The position numbers and the translations under genes are program-made. 64,000 nucleotides of DNA, taken from positions 8,432,001-8,496,000 of the forward strand of contig NC_090389.1 of the NCBI RefSeq assembly GCF_036365525.1. The letters are read 5' to 3'. The notes below the pieces were generated by a model. That model saw only the letters and a list, made by a program, of their open reading frames with translations, had not been told where the DNA came from and did no database searches. Below are positions 1 to 64,000 of the stretch, piece by piece; the first letter of the stretch is position 1; each line of letters opens with the position of its first letter. Origin of the DNA: Heterodontus francisci. Its lineage: Eukaryota.

Positions 1-28
1 AGGAGCTCACTGGAAGCCAAAAGAGACC

Positions 29-718
29 ATGTCAGGTGGTAGACACCATGTGACACCACAGTTCAATGATGACACCCTGCAGATTCTCCTCCGGACTGTA
101 AGGGAAAGGCGGGTGGTCCTCTTCACAAGAGACCCTCCCGCCTGACCAAGCGAGCCTGACGGAGAAAGTGGAGGGGTGTCAGCAGCCTTGGGGTCACCCC
201 CCGAAAGTAGGTCCAGTGCAACAAGAGTTTCAGTGGCCTCCTTCGCTCTGCAAGGTGAGTCCTCCATACCCATCCCATCTTTGGAGCTTGCATGTGACCA
301 CGTGGGAGGGAGCGTGACATGGTCAGGGAGTGGCTGCAAAGTGGGTGGCATGTAGCTAAAGCAACAGTAGATCATGTTAGATGCATGACTGCATCTCCAA
401 GGCAGCCAACCTTCTGTCCTAACTTGCCCCTGCACGTCCCTTGAGAGAGGATGTGAGGAGGAGGCATTTGGGGGCACCCATCAGGGGTCAAAGGGCTGCC
501 ACCAGAACAAGCGACCTGCTGGACTCTGTGGGAAGACTAACAGTGTCCCACTGCTTGCAGGAGAAAACGGCCCACAATACTAGGGAAAGGGCAAAGACTG
601 GAGGTGGGATCCGACATCAGAGAACTGACCCCAGTAGAGGAGGAGGTCCTGGAACAAGTGGGCTCCCAGGGCAGCCGTTACATAGCAGACGGAGAGACTG
701 GAGTGTCCACCGAAGAGA
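29..718 (+). pseudogene. Harbinger Myb/SANT DNA-binding protein gene remnant, exons 1-2
   Basis: The ATG at 29 gives MSGGRHHVTPQFNDDTLQILLRTVRERRVVLF..., then ...VQCNKSFSGLLRSAR, a donor gtgagt at 255, an acceptor ttgcag at 560, and exon 2 EKTAHNTRERAKTGGG (typical Myb/SANT-like Harbinger motif). Contains stops and frameshifts. Confidence 0.7.
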
Positions 719-1000
719 GTGAGGAGAATGTGATCGTGTGCCCACCACCGCCCTTCTCGAGAACCACATGACGCATGTTTGGCATGGGCGGACCCATGCA
801 GAAAAACCTCCAAATGTTTGTGTTTTCTCATACTTGTCATGGCACCTGGGAGGGATGATCGTCTGCTGGAATCCCATCATCCTCTGAGGACAAGGTGGAA
901 GAATCCTCAGAGAATGCACCATCACATTGTTCCCCTGCAACCTCCACCAATGCAGAAACTCTCACCTTGGCTGGTCTGCTCTCGGACTTAGATACAGGAT

Positions 1001-1690
1001 CACTTGCTTCGCAATAACCTGCTCAGTGACGCTCAGTTTCGGTTCTGTCAGGGCCACTCAGCTCCTTACCTCATTACAGCCTTGTTCCAAACATGGACAA
1101 AAGAGGTGATCTCACGAAGTGAGGTGAGAGTGACTGCCCTTGATATCAAGGCAGCATTTGACCGAGTATGGCATCAAGGAGCCCGAGCAAAACTGGAGTC
1201 ATTGGGAATTGGGGGAAAACTCTTTGCTGGAGGAAGATGATTGTGGTTGTTGGAGGTCAATCATCTCAATGCTATCTAGGCCAAAGTAGCCTCCCTGACT
1301 GGCACCCCATCTACAGACATTTCCTCCCTCCACCACCGACGCACAGTGACAGCAGCGTGTACCATCTACAAGATGCACTACAACACCTTCCAAACCCACG
1401 ACCTCTACCAACTAGAAGGACAAGGGCAGCAAATGTATGGGAACATCACTACCTGCAAGTTCCCCTCCAAGACACACACATCCTGACTTGGAACTATATC
1501 GCCGTTCCTTCACTGTCACTGGGTCAAAATCCTGGAACTCCCTTCCTAACAGCACTATGGGTGTACCTACCCCACATGGACTGCAATGGTTCAAGAAGTT
1601 GGCTCATCACCACCATCTCAAGGGCAATTAGGGATGGGCAATAAACGCTGGCCTTACAGCGACACCCACATCCCATGAACCAAACAAAAA
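1001..1690 (+). mobile_element. LINE family B (CR1/L2-group) 3' fragment with internal deletions
   Basis: RT piece NNLLSDAQFRF...ALDIKAAFDRVWHQG. The 3' tail aagggcaattagggatgggcaataaa...cccacatcccatgaa matches the copy at 45379-47160. Confidence 0.85.
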
Positions 1691-2859
1691 CAAGTGGGTG
1701 AGATCACCGCATACACGACGAAACAGCTAACAGAGGTCGTGACTGGTGAGGCCAATGACAATCGGAGGCCTGGGGCTTGTTGAGCCCCTGGTTGATGATG
1801 AGCCGCTATTGTCAACAGCATGGAACATGCTAGAGTTGCAGAGAGATGTAAGGGAACATGTGGCGCAGCTGCCAGAGGCAGTGTGCGGTCATACACGGAC
1901 GATGAACAAGTCCATCCATGCCATGAGTGGTGCATGTCTCAGGCATGTGAGTGCAGGGCTTCCTCCATTGAAAGGTTGGCAACCCTCCTGGAGAGCCCGA
2001 TCCTACAGAGGCACGCAGACCTGTAAACCATCGCCTTGGCCATGAGCTCAATGTAGCAGTGGCAAGGTGAGAGAAGAACAAGGTGCCTGGTGTCTTCTTC
2101 AGGTCCGCATTCATCTATGGTCATCAGGGAGGTTCAAGTAATCCTTGAAAGGGAGGCGGAGAAGCTGCCCTCTACATCTGGAGGATCCCCTTAGGGCATT
2201 ATAGTGTGGACAGAGGCTCCGCAGCCCCTCTGCCAGTGAGCCCAGCTTCAGTAGCTACAATGGCTGAGGAGGCTCCAGCACCAGTGCAGGAACCCTCTCA
2301 GCCAGCCAAGGCCCTCCAGACCTCAAGCAGCCAGAGGACGCCCGCAAAAGTCATCCCAGGCCACGGGGCAGCACTTTCAGTAGCCTGCCTTTACCTCAGC
2401 TGCCAGCGCAGGGGAAGCACTTTGTGGAATCTCATGGAAGTACGAGAGAAAAAGTACCTAGACGCACTTGGGGGTTTCACGGGTGTGGTCTTGTTACTGG
2501 GTGTTGTGAACTTTTAAATAGATGGATGTCACTTTCATTGCTGAGAAACACTCATGCTTTCCCTGCTGACCTGTCAGATGCAATCTTCACACTTGCTCCC
2601 TCAATGGGCTGCCAGTGCAGAGGCAGGCTGCATACAGGCAGCTTCTCAGCTTTGTACGTGTGCCTGGTGAGCCTGGGGGCAAGGCGCAGGATTGCGATAA
2701 GAAAGAGGCAACACGCGGAATACAGTGAGGTCAGTCTTTATTGAGTTTCTTGGAACAGGAATCATGGTGGCAGAAACTGGGTATGTCAGAGATTTTCCCA
2801 AGCCTCCCATGCGTGTCTCTCAATTACCCTCGCCTCCCATACTGCGCTGTCTGATCAGT

Positions 2860-3490
2860 ATCCTCCTCCTCATCGAATGAGGAATGACAATCAATCGTGT
2901 CCTCTAGATGCAAGGCTTCCCCCCTCTACAGTGTTAGATTGTGCAGAGCACAGCAGACCACCACAATACGTGAGAACCTCGCTGGGACATACTGCAGGGC
3001 TCCACCGGATTGATCCAGGCACCAGAATCTCATCTTCACCAGCCCAATGGCCTGCTCGATGGTCGCTCGGGTGGAGCTGTGGCTGGTGTTGTATCTCTCC
3101 TCTGCTGCAGTGCGAGGGTTCCTCACAGGCGTGAGTAGCCATGTCTTCAATGGGTAGCCCTTATCCCCAAGAATCCATACACATGTCCTCAGTGGATCCC
3201 TGAAGAGATCCGCGGGCATAAAAGTTGACTGCCACGGTAATCCTCAGGTCCATGGGCACAGGATGTCCACCAAAGCCCATGGGTCACAGCTTACCCTGCA
3301 GCATGGCACATAGGTTGGTGATGCTGTCCCTGGAGAGCCACAGTCTTCACTGACACTGGCTCTTGGACATTGGAGGTAACTGAGGCGAGTCGAGTACACT
3401 CTCTGCCGCAGGTTAAGCCCTTCTTGGCTGCTGTGACTCCCTAGCCGCTGCCTGGCCCTGCCTCCATCTGAGTCTCTGCTGCACAGCGCG
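2860..3490 (-). pseudogene. Harbinger (HARBI1-like) DDE transposase remnant, internally deleted
   Basis: ORF 2926-3219: [21 protein letters not shown]...[23 protein letters not shown]...[11 protein letters not shown], which carries the GDxGYP, RxxIE and CCALHN motifs. An N-terminal fragment lies near 3300-3420. Confidence 0.88.
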
Positions 3491-4149
3491 GGGATCTACA
3501 AAGACTGGGTGTATGAGCTCCATTCCAGCTAGTGGCTCCCCCTTCCTGTGTGCTGTCTGGAGAGATGAGCTTGCCTTTGGAGCCTTCCCCTTGCCACTCT
3601 CTTCTAATCATGGGCTAATGCCCCTCTGCGCCCACCCTTGCCTTGAGAGCTGCACCCACTTTGCATCCACACTTGCCTCGAGGGCTGCGCCACTGTCGGG
3701 CAATGGCTGCCGCACCCTCCATTCTCCTTCCTGGAGTCATGCAGCACTCATCACGGCTGCTTTCCCATGGCGGCACTGAGGTCTTGCCTTGTTGCTGCTA
3801 CCTTTAAATGGTCGGGGATCTGAAGGCACATGATTCACAGTTTCCATTCGCTAAGTTGCACACTCACCACTAAGTCCAAGTCAGGCCAATACAGATATAT
3901 GCTAAATACCTTTTCAGCAATTACAATTGCAGTCCCGCTGTGTTGTAGTGGCAACGCCACTTTGGAGCTTTCCCGATGCTGCCAAAATCTGGAACCAATG
4001 TCACGGTGTCTGGTTTCCAGGCAAGAGCTCCTCTCCCAATTTCTTGGACCCCCACGCCTCCAGTCTTGCTTTCAGTGGCTGGATAAAATCCATCCCAATG
4101 AGCTGACTGGCCTCCTACTATTCTATGATTCTATGAAACAGTCTTCACC

Positions 4150-4530
4150 TCCCTAGACTCTTCCCCTCCTTCTGCACTCTTCCTTGTCTTCAATACCCTT
4201 CCTCTCCCTCCACACTTCTTCCCTCTAGACCCTTTCTCTGACTACAATCTTCCACTTCCCACGCTGTTTATTCCCCTCTATGTTCTTCCTTTCCATCAAT
4301 TCTTCCTCTTCCACATGTTCTCTTGCTCCCCCACATACATTTTCTTCCCTACATGTTCCTCTTCTCCCCTACATGGCCTTTGTTCCTCAAACATTCTTCG
4401 CTTCCATTTCCCTTCCCAACATGCTTTCTCCCTCATATTCTCTTCTTCCGACATGCTGTTCCTCTAACTACACATGCTTCCTCTGTCTCCAATTCTCCCT
4501 TCTCCAGTTATTCTTTCTCTCTCTAAATCC
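4150..4530 (+). repeat. Polypyrimidine low-complexity tract
   Basis: Strongly C/T-rich on the + strand (cttcttccctct-type). Confidence 0.7.
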
Positions 4531-4574
4531 TTGTCATGTTGAGATCATGACTCATGGCATCTATTAAATAAAAT

Positions 4575-4895
4575 CAGAGAGTTCTCCCAGCATTCTAATC
4601 AGCACCCTACCCTCAACCAAAATTACCTAAACAGATTAACTGCACTTTCATTTCATTGTCATCTTTGGGATCTTGTTGTGCTCAAACCAACTGCCCATTT
4701 GCCTGCAAGACAAAAGTAATTGCACTTCCAAGTATCTCATTGTGGGGTTAATTTTGACTTTGTGTGATAGTACTCCTTCAGTACTGCACTGAAGTGTCAG
4801 CCGAGATTACTTGCTCAAATCTCTGCAGTAAGGCTTGAACCCACAACCTTCTAACTAATAGGTAAAATTGCCACCCATTGAACCACAGCTGGCAC
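4575..4895. mobile_element. Deu-domain SINE (SacSINE1/AmnSINE1-like) fragments: 3' part on +, 5' part on -
   Basis: gagagttctccc...ccctcaacc...aaacagatta...gggatcttgttgtg resembles the Deu domain. 4770-4895 is the reverse complement of the head seen at 51791 (agaaggttgtgggttcaag...cagtgcagtactga). Confidence 0.55.
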
Positions 4896-5838
4896 CAAAT
4901 AATCCGACAGGGATTCTGGATGAAATGTGATTAATGGGCTGAATGGCTGTTTTGTACTCTGGAATTTCTTTTCGGTTTTATTGCTTTAGTTTGCCAGTCA
5001 CATGGGATATAAAGATACCAGATTACATCAACCTGTTGAAATGGTACGCAGCACATTGAAATAATCAGGCAGCACATCACCTGGTCTGAGCTGTTTCAGC
5101 GCATTCAGTTTTAAGTTGGTCCTAAAAAGGGGTCAAGAATTGCTCTGGATTAGAGGAGAGGCAGTGGCTCATCAGTCATGTCACAACAGCCATCTTAAGC
5201 AGACATCCTGACAGTCACCTTGATACAACAAGGCTGGGCCTGAAGTAACGTGAGAGAGGCAGAGGTTTGGGTCTAGATCTGGGTCTGTGCCTGAAAGGGT
5301 TTTTACACAGCCCTTAAAATCCTGTATTCTTTCCAGCTACAATCATTTCCCTACTACTATCCAGATAATTTCCAAATTCTTGGATTTCCTTGGAAGCTGA
5401 AGCAGTATCACTATTTAAGGAACATGTCTGTCAATTCCCAGTGGGTGGCAGTGCTTGAAAATATGAAACTTTGGAGACCGCTGAGTATGTGTTGACACTG
5501 CAGTCAGTGACACAGAACATAAACAGCGATGCGTTTAGGTTAACTTGCACCATTACAGCAATTTATACATCGTGAACATAGAAAGTTCTCCAAGCTCCCT
5601 GTTCAGCAAACTTATTAACAGTCAAGATAGCACTGCACAAACTCTCATGGCCTAAAATAAGAATTCCATTATAATCAGTGATATAGACATAAATTAATCT
5701 CAGGTTGCAAGAATATATCACTGAGACTAAGGAGTAAACGTCCTCCATTCATTCACAGAACAAACATATTGATCACTGTCCAGAAAGTGCTGGAAATACT
5801 CAGCAGATCTGGCAACATCTGTGTAGAGATGAACAGAA

Positions 5839-6415
5839 TGCACCAGTTAATGGTGACTGACAGTTAACTGCTAAGCTTTGGAATTTAAACCAAGCAGCTT
5901 GACTCTGATTGGTCAATCCATTGCCCTGAGGAATGAACCAGCGAATGGCTGTCACGTATTTTGTTTAGCTGAAACAGGTGCAATGTGTATACATGTTCTT
6001 TCTGTCTGCAATGAACAGGGCCCTGTGTATTATTATATGTAGCTTCTAGTACATGCAAATGCGCCACGCTGCAAGTCCTACTGACAATTTTAAATTGGTT
6101 GTCAGCGTAATTCTTAGCACACTGAAGATTATTTAGCAAATGTTGTCCAATCACACAATCATATCTTATGTTGGACACTGTGCTTTGAGTTTTGCAAGCA
6201 CGGGCTGGTTGGGTACGGCCTGTACCTTACCCATTGTGAACAGTGGAAGGGACATGTTTCTTGATACAATCCACCAGTCTTTGGGTGGTATGGCCTATAT
6301 ACCTAGCATCACACTGGCATTGAAATTCATATATCATTTTACTCATTTGTGTGATAGGCAGGACGTCTTTTTGGCTTGACGGCAGCAGCCTGTTAGTGGC
6401 GTACAGCACAACGCT
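5839..6415 (-). mobile_element. Penelope-like element, GIY-YIG endonuclease and 3' region (left arm of an inverted pair)
   Basis: IYEFQCQCDARYIGHTTQRL (GIY-YIG) and IGQHLLNN...LEATY. Inverted homology to 7254-7540. Confidence 0.8.
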
Positions 6416-6424
6416 TGCTAACTA

Positions 6425-6925
6425 AAAAAATTTATTTGTTCATTAGATGTGGGCGTCGCTGGCTGGGCCCATCTTCTTGGACCGCTGCAGTCCATGTGGG
6501 GTAGGTACCCACTGTGCTGTTAAGAAGGGAGTTCCAGGATTTTGACCCAGCGACAGTGAAGGAACGGCGATATAGTTCCAAGTCAGGATAGTGTGTGGCT
6601 TGGAGGGGAACTTGCAGGTGATAGTGTTCCCATGAATCTGCTGCCCTAGTCCTTCCAAGTAGTACAGGTCACGGGTTTGGAAGATACTCTCCAAGGAGCC
6701 TTGGTGCATTGCATCTTGTAGATGATACACACTGCTGCCACTGTGCGTCGGTGGTGGAGGGAGTGAATGTTTATGGATGGGGTACCAATCAAGTGGGCTG
6801 CTTTGTCCTGGATGGCATTGAGCTTCTTGAGTGTAGTTGGAGTTTCACCCATCCAGGCATATTCCATCACATTCCTGAATTGTGCCTTGTAGATGGTGGA
6901 CAGGCTTTGGGGAATCAGGAGGGTT
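6425..6925 (-). mobile_element. LINE family B 3' fragment
   Basis: PQSLSTIYKAQ...IQDKAAHLIGTPS matches ORF 46415-47104. Confidence 0.85.
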
Positions 6926-7249
6926 TGATACAACAATGGCCTTGCTCGGCCATTTCAGAGGGCATTTAACAGTCAACCACATTGTGGATCTGGAGTCACC
7001 TGTAGGCCAGGCCAGGTAACGACAGCAGATTTCCTTCCCTAAAGGACATTAGTGAACCAGGCAGGTTTTTACAACAATCGCTAATGGTTTTGTGGCCGTC
7101 ATTAGACTCACTTTTAATTCCAGATTTATTAATTGAATTCAAATTCCACCATCTGCTGTGGTAGGATTCAAAACCATGTCCCCAGAGCAATACCCTGGGT
7201 CTCTGGGTTACTAGTCCAGTGACACTACCACTACGCCACCGCCTCCCCC
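6926..7249 (-). mobile_element. tRNA-derived SINE (partner of LINE family B)
   Basis: A box ggtggcgtagtgg, B box ggttttgaatcc, and core tttagggaaggaaatctgc shared with the copies at 49044 and 31660. Confidence 0.8.
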
Positions 7250-7253
7250 ATGC

Positions 7254-7730
7254 TAATCCTCAGTGTGCTAAGAATCACGCTGACAACCAATTTAAGATTG
7301 CCATTAGGGCTCGTAGTGTGGCACATTTGCGCATACTGGAAGCTACATATATTAAAACACAGGGCCCTGTTCTTTACAGACAGAAAGTACATTGCGGCTG
7401 TTTCAGCTAAACAAAATAAGTGACAGCCATTCGTTTGTTCATTCCTCAGAGCAATGCCTTGACCAATCAGAGTCAAGCTGCCTGGTTTATATTTCAAACA
7501 AAGCTTGGCAGTTAACTGTCAGTCACCATTAACTGGTGCAGTCTCCATGGCAATGCCTCTACTAATCAGAGTTCACTTGCTAACCAATCAGTACTCTCTT
7601 CTCATACAGTATAAAAATGTTGCTTTCCCTTACATTGGTATTCTTGCAGATTGTCCTGATGACGGAAAGCTTCAACAGCATGTCTCTATTTTCAGCAAAA
7701 CTCAAGTTCTGCACTACCAAACGTCTATCA
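7254..7730 (+). mobile_element. Penelope-like element 3' region/pLTR (right arm of an inverted pair)
   Basis: NPQCAKNHADNQFKI...LEATYI matches the left arm. A degenerate hammerhead remnant ctgatga..gaaa lies at about 7656-7668. Confidence 0.75.
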
Positions 7731-10700
7731 AAAATAACTATTTCAGAGTGACATTACAGACATTACAATGAAAGTCCATACACCTTTCAGGTATCAGGAC
7801 CATGAGGCATTTGTCAAGCATTCTCAATGTGGAAAGAAGTTTAATTATAGCAAACTGTTATAATACACAACACACAACATAAAACACACAGCACTAAAGC
7901 ATACAAAACACAGCATGTACAATACGCCAGCACAACTGTGGTCTCCTGCAGATTGCTTGATCATTTTTGGGGGATTGGAAAGGACTCTTCCAGAGTTTAG
8001 TTCCCAAATTGGCCTCGGCATCTATCCTCTTCCTTAGGAGGCTGCGTGGACATTGATGGGTGGGGAGATGGGATGGTGGTGTACACAAGTCACACTAAGC
8101 CAGTATAGGACTGGCCAGATGCACTAGCTGGTCTTTACCTGTTCTCCTATCTCGTATCGTCATATCTGTAATATTCTTACAGTCCCAGTCTATTATGTCT
8201 TGTAAATTCAATTTGAGTGGAATGGGTGTTCGTACAGGAGCTGAGATTTGATGTGCTTTATCAAATGCTTTTCACTCAACATATTACTCCCACTCTTCAT
8301 GAAGGTGCTGACTCCTTGTTGAGATATGGTTTGATAGATACCAGCTGCCCTATGTTATTTCACCCGGGTCACATTGCCATGTGTAAGTCTCAGCAATGTT
8401 TGTTGACAGCTCATTTAGTAATGGAGGATATGGCACATGTGCTTCTGGCTGGTATTACTGGGTAGTATCAGTCGTGGCCATCCTGCCTGATTTCCTCCCA
8501 CCTATATCCAGTGGTACTGAGGCCAGTTAGTCTGCTCCTGTTGCCATGGTAGATGGGATCAGCTAGCTTAGCTCAGATGGGGATTAACTTTCCTGGTCTG
8601 TATGTCTCAGCCACTCACTAAATCAGCTAACACAGCCAGGAAGGGTTGGTGAGCTTGCTCTCTTATTAAGGATGGGAAGGCAGGGGCAGGCAATTTCTGT
8701 TGATCCCTCCATTGAATCATTGTGTCCCATTTGTAACTGTCAGCTCCAAACAAGAGCTGAAAGTCACCCCACCCCTTTCTTTGCATTTCTCAGCTTCCCT
8801 TGTTACAGTGAGACAAGACCTTGGTACAACAGCAAAGACACAGAGAGAACAGCCGAAAGTTGAATAAGTCAAACATGCAACAAATATTCAACTTCTGGAC
8901 TTACATCAGATGTTCCTGCTTTTGCATCAAAGTATAAAACGTCTCGCTCCTAAAAGAAATATAAAAATAAATAAAAGAAGAGGCTTCAGATTAGTGTGTC
9001 TTCACCATCAAACGCCAATATGCAGTTTGGATGATGATACTACAGACAAGATGATTCTGTGGGGCTCAGCAGATTTAACACAAAGCTGCATTTCCTAAAT
9101 CACTTGCAGTGGATTCAATTCAGTAAATCCTCTCTCACTCACCAATTTTCAATTTTTGCCTCATGATCAATGTTCTCAGGATCAGCCTCAAGTGACAATT
9201 CACACCCCTGAACGAAATTCCTATTTTGCTATTGGTCGCCAGTTGATTCCAGTCTGAGTGTTTGAAGCTTCCACTTTCTGAAATGCTGGCCTTCACTGGA
9301 TAGACAACAGAGTGCAGCCTGAACAGCTTTCACCATAATACGTGGACCTGTCATGGCACTGCTCATGGTAACTTAGAGGTTAAGTCATGATTTAGTAATG
9401 TTCTTGTAACATTGGTTAAACCTAACATTTATTTAAAAGTGTAAGAGTAATGCCAGTTTCTGTTACATTTAATAGGTAACACTACCATGCCCACTAACTT
9501 TCTTTCTGCATTGTCATGGAAGATTCAATAGTTATTATTCCGCTATGGTACAGGTCTGTTCCTTTTTGTCTACAAAGTCTAATTGCTATAAATTGGAGAC
9601 CTTGAGGTCAGTTATAAGTTAATTGCTGTTAGCAAGGGAACATAATAAACTGCCAAGTGCTTCTGACTCCAGGTCTGAAAAATAATAGTACAAAAAAGCG
9701 AGCCCTGGAGACATGTGAGAGTGCATGTTGAGGGGTTCCCTCAGTGAGTGCGATCAGGGTTCTCTCAGTGTGAGTGTGTGTCAGGGTTCCTTCAGTGTGA
9801 GTGTTGGGGTTTGCTCGGCGAGAGTGTGTTGGGGTTTGCTCAGCGTTAGTGTGTTGGGGTTTGCTCGGCGTGAGTGTGTTGGGGGTTTGCTCAGTGTGAC
9901 TGTGTTGGGGGTTTGCTCAGCGTGACTGTGTTGGGGTTTGCTCGGCGTGAGTGTGTTGGGGGTTTGCTCAGTGTGAGTGTGTTGGGGTTTGCTCCGTGTG
10001 AGTGTGTTGGGGTTTGCTTGGCGTGAGTGTGTTGGGGGTTTGCTCAGTGTGAGCGTGTTGGGGGTTTGCTCAGTGTGAGCGTGTTGGGGGTTTGCTCAGT
10101 GTGAGTGTGTTGGGGTTTGCTCCGTGTGAGTGTGTTGGGGTTTGCTCCGTGTGAGTGTGTTGGGGTTTGCTCAGTGTGAGTGTGTTGGGGTTTGCTCAGT
10201 GTGAGTGTGTTGGGGTTTGATCAGTGTGAGAGTGTTGGGGTTTGCTCCGTGTGAGTGTGTTGGGGTTTGCTCAGTGTGAGTGTGTTGGGGGTTTGCTCTG
10301 TGTGAGTGTGTTGGGGTTTGCTCCGTGTGAGTGTGTTGGGGTTTGCTCAGTGTGAGTGTGTTGGGGTTTGCTCAGTGTGAGTGTGTTGGGGGTTTGCTCC
10401 GTGTGAGTGTGTTGGGGTTTGCTCAGTGTGAGCGTGTTGAGGGTTTGCTCCGTGTGAGCGTGTTGGGGTTTGCTCAGTGTGAGCGTGTTGGGGTTTGCTC
10501 AGTGTGAGTGTGTTGGGGTTTGCTCAGTGTGAGCGTGTTGGGGGTTTGCTCAGTGTGAGTGTGTTGGGAGTTTGCTCAGTGTGAGCGTGTTGGGGTTTGC
10601 TCCGTGTGAGCGTGTTGGGGTTTGCTCAGTGTGAGCGTGTTGGGGTTTGCTCCGTGTGAGCGTGTTGGGGTTTGCTCAGTGTGAGCGTGTTGGGGGTTTG

Positions 10701-13548
10701 CTCGGCGTGAGCGTGTTGGGGTTTGCTCGGCGTGAGCGTGTTGGGGTTTGCTCGGCGTGAGCATGTTGGGGTTTGCTCGGCGTGAGCGTATTGGGGGTTT
10801 GCTCAGCGTGAGCGTGTTGGGGTTTGCTCAGCGTGAGCGTGTTGGGGTTTGCTCAGCGTGAGCGTGTTGGGGTTTGCTCAGCGTGAGCGTGTTGGGGTTT
10901 GCTCAGTGTGAGTGTATTGGGGTTTGCTCAGTGTGAGTGTGTTGGGGGTTGATCAGTGTGAGTGTGTTGGGGGTTTGATCAGTGTGAGTGTGTTGGGGTT
11001 TGCTCAGTGTGAGTGTATTGGGGTTTGCTCAGTGTGAGTGTATTGGGGTTTGCTCAGTGTGAGTGTATTGAGGTTTGCTCCTTGTGAGTGTGTTGGGGGT
11101 TTGCTTGGCGTGAGTGTGTTGGGGTTTGCTCAGTGTGAGTGTGTTGGGGGTTTGATCAGTGTGAGTGTATTGGGGTTTGCTCAGTGTGAGTGTGTTGGGG
11201 GTTTGATCAGTGTGAGCGTGTTGGGGTTTGCTCCGTGTGAGTGTGTTGGGGTTTGCTCAGTGTGAGCATGTTGGGAGTTTGCTCAGTGTGAGCGTATTGG
11301 GGGTTTGCTCAGTGTGAGTGTGTTGGGGTTTGCTCAGTGTGAGAGTGTTGGGGTTTGCTCAGTGTGAGTGTGTTGGGGTTTGCTCAGCGTGAGCGTGTTG
11401 GGGTTTGCTCAGCGTGAGCGTGTTGGGGTTTGCTCAGCGTGAGCGTGTTGGGGGTTTGCTCAGTGTGAGTGTATTGGGGTTTGCTCCGTGTGAGTGTATT
11501 GGGGTTTGCTCAGTGTGAGTGTGTTGGGGGTTGATCAGTGTGAGTGTGTTGGGGGTTTGCTCAGTGTGAGTGCGTTGGGGGTTTGCTCAGTGTGAGCGTG
11601 TTGGGGTTTGCTCAGCGTGAGCGTGTTGGGGGTTTGCTCAGTGTGAGTGTATTGGGGTTTGCTCAGTGTGAGTGTGTTGGGGGTTGATCAGTGTGAGTGT
11701 GTTGGGGGTTTGCTCAGTGTGAGTGCGTTGGGGGTTTGCTCAGTGTGAGTGTGTTGGGGTTTGCTCAGTGTGAGTGCGTTGGGGGTTTGCTCAGTGTGAG
11801 TGTGTTGGGGTTTGCTCAGTGTGAGTGTATTGGGGTTTGCTCAGTGTGAGTGTATTGGGGTTTGCTCAGTGTGAGTGTATTGAGGTTTGCTCCTTGTGAG
11901 TGTGTTGGGGGTTTGCTTGGCGTGAGTGTGTTGGGGTTTGCTCAGTGTGAGTGTGTTGGGGGTTTGCTCAGTGTGAGTGTATTGGGGTTTGCTCAGTGTG
12001 AGTGTATTGGGGTTTGCTCAGTGTGAGTGTATTGAGGTTTGCTCCTTGTGAGTGTGTTGGGGGTTTGCTTGGCGTGAGTGTGTTGGGGTTTGCTCAGTGT
12101 GAGTGTGTTGGGGGTTTGATCAGTGTGAGTGTATTGGGGTTTGCTCAGTGTGAGTGTGTTGGGGGTTTGATCAGTGTGAGCGTGTTGGGGTTTGCTCCGT
12201 GTGAGTGTGTTGGGGTTTGCTCAGTGTGAGCGTGTTGGGGTTTGCTCAGTGTGAGTGTGTTGGGGTTTGCTCAGTGTGAGTGTGTTGGGGTTTGCTCAGT
12301 GTGAGTGTATTGGGGTTTGCTCAGTGTGAGTGTATTGGGGTTTGCTCAGTGTGAGCGTGTTGCGGTTTGCTCAGTGTGAGTGTGTTGGGGTTTGCTCAGT
12401 GTGAGTGTATTGGGGTTTGCTCAGTGTGAGTGTATTGGGGTTTGCTCAGTGTGAGCGTGTTGCGGTTTGCTCAGTGTGAGTGTGTTGGGGTTTGCTCAGT
12501 GTGAGTGTATTGGGGTTTGCTCAGTGTGTGTGTATTGGGGTTTGCTCAGTGTGAGCGTGTTGGGGTTTGCTCAGTGTGAGTGTGTTGGGGTTTGCTCAGT
12601 GTGAGCATGTTGGGGTTTGCTCAGTGTGAGTGTATTGGGGGTTTGCTCAGTGTGAGTGTGTTGGGGTTTGCTCAGTGTGAGCGTGTTGGGGTTTGCTCAG
12701 TGTGAGTGTATTGAGGTTTGCTCCTTGTGAGTGTGTTGGGGGTTTGCTTGGCGTGAGTGTGTTGGGGTTTGCTCAGTGTGAGTGTGTTGGGGGTTTGATC
12801 AGTGTGAGTGTATTGGGGTTTGCTCAGTGTGAGTGTGTTGGGGGTTTGATCAGTGTGAGCGTGTTGGGGTTTGCTCCGTGTGAGTGTGTTGGGGTTTGCT
12901 CAGTGTGAGCATGTTGGGAGTTTGCTCAGTGTGAGCGTATTGGGGGTTTGCTCAGTGTGAGCGTGTTGGGGTTTGCTCAGTGTGAGTGTGTTGGGGTTTG
13001 CTCAGTGTGAGCGTGTTGGGGTTTGCTCCGTGTGAGTGTGTTGGGGTTTGCTCAGTGTGAGTGTGTTGGGGTTTGCTCAGTGTGAGCGTGTTGGGGTTTG
13101 CTCAGTGTGAGTGTATTGGGGTTTGCTCAGTGTGAGCGTGTTGGGGTTTGCTCAGTGTGAGTGTGTTGGGGTTTGCTCAGTGTGAGCATGTTGGGGTTTG
13201 CTCAGTGTGAGTGTATTGGGGGTTTGCTCAGTGTGAGTGTGTTGGGGTTTGCTCAGTGTGAGCGTGTTGGGGTTTGCTCAGTGTGAGTGTATTGGGGTTT
13301 GCTCAGTGTGAGCGTGTTGGGGTTTGCTCAGTGTGAGTGTGTTGGGATTTGCTCAGTGTGAGCATGTTGGGGTTTGCTCAGTGTGAGTGTATTGGGGGTT
13401 TGCTCAGTGTGAGTGTGTTGGCGTTTGCTCAGTGTGAGCGTGTTGGGGTTTGCTCAGTGTGAGTGTGTTGGGGTTTGCTCAGTGTGAGTGTATTGGGGGT
13501 TTGCTCAGTGTGAGCATGTTGGGGTTTGCTTAGTGTGAGTGTATTGGG

Positions 13549-14869
13549 CATTTGCTCTCTCTCCATTGTGGGTAAGAACCTGGTCATCAGGTGCGAGGCG
13601 CTCACGTTGTTGCTCTACGTGGCGCAGGTCTGGCCCATACCCCACTCCTGCGCCGTGGCAGTCACCCGAGCCATTTTCCGCTTCGTCTGGGGATCTAAAA
13701 TGGACCGGGTCCGGAGGGACACGATGTTCAAATCTCTGGACATGGGCGGGAAAAATGTACCCAACGTGGCCCTCATCCTGATGACCACCTTCGTGTGCGG
13801 CTGCATCAAGCTATGTGTAGATCCCCAGTACGCAAACTCCAAGTGTCACTACGTGCTGAGGGTCTATCTGTCCCCGGTGTTGCGAAGGATGGGCCTGGTC
13901 ACATTGCCGCGGAACGCACCATGCAGTTGGGCGGCGCCGTACCACCTATCCTTCGTGGAGCAGTTTCTGCGGAAAAACACCTTTGACCACCGGTCCATCA
14001 GGCAGTGGTCTGCACGGAATGTCCTCAAGGCCCTACGGGAAAAGGAAACGGTGGATCCTGTCGGATGGTTCCCCGAGCAGACCGTCAAAGTCATTTGGCG
14101 GAATGCCTCATCACCAGAACTTTCAAACAAGCACCAAGACGTAGCTTGGCTGGTGGTGAGAAGGGCCCTCCCCGTCAGATCCTTCATGCACACCCGAAGT
14201 CTCGCCCCCTCCGCACAGTGCCCCCGCGTTGGCTGTGGTGGGGAAGAGACGGTCGCCCACCTCCTCTTGGAATGTGCCTTTGCAAAGCAGGTGTGGAAAG
14301 AGATGCAGTGGTTTTTGTCAAGGTTCATCCCAAGCAGCTCTGTAACACAGGAGTCTGTGCTCTACGGGCTGTTCCCAGGGACGCACACCGAGACAAACAT
14401 CAACTGCTGCTGGAGGACTATCAATTCGGTGAAAGACGCCCTTTGGTCTGCCCGAAACTTGCTGGTCTTCCAGCGCAAAGAGTTGTCCACCACCGAATGT
14501 TGCAGACTGGCACATTCCAAGGTCCAGGACTACGTGCTGAGGGACGCACTAAAGCTTGGGGCAGCCGCAGCAAAGGCTCAATGGGGAAAGACCACAGTGT
14601 AAGGTTCCCCCACCAAGCTGGACTGAGGGGCTGGATCAATGGGAAACCCCTCGAACTGTATCGTTAATATTCTGAATTGCTGTAAATGTAAAACTGTAAT
14701 TGACATGACAATTGTGAAACGGAAGGGTTGGGAAGAAACTCATGACAGTATTGAAGGAAACTGATCTCCCTTGCAATGTTTGTATTTTTTGGTGCTGTTT
14801 GGAAACTGTTTGGCAATGTAATTTTTACAGATTTTTATGAATAAAGTATATTTTGGAAAAAAAAAAAAA
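13549..14869 (+). mobile_element. Tx1/L1-clade LINE, 5'-truncated, young
   Basis: Open frame to 14602 including the zf-RVT motif CPRVGCGGEETVAHLLLEC. The 3' UTR has AATAAA and a poly(A) tail at about 14857-14869. Confidence 0.9.
13550..14602 (+). CDS. C-terminal ~350 aa of Tx1-like ORF2 (post-RT region plus CCHC zinc finger); truncated, no true start
   Basis: Uninterrupted ORF-track entry 13526-14602. Its first codons come from the minisatellite. Confidence 0.7.
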   Translation: MCSLSIVGKNLVIRCEALTLLLYVAQVWPIPHSCAVAVTRAIFRFVWGSKMDRVRRDTMFKSLDMGGKNVPNVALILMTTFVCGCIKLCVDPQYANSKCHYVLRVYLSPVLRRMGLVTLPRNAPCSWAAPYHLSFVEQFLRKNTFDHRSIRQWSARNVLKALREKETVDPVGWFPEQTVKVIWRNASSPELSNKHQDVAWLVVRRALPVRSFMHTRSLAPSAQCPRVGCGGEETVAHLLLECAFAKQVWKEMQWFLSRFIPSSSVTQESVLYGLFPGTHTETNINCCWRTINSVKDALWSARNLLVFQRKELSTTECCRLAHSKVQDYVLRDALKLGAAAAKAQWGKTTV

Positions 14870-15660
14870 GTTTGCTCACTGTGAGTGTGTTGGGGTTTCC
14901 TCACTGTGAGTGTGTTGGGGTTCCCTCAGTGTGAGTGTGTTGGGGCTCTCTCTCTGTGTTAGTGTGTTTTGGGGTTTTCTCAGTGTGAGTGTGTTGGGGC
15001 TCTCTCAGTGTGAGTGCATTTTTGGGGTTACCTCAGTGTGAGTATGATTTGGGGTTCTTTCAGTGTGCTAATTTGGGGACACCAGTGAGTTATAAATTAC
15101 TAAACTTATGCATAAAATAGATTTGGTCATGAATAAATGTGTTTTTTCGAATAAATTGTTTTAACTTAGACAGATTATAAATATGAGAGAAGGATTTTAG
15201 AGGTACAATGATTTTATTCAATAAAACAGTATTTCATAAATGATAATTGAATACTTAACCTTTGAATATTTATGAACAACACTGAGTATGCATGTTATAT
15301 TAAATTCAATCCAACAAGTTTGATTTAGAAGATTAAAGTTCCTTGTAGAGGACTCTAAATCTGTTCTGTCTCGTGATTAGTTTTGCCAAGAATACAAAGT
15401 AATTTCAAAGCTACGTAAAACAGAAAATATAAGTATTGTATGAGAGAGTACAGAAACCTGTGAGCAGAAAGATAATGCTTTGCACCGAATATGGCAATGT
15501 CACCGGCAAACTCAGCATGAAGAAGCTGAATGATCAAAACCTATGATATAATCACCAACACATCACCATATCATCACCAACACATCACCATATCATCACC
15601 AACACATCACCATATCATCACCAACACATCACAATTTCATCACCAACACATCATCATTTC

Positions 15661-16123
15661 CTGTATATACCTGTGTAAAAGTCAATCTCGTGTAAAAGTC
15701 GACTCACGACTTTAGGCCAAAAAAATCTTGAATTTTTCCTATATCTCGTGTAAAAGTTATCCTTAACTTTCAGAGCCCTGACAGAACACTAGTATGTTCT
15801 GAATGTTCAGATAGGACCCCCACATTTTTTAATATTGTGCCAAGGAAGACCAACAAAGACCAGGTGGATGCGGTAAAGACAAAAGTCATGTTTAAATTGT
15901 ACCTAGTGGACGATTTTGTCGCTGAGGTTTGATCACATAATGCCGATATTGCAGTGGTTCCTAGCGGCCTTGCCAGTGGGATCCAACCATTAGATGTCAG
16001 TATCTGTTTATCTCCATCGTGGTTATCATTTTGTTAATAAAAGTTCGAAAATATGATTCGCGTAAAAGTTGACCCTCCCAAATTTGAGCTTCAAAAATTC
16101 AACTTTTATGCAAGTATATATAG
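15661..16123 (+). mobile_element. pogo/Tigger (Tc1-mariner) deletion derivative
   Basis: Imperfect TIRs ctgtatatacctgtgtaaaagtc / aacttttatgcaagtatatatag followed by TA. Internal DIAVVPSGLASGIQPLDVSI matches the pogo QPLDV motif. Confidence 0.75.
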
Positions 16124-16145
16124 TAATCATCAACACATCGACCAT

Positions 16146-17620
16146 TTCACAGAATCGTTACAGTGCAGAAGGAGGCCATTCGGCCCATTATGTTTGCACT
16201 GGGTCTCTGAAAGAGCAACTCCCTCAGTTCCAATCCTTTGCCTTCTCCCTTTCACCCTGCACATTCTTCCTTTTCATATAACTCTCTAATTCCCTTTTTA
16301 ATTGAACCTGCCTCCACCACACTCTCAGGCAGTGCATTCCAGACATTAACTACTCGCTGCATGAAAAAGTTTTTCCTCATGTCACTTTTGCTTCGCTTAC
16401 TAAATACTTTAAATCTGTGCCCTTTCATTCTCGATCCTTTCACGAGTGGGAACAGTTTCTCTCTATCTACTCTGTCCAGACCCCTCATGAATTTGAATAC
16501 TCAATCAAATCACCTCTCAGCCTTCTCTTCCCCAAGGAAAACAGTCCTAATGTCTCTATTCTATCTTCAAAACTGAAATTCCTCATCCCTGGAATCATTC
16601 TCGTGAATCTTTTCTGTACTCTCTCCAATGCCCTCACGTCTTTCCTAAAGTGCGGCGTCCAAAACTGGACACAATACTCCAGCTGAGGCCGAACTAGTTC
16701 AACAAAACTTCCTTGCTCTTGTACTCTATGCCCCTATTAATAAATCCCAGGATACTGTATGCTTTATTAGCCGCTCTCTCAACCTGTCCTACCACCTTCA
16801 ATGACTTATGCACATATACACCTAGGTCCCTCTGCTCCTGCACCCCCTTAGAATTGTACCCTTTATTCTATATGTCTCTCCATGTTCTTCCTACCAAAAT
16901 GAATCACTTCACATTTCTCTGCATTGAACTTCATTTGCCACCTCTCTGCCCATTCCACCAACTTGTCTATGTCCTTTTGAAGTTCTACATATCCTCCTCA
17001 AATTCACAATGCTTCCAAGTTTTGTATCATCTGCAAACTTTGAAATTGTGCCCTGTACACCAAGGGCTAGGTCATTAATATATATCAGGAAAAGCAAGGG
17101 TCCCAATACTGACCCCTGGGGAACTCCACTACAAACCTTCCTCCAGCCCGACAAACAACCATTAACCACTACTCTTTGTTTCCTGTCACTCAGCCAATTT
17201 TGTATGTTGCTACCGTCCCTTTTATTCCATGAGCTACAAGTTTGCTCACAAGTCTGTTGTGTGGTACTGTATCAAACACCTTTTCAAAGTCCAAGTACAC
17301 CACATAAACAGCATTGCTCTCATCAACCCTCTCTGTTACCTCCTCATAAAACTCCAGCAAGTTAGTTATACATGATTCTGCCTTAATAAATCCATGCTGG
17401 CTTTCCTTAATTAACTCGCATTTGTCCATGTGACTATTGATTTTGTCCCTAATTATTTTTTCTGGAAGTTTTCCTACCACCGAAGTTAAACTGACTGGCT
17501 TATCTTTACACCCTTTTTTAAACAAGGGCGTAACGTTTGCAATTCTCCAGTCCTCTGGCACCACCCCCGAGTCTAAGGAAGACTGAAAAATTATGGCCAG
17601 TACCTCTGCGATTTCCGCCC
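16146..17620 (-). mobile_element. CR1 (HER1-like) LINE, RT and 3' end, decayed
   Basis: ORFs contain [36 protein letters not shown] and KFADDTKL, followed by a CR1 3' tail. Confidence 0.92.
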
Positions 17621-17942
17621 TGTTGATCACCAACAGATCCACGATATAACCACCAAAGACATGAACCATATAATCACCAACACATCATCATAATAATCAT
17701 GAACGCATCTACTATCTAATCACCAATGGATCACTATATATTCACAAACACATAATCGAGTAATCATCCAAAACGTCACCATATAATCTCCAACACAGCT
17801 CCATATCATCACCAACTCATCACTATATCATAGAACATATAGAACATAGAACATAGAACATACAGCACAGAACAGGCCCTTCGGCCCACAATGTTGTGCC
17901 GATCCTTTGTCCTCTGTCAAGGACAATTTAATCTATACCCCA

Positions 17943-20858
17943 TCATTCTCCTTTATCCATATACCTATCCAAAAGCCTTTTGAAAGTCCCTAAAGTTTCT
18001 GACTCAACAACTTCCCCGGGCAAGGCATTCCATGCCTCGACCACTCTCTGGGTAAAGAACCTTCCCCTGACATCCCCCTTATATCTCCCACCCTTCACCT
18101 TAAATTTATGACCCCTTGTAACGCTTTGCTCCACCCGGGGAAAAAGTTTCTGACTGTCTACCCTATCTATTCCCCTGATCATCTTATAAACCTCTATCAT
18201 GTCACCCCTCATCCTTCTCCTTTCTAATGAGAAGAGGCCTAGAATGTTCAGCCTTTCCTCGTAAGACTTATTCTCCATTCCAGGCAACATCCTGGTAAAT
18301 CTCCTCTGCACCCTCTCCAAGGCTTCCACATCCTTCCTAAAATGAGGCGACCAGAACTGCACACAGTACTCCAAATGAGGCCTTACCAAGGTCCTGTACA
18401 GCTGCATCATCACCTCACGGCTCTTAAATTCAATCCCTCTGCTAATGAACGCTAACACCCCATATGCCTTCTTCACAGCCCTATCCACTTGAGTTGCAAC
18501 TTTCAATGATCTATGCACATAGACCCCAAGGTCTCTCTGCTCCTCCACATGCCCAAGAACCCTACCGTTAACCCAGTATTTTGCATTCATGTTTGTCCTT
18601 CCAAAATGGACGACCTCACACTTTTCAGGGTTAAACTCCATCTGCCACTTTTCAGCCCAGCACTGCAACCTATCCAAGTCCCTTTGCAGACGACAATAGC
18701 CCTCCTCGGTATCCACAACTCCACCAACCTTTGTATCATCTGCAAATTTACTGACCCACCCTTCGACGTCCTCATCCAAGTCGTTAATAAAAATCACAAA
18801 GAGGAGAGGACCCAGAACTGATCCCTGCGGCACGCCACTGGTAACTGGGCTCCAGGCTGAGTACTTACCATCTAAGACCACTCTCTGCCTTCTATCAGTT
18901 AGCCAATTCTTAATCCAACTGGCCACATTCCCCACTATCCCATGCCTCCTGACTTTCTCCATAAGTCTACCATGGGGGACCTTATCAAATGCCTTACTAA
19001 AATCCATGTACACCACATCCACTGGTTTACCCTCATCCACTTGCTTGGTCACCTGCTCAAAGAATTCAATCAGGCTTGTGAGGCAAGACCTACCCCTCAC
19101 AAAACCGTGCTGACTGTCCCGAATCAAGCAGTGTCTTTCCAGATGCTCAGAAATCCTATCCCTCAGCACCTTTTCCATCAACTTGCCTACCACCGAAGTA
19201 AGACTAACTGGCCTGTAATTCCCAGGGTTGTTCCTATTCCCTTTCTTGAACAGGGGCACAACATTTGCCACCCTCCAATCACCTGGTACCACCCCCGTCA
19301 GCAGAGAAGATGAAAAGATCATTGCCAGCGGCTCTGCAATTTCATCCCTTGCTTCCCATAACATCCTTGGATATACCCCGTCAGGCCCGGGAGACTTGTC
19401 TATCTTCAAGTTATTCAAAAACCCCAACACATCTTCCCTCCTAACGAGCACTTCCTCGAGCTTACCAGTCTGCTTCCCACCGTCCTCTTCAGTAATACAC
19501 CCCTTCTCATTCGTAAATACCGAAGAGAAGTACTCATTCAAAACCTCACTTATCTCTTCCGGCTCAACACACAGTCTCCCGCTATTGTCCTTGACCGGAC
19601 CTACGGTCCCCCTAGTCATCCTCATATTTCTGACATACGCGTAAAAGGCCTTGGGGTTTTCTTTTATCCTACCCGCCAAGCATTTTTCATGCCCTCTCTT
19701 AGCTCTCCTAATCCCTTTCTTCAGATCCTTCCTGGCCATCTTGTATCCCTCCAGAGCTATGCCTGTGCCCTTTTTCCTCAACTTTATATACGCATCCTTC
19801 TTCTTCCTAACAAGACTCTCAACCTCTCTTGTCAACCACGGTTCCCTCACATGACCATCCCTTCCCTGTCTGACAGGGACATGCTTATCAATGGCCCCTA
19901 CTATCTGCTCCTTGAAAAAGTTCCACATTTCGACCGTGCCCTTCCCTGCCAGCATATGCTCCCAACTTATGCTCCTCAGTTCCTGCCTGACAGCATCATA
20001 TCTACCCTTCCCCCAATTGTAAACCTTGCCCTGTTGCACATACCTATCCCTCTCCATTACCACAGTGAATGCTACAGAATTGTGATCACTATCTCCAAAG
20101 TGCTCGCCCACCAACAGCTCTATCACTTGCCCTGGTTCATTACCTAGTACCAAATCCAATATTGCCTCCCCTCTGGTCGGGCAGTCTACATACTGAGTCA
20201 GAAAAGCTTCCTGGACATACTGCACAAACACTACCCCATCCAAACTATTCGATCTAAAGAGTTGCCAATCAATATTTGGGAAGTTGAAATCCCCCATAAT
20301 TACTACCCTGTGACTTCTGCTCCTTTCCAAAATCTGTTTCCCAATCTGCTCTTCCACCTCCCTGCTGCTATTGGGGGGCCTATAGAAAACTCCCATCAAG
20401 GTGACTGCTCCTTTCCTGTTCCTGACCTCAACCCACAGTGCCTCAGTCGGCAGATCCTCCTCGAAAATTCTTTCAGCAGTTGTTACACTATTTCTAACTA
20501 ACAATGCCACCCCCCCACCTCTTTTACCACCATTCCTAATCTTATGAAAACATCTATAACCAGGTAGCTCCAAAAACCATTCCTCCCCCTCACCTATCCA
20601 CGTTTCAGTGATGGCCACAACATCGTAGTCCCAAGTGCCCATCCACGCCTTCAATTCACTCACCTTATTCCTGATGCTTCTTGCGTTGAAGTATACGCAC
20701 TTTAACCCTTCTCCGTGCCCATCTGTCCTCTGCGACAGTGCTACCTTCCCGAATACCTCACTACACTCTTTGTCTTTCTGAGTGGACCCACTGGTCCCTG
20801 GATTACAAGTCCGGTTCCCATCCCCCTCCCAAACTAGTTTAAACCCTCCCGAACAGTA
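17943..20858 (-). CDS. CR1 ORF2: APE endonuclease plus reverse transcriptase, uninterrupted (stop-to-stop frame of 971 codons)
   Basis: The ORF track gives 906 aa from 20663. The frame stays open upstream through LKCVYFNARSIRNK to a TAG at 20859-20861. Motifs: [37 protein letters not shown]. Confidence 0.92.
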   Translation of the reverse strand, partial: YCSGGFKLVWEGDGNRTCNPGTSGSTQKDKECSEVFGKVALSQRTDGHGEGLKCVYFNARSIRNKVSELKAWMGTWDYDVVAITETWIGEGEEWFLELPGYRCFHKIRNGGKRGGGVALLVRNSVTTAERIFEEDLPTEALWVEVRNRKGAVTLMGVFYRPPNSSREVEEQIGKQILERSRSHRVVIMGDFNFPNIDWQLFRSNSLDGVVFVQYVQEAFLTQYVDCPTRGEAILDLVLGNEPGQVIELLVGEHFGDSDHNSVAFTVVMERDRYVQQGKVYNWGKGRYDAVRQELRSISWEHMLAGKGTVEMWNFFKEQIVGAIDKHVPVRQGRDGHVREPWLTREVESLVRKKKDAYIKLRKKGTGIALEGYKMARKDLKKGIRRAKRGHEKCLAGRIKENPKAFYAYVRNMRMTRGTVGPVKDNSGRLCVEPEEISEVLNEYFSSVFTNEKGCITEEDGGKQTGKLEEVLVRREDVLGFLNNLKIDKSPGPDGVYPRMLWEARDEIAEPLAMIFSSSLLTGVVPGDWRVANVVPLFKKGNRNNPGNYRPVSLTSVVGKLMEKVLRDRISEHLERHCLIRDSQHGFVRGRSCLTSLIEFFEQVTKQVDEGKPVDVVYMDFSKAFDKVPHGRLMEKVRRHGIVGNVASWIKNWLTDRRQRVVLDGKYSAWSPVTSGVPQGSVLGPLLFVIFINDLDEDVEGWVSKFADDTKVGGVVDTEEGYCRLQRDLDRLQCWAEKWQMEFNPEKCEVVHFGRTNMNAKYWVNGRVLGHVEEQRDLGVYVHRSLKVATQVDRAVKKAYGVLAFISRGIEFKSREVMMQLYRTLVRPHLEYCVQFWSPHFRKDVEALERVQRRFTRMLPGMENKSYEERLNILGLFSLERRRMRGDMIEVYKMIRGIDRVDSQKLFPRVEQSVTRGHKFKVKGGRYKGDVRGRFFTQRVVEAWNALPGEVVESETLGTFKRLLDRYMDKGE

Positions 20859-20993
20859 CTAGCAAACCTCCCTCCCAGGATATTGGTGCCCCTCTGGTTC
20901 AGATGCAGCCCGTCCTGTTTGAACAGGTCCCATCTTCCCCAGAATGCAGTCCAATTATCCAAGAACTGGAAGCCCTCCCTCCTACACCATTCC
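20834..20993 (-). pseudogene. C-terminus of CR1 ORF1 (SGNH hydrolase-like)
   Basis: WCRREGFQFLDNW...DGLHLNQRGTNILGGRF...EGLN*. Confidence 0.85.
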
Positions 20994-23900
20994 ATCATCA
21001 CCAACATAGCACTGTATAATCTCCAACATAGCACTGTATAATCATCAACACATGCACCATATAATCACCAACAGATACACCATATAGTCACCAACAGATC
21101 TTCATGTAGACACCAACATCATCATGTAATCACAAAGACATTATCGCATAATCGGCAACACATCACCATGTTATCACCCACACATCACCATATCATCACC
21201 AACATATAACAATATCACTAACACAACAACCATATATTGACCAACACATCCGCCATTTAACCACTAACATACCTTCCAAAATAATTACCAAAGCATCACC
21301 AAATAATAAGCAACATGCCCACCATATAATCACCAAGACATCACCATATATTCACCAACACATCACCACATATTCACCAACACATCACCATATATTCACC
21401 AACACATCATATTTTACTAATACAACTGCCATAAAATCACCAAAACATCACAACACAATCACCTACACATCATCATAACATGACTAACATATCACCATAT
21501 AATCACCAACACTGGACCATATATTCACAAACACAGCACCATATCATCACCAATATATCACCATATCATTACCAATATATCACCATATCATTACCAATGT
21601 ATAACCAAATCACCAACACACCAACCATATAATCACCAACACACCCACCATATAATGACCAACAAATCACCAAATAATTACCAACACATCACCATACAAC
21701 CCCAAAACATCATCACATAATCACCAAAACATCACCATATAATTAACAATACATCACCAAATAATCCCCAACATATCACCATATAATTACCAACTCACCC
21801 ACCATATCATCATCAACACATCACCATATAAGCAACATATTGCTGAATAATCACCAACAGATCACCATAATCACTAACACATCACCATATAATCACCAAC
21901 ACACCATCAAATAATCACCAACACATCGCACCATATAATCACCAACTGATCACTATATAATCACCAAAACAACACAGTATAATCACCAACACACCTACAC
22001 ATCATCCACACATCACCATTTCATTGCCAACCTTTCACCATATCATCACCTATACATCACGATATAATCATTAACAGATTACCAAATAAACAGTAACACA
22101 CCTAACATATAAGCACCAATATATCACCATATAATCAACAACAGATCACCATATTATCACCAACATATCACAATATCACCAAAACACCAAGATCACCAAC
22201 ACATCCACCATTTAACCATCAACATACCCGCCATATAATCACCAATAAAACCACCATAAAATCACCAAAACATCATCATAACAATCAAAAACACACCCAC
22301 CAACACATCAGCATAATCACCAACATATCACCATATCATGAAGACATCAGCAACACATGCAGAATACAATCAACATATTACCATATAATCATCAACAGAT
22401 CACCAAATAATTAGCAACACTCCCACCATATAATCACCAACACATCACTATTTCCTGACTAACACATAACATCTATTCATCTACACATACCATATAATCA
22501 TCAACGTACGCATCCATCTAATCACCATCTATTATCATATTATCACCAACAATCATTATATAATCACAAAAACATCACCATAAAATCTACTCTAGCAATT
22601 TTATGAACCTCAAGACCGCCAGCATATGCATTACCCTCTCGATAGATCACTGAAGCAGATCAGCAAAGAATAGTAGGCTGATCTTACTGGAGGTAAATGT
22701 TGATCTGAAGCTATATCAATAAATATAAGGGAATTTGTCTGTAATTTGAAAGATGCTATTCTAGTTGCATAAATTAGTGATGAGGCCTCATTTATAATAC
22801 TTGCAAGCAATACTGGACACCTAAACCACCCAGACCAAGATCTGTTTGATGTGAAAGCAGTGGAAGGAATGGGTTGCCTCATGTTTTTTCAAAAAATATT
22901 TGTTCTAGGGCTGTGGGCGATGATTTTTTTGTCCATTCCGAGGTGCCCTCAGGGCATTAAGAGTCAATTGTATTGAGGGGCTCAAATCGCATGTCAGCTC
23001 GACCTGGTAGGCGTGACAGATTCCGTTCTTTAAAGAACATGAGCTTTTCAGGAGAGATGCAGCACCAGGGATTTTAGCTCTCCCACACTGGATCTTTGCA
23101 GGGTTTCTTCAAAGAGGTAGAGAAAGAGGTGAGCTGGGTGGTTTCTTTTTCCTAGGCAGGCAAAACACCAACTGTCTTCAAAACAGTTCACACCCCAACT
23201 GACTTGAAAATGATATCCAAAACACCAAAACAGAAAGTCAACCTCCTGACCTCCAGAAATCTTGACATGTGGCTTCTCTGTAAACATCTTCCCCAGGTCA
23301 CCAAGGTCTCTTTTGTTTATTAAGTTTAAAGCACATGACTTCCAGCAAGGTTGCTTTTAAACAACATCTCAGTGTCCTTTCAGTGAACTGCCAACAACAA
23401 AGCAAAGTCCAGCTTCTATGAAATCTTTACCCTTCTAATGAATCCATCTCCACAATTTAAAAAAATACTTAACAAAAATTATAGAAGCATCTTCATAACA
23501 ATATCAAACGTGAAGCTTCATCTGAGACTAGCATGAGACCTCGTTTCACTAAAAGCACCATTTCATTGAGGCCCATGTGTCGGCCAGCCTAGGCACCAAA
23601 AATGGGCGGCAGTACAGTCAAATTTGGTAGGTGTTGGAGGGACAGATGACCTTCCCTTGCATATGTTAACTGATGTACTGTTTTTACTCCACTATTCCAT
23701 ACTTGCCAACTAGCTTCCCATCTATTTCTGTATTTACATCGTTCCCTAATCTTCAATATACCATAATGTCGTTACCTGACACTACATGGCATGGAACCCA
23801 AACAGGAATTCAGGGAAGACAAACAGGTGGAAGCTGAAGTTTGGTACCAGTACATTAGCAGCACATAGCTGCTGAGTTGTAGCATCAATGAAGATGCCTT

Positions 23901-25159
23901 ATGTTGTGCAGAATATGCCAGGTCTCCATGTGAGTGCAGTACACTCCAACGAAGCTCCAAATCCAACCTCGCCTTACCACTAGGTATAACCCCTCAATGA
24001 CTACATGATGCCACTGATTAACTAAGGAGTGCAACTTTTGTATAATAGGATCACATATTCTCATTTAAGATGGTCAAATGTGTCACAAAACGATCAGATT
24101 TAATGACAGCGCAATATGCTCATCCCAGTCTATATTGTAATTGCTTCAAAAAGGAGGGCCCAGTCTGTTGATGAATGTGGCCTGTTTAATATGTGCTGTG
24201 TGGATAAAATGCTAAGCTTCCAAATCATTTCAGAGAAGACTATACTACTATACTCAACTTGCTGTATAAAATATGTGCCTCTGTACAAGAATGTCTTATT
24301 TCCCCTTCTCTCGTAAAGGCCCTGATTCAGGTTGGGGAACATTTCCATAGACACCATGAGTTCTCCCATATGATGGTCAAGAAGCCATTATTTATGTGTG
24401 ACCCTCAGTGTGAAGATAAGTTGGCTATTTGACTGTAAGGAAAACCACAACTGTGCCTGGTCCTTCCTTCACCCAAGGTGCACAACATGCCATTTTCTAA
24501 CAGGAGCATTGGGGACCAAAACCTGAGTTGACGACTCCTCTCTAGCCCAGTGATGGTAATGTCAGTTGTTGTGCCCTGTTGCCACTCAGGCTGAGACCAG
24601 CTTGCAGGCAGGCACAGCCTATCCTAAGCATGTCAACCGTATGTTATTGGAAAGCAAATAGCATACTGGAACGGAGAGTGTGGAATGACTGACAGCACTT
24701 GTTTTTGAATTCAGAAAATTGGGTAAAGCCCATGCTGCAATAAAGTTACATCTCAGTTGTAATGCAGAGCAAATGAGCAGAATCCAGTTATAATTGGACT
24801 AAGATATAATGGCAGACCCGACAGACGGGGAAGAGTGATGTACCAAATATTCTATGCAGTTAGAATATCAATAATACACAGCACTGTGATTTCAGGAGTT
24901 ATTAGACAGTACAGAACCCAACAGGTGCCTTTCCATGATGATTTCCTGGTAAAGGTAGCACGCACATCACCACCCATATCAGCATGCCCCATTCCAATGC
25001 ACAGTTTGCACTGACTTACCTGATTTCAATTGGGGTGGCAAGAGGAGAGCTAAAATTGAACTCTGAACCCAAGTGATAGGGAGCAGAATATCCCAGCATT
25101 TACAGCACAGAAGGATCCCATTCGGTCTGTGCTCACCCTTCAGCTGGAGCTCTCTAGTC

Positions 25160-25950
25160 TAATTGGGATATATTGAAATGAAGGAAATTAGGGAAGGGTA
25201 GGAAATTTAAGTAAAAATTGGTTAGATGGGAGGAAAGAGATGAGGAGCTGAAGATAGTTTCTTGGCAGTTGGAAGTGGGTAGTGGTACCACACAGGGATC
25301 AGCTCTTGGAGTTATTCTGTTCACTGTGCACAGCAACGATGTGGATACAGGATGAGAGGGAGGAGTGGTGTCAAATTTGCACGCGATATTAAAATAGGAA
25401 CGTAGTAAATAAGTCTGAGGGCCAAAGGAAGCCACAGGTAGACAATGATAAGACGGTGGACGGAGAAAAATAGTGGTAGATTGAATTTATAATCAGTAAA
25501 TGTGAGACCGTACATTTTGGTTAAAAAAAGTAATAATTATAGTTTAATAAGGAAAATGGTGAGTGATATGAAAGAGCAGAGGGCATTCAAGTTCACAAGG
25601 TTTAAAAGCAGCCCCTCAAATGGATAAGGTCATAAAATAAGGTTCTGGTATCATGGGTTTTATGGCAAGAGATATGAAATTTAAAAATCAAAATGTAATG
25701 GTAAATCTATAGAAAATTTTAGTAAGACCACAGTGGAAGTATGATAAGCAGCTTTGGGCTCCACATTATAGGAAGGATGTTGAAGTGCAGCACAGATTCC
25801 CTCAGATGCTGCCTGGTGTGAGGAAATACAAATACAAGAAAAGACTTCGAAAACTGGGACTGTTTGCATTGCAACAGAGGATGGTTTGATAGTGGGGTTT
25901 AAAATGAGAATGTGATCTGACAGAATAGATATAAATACACTGTTTTCAGT
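25160..25950 (+). mobile_element. Old CR1 RT fragment
   Basis: Degenerate NWLDGRK, GxPQGS, VSNF and LVRP.LEY-like codons. Confidence 0.65.
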
Positions 25951-27789
25951 TTATCTTTCTGATTCCAATAGTTTGCCCACTACTGAGGTTAGACTGACTG
26001 GCCTGTAATTATTCAGTCTATCCCTTGCTCCCTTTTTGAACAAAGGTACAACATTAGCAGACCTCCAATCCTCCAGCACTACACCTGTATCCAATGAGGA
26101 CTGGAAAATGATGGTCAGAGCATCCGCTATTTCCTCCTGACTTCTTTTAACAGCTTGAGGTACATTTCATCTGGCCCTGTGATTTATCCACTTTCAAGGA
26201 TGCTAATCCCATTAATACTTCCTCTCTCCCTATGTTTATCACATCCAATACTTAATACTACTCTTCCTTAACTACAATATCTGCACCATCCCCCTCTTTT
26301 GTGAAGACAGATGCAAAGTATTTATAAAGAACCATACCAGCACCTTCTGCCCCTACATATAGTTTACCTTTTTGGTCTTTTACAGGCCTGACTCCTTAGT
26401 TATCCTCTTACTCTTAATGCATTGATAAAACATCTTTGGGTTCACCTTGATTTTTCTTTCCAATATTCTTTCAAGGCCACTCTTACCTTTCCTAATTTCC
26501 TTTGTGATTTCACCCCTCCACTTTCTATGCTCCTCGGCTTTCTGTAGCATTGAGTTCTCAGTGTCAGACATAAGCTTTCCTCTGAAACAAAAACAAGAAA
26601 TGCTGGATTCACTCAGCAGGTCTGGCAGCATCTGTGGAAAGAGAAGCAGAGTTAACGTTTCGGGTCAGTGACCCTTCTTCGGAACTGACAAATATTAGAA
26701 AAGTCACAGATTATAAACAAGTGAGGTGGGGGTTGGGCAAGAGATAACAAAGGAGAAGGTGCAGATTGGACCAGGCCACATAGCTGACCAAAAGGTCACA
26801 GAGCAAAGGCAAACAATATGTTAATGGTGTTTTGAAAGACAAAGCATTAGTACAGATTAGGTGTGAATATACTGAATATAGAACATCAGCAAGTGCAAAC
26901 CTGAAGAAAAACAACCTGAAAAAAACAGTGGGTAAGCAAACTGAACAAACTAAGATGAAATGAAATAAATGCAAAAAATGTAAAAAGGAATGCAAAAAAA
27001 AAAGGAAGAAAAAATAACTAAAAATGAAAGTAAAGTGGGGGGCTGTCATGCTCTGAAATTATTGAACTCAATGTTCAGTCCGGCAGGCTGTAGTGTGCCT
27101 AATCGGTAGATGAGATGCTGTTCCTCGAGCTTGCGTTGATGTTCACTGGAACACTGCAGCAATCCCAGGACAGAGATGTGAGCATGAGAGCAGGGGGGAG
27201 TGTTGAAATGGCAAGCAACCGGAAGCTCAGGGTCCTGCTTGCGGACTGAGCGGAGATGTTCCGCAAAGCGGTCACCCAGTCTGCGCTTGGTCTCCCCAAT
27301 GTAGAGGAGACCACACTGTGAGCAGCGAATACAGTATACTACATTGAAAGAAGTACAAGTAAATCGCTGCTTCACCTGAAAGGAGTGTTTGGGGCCTGGG
27401 ATAGTGAGGAGAGAGGAGGTAAATGGGCAGGTATTACACCTCCTGCGATTGCAAGGGAAGGTGCCCTGGGACGGGGACGAGGTGGTGGGGGTAATGGAGG
27501 AGTGGACCAGGGTGTCGCGGACCCCTGTTTGTTCAGTTTGCTTACCCACTGTTTTTTTCAGGTATTAGTTTGTTCAGTTTGCTTACCCACTGTTTTTTTC
27601 AGGTATTAGTTTGTTCAGTTTGCTTACCCACTGTTTTTTTCAGGTAGCGACACCCTGGTCCACTCCTCCATTACCACCACCACCTCGTCCCCGTCCCAGG
27701 GCACCTTCCCTTGCAATCGCAGGAGGTGTAATACCTGCCCATTTACCTCCTCTCTCCTCACTATCCCAGGCCCCAAACACTCCTTTCAG

Positions 27790-28119
27790 GTGAAGCAGCG
27801 ATTTACTTGTACTTCTTTCAATGTAGTATACTGTATTCGCTGCTCACAGTGTGGTCTCCTCTACATTGGGGAGACCAAGCGCAGACTGGGTGACCGCTTT
27901 GCGGAACATCTCCGCTCAGTCCGCAAGCAGGACCCTGAGCTTCCGGTTGCTTGCCATTTCAACACTCCCCCCTGCTCTCATGCTCACATCTCTGTCCTGG
28001 GATTGCTGCAGTGTTCCAGTGAACATCAACGCAAGCTCGAGGAACAGCATCTCATCTACCGATTAGGCACACTACAGCCTGCCGGACTGAACATTGAGTT
28101 CAATAATTTCAGAGCATGA
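27790..28119 (+). CDS. Penelope GIY-YIG endonuclease C-terminal fragment (mirror copy at 27046-27375 on -)
   Basis: 109-aa ORF with VYCIRC...YIGET.RRL..RF.EH...E..LI..L.TL.P.GLN. 5'-truncated. Confidence 0.75.
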   Translation: MKQRFTCTSFNVVYCIRCSQCGLLYIGETKRRLGDRFAEHLRSVRKQDPELPVACHFNTPPCSHAHISVLGLLQCSSEHQRKLEEQHLIYRLGTLQPAGLNIEFNNFRA

Positions 28120-28477
28120 CAGCCCCCCACTTTACTTTCATTTTTAGTTATTTTTTCTTCCTTTTTTTTTTGCATTCCTTTTTACATTTTTTGCATTTAT
28201 TTCATTTCATCTTAGTTTGTTCAGTTTGCTTACCCACTGTTTTTTTCAGGTTGTTTTTCTTCAGGTTTGCACTTGCTGATGTTCTATATTCAGTATATTC
28301 ACACCTAATCTGTACTAATGCTTTGTCTTTCAAAACACCATTAACATATTGTTTGCCTTTGCTCTGTGACCTTTTGGTCAGCTATGTGGCCTGGTCCAAT
28401 CTGCACCTTCTCCTTTGTTATCTCTTGCCCAACCCCCACCTCACTTGTTTATAATCTGTGACTTTTCTAATATTTGT

Positions 28478-28516
28478 CAGTTCCGAAGAAGGGTCACTGA
28501 CCCGAAACGTTAACTC
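28478..28516 (+). ncRNA. Minimal type I hammerhead ribozyme motif in the Penelope pLTR (mirror copy at 26649-26687 on -)
   Basis: agtt-CCGAAGA-a-gggtc(act)gaccc-GAAA-cgtt-aact: helix I agtt/aact, 5-bp helix II, palindromic minimal helix III. The core has C in place of U4. Confidence 0.6.
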
Positions 28517-31380
28517 TGCTTCTCTTTCCACAGATGCTGCCAGACCTGCTGAGTGAATCCAGCATTTCTTGTTTTTGTTTCAGATTTCCAGCATCCGCAG
28601 TATTTTGCTTTTATATAAGCTTTCCTCTTCTGCCTTATCTTGGCCTGTAGGCTCCTTGACATCCATGGGGCTCTAGATTTGGCCGTCCCACCCTTTCTCT
28701 TTGTGGGAACATGTTTACTCTGAATCCCTTGAATGTTCCCTTTAAATGCCTCCCACTGCTCTGACACTGATTTACCTTTAGCTGTTCCAGTTCACTTTCG
28801 CTAAATCACTCCTCGGCTTAGTAAAATTGGCCTTGCCCCAATTGAGAACTCTGACTCCTGTTCTATCTTTGTCCTTTTCTATAATTATGTTAAGGCTGAG
28901 TGAATTATGATCACTACCACCAAAATGCTCTCCCACTGCCACTCCTTCCACCTGACTAGCTTCAGTTCCGAAAACTAAGTCCAAAACTGTGCCCTCTCTC
29001 TTGTTGGATTAGCTATATACTGGACAAAAAAGTTCTCCTGAATGCACCTCAAGAATTCTGTTTCCTCCACTCCATTCACACTAAAACAATCCCAGTTAAT
29101 ATTGGGGTAGTTAAAATCCCCTACTATTACTGCCTCATTGTTTTTACACTTCTCAGAGATTGCCTAAATATTTGCTCTTCTATCGCCCTCTGGTTGTTTG
29201 GGGGTCCGTAGTACACTCCCAGCAGTGTGACTGCCCCTTTTCTGTCCCTTAGCTCAATCCATATGTCCTCATTTGATGATCCTTATAGCATCTCATCCCT
29301 CCTCACAGCTGTAAATTGTTTCTTTGATCAAATTCCCACTCCCCTCCTTTTTTATCCCCCTCCCATCGCGTCTGAAAACCCTGTAACCAGGAATGTTGAG
29401 CTTCCATTCCTGTCCCTCCTTATGCCATGTTTCTATAATAGCTATGATATCATACTGCCACGTGTCTATCTGTGCCCTCAGCTCATCTGCTTTATTTGCT
29501 ATACTCCTTGCATTGAAGTACTTGAGTACTGCCAAACTCTATTTCTTATTTTCTAACCTTTGTTTCTTCTGCTTCCAAACTTAGCCACTAATTTTCTGAC
29601 TTCTGATTTCCTTTCTGATTTTGTCCCAACTGAATCTACCCTCAGGTCCCCATCCCCCTGCCAAACTAGTTTAAACCCTCCCCAGATGCACAAGCAAAAT
29701 GTCCTACAAAGAACTCAGTCCCGGCTCTGTTCAGGTGCAACCCTTCGGGCCTGTACAGGTCTCATCTCGCCCAGAGCCGGTCCCAATGTCCCAAGAATCT
29801 AAAGCCCTCCCTCCTGCACCAACTTTCCAGCCACGCATTCATCTATCTTTTCCTCCAATTCCTGTACTCACTTGCGCATGACACTGTGAGTAATTTGGAG
29901 ATTACTACTTTTGAGGTCCTGCTTGTTAATTTTCTACCTAGCTCCCTAAATTCTGACTACAGGAGCATATCCCTCTTTCTACCTATGTTGTTGGTTCCAA
30001 TGTGGACCACGACTGCTGGCTATTCACCCTTGCGCCCTCAGGATGCTCTGCAGCTGTTCAGTGACATCCTTGACCCCGGCACCAGGAAAGCAACACATCA
30101 TCCTGGATTCACGTTTGCAGAAATAGAAATGCCTACCTGCTCCCCTAACTATTGAATCACCTATCACTATGGTGCTTCCAGTCTTCCTTGTACCCACGCC
30201 CCCCCCCAACAACTAACTTAAAGACCACCATTAATTAAATAGTACTTTGTAAGTAGCTAATGTTCCAAATTACATTAGAACACTTGAAAACCTCACACCA
30301 CATTTCTACATTCCACAGCCCCTCCTGAAGCAAAAGCTTTGCAGAGTTGGAGAGTGAGACGCATTCAGGGGGCTCCTGACCTCCCTGCCTGTTCCTTTTT
30401 GACTGCCTGGTGGTCACCGATTCCTTCTCTCCCTGCATACTCTTGAGCTACGGGGTGACTCTATCTATAAACGTGTTATCCACGTAGCTCTCAGCCTCAC
30501 GGATGCATCGCAGTGACGCCAGCAGCTGCTCAAATTCTGAAACCCAGAGCTCGGGCTGCTGCAACTGACAACACTTCCTGCACATATGGTTATCCAGGAC
30601 CCGAGAAATGTCCTGGAATTCCCACATAGCACAGGATGTGCACTCCAGAGGTTGTAGCAGCCCTGCCATTCCTCTATCTATTAAATTATAAACCTTGCTA
30701 CCACTAATAAACATTGCTAATCCCTTTACATACAACTATTGTTCAACCACAATTCATGAAACAAGTGAAAGGGCAAGTTACCACTTGGAACACAATAATG
30801 GGCAAGATGTGGATGTGGTGCTAATCATTACATTTTATGTGGCATTACAGAAAAAAGTAAAGTTAACAACACAGCTGCTCAGATTCCTGCCATGACTGAT
30901 GAGATGTTTTTGGCTTATAACCTCTGGGATTTGAAGCTCAAGGGCCCTGCCAAAGACTGCTCCACCTGCACCTGTGTTTAGGCAGACTTGGCCATTGGGA
31001 GACGAGGCAGCATGCTGGGTTCTGGCTGAGCCGGGGCAATGGGTGAGAAATGGGAGCACTTTGACTGGAGCTCCCACTTCCACGGTCCCTTTCACCATCA
31101 TCCCTCTCCTGGGCCAGCGCCAGATCAGTCCTAACATTCTGCTGCAGACCAGCTTCATGGAAATCAGTGATGAATTGTAAAGCCATGGATAAGATATCTG
31201 TCATCTGCTTAAGATGGCAGATGTGGTGGTACCCAAAGTCTACACACCCTGCATAAACTCATTTGAGAGCAGTGATGGAAGCTCCATGGAGGCGGTCACT
31301 CTCTCCATGGTAGATGTTCGCTCAATTCCCAGTGTCATCAATACGATTGAGTCGAACTTCTGCATCATCTCTACTATTGC

Positions 31381-32170
31381 ATAGAATACACAGCACAGAA
31401 ACAGGCCTTTCGGCCCAACTAGTCCATGCCAGCATTTATGCTTTCAAGCCTCCTCCTGTCCTTCCTCAGTTAAAGCAATCATTGTAACCCTCTTATTCCC
31501 TTCTCCCTCATCGGCTTGTCTAGCTTCCTCTTTAAATCCATCTATACTATTCACTTCAACCACTCTGTGATAGTGACTTCCATATTCTCACCACTCTTTG
31601 GGTAAAGAAGTTTCTTCTGAATTGCTTATTGGATTTCTTGGTGACTATCTTATATTGATTTTTTTTATTCTTTCATGTGATGTGGGCATTGCTGGTAAGG
31701 CCAGCATTTGTTGCCCATCCCTAATTGCACTTGATGACTGAGTGGCTTGCTAGGCCATTTCAGATGGCAATTAAAAGTCACCCACATTGTTGTGGGTCTG
31801 GAGTCACATGTAGGCCAGACCAGGTAAGGACGGCAGATTTCCTTCCCTAAAGGACATTTGTGAACCAGATGGGTTTTTACGACAATCGATCGTACCTTCC
31901 TGGCACCATTACTGAGACTAGCTTTCAATTCCAGATTTTTATTAATTAATTGAATTTAAATTCCACCAGCTGCCATGGTTGGATTTAAACCGGTGTCCCC
32001 AGGGTATTAGCCTGATGACCTCTCGTTGTGCTCTTCCCCACAAGTGGAAACCTTTTCTCTGTATCCACTCTATAAAAACCTTTCATAATTTTAAAGACTT
32101 CTATTAGATCACCCCCTCAGCCTTCTTTTTTTCAAGAGAAAAGAGATTCTGCCTGTTCATCCTTTCCTTA
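31381..32170 (-). mobile_element. CR1 3' fragment carrying a SINE insertion
   Basis: Tail acagcacagaaacaggcc and RKKLLYPKSG/RVV..W-type region. Resumes at about 32015. Confidence 0.75.
31660..32012 (-). mobile_element. tRNA-derived SINE (LINE-B partner), 5'-truncated
   Basis: Core gggaaggaaatctgccgtccttacctgg and LINE-B-like tail gggatgggcaacaaatgctggcc...aagaataaaa. Confidence 0.85.
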
Positions 32171-32174
32171 TATG

Positions 32175-32558
32175 TAGTGCCCTACCAAATTCACGGCCGT
32201 GAAAAATGCGTCACGGACTATGAAATCTTGGGAGCTCCGTGAAATCGGCCATTTTGTGAACATCGATGTTTTACTGATTGACACTAGGCTCAAGTCGTTG
32301 ATTTGGTAGATGAGGGAGAGTTTCCAGTGCAGTTTTGAGAGTAGCAGTCTCAAGTGTTAGCAGACCAGTGAGAATGGCAGAATGAGCAAATCAGAAACAG
32401 CCACCACCATTACTGCAGTACATCGAGTGAAAGAATTTGAAAGCCAAATTCTACATGCTGATGGTAGCATACTGTTTTGTATAAGCTGCAATGTTTCACT
32501 GGCTCACACACAACGGGCAACGTTTCTGCGTCACGTAGAGTCTAAAAGCCATCGCAGC
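32175..32558 (+). mobile_element. hAT transposon 5' end with a CGGBP1-like zinc-finger N-terminus
   Basis: Terminal tagtgccctaccaaattcacgg with repeated cacgg/ccgtg subterminal motifs. ORF RVKEF...LHADGSILFCISCNVSL...RHVESKSH. Confidence 0.7.
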
Positions 32559-32559
32559 C

Positions 32560-33250
32560 TCGTGTGGAATCCATCAAATGGTGAGAAGTGACATTGGACC
32601 CCCAAGCGATGAGTTCAACAAATTCGCGAATGAACTAGGGTTCACACCTGGAAAATTACACCCAGTTGGTCAAGATCTAGTGGAGACTTCGAGAGATTTA
32701 TGTGTACCTCGAAATAAGCAATACGTAGAGCAAGCTGACAGCAAGTCATGGAAGCAAGAACTATATCAATTTCTTCATAATTACAGAGAGACTCCTCACT
32801 CGACTACTGGCAATTGTCCTCTATTGTATTCTCCTCCAGCTACACTCATCTTTGCTCATCCTATGTGCACACATCTACCTGAGCTACCCCGTGGAGTTAA
32901 TAATGAACATGTACATGAATGCGATCGAGAATAGAAGGATTGAATGAAAGGAAATGCAGAGTGAAGCATGAAATTTAGAGCTACAGCGCTAAAGCCAAGA
33001 GATAAAGTACTTGTGAAACATGACAGTCATGTTAGAAAGCAAACAACCCCTTATGACATCCAACTATTTGTTGTGACCAACACAAAAGGATCAACGATCA
33101 CTGCTAAGCAGTTCACAAATCATCACATGAAATGCGTCATTCTTCAAAGCACTGAAAACACTGTGAGCAATGAATATGAAATCGACATCGACACCTCAGA
33201 TGAACAACATGAGTCAAATGAGACTACATCTGATGTCAGAATACAACATT
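32560..33250 (+). mobile_element. Gypsy LTR-retrotransposon integrase fragment
   Basis: VRSDIGPP.SDEF..FA.ELGF and WKQELYQFLHNYRETPHSTTG, followed by a GPY-like region (LKPRDKVLVK...TPYD). Confidence 0.8.
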
Positions 33251-33254
33251 CATT

Positions 33255-34550
33255 TTGGTGTCTTTGAATGAGACTGATGTTTCAAAAGTCCTGAGGTTTG
33301 TCACTGTTGTAAGGGAAAATTTTTGTATCCTCTGGTTTGCAGAGAATGGGGGAATCCAGAAGTTTGTTGAAAGTTTTGACCCCCATGACATTGACAGACG
33401 CTCCTGTATCTTTGACAGATCGACATCCAAGTAGCCAATGGTCACTGTCACGTGTGGTTGTTTTCTGTGTCTGAGAAAGAAAGCATAAAAGTGTGTTCAG
33501 GGTCACGCGCCTCCACATTGGCTACATTCTCTCGCCTTTTTGTTGTGGTACACATACGTGGTGCCCTTCTGTTGGTATTGGTCTTAGTAGTCGATTTTAC
33601 TAATGAGTGACAAACACGAGTAAAGTGGTTGGCTTTACACTGTTTACCAGTAGCAGGACACTCAGTCCGGTGTGGGTAAGCACCGCCACAGTGGAAACAT
33701 CCTTTGGATAAGGCGCAGCTCTGTTTGTGAGATGGCTGTTGTTGCTTTGCTGATGGTTCCCTGGCACATGAGCAAAGAACAGTGTTCACAGGAGTTGAAC
33801 TTGGAGTGTGGTAGTTATTGTTAGCAGCCTCAACTTCAGTAGCTCTGGCCTCTGATAGCAACCGTGATCTTGCTAATTCCAGCAGCTCTGACAGATTCCG
33901 GTCTTTCTCAAGTGCTTTTCACTGCAGAGACATCCTTTGATTATTTGTGTTTTGATTTCTCGTTCAACATCACCAAAGTCACAATGGGTTATTAGTTGCC
34001 TCAATCACGTGCAATATTGGTCAATTGTCTTGTTTGCTTCTTGCTTATTGCGTCAGAAGACAATAGTTTTATATATGGTATTTTTCTTGGGTGTAAAAGT
34101 AGATCGTCAGTGCATTTTTTGCTGAGTTGTAGTCATTTTACTCAGGCATAGGTATCTCAAAGGTCTCTTCTAATTCCTCACCTCCATAATGTAAAAGTAA
34201 GGCTTTTTCCCTTGTGTCATCTGTGATTGTGAAACCTGCCATTGCGCCTTCAGTCTCCAACTTAAAATACTGTCTTCAGGAAAGCAGACAAAAATCTTCC
34301 AAAATTTTCATACCTGAAAGCAATATTTCCTGTTTTTCAATATCCTTTGCTATTTATCTCATCACCATTGTGATGTCTTCAGGGCTGGAGTGAGGTTTAG
34401 CTGTGTTTAATGAGAAATATGAGACAAAGACTGAGACAGAAGCAGCACGCTATTGAACATAATGGAGTCTTCTTTATTTTGTTTTTACTTTCACTTTCTC
34501 TTGCAGCCTCTGCTGACTCATGTGTGCATGGTAGCCTCAAGTGAACAAAA
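33255..34550 (-). mobile_element. Gypsy gag-protease fragment with PBS and 5' LTR remnant
   Basis: Gag REKALLLHYGG, zinc knuckle CFHCGGAYPH...C, protease DTGASVNVM. PBS-like tggtgatgag (34358-34367) lies next to an LTR end ...catcaca (34369). Confidence 0.75.
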
Positions 34551-34554
34551 TGTA

Positions 34555-37040
34555 CAATGCAATTCTCATCTGCAAATTTAGAATTTTTTTAAATTCCAAA
34601 GTCCAAATCATTAATGTAACTTGTGAACAGCAGTGGTCCCAGCACTGATCCTCATGCAGCACCACAACCCACCTAATACCGCCACTCTGAATACCTACCA
34701 TTTACTCCCACTCTCTGCTTTCTGTCTAGAAGTCAGCGAGCAATCTGTTCTGCCACTTGTCCTCTCACTCTGCGTTCTCTGACCTTATTTATTAGTCCAT
34801 TATGGACCTTACTGAAGGCCTTTTCAAAATCCAGATAAATTATATCGACTGCATTACCATTGTCTATTCTCTCTGTTTCCTCCTCAAAAAATTCAATAAG
34901 GTTAGTCAAGCAAGATTTTCTCTTTTGAAATCCATGCTGACTATTCAATATTGTATTTTTCTTTTCTAGATATACTTCTAGTCTCTCCTTTAGTAAGGAT
35001 TCCATTATTTTTCTGACCACCGATGTCAAGCTGACTGGTCTATAATTCCCTATGTGTGTTCTGTCCCACTTCTTAAATCTCGGAATTAGGTTAGCTATCC
35101 ACCAGTCCTCTGGCACTAAACCTTTTCTAATGAAATATTAAATATGTGTAGTAATGTCTCTGCTATCTCTTCCATAGATTCTTTTAAAACGTGTGGGAGC
35201 AATCCATCCGGACCAGGGGCTTTATCCTATTTGAGTTTGATCATTCAATACATCACCTTCTTTTATTTTAAAAGCATTTATCTCATTACTCATCTCATCA
35301 TTCAATGTCATGTCTATCTGTTCTTTCTCCCTAGTAATTATTATTTAAAATGTCTGCCATCTCTCTATTGTTACGTGTGGTATTACCCTGATATCCAAAA
35401 ATGGTCCTATTTCCACCCCAGCCTTTCTTTTTTATATTGATGTGCCTGTTTTATGTTCCTGGATAATTTAATTACACCTTCTTCTTTGCCCTCCAAATCA
35501 CTTCATAACTCTCTTATCATGCCCTGCTCTGCTGTCTATGTGCTTAATGTATGCCTCTTTCCTAACCCTCAGTTGTTCCCTTATTTTTATTTAGAGATAC
35601 AGCACTGAAACAGGCCCTTCGGCCCACCGAGTCTGTGCCGACCAACAGCTCCCCATTTACACTAACCCTGCAGTAATCCCATATTCCCTACCACCTACCT
35701 ACCTATACTAGGGGCAATTTACAATGGTCAATTTACCTATCAACCTGCAAGTCTCTGGCTGTAGGAGGAAACCGGAGCACCCGGCGAAAACCCACGCGGT
35801 CACAGGGAGAACTTGCAAACTCCGCACAGGCAGTACCCAGAATTAAACCCGGGTCTCTGGAGCTGTGAGGCTGCGGTGCTAACCACTGCGCCACTGTGCC
35901 ATCTCACTAGTGCTTAGTTGTTCTTTCCTTTCTGTGGAATACACTTTCCCTGCACTCTGTTGAATACCATTTTAAATGTTTCCCATTGTTGTTCCAGCTG
36001 TTAGCCAATATTGTTGCCCATTTTATTCCCAAGTTCTATTCTTAACCCCTCAAAATCAGCTTTTCTCCAATCTGTTAACCCTTTTTATGTCCTTCTCTAT
36101 GATCATCTTAATGTGTATTATATTATGGCCACTACTTCCTACATGTTCCCTTACTTTTACTTCTCTTGTTTACTCTGGTTCATTTCCTATTTTACTAGAT
36201 CTAATAGTGAATCTTTCCTTATTGGGCTTTTTACATGTTGGGTTAGAATGGAGTCCTGTACACATTGTAGGAACTCCATTCCCTTTACCTACCTCTTCTG
36301 TCCCATTAAGATCAGGGTAATTGAAATCCCCCATTGATCATTATTCCATATTTTTTATTCAATTCCCTAATTTGTCTGCATATTTCTTCTTCCACCTCCC
36401 TTCCACTAGGTGGTCTGTAGACAACACCTATTAGTGTGATTGATCCTTTATTATCTTTTATCCTTATCAATATTAATGCCATTTTTATCTCGCTGATAGC
36501 TGCATCCCTTTTTTCTACTACCATTATGTTCTCTCTAATAAGTACAGCTACTCCATCTCCCTTTTTCCCCTCTCTTTTCTAAATATATAATATCCTGCAA
36601 TATTTAATTCCTCGTCCAGATTTTTCTGTAGCCATGTCTCAGTAATCCATACTTTGTCTGGTTCCTCCCAATATATAATTGCCTCCAGCTCCCCTGTTCT
36701 ATTATGGACACTGTGTGCATTGCTGTGCTGACATTTTAACACTTTTTTTTTAATAGGATTTCCTCTCACTTTATGTTTAACAACCTTTTCAGACTCCTGT
36801 TCTATAACTGTATTTATTCCCTTGCTATGTCTTACTTTATTCTTTCCTATGTTGTCCTTCCCTGTTTTGTTTACATTTAGGCTGCTTACGTTTCTTGTAG
36901 ATCCCTCCCCCCATCTGACTAATTTAAAGCCTTTGCCAGCTCCCTATTTAATCTTTCCGCTGGGACATGGGTCACATCCTAGTTCAGGTGGAGCCCATCC
37001 CATCGGTATAACTCCTATTGTGGCACGTCTGTCAGTACCT
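34555..37040 (-). mobile_element. Older CR1 LINE (EN-RT), decayed
   Basis: ITETW, GVVYRPP, PEDW.IAN...NYRPVSLTS, YLDFEKAF. Confidence 0.85.
35581..35900 (-). mobile_element. HE1-type V-SINE, near full length
   Basis: tRNA head ggcacagtggcgcagtggttagc, V domain gcggagtttgcaagttctccctgtgaccgcgtgggttttcgccgggtgctccggtttcctcc, and CR1-like tail gggccgaagggcctgtttcagtgctgtat. Confidence 0.9.
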
Positions 37041-38379
37041 GGCTAAGTTGCTGATGCACGTCTAGCATTCTCCTTCTCAATAATAGCCCGAGGTTCAGCA
37101 TCTGTGTCCAGCTGAGTAGAGCTCAGAGAGGACCCATGCTCACTTCTGAGGTGTGAATCACCAGATGAAAATCCAACAAACTCTCTGAAGTGTACCCAAC
37201 AAAGTGTGAGTATCTGTGTTGGTATATGGTTACAGATCCCCTGACTGTGCACTCCCAGATGGAATGAGATCCTCTGAGAAATCGTCTTCATGAATATCCC
37301 GTGATACTTTACGCAGGAAGGTTCCAGTTGACTAAGGAAAGGGATTTGAATTAATCATGGAAAATTGCAATCTTGACAACACCATAATCAGTCATCACTC
37401 ACTGATTGATGAAATGAAGTCAGCAAGTGTGTCAGAGATATCTGTAATTCTGTAACCAGCTATCTGCGAGTTTCCAAGTCTCTCCATATCCAATTAATAA
37501 GGATGCAGATGTGCAATTTATCTCCATGGCGGCATCCTCCTCTGCATCAGTGAGCTGGACTATTTGTGGCAGCCCACCTCCAGTCCTCTCCATCTCCCTT
37601 GCGTTTTGTGTTCTCTTCTATAATGTACAAAAAAGCAGACCTGTGAGTGCGTGAAGGTCAGGTATCCACCCAGTGGATACTGTAAAGTCAGTGAGGAGAC
37701 TATGAGACAGATGCATCACACTGCATAAGGATTGAGGTGAGTATTAATAGTGGATGGATAAACAGGGAAGTGATGAAGTACATATGAAGTGAAGGCTGGG
37801 TGCTGCTGAAAGTTGAGTTGGTGTGCATGCTTAGCAGAGTGAAGGGAAGGAGGGCTTAGAGCACAAGTTGTAAGCGCATCAGAAAATATACTCATTTTGC
37901 CTGACCTGGTTAGGTCATTAAACCACTTCAAACATTGCATTGATAACTGGGGCACGATGCTCCTGCTGCTCACCTTCTCAGCTACCTCCAGCCACCCCTT
38001 CTTGGTGAAAGTCACAGGGGAAAGGTATGTCCCTCCTTTGCTTGGCTGCACCCAGCATTAATTCCAGTGATGCATTATGAAATCTGGGTGCTGCTCTTGC
38101 TGTCTGTGCACTATCCATTATAAGCTCCTCCAATTTCCATTTCTACATTGTTCTGTACAGCTGAGATTATGTCATGTGGGTGTGCATCATGTCTGCTGCA
38201 CAGCTTGGAGACGTGAAACCCGGAAATCAAAATTTGCTTCAATTTAGCTGCAATCGCAGATTCCGACCTGCTGACTTAACTTCTGTGTTTCATCGACGCT
38301 ATCTTCTATCACCACCCCATGCTCCCCTCCTCCTCACCCCCTTGCTGGGAAACCAGCTTTACATTAATATCAGGACCTG

Positions 38380-38680
38380 TGAGTTGAAATGCCACCACGA
38401 AAAGCTGTGGAATTAAGTTCAATAAAGTTGCTAATGTTTTGCACTGGCACCATGAAAATGATCATAAAAGCTGTCAGACTGTCATTAAAAGCCAAAGGAC
38501 ATGCCAATGACCTTCAGGGAAGGGAACCTGGCACTAGGATCCTAACCTGCATGATATAGTTTATTCTTAATGCCCTCTGATGTAGCCCAGCAAGTTCGTT
38601 AAAAAACAATCAGTTCAAAGAGATGGTCCACCACACCTTCTTGGGGCTTGTCAGTGTTGCCCAAACCCTAAGAACACAAA
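38380..38680 (+). mobile_element. Old degenerate copy of the LINE-B partner SINE
   Basis: ccttcagggaagggaacctg...cttaatgccctctga...gcccagcaag. Confidence 0.5.
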
Positions 38681-39526
38681 ATGATGTACGCTTTATCAAT
38701 AGGTACCAGCTAAAGGTGTTGTCAGCCTGGGTCTGTCCTCATTTTGGTAATGCGAACATTTAGCTCCTCAGTCCAATGGCAACTGCTTTCAGGCCCAACG
38801 GTCCTTGCCCTTTTACAACACCCCAACCCCACCACCCATCCTGGCCAACAACAGATTTTGCTGCCGTTTTTTGAAGATTTCAAGAGCTGCCTTAATTTGA
38901 TCACCAAATCATGCTTGAAGGGAACTCCATCAGCTGAGTTTGGTGCTCAGGAAATGCAAAAAGTGTTTGAGTCCTGTTGGGATTTGTAGGTGACAGTGAT
39001 AGAGAGACGGCAATTCAGAGTTTGCACTATAGGAACAGGGAGGGAATTAGAGCCTGGGTCAGGACAGAGGATGGGGTTTGAGCTGGGCTGCAGAGGGTGG
39101 GAGACAGAATTAAAGCCCAATTCACACACGGATCATTTCAACAGATGTCTATTTTTAAATGTCAGTTAATTATAGAGTGACTTAATGCCAAGCTGTGAAC
39201 AGCACTCTTGGCATTAAGATTGGTCTGACAGTGTGAACTCCAAGTCACAGATTTAACTCAATGAGAAAGGTTTACTGCTAATGGACTAAAAATGCCAATT
39301 ATTGAGACTAACTCAGTCTGCCATTTTCTAACATTTTGGATCCTTTATGCAGGCACCTGTTTGTGTCATAGTTGTACCCCATATATTATTGCTGATATTT
39401 TTCAGGCAATGCATAGCCTGTTGATATGTGTATCAGAAAAAAATCAAGATAGAAAGCAAATACGGAGGCTTTGCTAATGCCACTTGGCGAAGTCATTTGC
39501 AAGCACAGCGTTAGTTTTCACATGTA

Positions 39527-40503
39527 CACTGACATCCCTCAGCTCTACCTCATCCCACCTCTCTCAACTCCTCCACTGCTGCTAAATTATCAGACTGCTT
39601 ATCCAACATCTAGTACTGGATGAGCAGATATTTCCTCCAATTAAATATTGGAAAGACTGAAGCCATTGTTTTTAGTCCCAGTTCCAAATTCCATTCCCGC
39701 TCCAAACTCCGTTCCCTAGCTACCGACTCTAACCCTCTCCCCGGCAACAGTCTGAGATTAAGCCAGTCTGTTCACAATCTAGGTGTCACATTTGACCCAA
39801 GGATGAGCATCCGACTGCGTATTCAGTTATCACTAAGACCGCCTATTTCTACCTCCGTAACATCTCCTGACTTTGCCCCATCTCAGCTCATCTACAGCTA
39901 AAACCCTCATTCATGCCTTTGTTACCTCTAGACTTGATTATTCCAATGCATTCTGGGCTGGTCTCTCACATTCTACCTTCCGTAAACCCGAGGCCATCCA
40001 AAACTCTGCTGCCTCTGTCTTAACTCACACCAAGTCCCATTCGCCTATCACCCCTGTGCTCGCTGACTTATATTAGCTCCCAGCAAGGAACATCTTGATT
40101 TAAAAATTTTCATCCTTGTTTTCAAATCCCTCCATGGCTTCAGCCCTTCCCGATCTCTGTAATCTCCTCCAGCCCTACAACCCTCCGAGATATCTGTGCA
40201 CCTCTAATTCTGGCTTCTTGAGCATCCTCGATTTTAATCACTCTACCATTGGTGGCTGCGCCTTAATCTGCCAGGGCCCTAAACTCTGGAACTCCCTCCC
40301 TACACATCTGCGCCTCTCTACCCCACTTTCCTCCTTTAAGACATACCTTAAAACCTAGCTCTTTGACCAAGCTTGTGGTCATTTGACCTAATATCTCCTT
40401 ATGTGGCTCGGTGTCATACTTTGTTTTATAATACTCCTGTGAAGTGCCTTGGGATGTTTTATTATGTTAAAGGCATTATAGAAATATAAGTTGTTTTTGT
40501 TGT
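39527..40503 (+). mobile_element. L2-clade LINE 3' region
   Basis: LQLNIGKTEAIVF, NLGVTFD, LIHAFVTSRLDYSN, SPITPVLADL, GPKLWNSLP. Confidence 0.88.
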
Positions 40504-40786
40504 AATGCATTATTCAGCTATGACTGTGAGTGATTAGCTGGTCTGTGCCACTAGTGCACTAGCATTGTAAGTCCTATGATGTGCACGGCTTAAAGAAGTC
40601 ATTCTCACTCATAAAGGCAGCAAAAATTTAAATGACATCAACTTGCCGCTGCCTTAGTTACTTAAATTAATTGAAAATTAGCTGAAATCAAAGTGTTTTG
40701 ATTTGTTGGTTTGGAAAATAGACGACTGGATGTATAATAGAGAGCTAGATTTATGTAACATTTCTATCACATTTCCCAGATATAAA

Positions 40787-41400
40787 AACATACGAATTTG
40801 AAGCAGGAGTAGGCCACTCGGCCCCTCGAGTCTGTTCCGCTATTCAATAATGGCTAACCTGATTGTAACCTCAACTCCACATTCCCGCCTACCAACAATA
40901 ACCTTTCACCCCCTTGCTTATCAAGAATCTATCTACCTCTGCCTTAAAAATATTCAAAGACTCTGCTTCCACTGCCTTTTGAGGAAGAGAGTTCAAAGAC
41001 TCGACCCTCTGAGAGAAAACATTTCTCCTCATCTCTGTCTTAAATGGGTGACCCCTTATTTTTAAACAGTGACCCCTAGTTCTAGATTCTCTCTTAAGAG
41101 GAAACATCCTTTCCACATCCACCCTGTCAAGACCCCTCAGGATCTTATATGTTTCAATCAAGTCGCCTCTTACTTTTCTAAACTCCAGCGGTTACAAGCC
41201 TAGCCTGTCCAATATTTCCTCATAAAACAGCCCGCCCATTCCAGGTATTAGTCCAGTGAACCTTCTCTGAACTGCTTCCAACACATTTATATGCTTCCTT
41301 AAACAAGGAGACCAATACTGTACAGCCATGATCTTGTTGAATGGTGGAGTAGGCTCGAGGGGCCGAGTGGCCTACTCTTGCTCCTAATTCATATGTTTGT
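40787..41400 (-). mobile_element. CR1 3' end, with a short opposite-strand CR1 tail at its 5' junction (41325-41400)
   Basis: MIETYKILRGLDRVD...FKAEVDRFL. Tails point outward at both ends. Confidence 0.85.
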
Positions 41401-41839
41401 ATGTAAACTTGCACTCCCAGCAAGATGCATGTCCATCAGGGCGGTGTTCCGGGATATTCACTCCATACGATTTTCTGTCCATCAGAAAAAAATGGATGGA
41501 CCGAAAACTGTAAGGACAATTAGAGACCTTCTGCATTCCCAGTGGCATTGTGTAGAATAAATGTGAGCAACTGTACCAGAAGATCAATCGTAGCTCTTAT
41601 GAGAAGTGCTTGCACAAGGCAGTTCCAGAAAGCAAATGGCTGGAACCTCTGGCAAACCTGTAAGGCGGACGAAGCCTAGGACACAATTCCCTCCAGTTTG
41701 TTCAGTGTGCACAGAATAGAAGCACGTGCTCACTGCAGTATACTGGTGTCAGCAGTTGAAAAGGAATTGGGGCACAGAGTCTCTCTCATTCCAGACGTGT
41801 ATAGGATGATTTGAGGCATTCAGCTTCGACACTTTAGGT

Positions 41840-42180
41840 CGGGTTGACAACTCTGACTAGATGTAATCTTGGAGGTTTCATCACATGACCTCCTCCCTCC
41901 AACTGCTCCACCCCCACATTTCTGCCATGTCCATTCCTACATGTCCATTCTCATGGCATAATGCCTTCCCACTGTCAATTGGAAACCAATTGAATGATTG
42001 TTGACTGTCAGTCAAACAGACTTTTCTTTCTCAACTCCAATGTTTTTATAACTAATAAATAAAAGTGTTGAAAGAAAATTTGTTTATAATGCCCCTGTGA
42101 TTTTTGCTGCTAGGTTGCTCCCAATAGTGTCATGTAGATTAATCTTCAATTCCAAGTGACTCCAGAACAATGGCAACCCA
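41840..42180. mobile_element. Possible hAT-type MITE
   Basis: Imperfect TIRs gggttgacaa / tggcaaccc. Confidence 0.35.
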
Positions 42181-43067
42181 ACTGAAGGTGTTGCTGAAGA
42201 TTTGCTGCTATTTGCTAGGATCCTGGGGGGGGAGGGGGCGAATGGGAAAGTATTTTGTGATTAAAGCCTGATTCAGCGCAACATGGGGACTAAATTACAG
42301 GGCAGCATCTCTCATTTACAGTACACTGTCAGCACAGTCCTTCCACAGATCCCCTTTAATAATACCAGCTCTGTCAATCTAAGTTCACATCAATAAAAAC
42401 ACCACACAGGAAAATGATACTAGAAATAAACTATCTCAAGGAATAAGCTTAAAAAGTTATCTGTTTTAACCGTTTCTGATAGGAACAACAGCACATAGTC
42501 AAAGGGCAACTTCTCACACTCCTACTGTCCAATGACCTCTTATCCTGCCCATGTCCATTCTGTTTGTAGCTGTTTGCTGCACTTTATTGATTACCTATGG
42601 CTACCAAGCTAAATAATTTAATGTAACATGGCTTGACATTTCACAAAACACTATTTAATTATGGTGTGTGTGTGTATGTGTGTGTGCGGTTCTGCAAAAA
42701 AATAGATCCAAATCTAGTACATTTTTATCAAATTCTGCAAGTATTGATTTTTAACAGTGAGCCCAGGGATCAATGACAAATTCCAGAGTACTCAAGGAAC
42801 AAAATGGAAGGCTGGCATTTAAAGAGAAAAAAAATCAAACGTCACTTCAACTACAGGCTACACTATCACCATTTTCATACAGCATAATGGAACAGATGCA
42901 TACCGATTTCACACATGACATGTGGCAAGCAGAGTGAAGTGCTCCAAGTACTTTAAGAGGCTGAAAAATACGTTACAACAGTCAGGATTGCAGGAATATT
43001 GGGACAGAGCAGGCTACTCAGCCCCTCAAGAGTGTTCTGCCATTCAATTAGATCATGGGTGACCTAT

Positions 43068-43678
43068 AGGCAGGATTTTATCCTGCCCTTGGAGATGAGA
43101 ACGGAAGTGGGGGGGGGGAGGGCAAAATAAAAAATAGCAAGAGGTGCCGTTCTCAATGTTGTCCAATTAATGGACAGTTAAGGGCCTCTTCCTGCCTCCA
43201 CTCCAATTTTGTAGAGGATGAAGGGGCCCCGTTTGAGACAATCCATCGCCCCGGAGGGGCCCCTGGCAGCAATGGGCATTCCTCCACCCCCCCCCCCCCA
43301 CCACAGAGACCCCCTCCCACTGTCACCAACCCTCCAAGCCCCCAAGCCCATCACTGGGGCCTGCGTGACTGGCCGCAGCAATCCGGCCCCATTCATCTGT
43401 CTCTGACATCTTCACCTCTGCTGACCTCCTGCACTACTGGCAGTGGCCACCGCTCCTGGTGACACTGTCGATACTGTTGAGCTGCCGGCCCTCCAATTGG
43501 CAGTCAGCTCTGGAGGTGGGAGCTCGGCCCTTAAAAGGACGGTGGCCCCGATGGGGATAGTTAATTGGCTGCCCGCTTATTAAATTTCAACTGAGGTGCA
43601 ATGGAGGGCTCAGGCAGGTTCTTCCCCTGCCACCTGGCCCTCCTCTGGGACCCCCATCGCTGGCATAAAATATGGCCC
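43068..43678. mobile_element. Harbinger-type MITE inserted in a CR1 tail
   Basis: TIRs aggcaggatttta / taaaatatggccc with GC-rich interior. The flanks rejoin as a CR1 3' UTR. Confidence 0.65.
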
Positions 43679-44630
43679 TCTATCTTACCTCCATCTCCCC
43701 ATTTTGGTTCTGGGCCCTTAATACTCTTGTCTAATGAAAATCTGTGTCAGTGGGATTAGTTTTGGATTGCTCTAGCAAAGATCCAGTGCAGACATGATGG
43801 GCTGAACGAACACACAAGAGTACAAGAAATAGGAGCAGGAGTAGGCCTGTTTCATTGATTAACTAGATCATGGTTGATCTTCTACCTTAACTCCACTTTC
43901 CCACCCTAATCTGATATCCCTCGATTCCTTCAGTGTTTAAAAATGGCCTCTGCCATGCTGTAAATTTCTATAATTGGTTCTGTGTGACAGTATTTCAAAT
44001 GTCTTTAAGTTAAAATCCCTCCCTGGCCTCACCAGCCCCCCATTTCTGTAATCTTCTCCTGTTCTAACAACCCAATGCTCTCAATTCTTCATCCCTCTGA
44101 CTCTAACCTCTTGTGCATCAGCATTCTTTTCAAGGTAGGCAGCGCAAGAGTCCATTGAATTAGATAATTCTGAGATTCCATACGCTGAGTGAGGAAGCAT
44201 GTCCCCTAAGAAGGTAGCACTCTGAAAACATAGGGGCACAAAAATGTAGCCACAATGCTCTGCCACTCCCTGAAAGTCCAACTCCTCACTACAAATAGTC
44301 TAAATGTAGCCTCACTGGTGATGGAGATCTGTTCCAATATATGACTGGCTTGTTGATAATAGATTTGCAACTAGATAGCACACAAAAAGGCCATTTGGTC
44401 TATTGTACCATTGCCAATGCTCACTCTTCAATTGGAATTGTCTACTTTAATCCCACTTATTTGCAATTTCCTCTCATATCCCTTTGTATTCTTCCACTTT
44501 AAATATTTATTTAACTTCCATCTAAATTATGTTATAGTCTCAACCTCAAAAGCCTCTTGTCGTCAAGCATTCTCTGTTTTGATAACCTTCTGTGAAAAAG
44601 AATTCTTTTCACTTCTCCCTATGTCCTTTC

Positions 44631-47240
44631 CATACGAACGTATGAATTAGGAGCAAATGTAGGCCACTCGATCCCTCGAGCCTACTCCGCCGTTCAATAA
44701 GTTCCTGGCTGAACTGATTACTCCATATTTCCACCTACCCCTGATAACCTTTCACCCCCTTGCTGATTAATAATCGATCTACCTCTGCCTTAAAAATATT
44801 CAAAGACTCTGCTTCCACTGCCTTTTGAGGAAGAGAATTCCAAAGACTCACAACCTTCTGAGAGAAAAAATTTCTCCTCATCTCTGTCTTAAATGGGAGA
44901 CCCCTTATTTTTAAACAGTGACCCCTAGTTCGAGATTCTCCCACAAGGGGAAACATCCTTTCCACATCCACCCTGTCAAGACCCCTCAGGATCTTATATG
45001 TTTCAATCAAGTCACCTCTTACTCTTCTAAATTCCAGCGGATACAAGCCTAGCCTGTCCAATCTTTCCTCATAAGACAGCCCACCCATTCCAGGTATTAG
45101 TCTAGTAAACCTTCTCTGTACTGCCTCCAACACATTTACATCCTTCCTTAAATAAGGAGACCAGTACTGTACACAATACTCCAGATGTGGTCTCACCAAT
45201 GCCCTGTATAGCTGAAGCATAACCTCCCTACTTTTGTACTCCATTCCCCTCGCGATAAATGATCACATTCTATTACCTTTCCTAATTACATGCTGTACCT
45301 GCATACTAACCTTCTGCGATTCATGCGCTAGGACACCCAGATCCCTCTGCATCTCAGAGATCTGCAATCTCTCACCAACAACTGAAGGCACTGGATACTG
45401 CAAAGGCTATGGGCCCTGACAATATTCCGGCAGTAGTACTGAAGACCTGTGCTCCAGAACTTGCCGCGACCCTAGCCAAGCTGTTCCAGTACAGCTACAA
45501 CACTGGCACCTATCCGGTAATGTGGAAAATTGTCCTGTACACAAAAAGCAGGACAAGTCCAACCCGGCCAACTACCGCCCCATCAGTCTACTCTCAATCA
45601 TCAGGAGAGTGATGGAAGGTGTCAACAACAGTGCCATCAAGCAGCACTTGCTTAGCAATAACCTGCTCAGTGATGCTCAGTTTGGGTTCCGCCAGGCCAC
45701 TCAGCTCCTGACCTCATTACAGCCTTGGTTCAAATAGGACAAAAGAGCTGAACTCAAGAGGTGAGGTGAGAGTGACTGCCCTTGACAACAAGGCAGCACT
45801 TGACCGAGTATGGCATCAGGGAGCCCTAGCAAAACTGGAGTAAACAGTAATCAGGGGGAAAACTCTCCACTGGCTGGAGTCATACCTAATGCAAAGCAAG
45901 ATGGTTGTGGTTGTTGGAGGTCAATCATCTGAGCTCCAGGACATCACTGCAGGAATTCCTCAGGGTAGTGTCCTAGGCCCAACCATCTTCAGCTGCTTCA
46001 TCAAAGAACAAAGAACAGTACAGCACAGGAACAGGCCATTCGGCCCTCCAAGCCTACGCCGATCTTGATGCCTGCCGAAACTAACACCTTCTGCACTTCC
46101 GGGGCCCATATCCCTCTATTCCCTTCCTATTCATGTACTTGTCAAGATGTCTCTTAAACGTCGCTATTGTATCTGCTTCCACTACCTCCCCTGGCAGCAA
46201 GTTCCAGGCACTCACCACCCTCTGTGTAAATGACCTTCCTTCAATCATAAGGTCAGAAGTGGGAATGTTCGCTGATGATTGCACCATGTTCAACACCATT
46301 CGCAACTCCTCAGGTACTGAAGCAGTCCGTGTAGAAATGCAGTAAGACCTGGACAATATCCAGGCTTGGGCTGGTAAGTGGCAAGTAACATTCGCGCCAC
46401 ACCAGTGCCAGACAATGACCATCTCTAACAAGAGAGAATCTAACCATCTCCCCATAACATTTAATGGCATTACCATTAATGAATCCCCCACTCTCAACAT
46501 CCTAGGGGCTACCATTGACCAGAAACTGAACTGGAGTAGCCATATAAATACCATGACTACAAGAGCAGGTCAGAGGCTAGGAATCCTGCGGCGAGTAACT
46601 CACCTCCTGACTCCCCAAAGCTTGTCCACCATCTACAAGGCACAAGTCAGGAGTGTGTTGGAATACTCTCCACTTGCCTGGATGAGTTCAGCTCCAACAA
46701 TACTCAAGAAGCTCGACACCATTCAGGACAAAGCAGCCCGTTTGATTGGCATCCCATCCACAAACATTCACTCGCTCCACCACCGACACACAGTGGTAGC
46801 AGTGTGTACCATCTACAAGATGAAGTGCAGCAACGCACCTAGGCTCCTTAGACAGCACCTTCCAAACCCGCGACCTCTACCATCTAGAAGGACAAGGGCA
46901 GCAAATGCATGGGAACACCACCACCTGCATGTACCCCTCCAAGTCACACACCATCCTGACTTGGAACTATATTGCCATTCTTTCACTGTCGCTGGGTCAA
47001 AATCCTGGAACTCCCTTCCTAACAGCACTGTGGGTGTACCTACCCCACATGGACTGCAGCGGTTCAAGAAGGCAGCTCACCACCACCTTCTCAAGGGCAA
47101 TTAGGAATAAATGCTGGCCTAGCCAGGAACGCCCACATCCCATGAATGAATAAAAAAAAATTTAGATAATATTCTTCTTTTTTATTCTTCCTGCCAAAGT
47201 GGACAATTTCATAGTTTCCCACATTCTACTCCATTTGCCA
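44631..47240 (-). mobile_element. Young CR1 3' end (44631-45378, resuming 47161-47240), interrupted by LINE family B
   Basis: Intact 169-aa ORF 44735-45244 (LVRPHLEYCVQYWSP...). The flanks ctctcacca|tttagataat rejoin. Confidence 0.9.
45379..47160 (+). mobile_element. LINE family B (CR1/L2-group), RT to 3' end; nested CR1 tail at 46003-46228 (-)
   Basis: [41 protein letters not shown], a 229-aa C-terminal ORF, and tail atgaatgaataaaaaaaa. Confidence 0.92.
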
Positions 47241-49033
47241 TTTGGCTGTTCCTGCCTGTGCAAGTCCTTTGAAAGAGCTATCCAATTAATCCCACTCCTC
47301 TGCTTTTTGCCCACAACCTTGTAAATATTTTCCCTTCAAGTATATATCCAATTCTCTTTTGAATTTTACTATTGAATCTGCTTCCACCACCGTTTCAGGC
47401 AGTGCATTCCAGATCGTAACTCACTGTGTAAAAAAAAGTTTCCTCACATCACCTCTGGTTCTTTTGTCAATCACCTTAAATCTATGTACTCTAGTTACAG
47501 ACCGACCTCCCCATGGAAACAGTTTCTCTTTACTTAATCTATCAAAACCATTCATGATTTTGAACATCTGTATCAAAACTCCTTTAACCTTCTCTGCTTC
47601 AAGGAGAACAATCCCAGCTTCTCCTGTCTCTCCACATGACTGAAGACCCTCATCCCTGGTACCATTCCAGTATATCTCCTCTGTCCCCTCTCCAAGGCCT
47701 ACTCATCCTTCCTAAAAGGCATTGCCCAGAATTGAACACAATACTCCAGCTGAGGCCAGTGTTTTATCGAGGTTTAGCATAATCTCCATGCTTTTGTGCT
47801 CTATTCCTCTATTAATAAAATCAAGGATCCCGTATGCTTTTTGACAGCTTTCTCAACCTGTCCTGCCAGCTTCATAAATTTGTGTACATACATCCCCAGG
47901 TCTCTCTGTTCCTGTACCCACTTTAAAATTGTATAATTTGGTTCATATTGTCTCTCCTCATTCTTTCTACCAAAATGTATCACTACGTACTTCGCTATGT
48001 TAAATTTCATCAGCCATGTGTCTGCCCCTTTCACCAGTCTAAGTCCTCTTTGAAGTCCGTTATTGTCTGCCTCATTATTTAACACATGGTATTTAATAAT
48101 AGATTTGTATGATCTGCAACAGTTGAAATTATACCCTACATAGCCAAATCTAGATCATTAACATATATCAAGAAGAGCAATTGTCCCAATACTAACCCCT
48201 GGGGAACTCCACTGTATACTTCTCTCCAGTCTGAAAAACAACCTTTCACCATCACTCTCTGCTTTCTGTTCATTAGCCAATTTCATATCCCTGCTGCCAC
48301 TGTCTCTTTAATGGGCTTTAATTTTGCTAAACAATCTATTATTTGGTACTTTGTGAAACACCTTTTGAAAGTCTATACATAAATCAACTATATTACGACT
48401 GAATGTTTCAGACTGGCACATTCCAAGGTCCAGGACTACGTGCTGAGGGACGCACTAAAGCTTGGGGCAGCCGCGGTAAAGGCTCAATGGGGAAAGACCA
48501 CTGTGTAAGATACCCCCACCAAGGTGAACTGAGGGGCTGGATCCACGGAAAACCCCTCAGGCTGTAGCCATAAAAAATTTGTTTGCTGCAAAAAGTACAT
48601 GGCAGATAAAATGAAATGGAAGGGTTGTGAGGCAACTCACTCCTGTATTGAAGGAAACTGATCTCCTTTGCACTCTTTGTATTGTTGACTTGATGCTGTT
48701 TTGAACTGTTTTGTAATGTATTTTTTACAGTTTTTTATGAATAAAGTATATTTTGGAAATTTAAAAAAATACTCTCATCGACCCTCTCAGTTACTTCAGC
48801 AACGAACTCAATCAAAATAGGCAAACATGATTTTCCTTTTACAAATGCATGCTAACTTTCATTTATTAGCCATTATATCTCCAAACGCCAACTAATTTTG
48901 TCCTGGATTCTAGTCTCTAAAAGTTTCCCCACCAACAACGTTTGGCAGACTGGTCTACAGTTACCAGGTTTATTCCTCTCCCCTTCTTAAAACAGGGCTG
49001 TAACATTTACAATTCTCCAGTCCTCCAGTACCA
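47241..49033 (-). mobile_element. Older CR1 RT fragment interrupted by Tx1
   Basis: QRDLGMYVH, GVPQG and YRPVCQTLLVGKLLE-like motifs. Confidence 0.8.
48396..48769 (+). mobile_element. Tx1/L1 3' fragment (same family as 13549)
   Basis: gactggcacattccaaggtccaggactacgtgctgagggacgcac is identical to 14505-14550. AATAAA and an A-rich tail follow. Confidence 0.9.
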
Positions 49034-49043
49034 ACAACAACAT

Positions 49044-49414
49044 GGAGAGGCAGTGGTGTAGTCGTAAAGGCACTGGACTAGTAGTCCAGAGCCCAAGCTA
49101 ATGCTCAGGGGGTATGGGTTCACATCCCACCACTGCAGATTGCGAAATTTGAATTCAATTAATAAATCTGCAATTAAAAGTTAGTCTAATGGTGACCATG
49201 AAACCATTGTCAATTGTCAAAACTCATCTGGTTCATTAATGTCCTTTAGGGAAGGAAATCTGCCATCCTTACACATGACTCCAGAGCCGCAGCAATTGGC
49301 TCTTAACTGCCCTCTGAATGGCCCAGCAAGCCACTCAGTTCAAGGGCAAATAGGGATGGGCAATAAATGCTGGCCTAGTCAGCGATGCCCACATCCCACA
49401 AATGAATAAAAAAA
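49044..49414 (+). mobile_element. Full-length tRNA-derived SINE sharing its 3' tail with LINE family B
   Basis: A-box-like cagtggtgtagtcgt, B box gggttcacatccc, and tail caagggcaaatagggatgggcaataaatgctggcc...cccacatccc...gaataaaaaa. Confidence 0.88.
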
Positions 49415-50235
49415 CTTGCATTTATATAGCACTTTTAATATCGTAAAAAGTCCCAAGGCACTTCACAGGAGTGTTATAAAACAAAATGGGACACTGAGCC
49501 ACATAAGGAGCTATTAGGGCAGGTGACCAAAACCCTGGTCAAAGAGGTAGGTTTTAAGGAGCGTCTTAAAGGAGTAGAGAGGGGTGGAGAGGCAGAGAGG
49601 TTTAGGGAGAGAATTCCAGAATTTAGGGCTGAGACAGCTGAAAGCACTCCCACCACTGATGGAGGATATTAAAGTAGGGGATACACAAGTGGTCAGAATT
49701 GGAGAAGCACAAATATCTCAGAGGGTGTGGGGCTGGAGGAGGTTACAGACGGGTGAATCTATGGAAGGATTTGAAAATAAGGATGGGAATTTTAAAATTA
49801 AGGCATTGACAGATTAGGAGCCAATGTAGGTCAGTCAGCGCAGAGGTGATGGGTACGGGCTGCAGAGTTTTGGATGTGCTCAAGTTTATACTGGATGGAA
49901 GAATGGAGGTCGGCAAGGAGGGCATTGGAATAATCAAGCCTAGAGGTAACAAAGGTATGGATGAGGGTTACAGCAGCAGATGTGCTGACGAAAGTGTGAG
50001 ATCAGGCGACATTACGGAGGTGGAAGTAGGCGATCTTGGTGAAGGGTGGAGAAGTGGTCAGAAGCTTATCTCGGGGTCAGCAAGGTTGTGAACAGTCTGG
50101 TTCAACCTCAGACTGTTGCCAGGGAGAGGGATGGTGAGAGAAGGGCGTTAGTGACAGGGACTGAAGATAATTGCCTTGGTCTTCCCAATAGCCAGTGAAA
50201 ATTTCTGCTCTTCCAGTGTTGGATGTCGGACAAAG
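49415..50235 (-). mobile_element. L2-clade LINE 3' region
   Basis: PITSALTDLHWL...FKIPILIFKS. Homologous to 39527-40503. Confidence 0.8.
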
Positions 50236-50236
50236 G

Positions 50237-51775
50237 TGGTTCCATATCCAGGGAGAACTGGAAATTGTGGCCAGAGCCTCCGCAATTTCCGCCCTTACTT
50301 CCCTCAGTAACCTAGGATGCATCCATCTGGACCAGGTGACTTTTCTATTTTGAGTACAGCTAGCCTTTTAAGTAACTCCTCTTCATCTATTTCTAACCTA
50401 TCCAATGACGCTACTGCCTTCTCCTTTCCTGCTGCATTGACAGCATCCTCTTCGATAGTGAAGACAGATGCAAAGTACTTATTCCATACCTCTGTCATGC
50501 CATGCCTCTGCTTCCATGACAGGATCTCCTTTTTGGCTCCTAATCAGCCTCACCCTTCCACAACCCTTTTACTATTATATTTAAGGATTTAAAGAAATAG
50601 ACTTTTGGGTTCTCTTTTATCTTAGTTGCTAATCTATTCTTGTACTTGTCGCTTTGCCCTTCTTATTTCCTGTTTTAGATCTCCTCTGTACTTTCTATAT
50701 TCAGCTTGGTTCTCTACTTTATGAAGAACATTATAATTGCCTTAAGCCTCCTTTATCTGTCTCATTTTATCCTCTGTATCTTTAGTCATCCAGGGATCCC
50801 TGGCTTTCGATGTGCTTCCTTTCCCCTTCCTAGGAATGTATCTACTCTGTATTTGAATCGTCTCCTCTTTGAAGGCCTCGCATTGTTCAATTACTGTTTT
50901 AACTACTAATTTTTGATTCTAATCCACCTGGACCAGATTCGTGTTCAACTCACTGATGTTAGCACTCCTCCAGTTAAGTAATTTTACACTTGGTTGTACC
51001 TTGCCCTTGTCCATAACTATTCTGAACCTAATGATATGATCACTGCTTCCCAAATGTTTTCGTTCTTGCCCCACTTCATTCTCTGGAACTAGATCCAGTG
51101 CTGCTCCCTTCCTCATTGGACTGGAAACATACTGATCAAGAAAGTTGTCTTGTACACATTTCAGGAATTCCTCCCCACTTTGCCCTTATAATACTACCAC
51201 ACCTCGTCTCTTTTACTTCCTTCCCTATCTTTTCTCCGCTTCTTTGAGCCAGATCACCATTACTGCCACTATATAATAATTCCCTATGGTGACTTCAGCC
51301 TGCACCTCACTAACCTTATTTACCACGCTCTATGCAATTACACACGTGCACTCCAAACACATCTTAGACTGCCTTGCATATGTCCCTTGCCTGATCCTTC
51401 CTATTTCTGAATTATTCTTTACTCGAGTGCTGTTTGTCTCTCCCAATCCTCTGTATAGCCTGTTTGTCATCTATAACATTTCATCCTGGTGTCCAGCCAC
51501 TGCCAAATTAGTTTAATTCCTCCCCCACAGCAGTACTTAATCTTCCCGCGAGGACTTTGGTCCCAACTCTGTTGAGGTGCAACCTTTGAACATGTCTCAA
51601 TATCCCAGGAATCTGAAGCCCTCCCTCCTGCACCATTTCTCCACCTATTTATTCGACTATTCCTATAACAACAACAACATTGTGTTGTCATTATTGTACG
51701 ATTCCTATACTCACTAGCACTTGCCACAGGGAGTAATCCAGAGATCACTACCTTTGAAGTCCTGTTTCTTAACAG
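50237..51775 (-). mobile_element. CR1 (ORF1 end, EN, linker) with deletions
   Basis: KVVISGLLPV, LDLV..NE.GQ, SDH, KSPGPDG.HPRLL. Confidence 0.8.
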
Positions 51776-51790
51776 ATAATCTTCAGTCTG

Positions 51791-52002
51791 TGCCTCTGAA
51801 TCAGAAGGTTGTAGGTTCAAGTTCTATTTGAGACACTTGAGCACAAAATCTAGGCTGCCATTCCAGTGTGGTACTGATGGAGTGCTGCACTGTTGAAGGT
51901 GCCGTCTTTCAGATGAGACATTAAATCAAAGCTCTGTCCGCTCTCTCAGGTCAATGTAAAATATCCCATAGAACTATTGTGAACAGGAGCAGGAGAGTTC
52001 TT
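51791..52002 (+). mobile_element. Deu-domain SINE (SacSINE1-like) 5' part
   Basis: cagaaggttgtaggttcaag...gagtgctgcactgttgaaggtgccgtctttcagatgagacattaaa...ctctcagg. Confidence 0.75.
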
Positions 52003-53250
52003 AGATTCATAGAGTCATTTACAGCACAGGAGGCCATTCAGCCCATTGAGTCCATGCCGGCTCTCCACAGAGCTATCCAGTCAGTCCCACTCCCCCGCTT
52101 GATCCCTGTAGTCCTGCAAGTCTATTTCCTTCAAATGTTCATCCACCTTCCTCTTGAAGTCATTACTGTCTCCACTTCCACCACCCTTGTGGGCAGTGAG
52201 CTCCAGGTCATTACCACTTGCTGCGTAAAAAAAGTGCTTCCTCACATTCACACTACATCTCTTGTCAAAAATTTTCAATCTGTGTCTCCGAGTCTTTGTA
52301 CCATTAGTTAATGGGAAAAGTTTTTCCTTGTCTAACTTATCTAAGCCTGTCATAATCTTGTACACCTGTATCAAATCTCCCCTCAATCTCTTTTGTTCTA
52401 AGGTAAACAACCCAGCTTTTCCAACTTAACCTTGTAATTAAAATCCTCCATCCCTGCAACCATTCTGGTAAATCTCAAGGACAAGCGCATCCTTCCTAAA
52501 TTGTGGTGACCAGAACCGGACCCAATACTCCAGTTGGGGCCTAACCAGAGCTTTATAAAGGTTCAGCATAACTTCCCTGCTTTTGTACTCAATGCCTCTA
52601 TTTATGAAGCCCAAGATCCCATATGCTTTACTAACCACTCTCTCAATATGTTCTGCCATCTTCAAAGATCTATGCACATGAACCCCCAGGTCCCTCTGTC
52701 CCTGCACACATAGACCTGTGCCATTAAGTATAGATTGCTTTTCCTTATTTCTTCTGCCAAAATGCATCACCTCACACATGTCAGTATTAAATTCCATCTG
52801 TCACCTGTCTGCTCACTCCGCTAGCCTATCTATGTCCTGTTTCAGGCAGCTCGTATAGGAACAGGAGTAGGCCATTCCGCCCATCAAGCCTGTCCCGCCA
52901 TTCAAGATGATCATGGTTGATCATTCACTTCAATGCCTTTTTCCCACACTATCCCCATATTCCCTATGTTATTTCCTTTTAGAAATCTGTCAATATCTGC
53001 TTTAAACATACTCAATGACTGAGCTTCCACAGCCCTCTGGGGTAGAGAATTCCAAAGATTCACAACCCTCTGAGTAAAGAAATTTCTCCTCATATCTGTC
53101 CTAAGTGGCTTCCCCCTTATTTTGAACTTGTGTCCCCTGGTTCTAGACTCCCCAACCAGGGGAAACATCTTAGCTGCATCTACCCTGTCTATCCCTTTAA
53201 ATATTTTGTAGGTTTCAATGAGATGACCTCTTATTCTTCAAAACTCTAGA
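52003..53250 (-). mobile_element. Two adjacent CR1 3' fragments (52003-52855 and 52856-53250)
   Basis: ORFs 52081, 52438 and 52911 encode the CR1 ORF2 C-terminus. Two distinct 3' tails. Confidence 0.85.
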
Positions 53251-54466
53251 GAATATATCCTCGCTGTTTGCCACACCTCCAAGTTTGGTGCCATCGGCAA
53301 ATTTTGAGATTCTACTCTGTATTCCAAGATCCAAATCACTTACATATGTAGCAGAAAAACCAACGGTCCCAGCACTGACCCTTGGGGAACACCACTGCCT
53401 GCTATCCTCCAATCTGAAAGCAACTATTTACCACAACTCGCTGTTTGCTGCCCTTGAACCAATTTGTTTTATCCAATTGGACACTGACCCTCATATTCCA
53501 TGAGCCTCAATCTTGTTAACCAGCCTTTTATGCGGTACCTTATCAAACACCTTTTAAAAATCTATATAAACAATATCCACTGCATTCCCTTCATCAATCT
53601 TCTCAGTTACTTCATCAAAAAATTTTATTATATTCATCAAGCATGATCTGCATTTTATAAATCCATGCTGGCTATCCTTAATTGACTTGAATCTCTCCAA
53701 GTGTCTATTGATTTCTTCCCTAATTATTGTTTCTAAAAACTTACCCACCACGTACGTTAAACTAACTGGCCTGTAGTTGCTAGGACTGCCCTTATATCCT
53801 TTCTTGAATAAGGGTGTCACATTTGCCACTCTCCAATCCTCTGACACCTCCCCCATATCCAGGGAAGATTATAAGATTATGGCAAGCCCTTCTGCTATCT
53901 CCATCCCCATTTCCTTTAGCAATCTGGGATGCAAGCCATCCAGACCAGGTGACATATCTAATCTCAGCATAGCCAGCCTTTTTATTACCTTCTCCTTCTC
54001 AATTTTTACTCTATCCATTGCCGCTACTCTCTCTGTTCCTACCAATATTTTGTCAGATTCCACTTCCTTAGAGAACACTGATACAAGGTACTCATTAAGT
54101 ATATTAGCCTTGCCCTGTACCTCTAAGCAAATATCACCCTCTTTGTCCCAATAGGGCCCAATCCACCTCTTACTACCCGCTTACTATTGTTACGTGAGCT
54201 CTTTTATTTTTCTTTGTACAATATGTTTTAAGAAATTATAGTTGGATTGTGGACACTGATTCATCTATAATATTGAAGAGGCTGAACTTTGTGGTTGTAT
54301 TAAAAAAAAGGAAAGTCAACAGAAGGTTCCTGATTTTGGCTAGTAAACAAGTTTACTGGAAAACACCTGTTTGCAAAGAACCCAGCAGCGAGTTGTGCTG
54401 TGATTCTGAAAGAGCTATTTACAAGGAAATGACAAGTCAAGATTTATGGGTGTCATAGGACTTGTT

Positions 54467-55166
54467 GAGCAGAGAGACCTTGGGGTGCAAGTACATAGTT
54501 CCCTGAAAGTGGCAACACAGGTAGACAGGGTGGTGTAGAAGGCGTATGGCATGCTTGCCTTCATCGGCCGAGGCATTGAGTCCAAGAGTTGGGACACCAT
54601 GTTACAGTTGTACATAACGTTGGAGTACTGTGTGCAGTTCTGGTCGCCGCACAACAGGAAAGATGTGATTAAGCTAGAGAGGGTGTAGAAAAGATTCACA
54701 GGGATGTTGCCTGGTTTGGAGGGTTTGAGTTATAAAGAAAGATTGGATAGGCTGGGTCTGTTTTCTCTGGAGTGAAGGAGGCTGAGAGGGGATATGATAG
54801 AGGTTTATAAAATTATGAGAGGCATAGACAGGGTAGATAGCCAGAGTCTGTTTCCCATGGTAGGGGTGACTAAAACTAGAGGGCACAGATTTAAGGTGAG
54901 AGGGAGGAGGTTTAGAGGGGATCAAAGGGGTAAATTTTTCACACAAAGAATAGTGGGTATCCAGAATGAGCTGCCTGAGGAGGTGGTGGAGGCAGGAACA
55001 GTAGCGACATTTAAGAGGCATCTGGACAGGTACTTGAATGAGCAAGGCATAGAGGGATATGGAATTAATGCAGGCAGGTGGGATTAGTATAGATAGGCAT
55101 TATGGTTGGCATGGACGTGGTGGGCCGAAGGGCCTGCTTCTATGCTGTACGACTCTATGACTCTAT
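54467..55166 (+). mobile_element. CR1 3' end nested in the LTR
   Basis: MIEVYKIMRGIDRVD..., (ctctatga)n tail, and an 8-bp TSD gacttgtt. Confidence 0.9.
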
Positions 55167-55246
55167 GACTTGTTTTGGGAAAAAGTTGGTTTCATTTTGA
55201 ACTGTTAAAAAAGCCAGTTGGTTTGGTCGCAAGCAGAAAGAAGTGA

Positions 55247-55319
55247 GCCTGGATAGCTCAGTAGGTAGAGTATCAGACTTTTAATCTGAGGGTCCAGGGT
55301 TCAAGTCTCTGTTTAGGGA
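55247..55319 (+). pseudogene. tRNA-Lys(UUU) pseudogene
   Basis: GCCTGGATAGCTCAGTAGGTAGAGTATCAGACTTTTAATCTGAGGGTCCAGGGTTCAAGTCTCTGTTTAGGGA is close to vertebrate tRNA-Lys-TTT. The anticodon arm is intact, with mismatches in the acceptor and T stems. Confidence 0.88.
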
Positions 55320-55361
55320 CTGTTATTAATACAGCATTTAACTCCCACATTCTTATCAACA

Positions 55362-55443
55362 GTAGTCACAGCTCAGTGGTTAAAACAATGGACTAAAAAT
55401 GCAATGGGGTCTCCCTGCATGGTTTTGAATCCTGCTGACTATG
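55362..55443 (+). pseudogene. tRNA-Ser(AGA)-derived pseudogene
   Basis: 82 nt colinear with vertebrate tRNA-Ser-AGA (gtagtc..gagtggttaa..gatggacta.aaatc.a.tggggtctcccc..gaatcctgc.gacta.g), including the long variable arm. Many CpG-type changes; the anticodon is mutated. Confidence 0.8.
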
Positions 55444-55467
55444 GTAGCTATGACGTTGATTATGTTT

Positions 55468-55632
55468 GAGTATGCTTAAAGCAGAGATTGACAGATTTCT
55501 AAATACTAATTACATAAGGGGATATGAGGATAGTGTGGGAAAAAGGCATCAAAGAGGATGATCAGCCATGATCATATTGAATGGCAGGGCAGGCCTGATG
55601 GACTGAATGGCCTACTCCTCATCCCATGTTCC
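55468..55632 (+). mobile_element. Short CR1 3' tail directly downstream of the tRNA pair
   Basis: agtatgcttaaagcagagattgacagatttct...gatcagccatgatcatattgaatggc...gaatggcctactcct matches the reverse complement of 52860-53015. Confidence 0.85.
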
Positions 55633-58380
55633 AGACCTGCCAGGAGAACAGAGGAAGACAGTTGATATCTCTCTTTGAAGAATTCCTGCATCAAGTTGTA
55701 CTATTGCCTCTTGTATTTGAAGAAATCCTGTATGTTTGCAGAAAACCTTGCATCTTTGAAGGAACTTTCCATTGAATGTGTGGGAACTGAAGTCTTTGTT
55801 GTTGCACACCTGATGTAAGACCTATGTGAAACCTTCTGTAGCTGCATCTCTTGAAAGCCAGACTGTTCACCAACATTGCCTGGAAAGAACTGTTCCAGGC
55901 AGATTCCTAGTGGTAGCCAGCTATTCACCTTTGGGACACCTTGCCAAAACATAGGACTTCCACGTCGTTTCAGTCTAATTTTTTTTATTCCTTCTATTTC
56001 TTAATAACAGCTGTAAACAAAAATCCCTTTTTTCCCGGTTAAACGTTTGTGTATGAGAATGTTTGTATGAGGGCTAGGATAAAAATAAGGGGTTTTAATA
56101 TTTCAATTCATGTGTATGTTTACTTTATTATTGGTTAAGACTTGGTTTATAATAAACGGATAGTTTTGTTGTTTATTCAAAAAACTTGATTGGTGTGCTT
56201 TATTCTGGGGGGAAAATAAGAGTATCTGATTGACGGTTTTAGTAAGTAGGAAAATTTAAATATATATTGTGATCTGTGGAGAAGTGGGACTGAGTTAACA
56301 GTGCACTCCTCCTGCCTTAGTCGTAACACTATTTACATGCCGGTGCAAGATTTTTGGGTTCCCTTTTATGTTAACTGCCATTCTATTCTCATATTCTCTC
56401 TTTGCCAGTCTTACTTTCCTCTTCAACTGCCATCTCAACTTACTGTATTTGGCCTGGTTCTCACTTGAAGAATTCACCTGACATGCAGCATACGCCCTCT
56501 TTTTTTGTTTCTTCATAATCTCTATCTCCCTTGTCATCCATGAAGCCCTGCTTTTGGTTCCTTTACCTTTTGCCCTTGTTGGAATGTACCTAGCCTGTAC
56601 CTGAAACATTGCTTTAAAATAACCCACTGTTCTGATACAGCTCTTCCTGTCAGTGTTTGGTTCGATTTTACCCTGGCTAGATCCCTTCTCTTCGCGTTGA
56701 AATTAGCCCTCTTCCAATCTGGATGTTCTACCTTATTTCGTTCCATGCTTTTCTGCATTACTGGTCTAAACTTTATGGTATGATGATCACTCTTACCCAT
56801 GTGCTGTCGACAGGCACTTGGTCCACTTGGCCCACCTCATTTCCCAGCACCAGATCCAGCAATGCCTCCTTTCTAGTTGGGCCGAGAACATACTAGTCAA
56901 GGAAGTTCCCCTCTACACATTTCAGAAATTCCTCCCCCTCTCTACACTTTACTCTAGAATTATCCCAATCGATATTTAGGTAATTAAAGTCCCCAAAATC
57001 ACCACTCTATAGTTCTTGCTCATCTCGTGATTTTCCTGCAGTTTTGCTTCTCTATCTCTCTCACTATTTGGAGGCTTATAGAATAACCCTAGTAGCATGA
57101 TCATATCCTTTTTGTTTCTCATTTCTAACCAAATGGATTCTGTTCTTGTCTCCTCAAGGACATCCCCTCTTTCCAACAATACACTATCTTCCCTAATCAG
57201 TACTGCCACCTCACCTCCCTTTTTTCCTTCTCTATCTTTTCTGAACACTTTATATCCTTGAATATTAAGCACCCGGTCCTCACCATTTTTAAGCCATGTT
57301 TCTGTTATTGCTACATCATAGTCCCATACTGCTATTCGTGCTTGAGGCTCACCAACCTTATTCACCACAATTTGTGCATTCACATACATGCATTGTAATC
57401 CTGTCTTTGCATTCCTCGTAGTCCTTCTCAGTCCGTTCCCATCTATTACGGAACTACTCCTTCTCTAGTACTGTATAACACTCCCACATTATGCACCCTA
57501 TTCCTTGTTTCTACTTCTATATGCTGGTGCCTACCCCCTGCCAATTTAGTTTAGCCCTCCCAACCACATAGTGAATCTCGCCGCAAGGATATTAGTCCCA
57601 GTCCTGTTAAGGTGAAACCCATCCCTTTTGTATTAGTTCCTTCTGCCCCAGAACTGGTTCCAATGCCCAACAATCTGAAGCCCTCCCTCCCGCTCCACAC
57701 CTCCAGCCACACATTGATCCTCCCTATTGTCCTATTTCTACTCTTGCTAGCCTGTGGCACTGGAAGTAATCCAGAGATTACTACCTTCAAGGTCCTACTC
57801 TTCAACTTCCTTCCTAGCTCCTGAAAATCTGACCTTGCTATGTCATTGGTATCACAACTTCTGGCTCACTCCCTTCCCCCTGCAGAATATCCTGCACTGT
57901 CTCCGTGATATCCTTTACCCTGACACTAGGGAGGCAACTCACCATGTGGGACTCAAGATAATGGTTATAGAAATGCCTAACTGTGCCCCTGAGTAAGGGA
58001 TCACCTATAACAACTACATTTTTGCCCTTTACTGCTCCCTCCTGTATAGACCCATGGCCACTGGCACGATGGACTGGACTGCACTCCTTCAAGGTGTCGT
58101 CACTCCCAGCCATCTCCAAAGCTGAATACCTGTTCAGGAGCGGCGCACAACCTGAAGACTTCTAAACTTCCTGCCTCTTTGTTCTCTTCCTCATGGCCAC
58201 CCACCTACAATCCTGAGCTGCTACTACTGTGTCAGTGGGTATGTGCACTGCCCACTAGTACTGAACTCTGCAGAACATGAAGTTGCGATTGCCAGGTTTG
58301 ACTCCCAACTGAGATCGCTAGATTTTGTTGGGCATGGTATCAAGGAATATGGAGCCGAGGCAGATAAATGAAGTTCAGGT

Positions 58381-61300
58381 ACATAGAAACATAGAAAGTT
58401 TACGGAACAGAAAGAGACCATTCAGCCCATTATCTCTGCGCCATCTGAAAAAACTAGCCACCCACTAGCCGCTCATTCTAATCCCACCTTCTAGCACCCA
58501 GTCCGTACCCTTGCAGGTTACAGCACTTCAGGTGCAGATCCAGGTACCTTTTAAATTAGTTGAGAGTTTCTGCCTCTACCACCGATCCGGGCAGCGAATT
58601 CCAGACACCCAGCAATCCTTCTACCAATCACCTTAAAACTGTGCCCCCTGGTAATTGACCTTTCTGCTAGGGATGACAGGTCCTTCCTGTCTACTCTATC
58701 TCGGCCCCTCATAATTTTGTACGCCTCAAATAAATCACCCCTCAGCCTTCTCTGTTCTCAGCAAAACAACCCTACCTATCCAATCTTTCCTCACAGCTGC
58801 AATTTTCCAGCCTTGGCAACATTCTTGTAAATCTCCTCTGTACTCTCTCCAGAACAATTATGTCCTTCCTGTAATGTGGTGACCAGAACTGTGTGCAATA
58901 CTCCAGCTGTGGCCTAACCAGCATTTTATACAGTTCCAGCATTACATCCCTGCTTTTGTATTCTATACCTCGGCCAATAAAGGAAAGCGTTCCATATGCC
59001 TTCTTCACCACTTTATCTACCTGTCCTGCCACCTTCAGGGACCTGTGGACATGCACTCCAAGATCTCTCATTTCCTCTACCCCTCTCAATATCCTCCCTT
59101 TAATTATGTATTCCCTAGTTTTGTTTGCCCTCCCCAAATGCATCACCTCACACATTTCCGGATTGAATTCCATTTGCCACTTTTCCGCCCACTCAACCAA
59201 ACCATTGATTTCATTCTTGAGTCTACAGCTATCCTCTTCACTATCAACTACACGGCCAATTTTGTGTCCTCTACAAATTTCCCAATCATGTCTTCCACAT
59301 TTGAGTCCAAATCATTAATATATACCACAAACAGCAAGAGACCCAACACTGAGGCTTGTAGAATGCCAGTGGAAACCACTTTCTATCCGCAAAAACATCC
59401 GTCGACCATTACCCTTTGTTTCCTGTCACTGAGCCTATTTTGGATCCGACTCAGCACATTCCCCTGTATCCCATGGGCTTTTACTTTTCTGACCAGTCTG
59501 CCATGTGGGACCTTGTCAAATGCCTTACTAATATCCATGTGGACAACATCCACTGCATTACCCTCATCAATCCTCCTTGAAATTTTCTCAAAATATTCAA
59601 TTAGGTTAGTAAGACATGACCTTCCCTTAACAAATCCATGCTGACTATCCCTGATTAATCCGTGCCTTTCTAGGTGGCAGTTTATCCTGTCTCTCAGAAT
59701 TGATTCTAATAATTTGCCCACCACCAAGGTCAGACTGACCGGCCTATAATTATTTGACCTATCCCTTGCACCCTTTTTAAACAATGGTACATCGTTCGCA
59801 GACCTCCAATCCTCTGGGACCTCATCTGTATCTGGTGAGGATTTGAAAATGATCATCAGAGCATCCACGATTTCCTCCCTAGCAATAAATCTATCCGGCC
59901 CTGCTGATTCATCCACTTTCAAGGAGGTCAGACCCCCTAGTACTTCCTCTCTCATTATGCTTATCGTATCTAATATTTCACACTCCTCCTCTTTAACTAC
60001 AATGTTGGCATCATCCCTCTCCTTTGTGAAGACAGGGACAAAGTACTCATTAGGAACCCTTCCCACATCTTCTGCATCCACGCATAAGTTATCTGTACAT
60101 CTCTGATAGGCCCTATCCATCCTTAGTTATTCTCTTGCTCTTAATGGACTGACAAACATCTTTGGGTTTTCCTTGATGTTGCTTACCAATAATTTTTCAT
60201 GTCCTGTCTTTGCTTTCCTAATTTCCTTTTTTACTTCACCCCTGCACTTTCTATACTCCTCTAGGCTTTCTAAAGTATTTATTTTTTTGTGACTGTCATA
60301 AGCTTTCTTTTTCTGCTTTATCCTATCCTGTACACTTCTCGATAACCAGGGGGCTCTCGATTTGGCTGTACCACCCTTTTTCTTTGTGGGGACATGTCTA
60401 CATTGTGCCAATACAATTTCATTTTTGAATGCCTCCCACTAGTTGATCACTGATTTTCCTTCAAGTAGCTGTATCCAGTCCACTTTGCCAGATCACCTCT
60501 CAGCTTCGTAAAATTTGCTTTTCCCCGTTTAGAACTTTTACTCCTGTTCTATCTTTGTCCTTTTCGATAATAATCCTAAATCTAACTATCATGGTCACTA
60601 TCTCCAAAATGATCACCCATTGCTACTTCATCCACTTACCTAGCTTCATTTTCTAAAACTAAATCTAGATTTGCACCCCCTCTTGTTGGGCATGTTACAT
60701 GCTGGCTAAAAAAGTTCTCACGAGTGCAGTTCATGAATTTTGTGCCTTCTGTGCCCTTCACACTATTTGTATCCAAGCTGATATTAGGGTAGTTAAAATA
60801 CCCTATTGTTTTTGCACTCAGAAATTTGCCTGCAGATTTGTTGTTCTATCTCCCTCTCACTATCTGGGGCTCTATAGCACACTCTAGTAGGTTGGCTGCC
60901 CCTTTTTTAATTTGTGTGCTCAACCCATATGGCCTCATTTGATGATTCATTTAGCATATCATCCCTCCACACAGCTGTAATTGATTCTTTAACTAATAAT
61001 GCTACACCCCCTCCGTTTTATCCCCCTCTCTATCCTGCCTGAAAACTCGATATCCAGGATGTTGCGCTTCCATTTTTTGCCACTCTTTAAGCCAAGTTTC
61101 TGTTATAGCAATGATATCATGCTGCCATGTGTCTATCTGTGCCCTCAACTCATCAGCTTTATTTTCGAGACTCCTTAAACAAATACCTTTCAACACTGCC
61201 AAATTCCTGTGCTGTACACTTTTTAACCTTTGCTTCTTCTGTCTTTGAGTCACTCACTAACTTTCTGCCTCCCATTCCCTGCTCTGAATTTGTCCTATCT

Positions 61301-62050
61301 GAAATTGCCCTCAGGTTCCCATCCCCCTGCCAATCTAGTTTAAACCATCCCCAATAGCACTAGCAAACCTTCCTGCAAGGATATTCTTCCTGGTCCTGTA
61401 CATCTGACTTGTACAGGCCCAACCTTCCCCTGAAGCAGTCCCAGTGTCCCAGAAATCTGAAGCCCGCCCTCCTGCACCATCTCTCCAGACACCCATTTTC
61501 TATACTTTCTATACTCACCAGCACATGGCCTTGGGAGTAATTGGAGATTATTATCTTTGAGGTCCTGCTTGCTAATCTCTTTCCTAACTCCCTAAACTCA
61601 GCCTGAAGGACCTCATCCTTTTTTCTACCTATATTGTGGATCACGACCTCTGGCTGTGTACCCTCACCCTCCAGAATGCTCTGTAACCGCTCGGTGATAT
61701 CCATGATCCTTGCACCAGGGAGGCAACATACCATTCTGGAATCACATCAGTGATCACACAAACGGCTGTCTGTTTCCTAAATATAGAATCCCCTACCACT
61801 ATTGCTCTCCTGTCTTTTCTCCTCCCTCCCTGCACAGCTCAGTCACCCATGGTGCTCTGGTTATGACTCTCACTGCACTCTCCAGAGGAACCCTCTCTCC
61901 CGTTGGTACTCAGAACTGAATACCGGTTAGAAAGTGGAATGCCTTCCAGGGACTCCTGCGCTACATGCCTTGTCTCTCTTGTCTGTCTGGCAGACACCCA
62001 GTCCCTCTCTACCTACGCTCTCTGAAGCTGCGGGGTGACCACCTCCTGAA
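58381..62050 (-). mobile_element. Near full-length decayed CR1 (ORF1 part to 3' tail)
   Basis: IVVGDS, CCLPGA, ITETW, a 245-aa RT ORF (59383-60120), LVRPQLEYC, and a (catagaaa)n tail. Confidence 0.9.
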
Positions 62051-63069
62051 ACAGAAACAGGCGGCTGAAACTCTCAACTCATTGAAACAGTACCTGGATC
62101 TGCAGCTGAAGTGCTACAGACCAGGTGCTGGAAGGTGGGATTAGAATGGGCAGCTAGTTTTTTCAGTCGGCATAGACACGATGGGCTGAATGGCCTCTTT
62201 TTGTGCCGTAACTTTTTTATGGTTCTCTGGTTCATTTCTTCTAATGTACATTTGCATTTTGTGAATGTGTAGTGTAAAATCACCTTGTTGCTTTTCTCTG
62301 AATTACCCTGGATGGTAGCAATCTAGTTTTAAAGGAGGGTCACTCACAATGATACCACCACATTTCAAACAGTGATTTCCCAGCAATCTTTATATGGAGA
62401 TATCCCATCATACTCAGACGGAATGGAGTGTCCTTGAGATGCTTCCCAGTACGTGCATCAACTTAACCAGTAGCTTCACATCAACTGGATACCTTCACTG
62501 AATGTGCGCTGCACGAGTCAGCAGTACCTCTCATTTGTTCACATTGAAATACAGCTGTTGTTTTCTCATCCACCTGTTCAATATTCCCAGTTTTCTTGGA
62601 ACACTGTTGCTCTCCCTTGCACCAGCCACCTGCCACAGGGCACAACAGATCCCAACAAAACCACACACACACATAAACAATCCACTGATCATTTCCTGCT
62701 TTGCATTGCCAAGACAGATTAAAGTCCTTTTGTTTCACGTTTGTTTGCTTTGCTGTGGATTTTCAGCAATCTCTGTTTTGATTTACATTCAGTTATCTAA
62801 TTTCTCATTAACACCACGAACCCGAACAGCCTGACTGGTGTTGCAGGGTAAGCTTTCTCTTTGAATGGTGACATGTTTCCAATTGAGTGACATCAGCCAA
62901 ATCGCTAATTTGCAGTTTAACTTTAATCTTAATATCAAGAGTTGGGGAAAACACACAGCACAGGGCTGAGGAAAACAACAACTTGTATTTAGATAACACC
63001 GTAAAATATTCCAAAGCCCTTCACAGGAACACAAGCTGACAAAAGTTGAAACTGAGCCCAAGAACAAGC

Positions 63070-63308
63070 CATTAAGCAGATTAGAGAGAATGCCACCATG
63101 AATTTGTAAAAGGTATCACATGTCTAACGAACCTAATTGAACTTTTTTTTGAGAAGTAACTAAAGTAGTAGACAGGGAAATGTGGTGGACTCTCAGAAGG
63201 CATTTGATAAGTTTCCACTTGAGTGACTGTTAGCTAAAATTAAAGCAAATGGAATTGAAGGCAAATTATTGACCTGGTTAGGAGATAGAAGGCAGAGAGT
63301 AGGGATAA
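63070..63308 (+). mobile_element. CR1 RT fragment
   Basis: KGITCLTNLIE...KAFDKFP...WLGDRRQRV. Confidence 0.7.
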
Positions 63309-64000
63309 AGGCCCGGATTTCGTGGTCAGTGACGAACGAATGGCGCTTGCCACTTACATTCAGCAAAGATTTTCTGTGGACTTTTGAACTGCAATTTGCA
63401 CTAATTAAAGAGCCAAAACAGCAAACACCTCCTTATAGGGGATCTGGGACCAAATAAACAGAGAAAGCAACAGTGTGTCCCCTTAACCAATCAGACTGAA
63501 GAATCCTTATTGAGATTCGCGGTGTCTAAACCAAGAAGTGTTAGTTAGCAGAGCTAATCCAATACCAAATCATATATAGAAAGAAATATAAAAAGAGGCA
63601 AAGAAAGATGGGATTAAGAGAGAGATAAAGGAGACAGAAAAGGTTAAAAAAAACCTTTTTTAAAATTCCCAACAATTAAATTCTGAAGGAATGATACTTC
63701 ACACATTTAAAAGTAAATTTTCAGTGCCAGAGAGTTTGTTTGGCAGTAATTCAGGCTAATCAGCGTTACAAAAATCGTTTACACTTGAATGGACAAGCCC
63801 TAACTTTTTCTGGTATGCTTAGTGGATATATAATGGGTAAGTACTGCAACTTCATGCCCTTGATATACTTCAATGCATCTTGGCAGGGTACTGTTATAGT
63901 TTCTGGAGCAGTAGGGCAGCTTGGACAGCAATTTCCTGATTTAAAGGTTTAAGTGCACATGTACCGATGATGGATGTTGCTGTGGGATTCATTCCTTAAT
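63309..64000. mobile_element. Probable Harbinger-type non-autonomous element running off the window
   Basis: Abrupt start ggcccggatttcgtgg resembles the GGGC.GGATTT TIRs at 4096 and 43068. Confidence 0.45.

Follow-up and report, generated by a model that had tools for sequence, protein, structure and literature searches.

The junction between ORF1 and ORF2 of CR1 retrotransposons is probably a programmed −1 ribosomal frameshift site that would give an ORF1-ORF2 fusion protein. ORF2 is likely to be made by −1 slippage because a slippery heptamer ends ORF1, ORF2 lies one base back and in many lineages it has no start codon ahead of the endonuclease. The gag-pol-like −1 shift proposed in a first-pass annotation of this DNA is thus supported, as a prediction from sequence.

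Anatomy of the element and the predicted shift

The window analysed here is a 64-kb stretch of the Heterodontus francisci genome (6 Gb). It contains a young CR1 LINE on the minus strand, to which all coordinates below refer, and the 3′ end of its ORF1 reads GGT TTA AAC TAG. The U_UUA_AAC heptamer (TTTAAAC, 20837-20843) is in X_XXY_YYZ phase with ORF1 and adjoins the ORF1 stop TAG (20834-20836). ORF2 (17943-20858) occupies the −1 frame, spans 971 codons from stop to stop, opens five codons further upstream and overlaps ORF1 by 25 nt. The layout described in the first-pass annotation is confirmed: a heptamer at 20843-20837 directly before TAG at 20836-20834, an ORF2 open in the −1 frame from 20858 to 17943, a first in-frame ATG at 20642 (codon 73) past the YFNARS motif, and a G cluster (20830-20817) after a 6-nt spacer. 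A linker without ATG, open in the ORF2 frame, extends from the shift site to the endonuclease (20703-20833). The APE endonuclease domain PF03372 (ORF residues 56-259, 20082-20693) starts 17 codons upstream of the first in-frame ORF2 ATG (20640-20642), and the first AUG occurs only inside this domain. The reverse transcriptase domain PF00078 follows (ORF residues 540-770, 18549-19241), and the copy ends with a short 3′ UTR and a (TATGTTC)n tail (17829-17942).

The copy is 5′-truncated at about 20999 against a simple repeat and retains an ORF1 3′ remnant (20834-20999) of about 55 codons that holds the end of an SGNH/GDSL esterase domain. Because of this truncation, the copy at 17829-20999 cannot use its own shift site. 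It shares 99.3-99.5% identity with copies whose ORF1 is whole, and ORF1 in one of these, L032, matches the SGNH/GDSL esterase family PF13472. ORF2 also matches L1 endonuclease structures. An esterase ORF1, an ORF2 with APE followed by RT, a short tandem-repeat 3′ tail and 5′ truncation are all CR1-type features, and we take the element to belong to the CR1 clade from this anatomy and from the familiar features of vertebrate CR1. Named homologues occur in sharks, rays, coelacanth, frogs, turtles, lizards and birds. A first look at the H. francisci genome gave more than 100,000 candidate ORF1 ends.

In the proposed mechanism, tRNA-Leu and tRNA-Asn on UUA AAC would re-pair on UUU AAA, and reading would continue with CUA GUU UGG. 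The majority of ribosomes would terminate and release ORF1p (305 aa); a minority would produce a fusion of about 1,270 aa with a zinc finger, esterase, flexible linker, APE and RT. The shift rate would then set the ORF1p:ORF2p ratio in gag-pol style. No protease is present among the Pfam hits of either ORF, and therefore the fusion would not cleave itself. Pausing at the G-rich box, perhaps aided by the stop codon, is the least supported step.

Nucleotide-level constraint on the heptamer

The heptamer is constrained at the nucleotide level beyond protein coding. Junctions were located with a profile that omits the last five ORF1 codons; 9 of 141 hits were excluded as out of register or at an edge, as were two self hits and a further 11 from a family that had been chosen via a heptamer-containing pattern. 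For a set of 27 shark and bird-like clusters, seven more of the 119 rows were removed; the filter for this set fixes three positions (both T of TTA and the first stop base), which are therefore no test of conservation there. The first U of the heptamer is retained in 29 of 30 clusters of profile-found junctions. The Leu codon is TTA in 26/26 clusters; TTA is found in none of 28 at the nearby Leu of G-L-H-L. On a tree of the 27 clusters, which share ancestry and are poorly resolved (4/24 branches well supported), the codon that ends in the first U has undergone nine residue changes and no third-base change; 25 upstream codons on the same tree have a median of seven third-base changes (range 3-14). 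Conservation beyond the coding constraint, which the first-pass annotation had put forward for checking, is thus borne out by an invariant first U and by the uniform TTA. Nor does the first U contribute to the coding of ORF2: in most lineages a −1-frame stop lies 1, 2 or 5 codons upstream, and no start codon occurs between that stop and the heptamer.

Exact genome-wide counts follow the same pattern, with 5,736 reference junctions, 58 with a synonymous change of the first U, 31 with TTG and four with CTA, alongside 79 non-synonymous transitions summed over three sites. Variation at a synonymous position 5 nt beyond the heptamer reaches 4,431, mostly in one amplified lineage, and no amplified lineage was found in which a synonymous change breaks the heptamer. 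The AAT variant, which keeps the slippery pattern, was counted about 161 times; AAC is weak evidence on its own because the same codon serves for the Asn at codon −21 in 16/17 clusters. The stop after the heptamer is TAG or TAA depending on the lineage, and TGA is absent in the 27 clusters. In a held-out set chosen by means of a distant protein, 9/10 junctions have heptamer and stop, and the tenth reads G-L-N-Y. Logan contigs from public runs, whose RNA status is mostly a guess and which can prove neither absence nor expression, gave no heptamer with an indel or a different letter.

Protein termini extend this pattern to other vertebrates. Among 121 scored ORF1 proteins, 94 end in L-N, from sharks to birds, and X-L-N ends occur in database ORF1 proteins of sharks, coelacanth, frogs, turtles, lizards and birds. 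The residue before L-N is one that cannot be encoded with a final U in only 3/94, against 39/94 and 29/94 at the two preceding positions, and in 0/36 further 50%-cluster representatives. Two protein clusters (P0145 and P0152) end in R-E-L-N, where U_UUA_AAC is impossible. Teleost-type ORF1 relatives (21/121) are without the L-N end, and distant relatives, seen as protein only, end in Q-G-N or S-K-N, termini that would fit other slippery heptamers. Searches of viral contigs and prokaryote genomes found no related loci.

These data bear on an alternative in which the junction carries no signal and the heptamer is a by-product of a required C-terminal Leu-Asn in ORF1 and of shared ancestry. The lineages are indeed related, and the ORF1 alignment shows no variation at L or N. 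The uniform TTA, the absence of wobble changes beside nine residue changes and the downstream GGG bias described below are left unexplained by this reading, as is the entry point of ORF2; it is largely refuted and we regard it as extremely improbable.

Reading frame and entry to ORF2

The −1 phase, which the first-pass annotation had proposed to check across copies, and the open linker are conserved across junctions. Of 33 unselected junctions, 21 have APE in −1 phase (p = 3.5e-4). Across their 21 linkers the ORF2 frame contains three stops, against totals of 95 (including 21 that are the ORF1 stop itself) and 117 for the two other frames. Open linkers have 16 different lengths, from 99 to 222 nt, and are open only in the −1 frame. 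All 29 copies of the window's family lack an ATG before APE, as do nine of the 14 unselected open linkers; in the remaining lineages the first ATG lies at scattered codons, with no conserved AUG. The first-pass annotation had named a near-cognate start or a spliced RNA as observations that would count against a shift, and the junctions contain no conserved AUG, near-cognate start or splice acceptor. Translation of L1 ORF2 is AUG-independent.

Termination-reinitiation is an unlikely but described alternative, in which translation would terminate at the end of ORF1 and the same or a second ribosome would begin ORF2 close by, at an AUG if one is present and at a non-AUG codon if not, with the AU-rich heptamer and the G-rich box as coupling signals. 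It is the mechanism reported for SART1 and L1 (PMC2881922, PMC3708506), and it accounts equally well for an open linker and a stop beside the entry point. In one shark family, 11/13 open copies have a stop-start overlap of the SART1 type (TAATG), and an ATG lies 2 nt past the stop in 3/5 bird-like open linkers. Yet lineages that have an AUG retain the heptamer unchanged, and an AUG at the stop is absent in the window's family (29/29) and in most others. ORF2 codons 3 and 4 have 12 and 9 forms in 21 representatives, mostly not start-like, and a TURBS-like TGGGA lies upstream in only 11/27 clusters. Reinitiation also gives no reason for an in-phase X_XXY_YYZ heptamer, an invariant first U or a constant −1 frame.

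Separate production of an ORF2 RNA, either by splicing from a 5′ UTR donor to a junction acceptor or from an internal TATA-like (TTTAAA) promoter with the G-rich box, is very improbable. CR1 5′ UTRs do contain donor-like AG|GTAAG sites, and CTAG resembles a 3′ splice site, but the AG is missing in lineages with a TAA stop, and the best junction YAG in 21 representatives has at most nine pyrimidines in 15 nt and varies in place. In families without an AUG, such an RNA would start inside APE. GT..AG ends were found in 0/4 joints listed from public contigs, which is weak evidence that comes from contigs only.

Six longer proteins came up in a search for single ORFs that fuse the two frames naturally. 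Two of these (P0205 and P0038) join the frames in the G run before F-K-L; they look like single-copy indels and were not counted as evidence.

Elements downstream of the heptamer

The only conserved downstream element is a G-rich box 10 nt 3′ of the heptamer, whose wobble-conserved core GGGGGATGGG (20817-20826) is a candidate stimulator. Its Gly codons are GGG in 19/20 and 16/18 cases, against 44/155 in APE. At 5-9 nt downstream, no significant or shared stem-loop was found in 25 representatives with ViennaRNA, which models no pseudoknots, and folding z-scores ranged from −1.14 to +1.37. The first-pass annotation had suggested two structures as stimulators. Its GGACC-AGTG-GGTCC hairpin is present (20784-20797), but it is family-specific, 39 nt from the heptamer and has a folding z-score of −0.31, and is probably not part of the shift signal. 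A four-tract G-quadruplex is not conserved: four GGG runs occur in 3/25 representatives. A quadruplex is present in the optimal fold of 7/25, and the G-rich box itself is conserved. The pause would probably come from the G-rich box, through a bound protein or a weak two-tier quadruplex.

Pairing between the G-rich box and a C-rich 5′ UTR tract was considered for L032 (14 bp, −29.3 kcal against about −18 in shuffles) and was rejected when it did not recur in the other 26 representatives scanned. An Rfam scan of L032 gave sub-threshold matches only, none of them at the junction.

Comparison with known systems

U_UUA_AAC is among the most shift-prone heptamers for mammalian ribosomes (PMC5009743), and CR1 resembles retroviral gag-pol and coronavirus ORF1a/1b (IBV uses U_UUA_AAC) in having the same in-phase heptamer where an upstream structural ORF ends, and a −1-frame polymerase ORF that has no start codon of its own. 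CR1 differs from those systems in being a non-LTR element and in lacking a conserved pseudoknot or stem-loop at 5-9 nt past the heptamer. Rous sarcoma virus and equine arteritis virus likewise have a stop codon immediately behind the heptamer. The PRRSV nsp2 site combines a heptamer with a short, conserved linear motif in place of a structure; this motif, CCCANCUCC, lies about 10-11 nt later, and nsp1beta and PCBP bind to it. The motif of CR1 is G-rich and, unlike that of PRRSV, has no known binding protein, and the likeness is an analogy only. Dictyostelium TRE5-A and TRE3-A are APE-type non-LTR elements whose ORF2 translation needs a −1 frameshift according to a review (PMC5911963); they belong to another clade and host. 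L1 and SART1 share with CR1 a bicistronic LINE RNA. Their ORF2 depends on ORF1 translation and is made as a separate ORF2p, in SART1 through a UAAUG overlap and a downstream structure (PMC3708506); CR1 differs from both in its slippery heptamer and lack of a conserved AUG.

The mode of LINE ORF2 translation has been answered only for L1, SART1 and 2A-bearing elements. We found no proposal of frameshifting in vertebrate CR1 in the searchable literature, and the CR1 junction signal appears to be undescribed so far; an earlier mention of the overlap or of a frameshift is possible in the original CR1 descriptions, reportedly Haas 1997/2001 and Kajikawa 1997. If the proposal is true, vertebrate LINEs have an unrecognised route to their copying enzyme, the CR1 polymerase is a gag-pol-like fusion that carries an esterase domain, and ORF2 models begun at the first AUG are wrong. 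Retroviruses would then have a translation control in common with the LINE that is most abundant in many vertebrates, and frameshifting without an RNA pseudoknot could readily be tested on the 30-nt junction. CR1 makes up 11.8% of the chicken genome (PMC11835228).

A broader scenario is offered only tentatively: the −1 shift could be ancestral in esterase-type CR1, from sharks to birds and in distant, probably invertebrate, lineages that would swap U_UUA_AAC, G_GGA_AAC and A_AAA_AAC; its product could be an unprocessed esterase-APE-RT fusion; and its driver could be a linear G-rich box that acts through a bound protein or as a natural G-quadruplex, not a pseudoknot. Such a linear G-rich stimulator is of a kind not yet shown in a cellular element. 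According to the Atkins 2016 review, natural G-quadruplex stimulators were anticipated, with none known.

Other junctions in the window

Other diverged CR1 copies keep the junction, as the first-pass annotation had noted. Two older copies have an exact heptamer and stop (29666-29675 and 61335-61344), and a distant CR1 lineage with an A-L-N end has TTTAAAT and a stop (TTTAAATTAG, 36919-36928) followed by a linker open in the −1 frame. Two further CR1 junctions are decayed (51503-51518 and 57541-57555). The 10-mer count alone is not above chance, with seven matches at up to one mismatch against 4.8 ± 2.2 in shuffles; the non-random part is that four of the seven lie at CR1 ORF1 ends.

Junction anatomy and the CR1 family

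The CR1 copy in the window (minus strand, about 20999 to 17829) is 5'-truncated. Its ORF1 ends GAG GGT TTA AAC TAG, with the U_UUA_AAC heptamer at 20843-20837 and the adjoining stop at 20836-20834, and ORF2, which encodes APE endonuclease and RT domains, lies in the -1 frame relative to ORF1 and is open from 20858 to 17943. This confirms the anatomy from which the first-pass annotation proposed -1 frameshifting. Viruses provide textbook cases of such frameshifting at U_UUA_AAC, and sequence comparison indicates that it is likely at the CR1 junction. Copies that retain all of ORF1 are 99.3-99.5% identical to this one, so the question concerns the family, in which all 29 other loci retrieved have an identical junction. 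The bare motif is not above chance in the window (7 found versus 4.8 expected). The genome holding the window is 6.0 Gb, and the nearest named relatives of its CR1 ORF1 proteins are from sharks and rays. Around the copy, both at window 21000-22200 and below 17829, lies a degenerate array of (GGTGAT)n-like simple repeats, and no clear target-site duplication was found. CR1 junction matches every ~18.7 kb in the stretch G000 C1:71669-183170 suggest a large tandem repeat containing a CR1 copy.

Constraint on the heptamer

Junctions were sought with an ORF1-end profile that omitted the last five codons, across the window, 1.2 Mb of genome stretches, the family loci and 38 metagenome loci. From 141 hits, 9 out-of-register or edge, 2 self and 11 pattern-selected hits were excluded; grouping the 119 retained at 85% identity gave 30 clusters, of which 29 keep the first U of the heptamer. 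Its Leu codon is TTA in 26/26, and the Leu of G-L-H-L is TTA in 0/28. The Asn codon is AAC in 24/25, which alone says little because the Asn at -21 is also AAC in 16/17. On a weakly resolved tree of the 27 in-register clusters, the first-U codon underwent nine residue changes and no third-base changes, and 25 upstream codons have a median of seven third-base changes. In ten loci chosen afterwards by means of a protein of 35% identity, the junction is exact in nine, and the stop is mutated in the tenth.

Genome-wide exact counts gave 5,736 matches to the reference junction, against 58 for a changed first U, 31 for TTG and 4 for CTA; AAT variants, which preserve the slippery pattern, number about 161 by subtraction. 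Non-synonymous transitions at three sites together total 79, and 4,431 matches, most of them belonging to one amplified lineage, carry a synonymous change 5 nt beyond the heptamer. Synonymous disruption of the heptamer, to which the first-pass annotation had looked for evidence against frameshifting, is thus no commoner than roughly what damage after insertion would leave. A pure coding constraint on the seven bases fails these wobble tests and is extremely unlikely.

If ORF1 had to keep L-N and ORF2 F-K-L, overlap coding would determine all seven bases, but this does not account for the conservation, because the -1 frame is closed by upstream stops. These lie five codons before the heptamer in most shark lineages, one codon before it in 15/15 copies of another CR1 family and two codons before it in 6/10 bird-like loci. 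Since the interval from stop to heptamer mostly lacks a start codon, initiation cannot reach the F of F-K-L, and neither frame gives the first U a coding role. The simplest function for this base would be P-site re-pairing of tRNA-Leu on UUU.

Entry into ORF2

The APE is in -1 phase at 21 of 33 unselected junctions (p = 3.5e-4). Over the 1,010 codons of those 21 linkers (shift site to APE), the ORF2 frame has 3 stops and the other two frames have 95 and 117. Open linkers come in 16 different lengths, the shortest 99 nt and the longest 222 nt. Being variable, charged and open, they have the properties that a fusion protein would require. No ATG precedes the APE in 29/29 copies of the window family, 2/2 of its sister family and 9/14 unselected open linkers; where present, such ATGs are scattered over codons 3 to 47. 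In the window copy, the APE begins at ORF2 residue 56 (Pfam match), an exonuclease III alignment begins at the K of LKCVYFN, and the first ATG is codon 73. An AUG start would therefore cut off the first APE strand and the YFN motif, which upholds the earlier claim that such initiation would clip the endonuclease. With no acceptor and no AUG, production of ORF2 from a spliced or internally started RNA is very unlikely.

Termination-reinitiation, the described LINE mechanism (PMC2881922 and PMC3708506), would also account for an open linker. It is favored by a TAATG stop-start overlap in 11/13 copies of one CR1 family and by an ATG just past the ORF1 stop in 3/5 open bird-like linkers, with the heptamer intact in both groups. 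However, it explains neither why the heptamer is in phase nor why ORF2 keeps to the -1 frame, and we consider it an unlikely source of ORF2. The TAATG family (loci L187-L201), which is young and has TTTAAAC followed by this SART1-like overlap, is the best test case for frameshifting versus reinitiation.

Distribution across lineages

We scored 121 database ORF1 proteins that end 24-28 residues past a D-G-x-H motif. An L-N end occurs in 94, from sharks, rays, coelacanth, frogs, turtles, lizards and birds; the remaining 27 comprise 21 teleost-type proteins with a different end, 5 near variants and 1 distant protein. Residues whose codons cannot end in U (E, Q, K, M or W) precede L-N in 3/94 and occur one and two places earlier in 39/94 and 29/94. 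Another set, of 130 representatives from 50% clusters, included 66 scorable proteins: 36 end L-N (0/36 preceded by E/Q/K/M/W), 7 Q-G-N, 1 S-G-N, 1 S-K-N, 1 S-S-N and 20 otherwise. Two protein clusters ending R-E-L-N do not fit U_UUA_AAC. At the DNA level, the exact heptamer occurs in 9 of 13 in-register metagenome loci, which stand apart from the shark group and resemble named bird ORF1 ends. Contigs from three other organisms add a weak indication, with differences flanking the heptamer on both sides and none inside.

PMC5009743 also lists G_GGA_AAC and A_AAA_AAC among the most shift-prone heptamers. These would encode the G-N and K-N ends of distant ORF1s ending Q-G-N, S-G-N or S-K-N (P0267, P0271, P0276, P0302, P0305, P0306, P0332, P0339 and P0296), a lead drawn from protein ends. 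Teleost esterase ORF1 relatives (P0087-P0114) mostly end in Thr (A-E-T, A-Q-T). Were these protein ends encoded as ACA TGA, the -1 frame would have an ATG overlapping them, and this would point to reinitiation in the sister group. Two vertebrate CR1 ORF1 proteins filed under Pseudomonas aeruginosa and Klebsiella pneumoniae (P0001, P0148) come from short contigs and are likely host contamination of bacterial assemblies.

Candidate downstream stimulator and precedent

Downstream of the shift site, 25 representatives have no fold in common and none of unusual stability (z -1.14 to +1.37), and this absence is the main reason that confidence in frameshifting is held back. The downstream hairpin suggested earlier as a stimulator is restricted to the window family. 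Four GGG runs occur in only 3/25 representatives; the conserved feature is a G-rich box spanning +10 to +19. Its Gly codons are GGG in 19/20 and 16/18 cases versus 44/155 in the APE, and the preceding codon ends in G in 21/21. The box is placed similarly to the protein-bound motif 11 nt past the PRRSV shift site (PMC5009743); a two-tier quadruplex is a possible alternative role.

Dictyostelium TRE5-A and TRE3-A require a -1 frameshift, according to a review (PMC5911963). Full-text literature searches found no frameshifting proposal for vertebrate CR1, although an earlier remark may stand in the original CR1 papers; the word CR1 is absent from the first 300,000 of 449,034 characters of the Atkins 2016 review. 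Frameshifting is thus an established mechanism whose likely use at this junction seems undescribed.

Other sequence features

A 5' UTR motif of ~45 nt is common to divergent CR1 families (L032, about 570-630; L172, about 1255-1300; L187, about 1315-1360; also L231, all loci with CR1 copies). In order, it has a 24-nt palindrome with an E-box-like CACGTG at its centre, then C-rich sequence and lastly a donor-like AG|GTAAG; its 3' part occurs in 15/29, 12/15 and 12/15 loci of three families and in 0/38 metagenome loci. It is probably an internal promoter element. Elsewhere in the window, two near-identical tandem ORF fragments (27046-28119, minus strand), one of which was scanned and gave a weak GIY-YIG hit, are presumably Penelope-like. 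Another LINE is represented by the 3' part of its ORF2 (13514-14602, plus strand), which has a zf-RVT domain and which we take to be Tx1/L1-like.

Follow-up and report, generated by a model that had tools for sequence, protein, structure and literature searches.

Chimeric insertions in which a LINE reverse transcriptase has switched templates twice are known from a fungus, the mouse and human (PMC2104539, PMC4476161). The examples given in the accessible text of one of these reports, WEIRD/Mg-SINE/MGL of Magnaporthe and B2/U6/L1 of the mouse, each join three sense RNA copies with the LINE 3' end last (PMC2104539). Human tRNA/LINE-1 chimeras carry a tRNA co-inserted at the 5' end of the LINE; the available part of that preprint lists 21 loci, typically half-length and mostly antisense, for which twin priming is invoked (bioRxiv 10.1101/2025.02.02.635956). 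Pre-tRNA retropseudogenes made by L1 likewise derive from an unprocessed nuclear tRNA template, and the lines of PMC4476161 that cite them (Schmitz et al. 2004) make no mention of either a LINE tail or a second tRNA being fused to them.

Template switching has also been proposed as a route by which SINEs acquire new small-RNA heads, among them PittSINE, whose head would stem from a jump off a CR1 tail onto tRNA-Asp (PMC5729268), and SINEU, with small-RNA heads added 5' of a SINE tail (PMC4494074). According to the accessible portions of these two reports, head-adding switches sometimes occur at short junction homology, and head addition by switching is likewise proposed for chimaera SINEs (PMC5499810). 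The HE1 SINE and HER1 LINE of sharks and rays combine a tRNA head with a CR1-type tail (PMC3747384). As a rule, the birth of a SINE by template switching is deduced in retrospect, from a family that has already amplified.

Here, we describe a unit in a 64,000-nucleotide stretch of genomic DNA (the window) that consists of a tRNA-Lys copy, a tRNA-Ser copy and a CR1 tail. It shares its sense arrangement with the Magnaporthe and mouse chimeras, which, as far as their description is accessible, are flanked by target duplications of 14-16 bp and were built from RNAs and LINE clades of other kinds (PMC2104539); in the window, by contrast, each of the two added parts is a tRNA precursor that can be traced to individual genes, the LINE is of CR1 type and there is no duplication. 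Unlike the human chimeras as described in the available text (bioRxiv 10.1101/2025.02.02.635956), its tRNAs are full-length and sense, with leader and trailer. PittSINE and SINEU amplified and their switch was deduced from the family, whereas this unit is unamplified and its source genes and junction homology are visible. It differs from HE1/HER1 in having no SINE body, real rather than remodelled tRNA copies and a single copy. In the literature covered, which was partial and did not extend to subscription journals or Repbase/Dfam, no publication was found that describes a CR1 tail joined to two pre-tRNAs. The labels CR1, HE1-like and shark are our assumption, taken from general resemblance and from the naming in a preliminary description of this DNA.

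Results

A single foreign unit in a solo LTR

The features of the unit and its surroundings are as follows.

54188..56328, + (as matched, not functionally determined): host solo LTR-type repeat; inverted ends TG...CA, target duplication CTAT (4 bp)
54467..55166 (approximate), +: separate 5'-truncated CR1-type insertion, not part of the chimera, with an 8-nt direct repeat at its bounds
55245..55246, +: 2-nt 5' leader GA, missing from empty LTR copies and also found upstream of Lys genes on contig C28
55247..55319, +: tRNA-Lys(UUU) copy without CCA (ARAGORN, Rfam, gene comparison)
55320..55347, +: Lys 3' trailer, matching gene L133 (C28:11,471,587) and reaching ~20 nt beyond that gene's TTTT
55348..55361, +: 14 nt without an assigned source, the expected place of the Lys/Ser switch; their by-eye likeness to Ser leaders is not significant
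55362..55443, +: decayed tRNA-Ser(AGA) copy without CCA, 80-83% identical to Ser genes
55444..55451, +: Ser trailer, corresponding to the first 8 nt of the trailer of Ser(AGA) genes on contig C29 (7/8 identical)
55452..55465, +: CR1-derived stretch that includes the first copy (55456-55465) of a 10-nt tandem duplication
55466..55632, +: 3' tail of a CR1-type LINE, 167 nt, the last 4 nt common to the target

The preliminary description had placed a 386-bp foreign unit, starting at the 5' end of the tRNA-Lys copy, inside a solo LTR. The location is borne out by the inverted ends and the CTAT duplication, and one foreign unit is indeed present there; its start, however, moves to the GA leader, giving 388 bp (55245-55632). 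None of the 29 sister LTR copies examined, out of at least 39 other copies, carries the tRNA pair at this site, and the pair is therefore not part of the LTR consensus. Individual empty LTR copies have 4 nt between the two flanks; these are missing from the window, a target deletion of ~4 nt, and TTCC, the last 4 nt of the unit, is shared with the target at the 3' end. Together, these observations delimit the unit and leave no duplication. Comparison with the empty copies likewise revealed no target duplication around the whole unit, nor separate ones for the tRNA pair and the CR1 tail. In 23 sister CR1 copies, with 5' ends placed roughly, the flanks had words of at most 0-7 nt in common; duplications are not obvious there either. 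All parts occupy one LTR site, but no target duplication proves that they arrived in one event. The separate CR1-type piece sits within this solo LTR as well, ~80 nt away from the chimera.

Four sequencing runs of one sample hold 30-35% of the unit's words, and rows at a share of 0.04 amount to no evidence. These four runs are probably from the assembly's own sample and thus offer no independent support for the unit. RNA-type runs of the same sample hold next to none of its words, which is not proof of absent transcription.

Composition of the unit

ARAGORN and Rfam found one tRNA in the window, the tRNA-Lys(TTT) at 55247-55319. Its Rfam score is 57.9 bits with the A- and B-box regions aligned, consistent with a putative Pol III-type head, and it is 94-96% identical to genomic Lys genes. 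The Ser copy scores only 14.7 bits in Rfam, under the gathering score, and is too decayed for ARAGORN. It is closest to Ser(AGA) genes, and its present anticodon, AAA, is one change from AGA. A TTTT now stands at 55423 within its T-loop and would be likely to stop Pol III before the tail. The gap between the two copies measures 42 nt, and this spacer holds no TTTT. Other Rfam hits inside the unit all fell below their gathering scores and were dismissed.

The LINE tail at 55466-55632 is 89-93% identical to at least 39 other copies among the matches listed, as expected of a 3' tail shared with a LINE. Longer copies of its family carry pieces of RVT_1 below the Pfam curated cut-off, in one long copy with E ~9e-6 (2/4 frames scanned). 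The unit is thus a tripartite chimera of three same-strand parts with sources on C28, on C29 and in a CR1 family, the LINE 3' end being last, and it bears the features of precursors, namely a leader, trailers and no CCA. Four components of the preliminary description, the tRNA-Lys(UUU) copy, the 42-nt spacer, the tRNA-Ser(AGA) copy without CCA and the last ~165 nt of a CR1, were recovered in this analysis, the Ser copy in its decayed state.

The Ser/CR1 joint lies within shared homology

The ~25 nt previously regarded as the Ser trailer proved to be mostly CR1, with only ~8 nt from a tRNA trailer. In register, 16/22 nt of this segment match CR1 (14-17/22 in 25 copies), a match equalled by 14/20000 shuffles. 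The Ser trailer matches that of the C29 Ser(AGA) genes, the best of 16 trailers (anchored p=0.0017, against a null inflated by the trailer's own likeness to CR1). Compared without the window, the C29 trailer and CR1 share 15/21 nt at the joint. When the pre-tRNA end was compared with the ~1.67 kb that terminate at the CR1 tail, it matched best at the joint in 8/9 loci, with a tie in 1/9; several of the CR1 copies are shorter than ~1.67 kb.

Reading by hand those sites that distinguish the C29 trailer from CR1, we found that the window agrees with the tRNA at two trailer positions, 2 and 8, and with CR1 at 11, 15 and 19-22, with an exception at 17. This change from tRNA to CR1 is the pattern of a homology-guided crossover, mapped to ~2 nt at ~55452-55453. 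A 10-nt word is duplicated at the joint. A trailer on a tRNA marks an unprocessed precursor, and the Ser RNA, still with its trailer, was therefore one.

Upstream of the Ser copy, the Ser leader was tried as part of the spacer and rejected (p 0.16-0.30). The second (Lys/Ser) switch point is accordingly not mapped, and 55348-55361 has no assigned source. Locus L063 shares the AAA anticodon but was rejected as the Ser source, as its flanks differ. Contig C29 carries a repeated tRNA cluster at C29:48.35-48.48 Mb (L167-L186) with His, Asp/Asn and Ser genes at ~40-kb intervals. On contig C34, a Ser(AGA) gene (L143, C34:5,959,579) is followed ~120 nt on by degenerate tRNA-like sequence below Rfam's score.

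Separate sources of the Lys and Ser parts

The alignment between the Lys gene L133 and the unit begins 3 nt ahead of the tRNA (TGA leader) and extends through 28 nt of the spacer. Its trailer attains an anchored score of 22 over these 28 nt, the next best of 14 Lys trailers scoring 10, and none of 3000 random genomic stretches and none of 600 shuffles reached 22. L133 had been noticed in an earlier comparison and the scoring was set afterwards, so the corresponding p-value is optimistic. The trailer match is gapped and old. The flanks of tRNA genes are subject to faster change, which could explain weak flank matches. Because the Lys trailer extends beyond the TTTT, read-through has to be assumed.

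Three other candidate sources were set aside. The C28 Lys array shares the GA leader, but its trailer gives no significant match (p 0.07-0.14 anchored, 0.15-0.96 local). The C34 Ser/Lys-CTT array has the wrong Lys isoacceptor, genes ~870 bp apart and a trailer score of 0. The trailer of L126 gave p=0.036 (0.007 by shuffle) at a score well below that of L133 and was not counted. In the C28 array (10.84-11.04 Mb, L002-L030), tRNA-Lys(TTT) genes are repeated in tandem every 1707 bp, and in most copies only TTT runs stand just downstream. The C34 array (12.63-12.73 Mb, L064-L091) repeats in tandem with a ~2154-bp period, and its Ser(AGA) genes share their strand with its Lys(CTT) genes.

The preliminary description had suggested that an unprocessed two-tRNA precursor, read through from a tandem cluster, was captured. 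That precursors rather than mature tRNAs were copied is upheld, but the dicistronic origin is not. An exact pattern of an intact Lys gene followed by an intact Ser gene had no match in the genome. ARAGORN called no Ser gene within 200 kb around L133 and no Lys gene within 200 kb at the C29 Ser cluster. A Lys-TTT/Ser-AGA cluster with the 42-nt spacer, which had been suggested as the source, was found only as the window itself; pair patterns and flank tracing gave no source locus with both genes at this spacing in an assembly that is possibly incomplete. The Lys pattern, built to skip most of the C28 array, returned 11 Lys loci including the window, and the Ser pattern, built to skip the C34 array, returned 12 Ser loci. 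A pattern of any T-loop followed by a Lys-type 5' end had 0 matches; it lacks a positive control and is hence weak.

A tandem Lys-Ser pair, now lost or unassembled, could still have been read through and captured in one switch. The 14 spacer nucleotides without an assigned source and the absence of TTTT from the spacer would fit such a transcript, and diverged or unassembled loci would escape pattern searches. We nevertheless regard this as very unlikely, given that no intact pair was found in the genome beyond the window, that the flanks trace to different contigs, and that a pattern for a tRNA joined to an Ala/Cys-type tRNA finds only the chimera L136, whose tRNAs come from separate loci. 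The unit is not evidence for dicistronic vertebrate tRNAs.

Proposed origin by two template switches

We propose that the unit probably arose in one CR1 retrotransposition in which the reverse transcriptase switched twice, from CR1 RNA to a pre-tRNA-Ser and then to a pre-tRNA-Lys, the two tRNAs coming from unlinked genes. The CR1 RNA would have been primed at a nick in the LTR through the 4-nt match. After ~180 nt, the cDNA would have moved onto a pre-tRNA-Ser(AGA) of the C29 family, where homology is seen. It would then have passed onto a read-through transcript of a C28 Lys(UUU) gene, copied as far as the 2-nt leader. Decay of the finished unit would have followed, and all 12 CpGs are lost. 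The switching of LINE reverse transcriptase onto cellular RNAs, invoked in the preliminary description, finds support in the traced Lys and Ser sources and in the Ser/CR1 homology.

Alternatively, the pieces might have been joined outside reverse transcription, either by RNA ligation before copying or by DNA repair templated from tRNA loci at a break. The Lys flank passes its terminator, as DNA would, the target has a deletion without a duplication, and the 10-nt duplication sits at the Ser/CR1 joint, all of which would suit such a route. Against it, the 5' end lies 2 nt ahead of a tRNA and every part is sense; the Ser/CR1 joint falls within the 15/21 homology, which ligation would not need; and the sister chimeras described below begin near a tRNA and mostly end in T-rich trailers. 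We therefore consider such joining very unlikely.

A younger chimera of the same design

A second three-part chimera is present elsewhere in the genome.

C7:98,835,950, -: L136 three-part chimera of Ser, 19 nt, Ala-type tRNA, ~240 nt of flank and full SINE (listed with L202 and L135)

The 19 nt after its Ser part match the trailer of a Ser gene on contig C3 at 15/19 positions, as well as none of 4000 random stretches did. No Ala gene was called within 60 kb at the C3 Ser gene. The Ala part, which has lost 9 nt between short direct repeats, matches together with ~225 nt of read-through flank an Ala(CGC) gene 20 Mb away (92% over 301 columns), and this flank match runs far past the TTTT of the source gene. 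Upstream of the source Ala(CGC) gene there is no Ser, and the SINE is missing from the corresponding position. The L136 block interrupts another LTR-type repeat, for which two contiguous empty sites are available, and shows no target duplication. It was the sole locus found with the pattern for such tRNA pairs.

L136 thus shows that in this genome two precursors with unlinked source genes, read-through included, did become joined upstream of a CR1-type tail. L136 is independent of the window unit, younger and of the same design, with source matches of 92-93%, and its like assembly supports that design for the window unit. The abundant SINE of the sister chimeras, presumably HE1-like, has 71% identity over 112 nt with the neighbouring CR1 tail.

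Decay of the parts

Relative to L133, the Lys copy has lost 4/4 CpGs and changed at 2/65 other sites, while the Ser copy, relative to gene L141, has lost 8/8 CpGs and changed at 10/66 other sites. When the 167-nt CR1 tail is set against the majority of 23 close copies, 13 differences appear. For change outside CpGs, Ser and Lys differ at p=0.03, and each compared with the tail gives p=0.14 and 0.24.

The greater decay of the Ser half is the main support for an origin in two steps, whereby an older Ser+CR1 chimera, here or at a lost master locus, later gained the Lys precursor by insertion or by a recopying switch. The Lys/Ser joint without a mapped position and the lack of a flanking duplication are compatible with this history, and sequential insertion is named as an alternative for tripartite chimeras in the accessible text of PMC4476161. 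No second Ser+CR1 copy was found, however; both halves have lost all their CpGs and neither differs from the tail; and L136, of the same design, has 92-93% matches in both of its tRNA parts. On this evidence, a two-step origin is unlikely, and a single retrotransposition with two switches remains our preferred explanation.

Copy number of the unit

DNA searches with the tRNA pair, the spacer and the Ser/CR1 joint yielded no second junction-spanning copy among the best 40 candidates scored. Genome-wide, the pair and spacer patterns matched the window alone. A 21-nt pattern of the Ser tRNA end, allowing at most one mismatch, matched only the window and four C29 genes, and the trailer of the source gene L133 has one occurrence in the genome. 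The chance of overlooking 10 sister copies is estimated at <1% even at 16% divergence, and that of overlooking 5 at up to 9%; both figures are rough, assuming independent tests and even divergence.

Further, dispersed copies of the complete unit were thus not found. Of the two options offered in the preliminary description, the one-off chimera agrees with spacer and junction searches that return only the window, or the window and candidate source genes; the undescribed SINE family does not, no second copy spanning any junction having been seen. The layout is admittedly SINE-like, with an intact-looking Pol III head and a LINE tail, as one copy of an undescribed dimeric-tRNA SINE family would have. 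Yet the spacer and pair searches return the window only, the Ser-end pattern adds just four Ser genes, and the probability of missing 10 sister copies is so low (9% for 5) that we consider membership of such a family extremely unlikely. Found once and without a target duplication, the unit is no SINE family; it is most likely a single-copy, SINE-like, dead intermediate without detectable daughter copies.

Two-part joins of tRNAs to an abundant SINE

A pattern running from a T-loop into the abundant SINE gave 127 matches, of which 100 were listed. Among 30 loci returned by it, 24 were the head of another SINE or unclear and 6 were tRNA-like by eye. Most of the 127 matches are the head of another tRNA-derived SINE (e.g. 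L209-L212), cut at its AT-rich stretch and followed by the abundant SINE; these could reflect either template jumps or a preferred insertion site. The Rfam tRNA score was passed by 16/30 loci scanned (3/14 returned by the pattern and 13/16 rows picked by eye), two of the 16 being duplicates of one insertion. Overall, at least 16 tRNA copies of several isotypes stand shortly upstream of the SINE's 5' end (L204-L249).

ARAGORN placed introns of 16-18 nt in several of these tRNA-SINE joins, and an intron-bearing Arg-type tRNA occurs at four independent sites. From 22 candidate joins, 2 without the tail motif were dropped; 7 of the remaining 20 interrupt a contiguous repeat, which corresponds to 7/9 of the candidates with a repetitive left flank. 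At L126, tRNA and SINE together are flanked by a duplication of 7 nt. Alternatively, the joins could stem from tRNA genes whose terminator contains a SINE, the read-through transcripts having been copied again. At L127 (C15) and L137 (C10), tRNA copies show a downstream likeness to the C28/C34 array trailers (~105 and 18 nt), followed by the SINE.

Discussion

It is plausible, at slightly less than even odds, that CR1 reverse transcriptase in this genome jumps routinely, and sometimes serially, onto nascent unspliced Pol III transcripts, including terminator read-through RNAs. If so, the genome would hold dozens to hundreds of intermediates of SINE birth with legible source genes, start sites, terminators and junction homologies, amounting to a fossil record of SINE head addition and of the tRNA genes that met the CR1 machinery in germline nuclei. 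Since the raw products survive with identifiable parents, the frequency of switching, its need for homology and the reason why almost none amplify become countable matters.

The window unit resembles the first step of SINE birth whilst belonging to no SINE family, and such hops may be a routine beginning of new short repeats. The unit itself is most likely a dead one-off, and its interest lies in the recurrence of such chimeras and in their traceable sources. In a species that lacks small-RNA data, chimeras of this kind document where tRNA precursors end, which introns they carry and how their genes are read through. They also make counts of tRNA genes too high and can be mistaken for dicistronic tRNA genes.

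Elsewhere in the window, large, strand-skewed minisatellites occur at 9757-13557, 14870-15067 and 20994-22587. Their units are of 25 nt, in ~150 copies, and of 11/22 nt, the latter being CA-rich.
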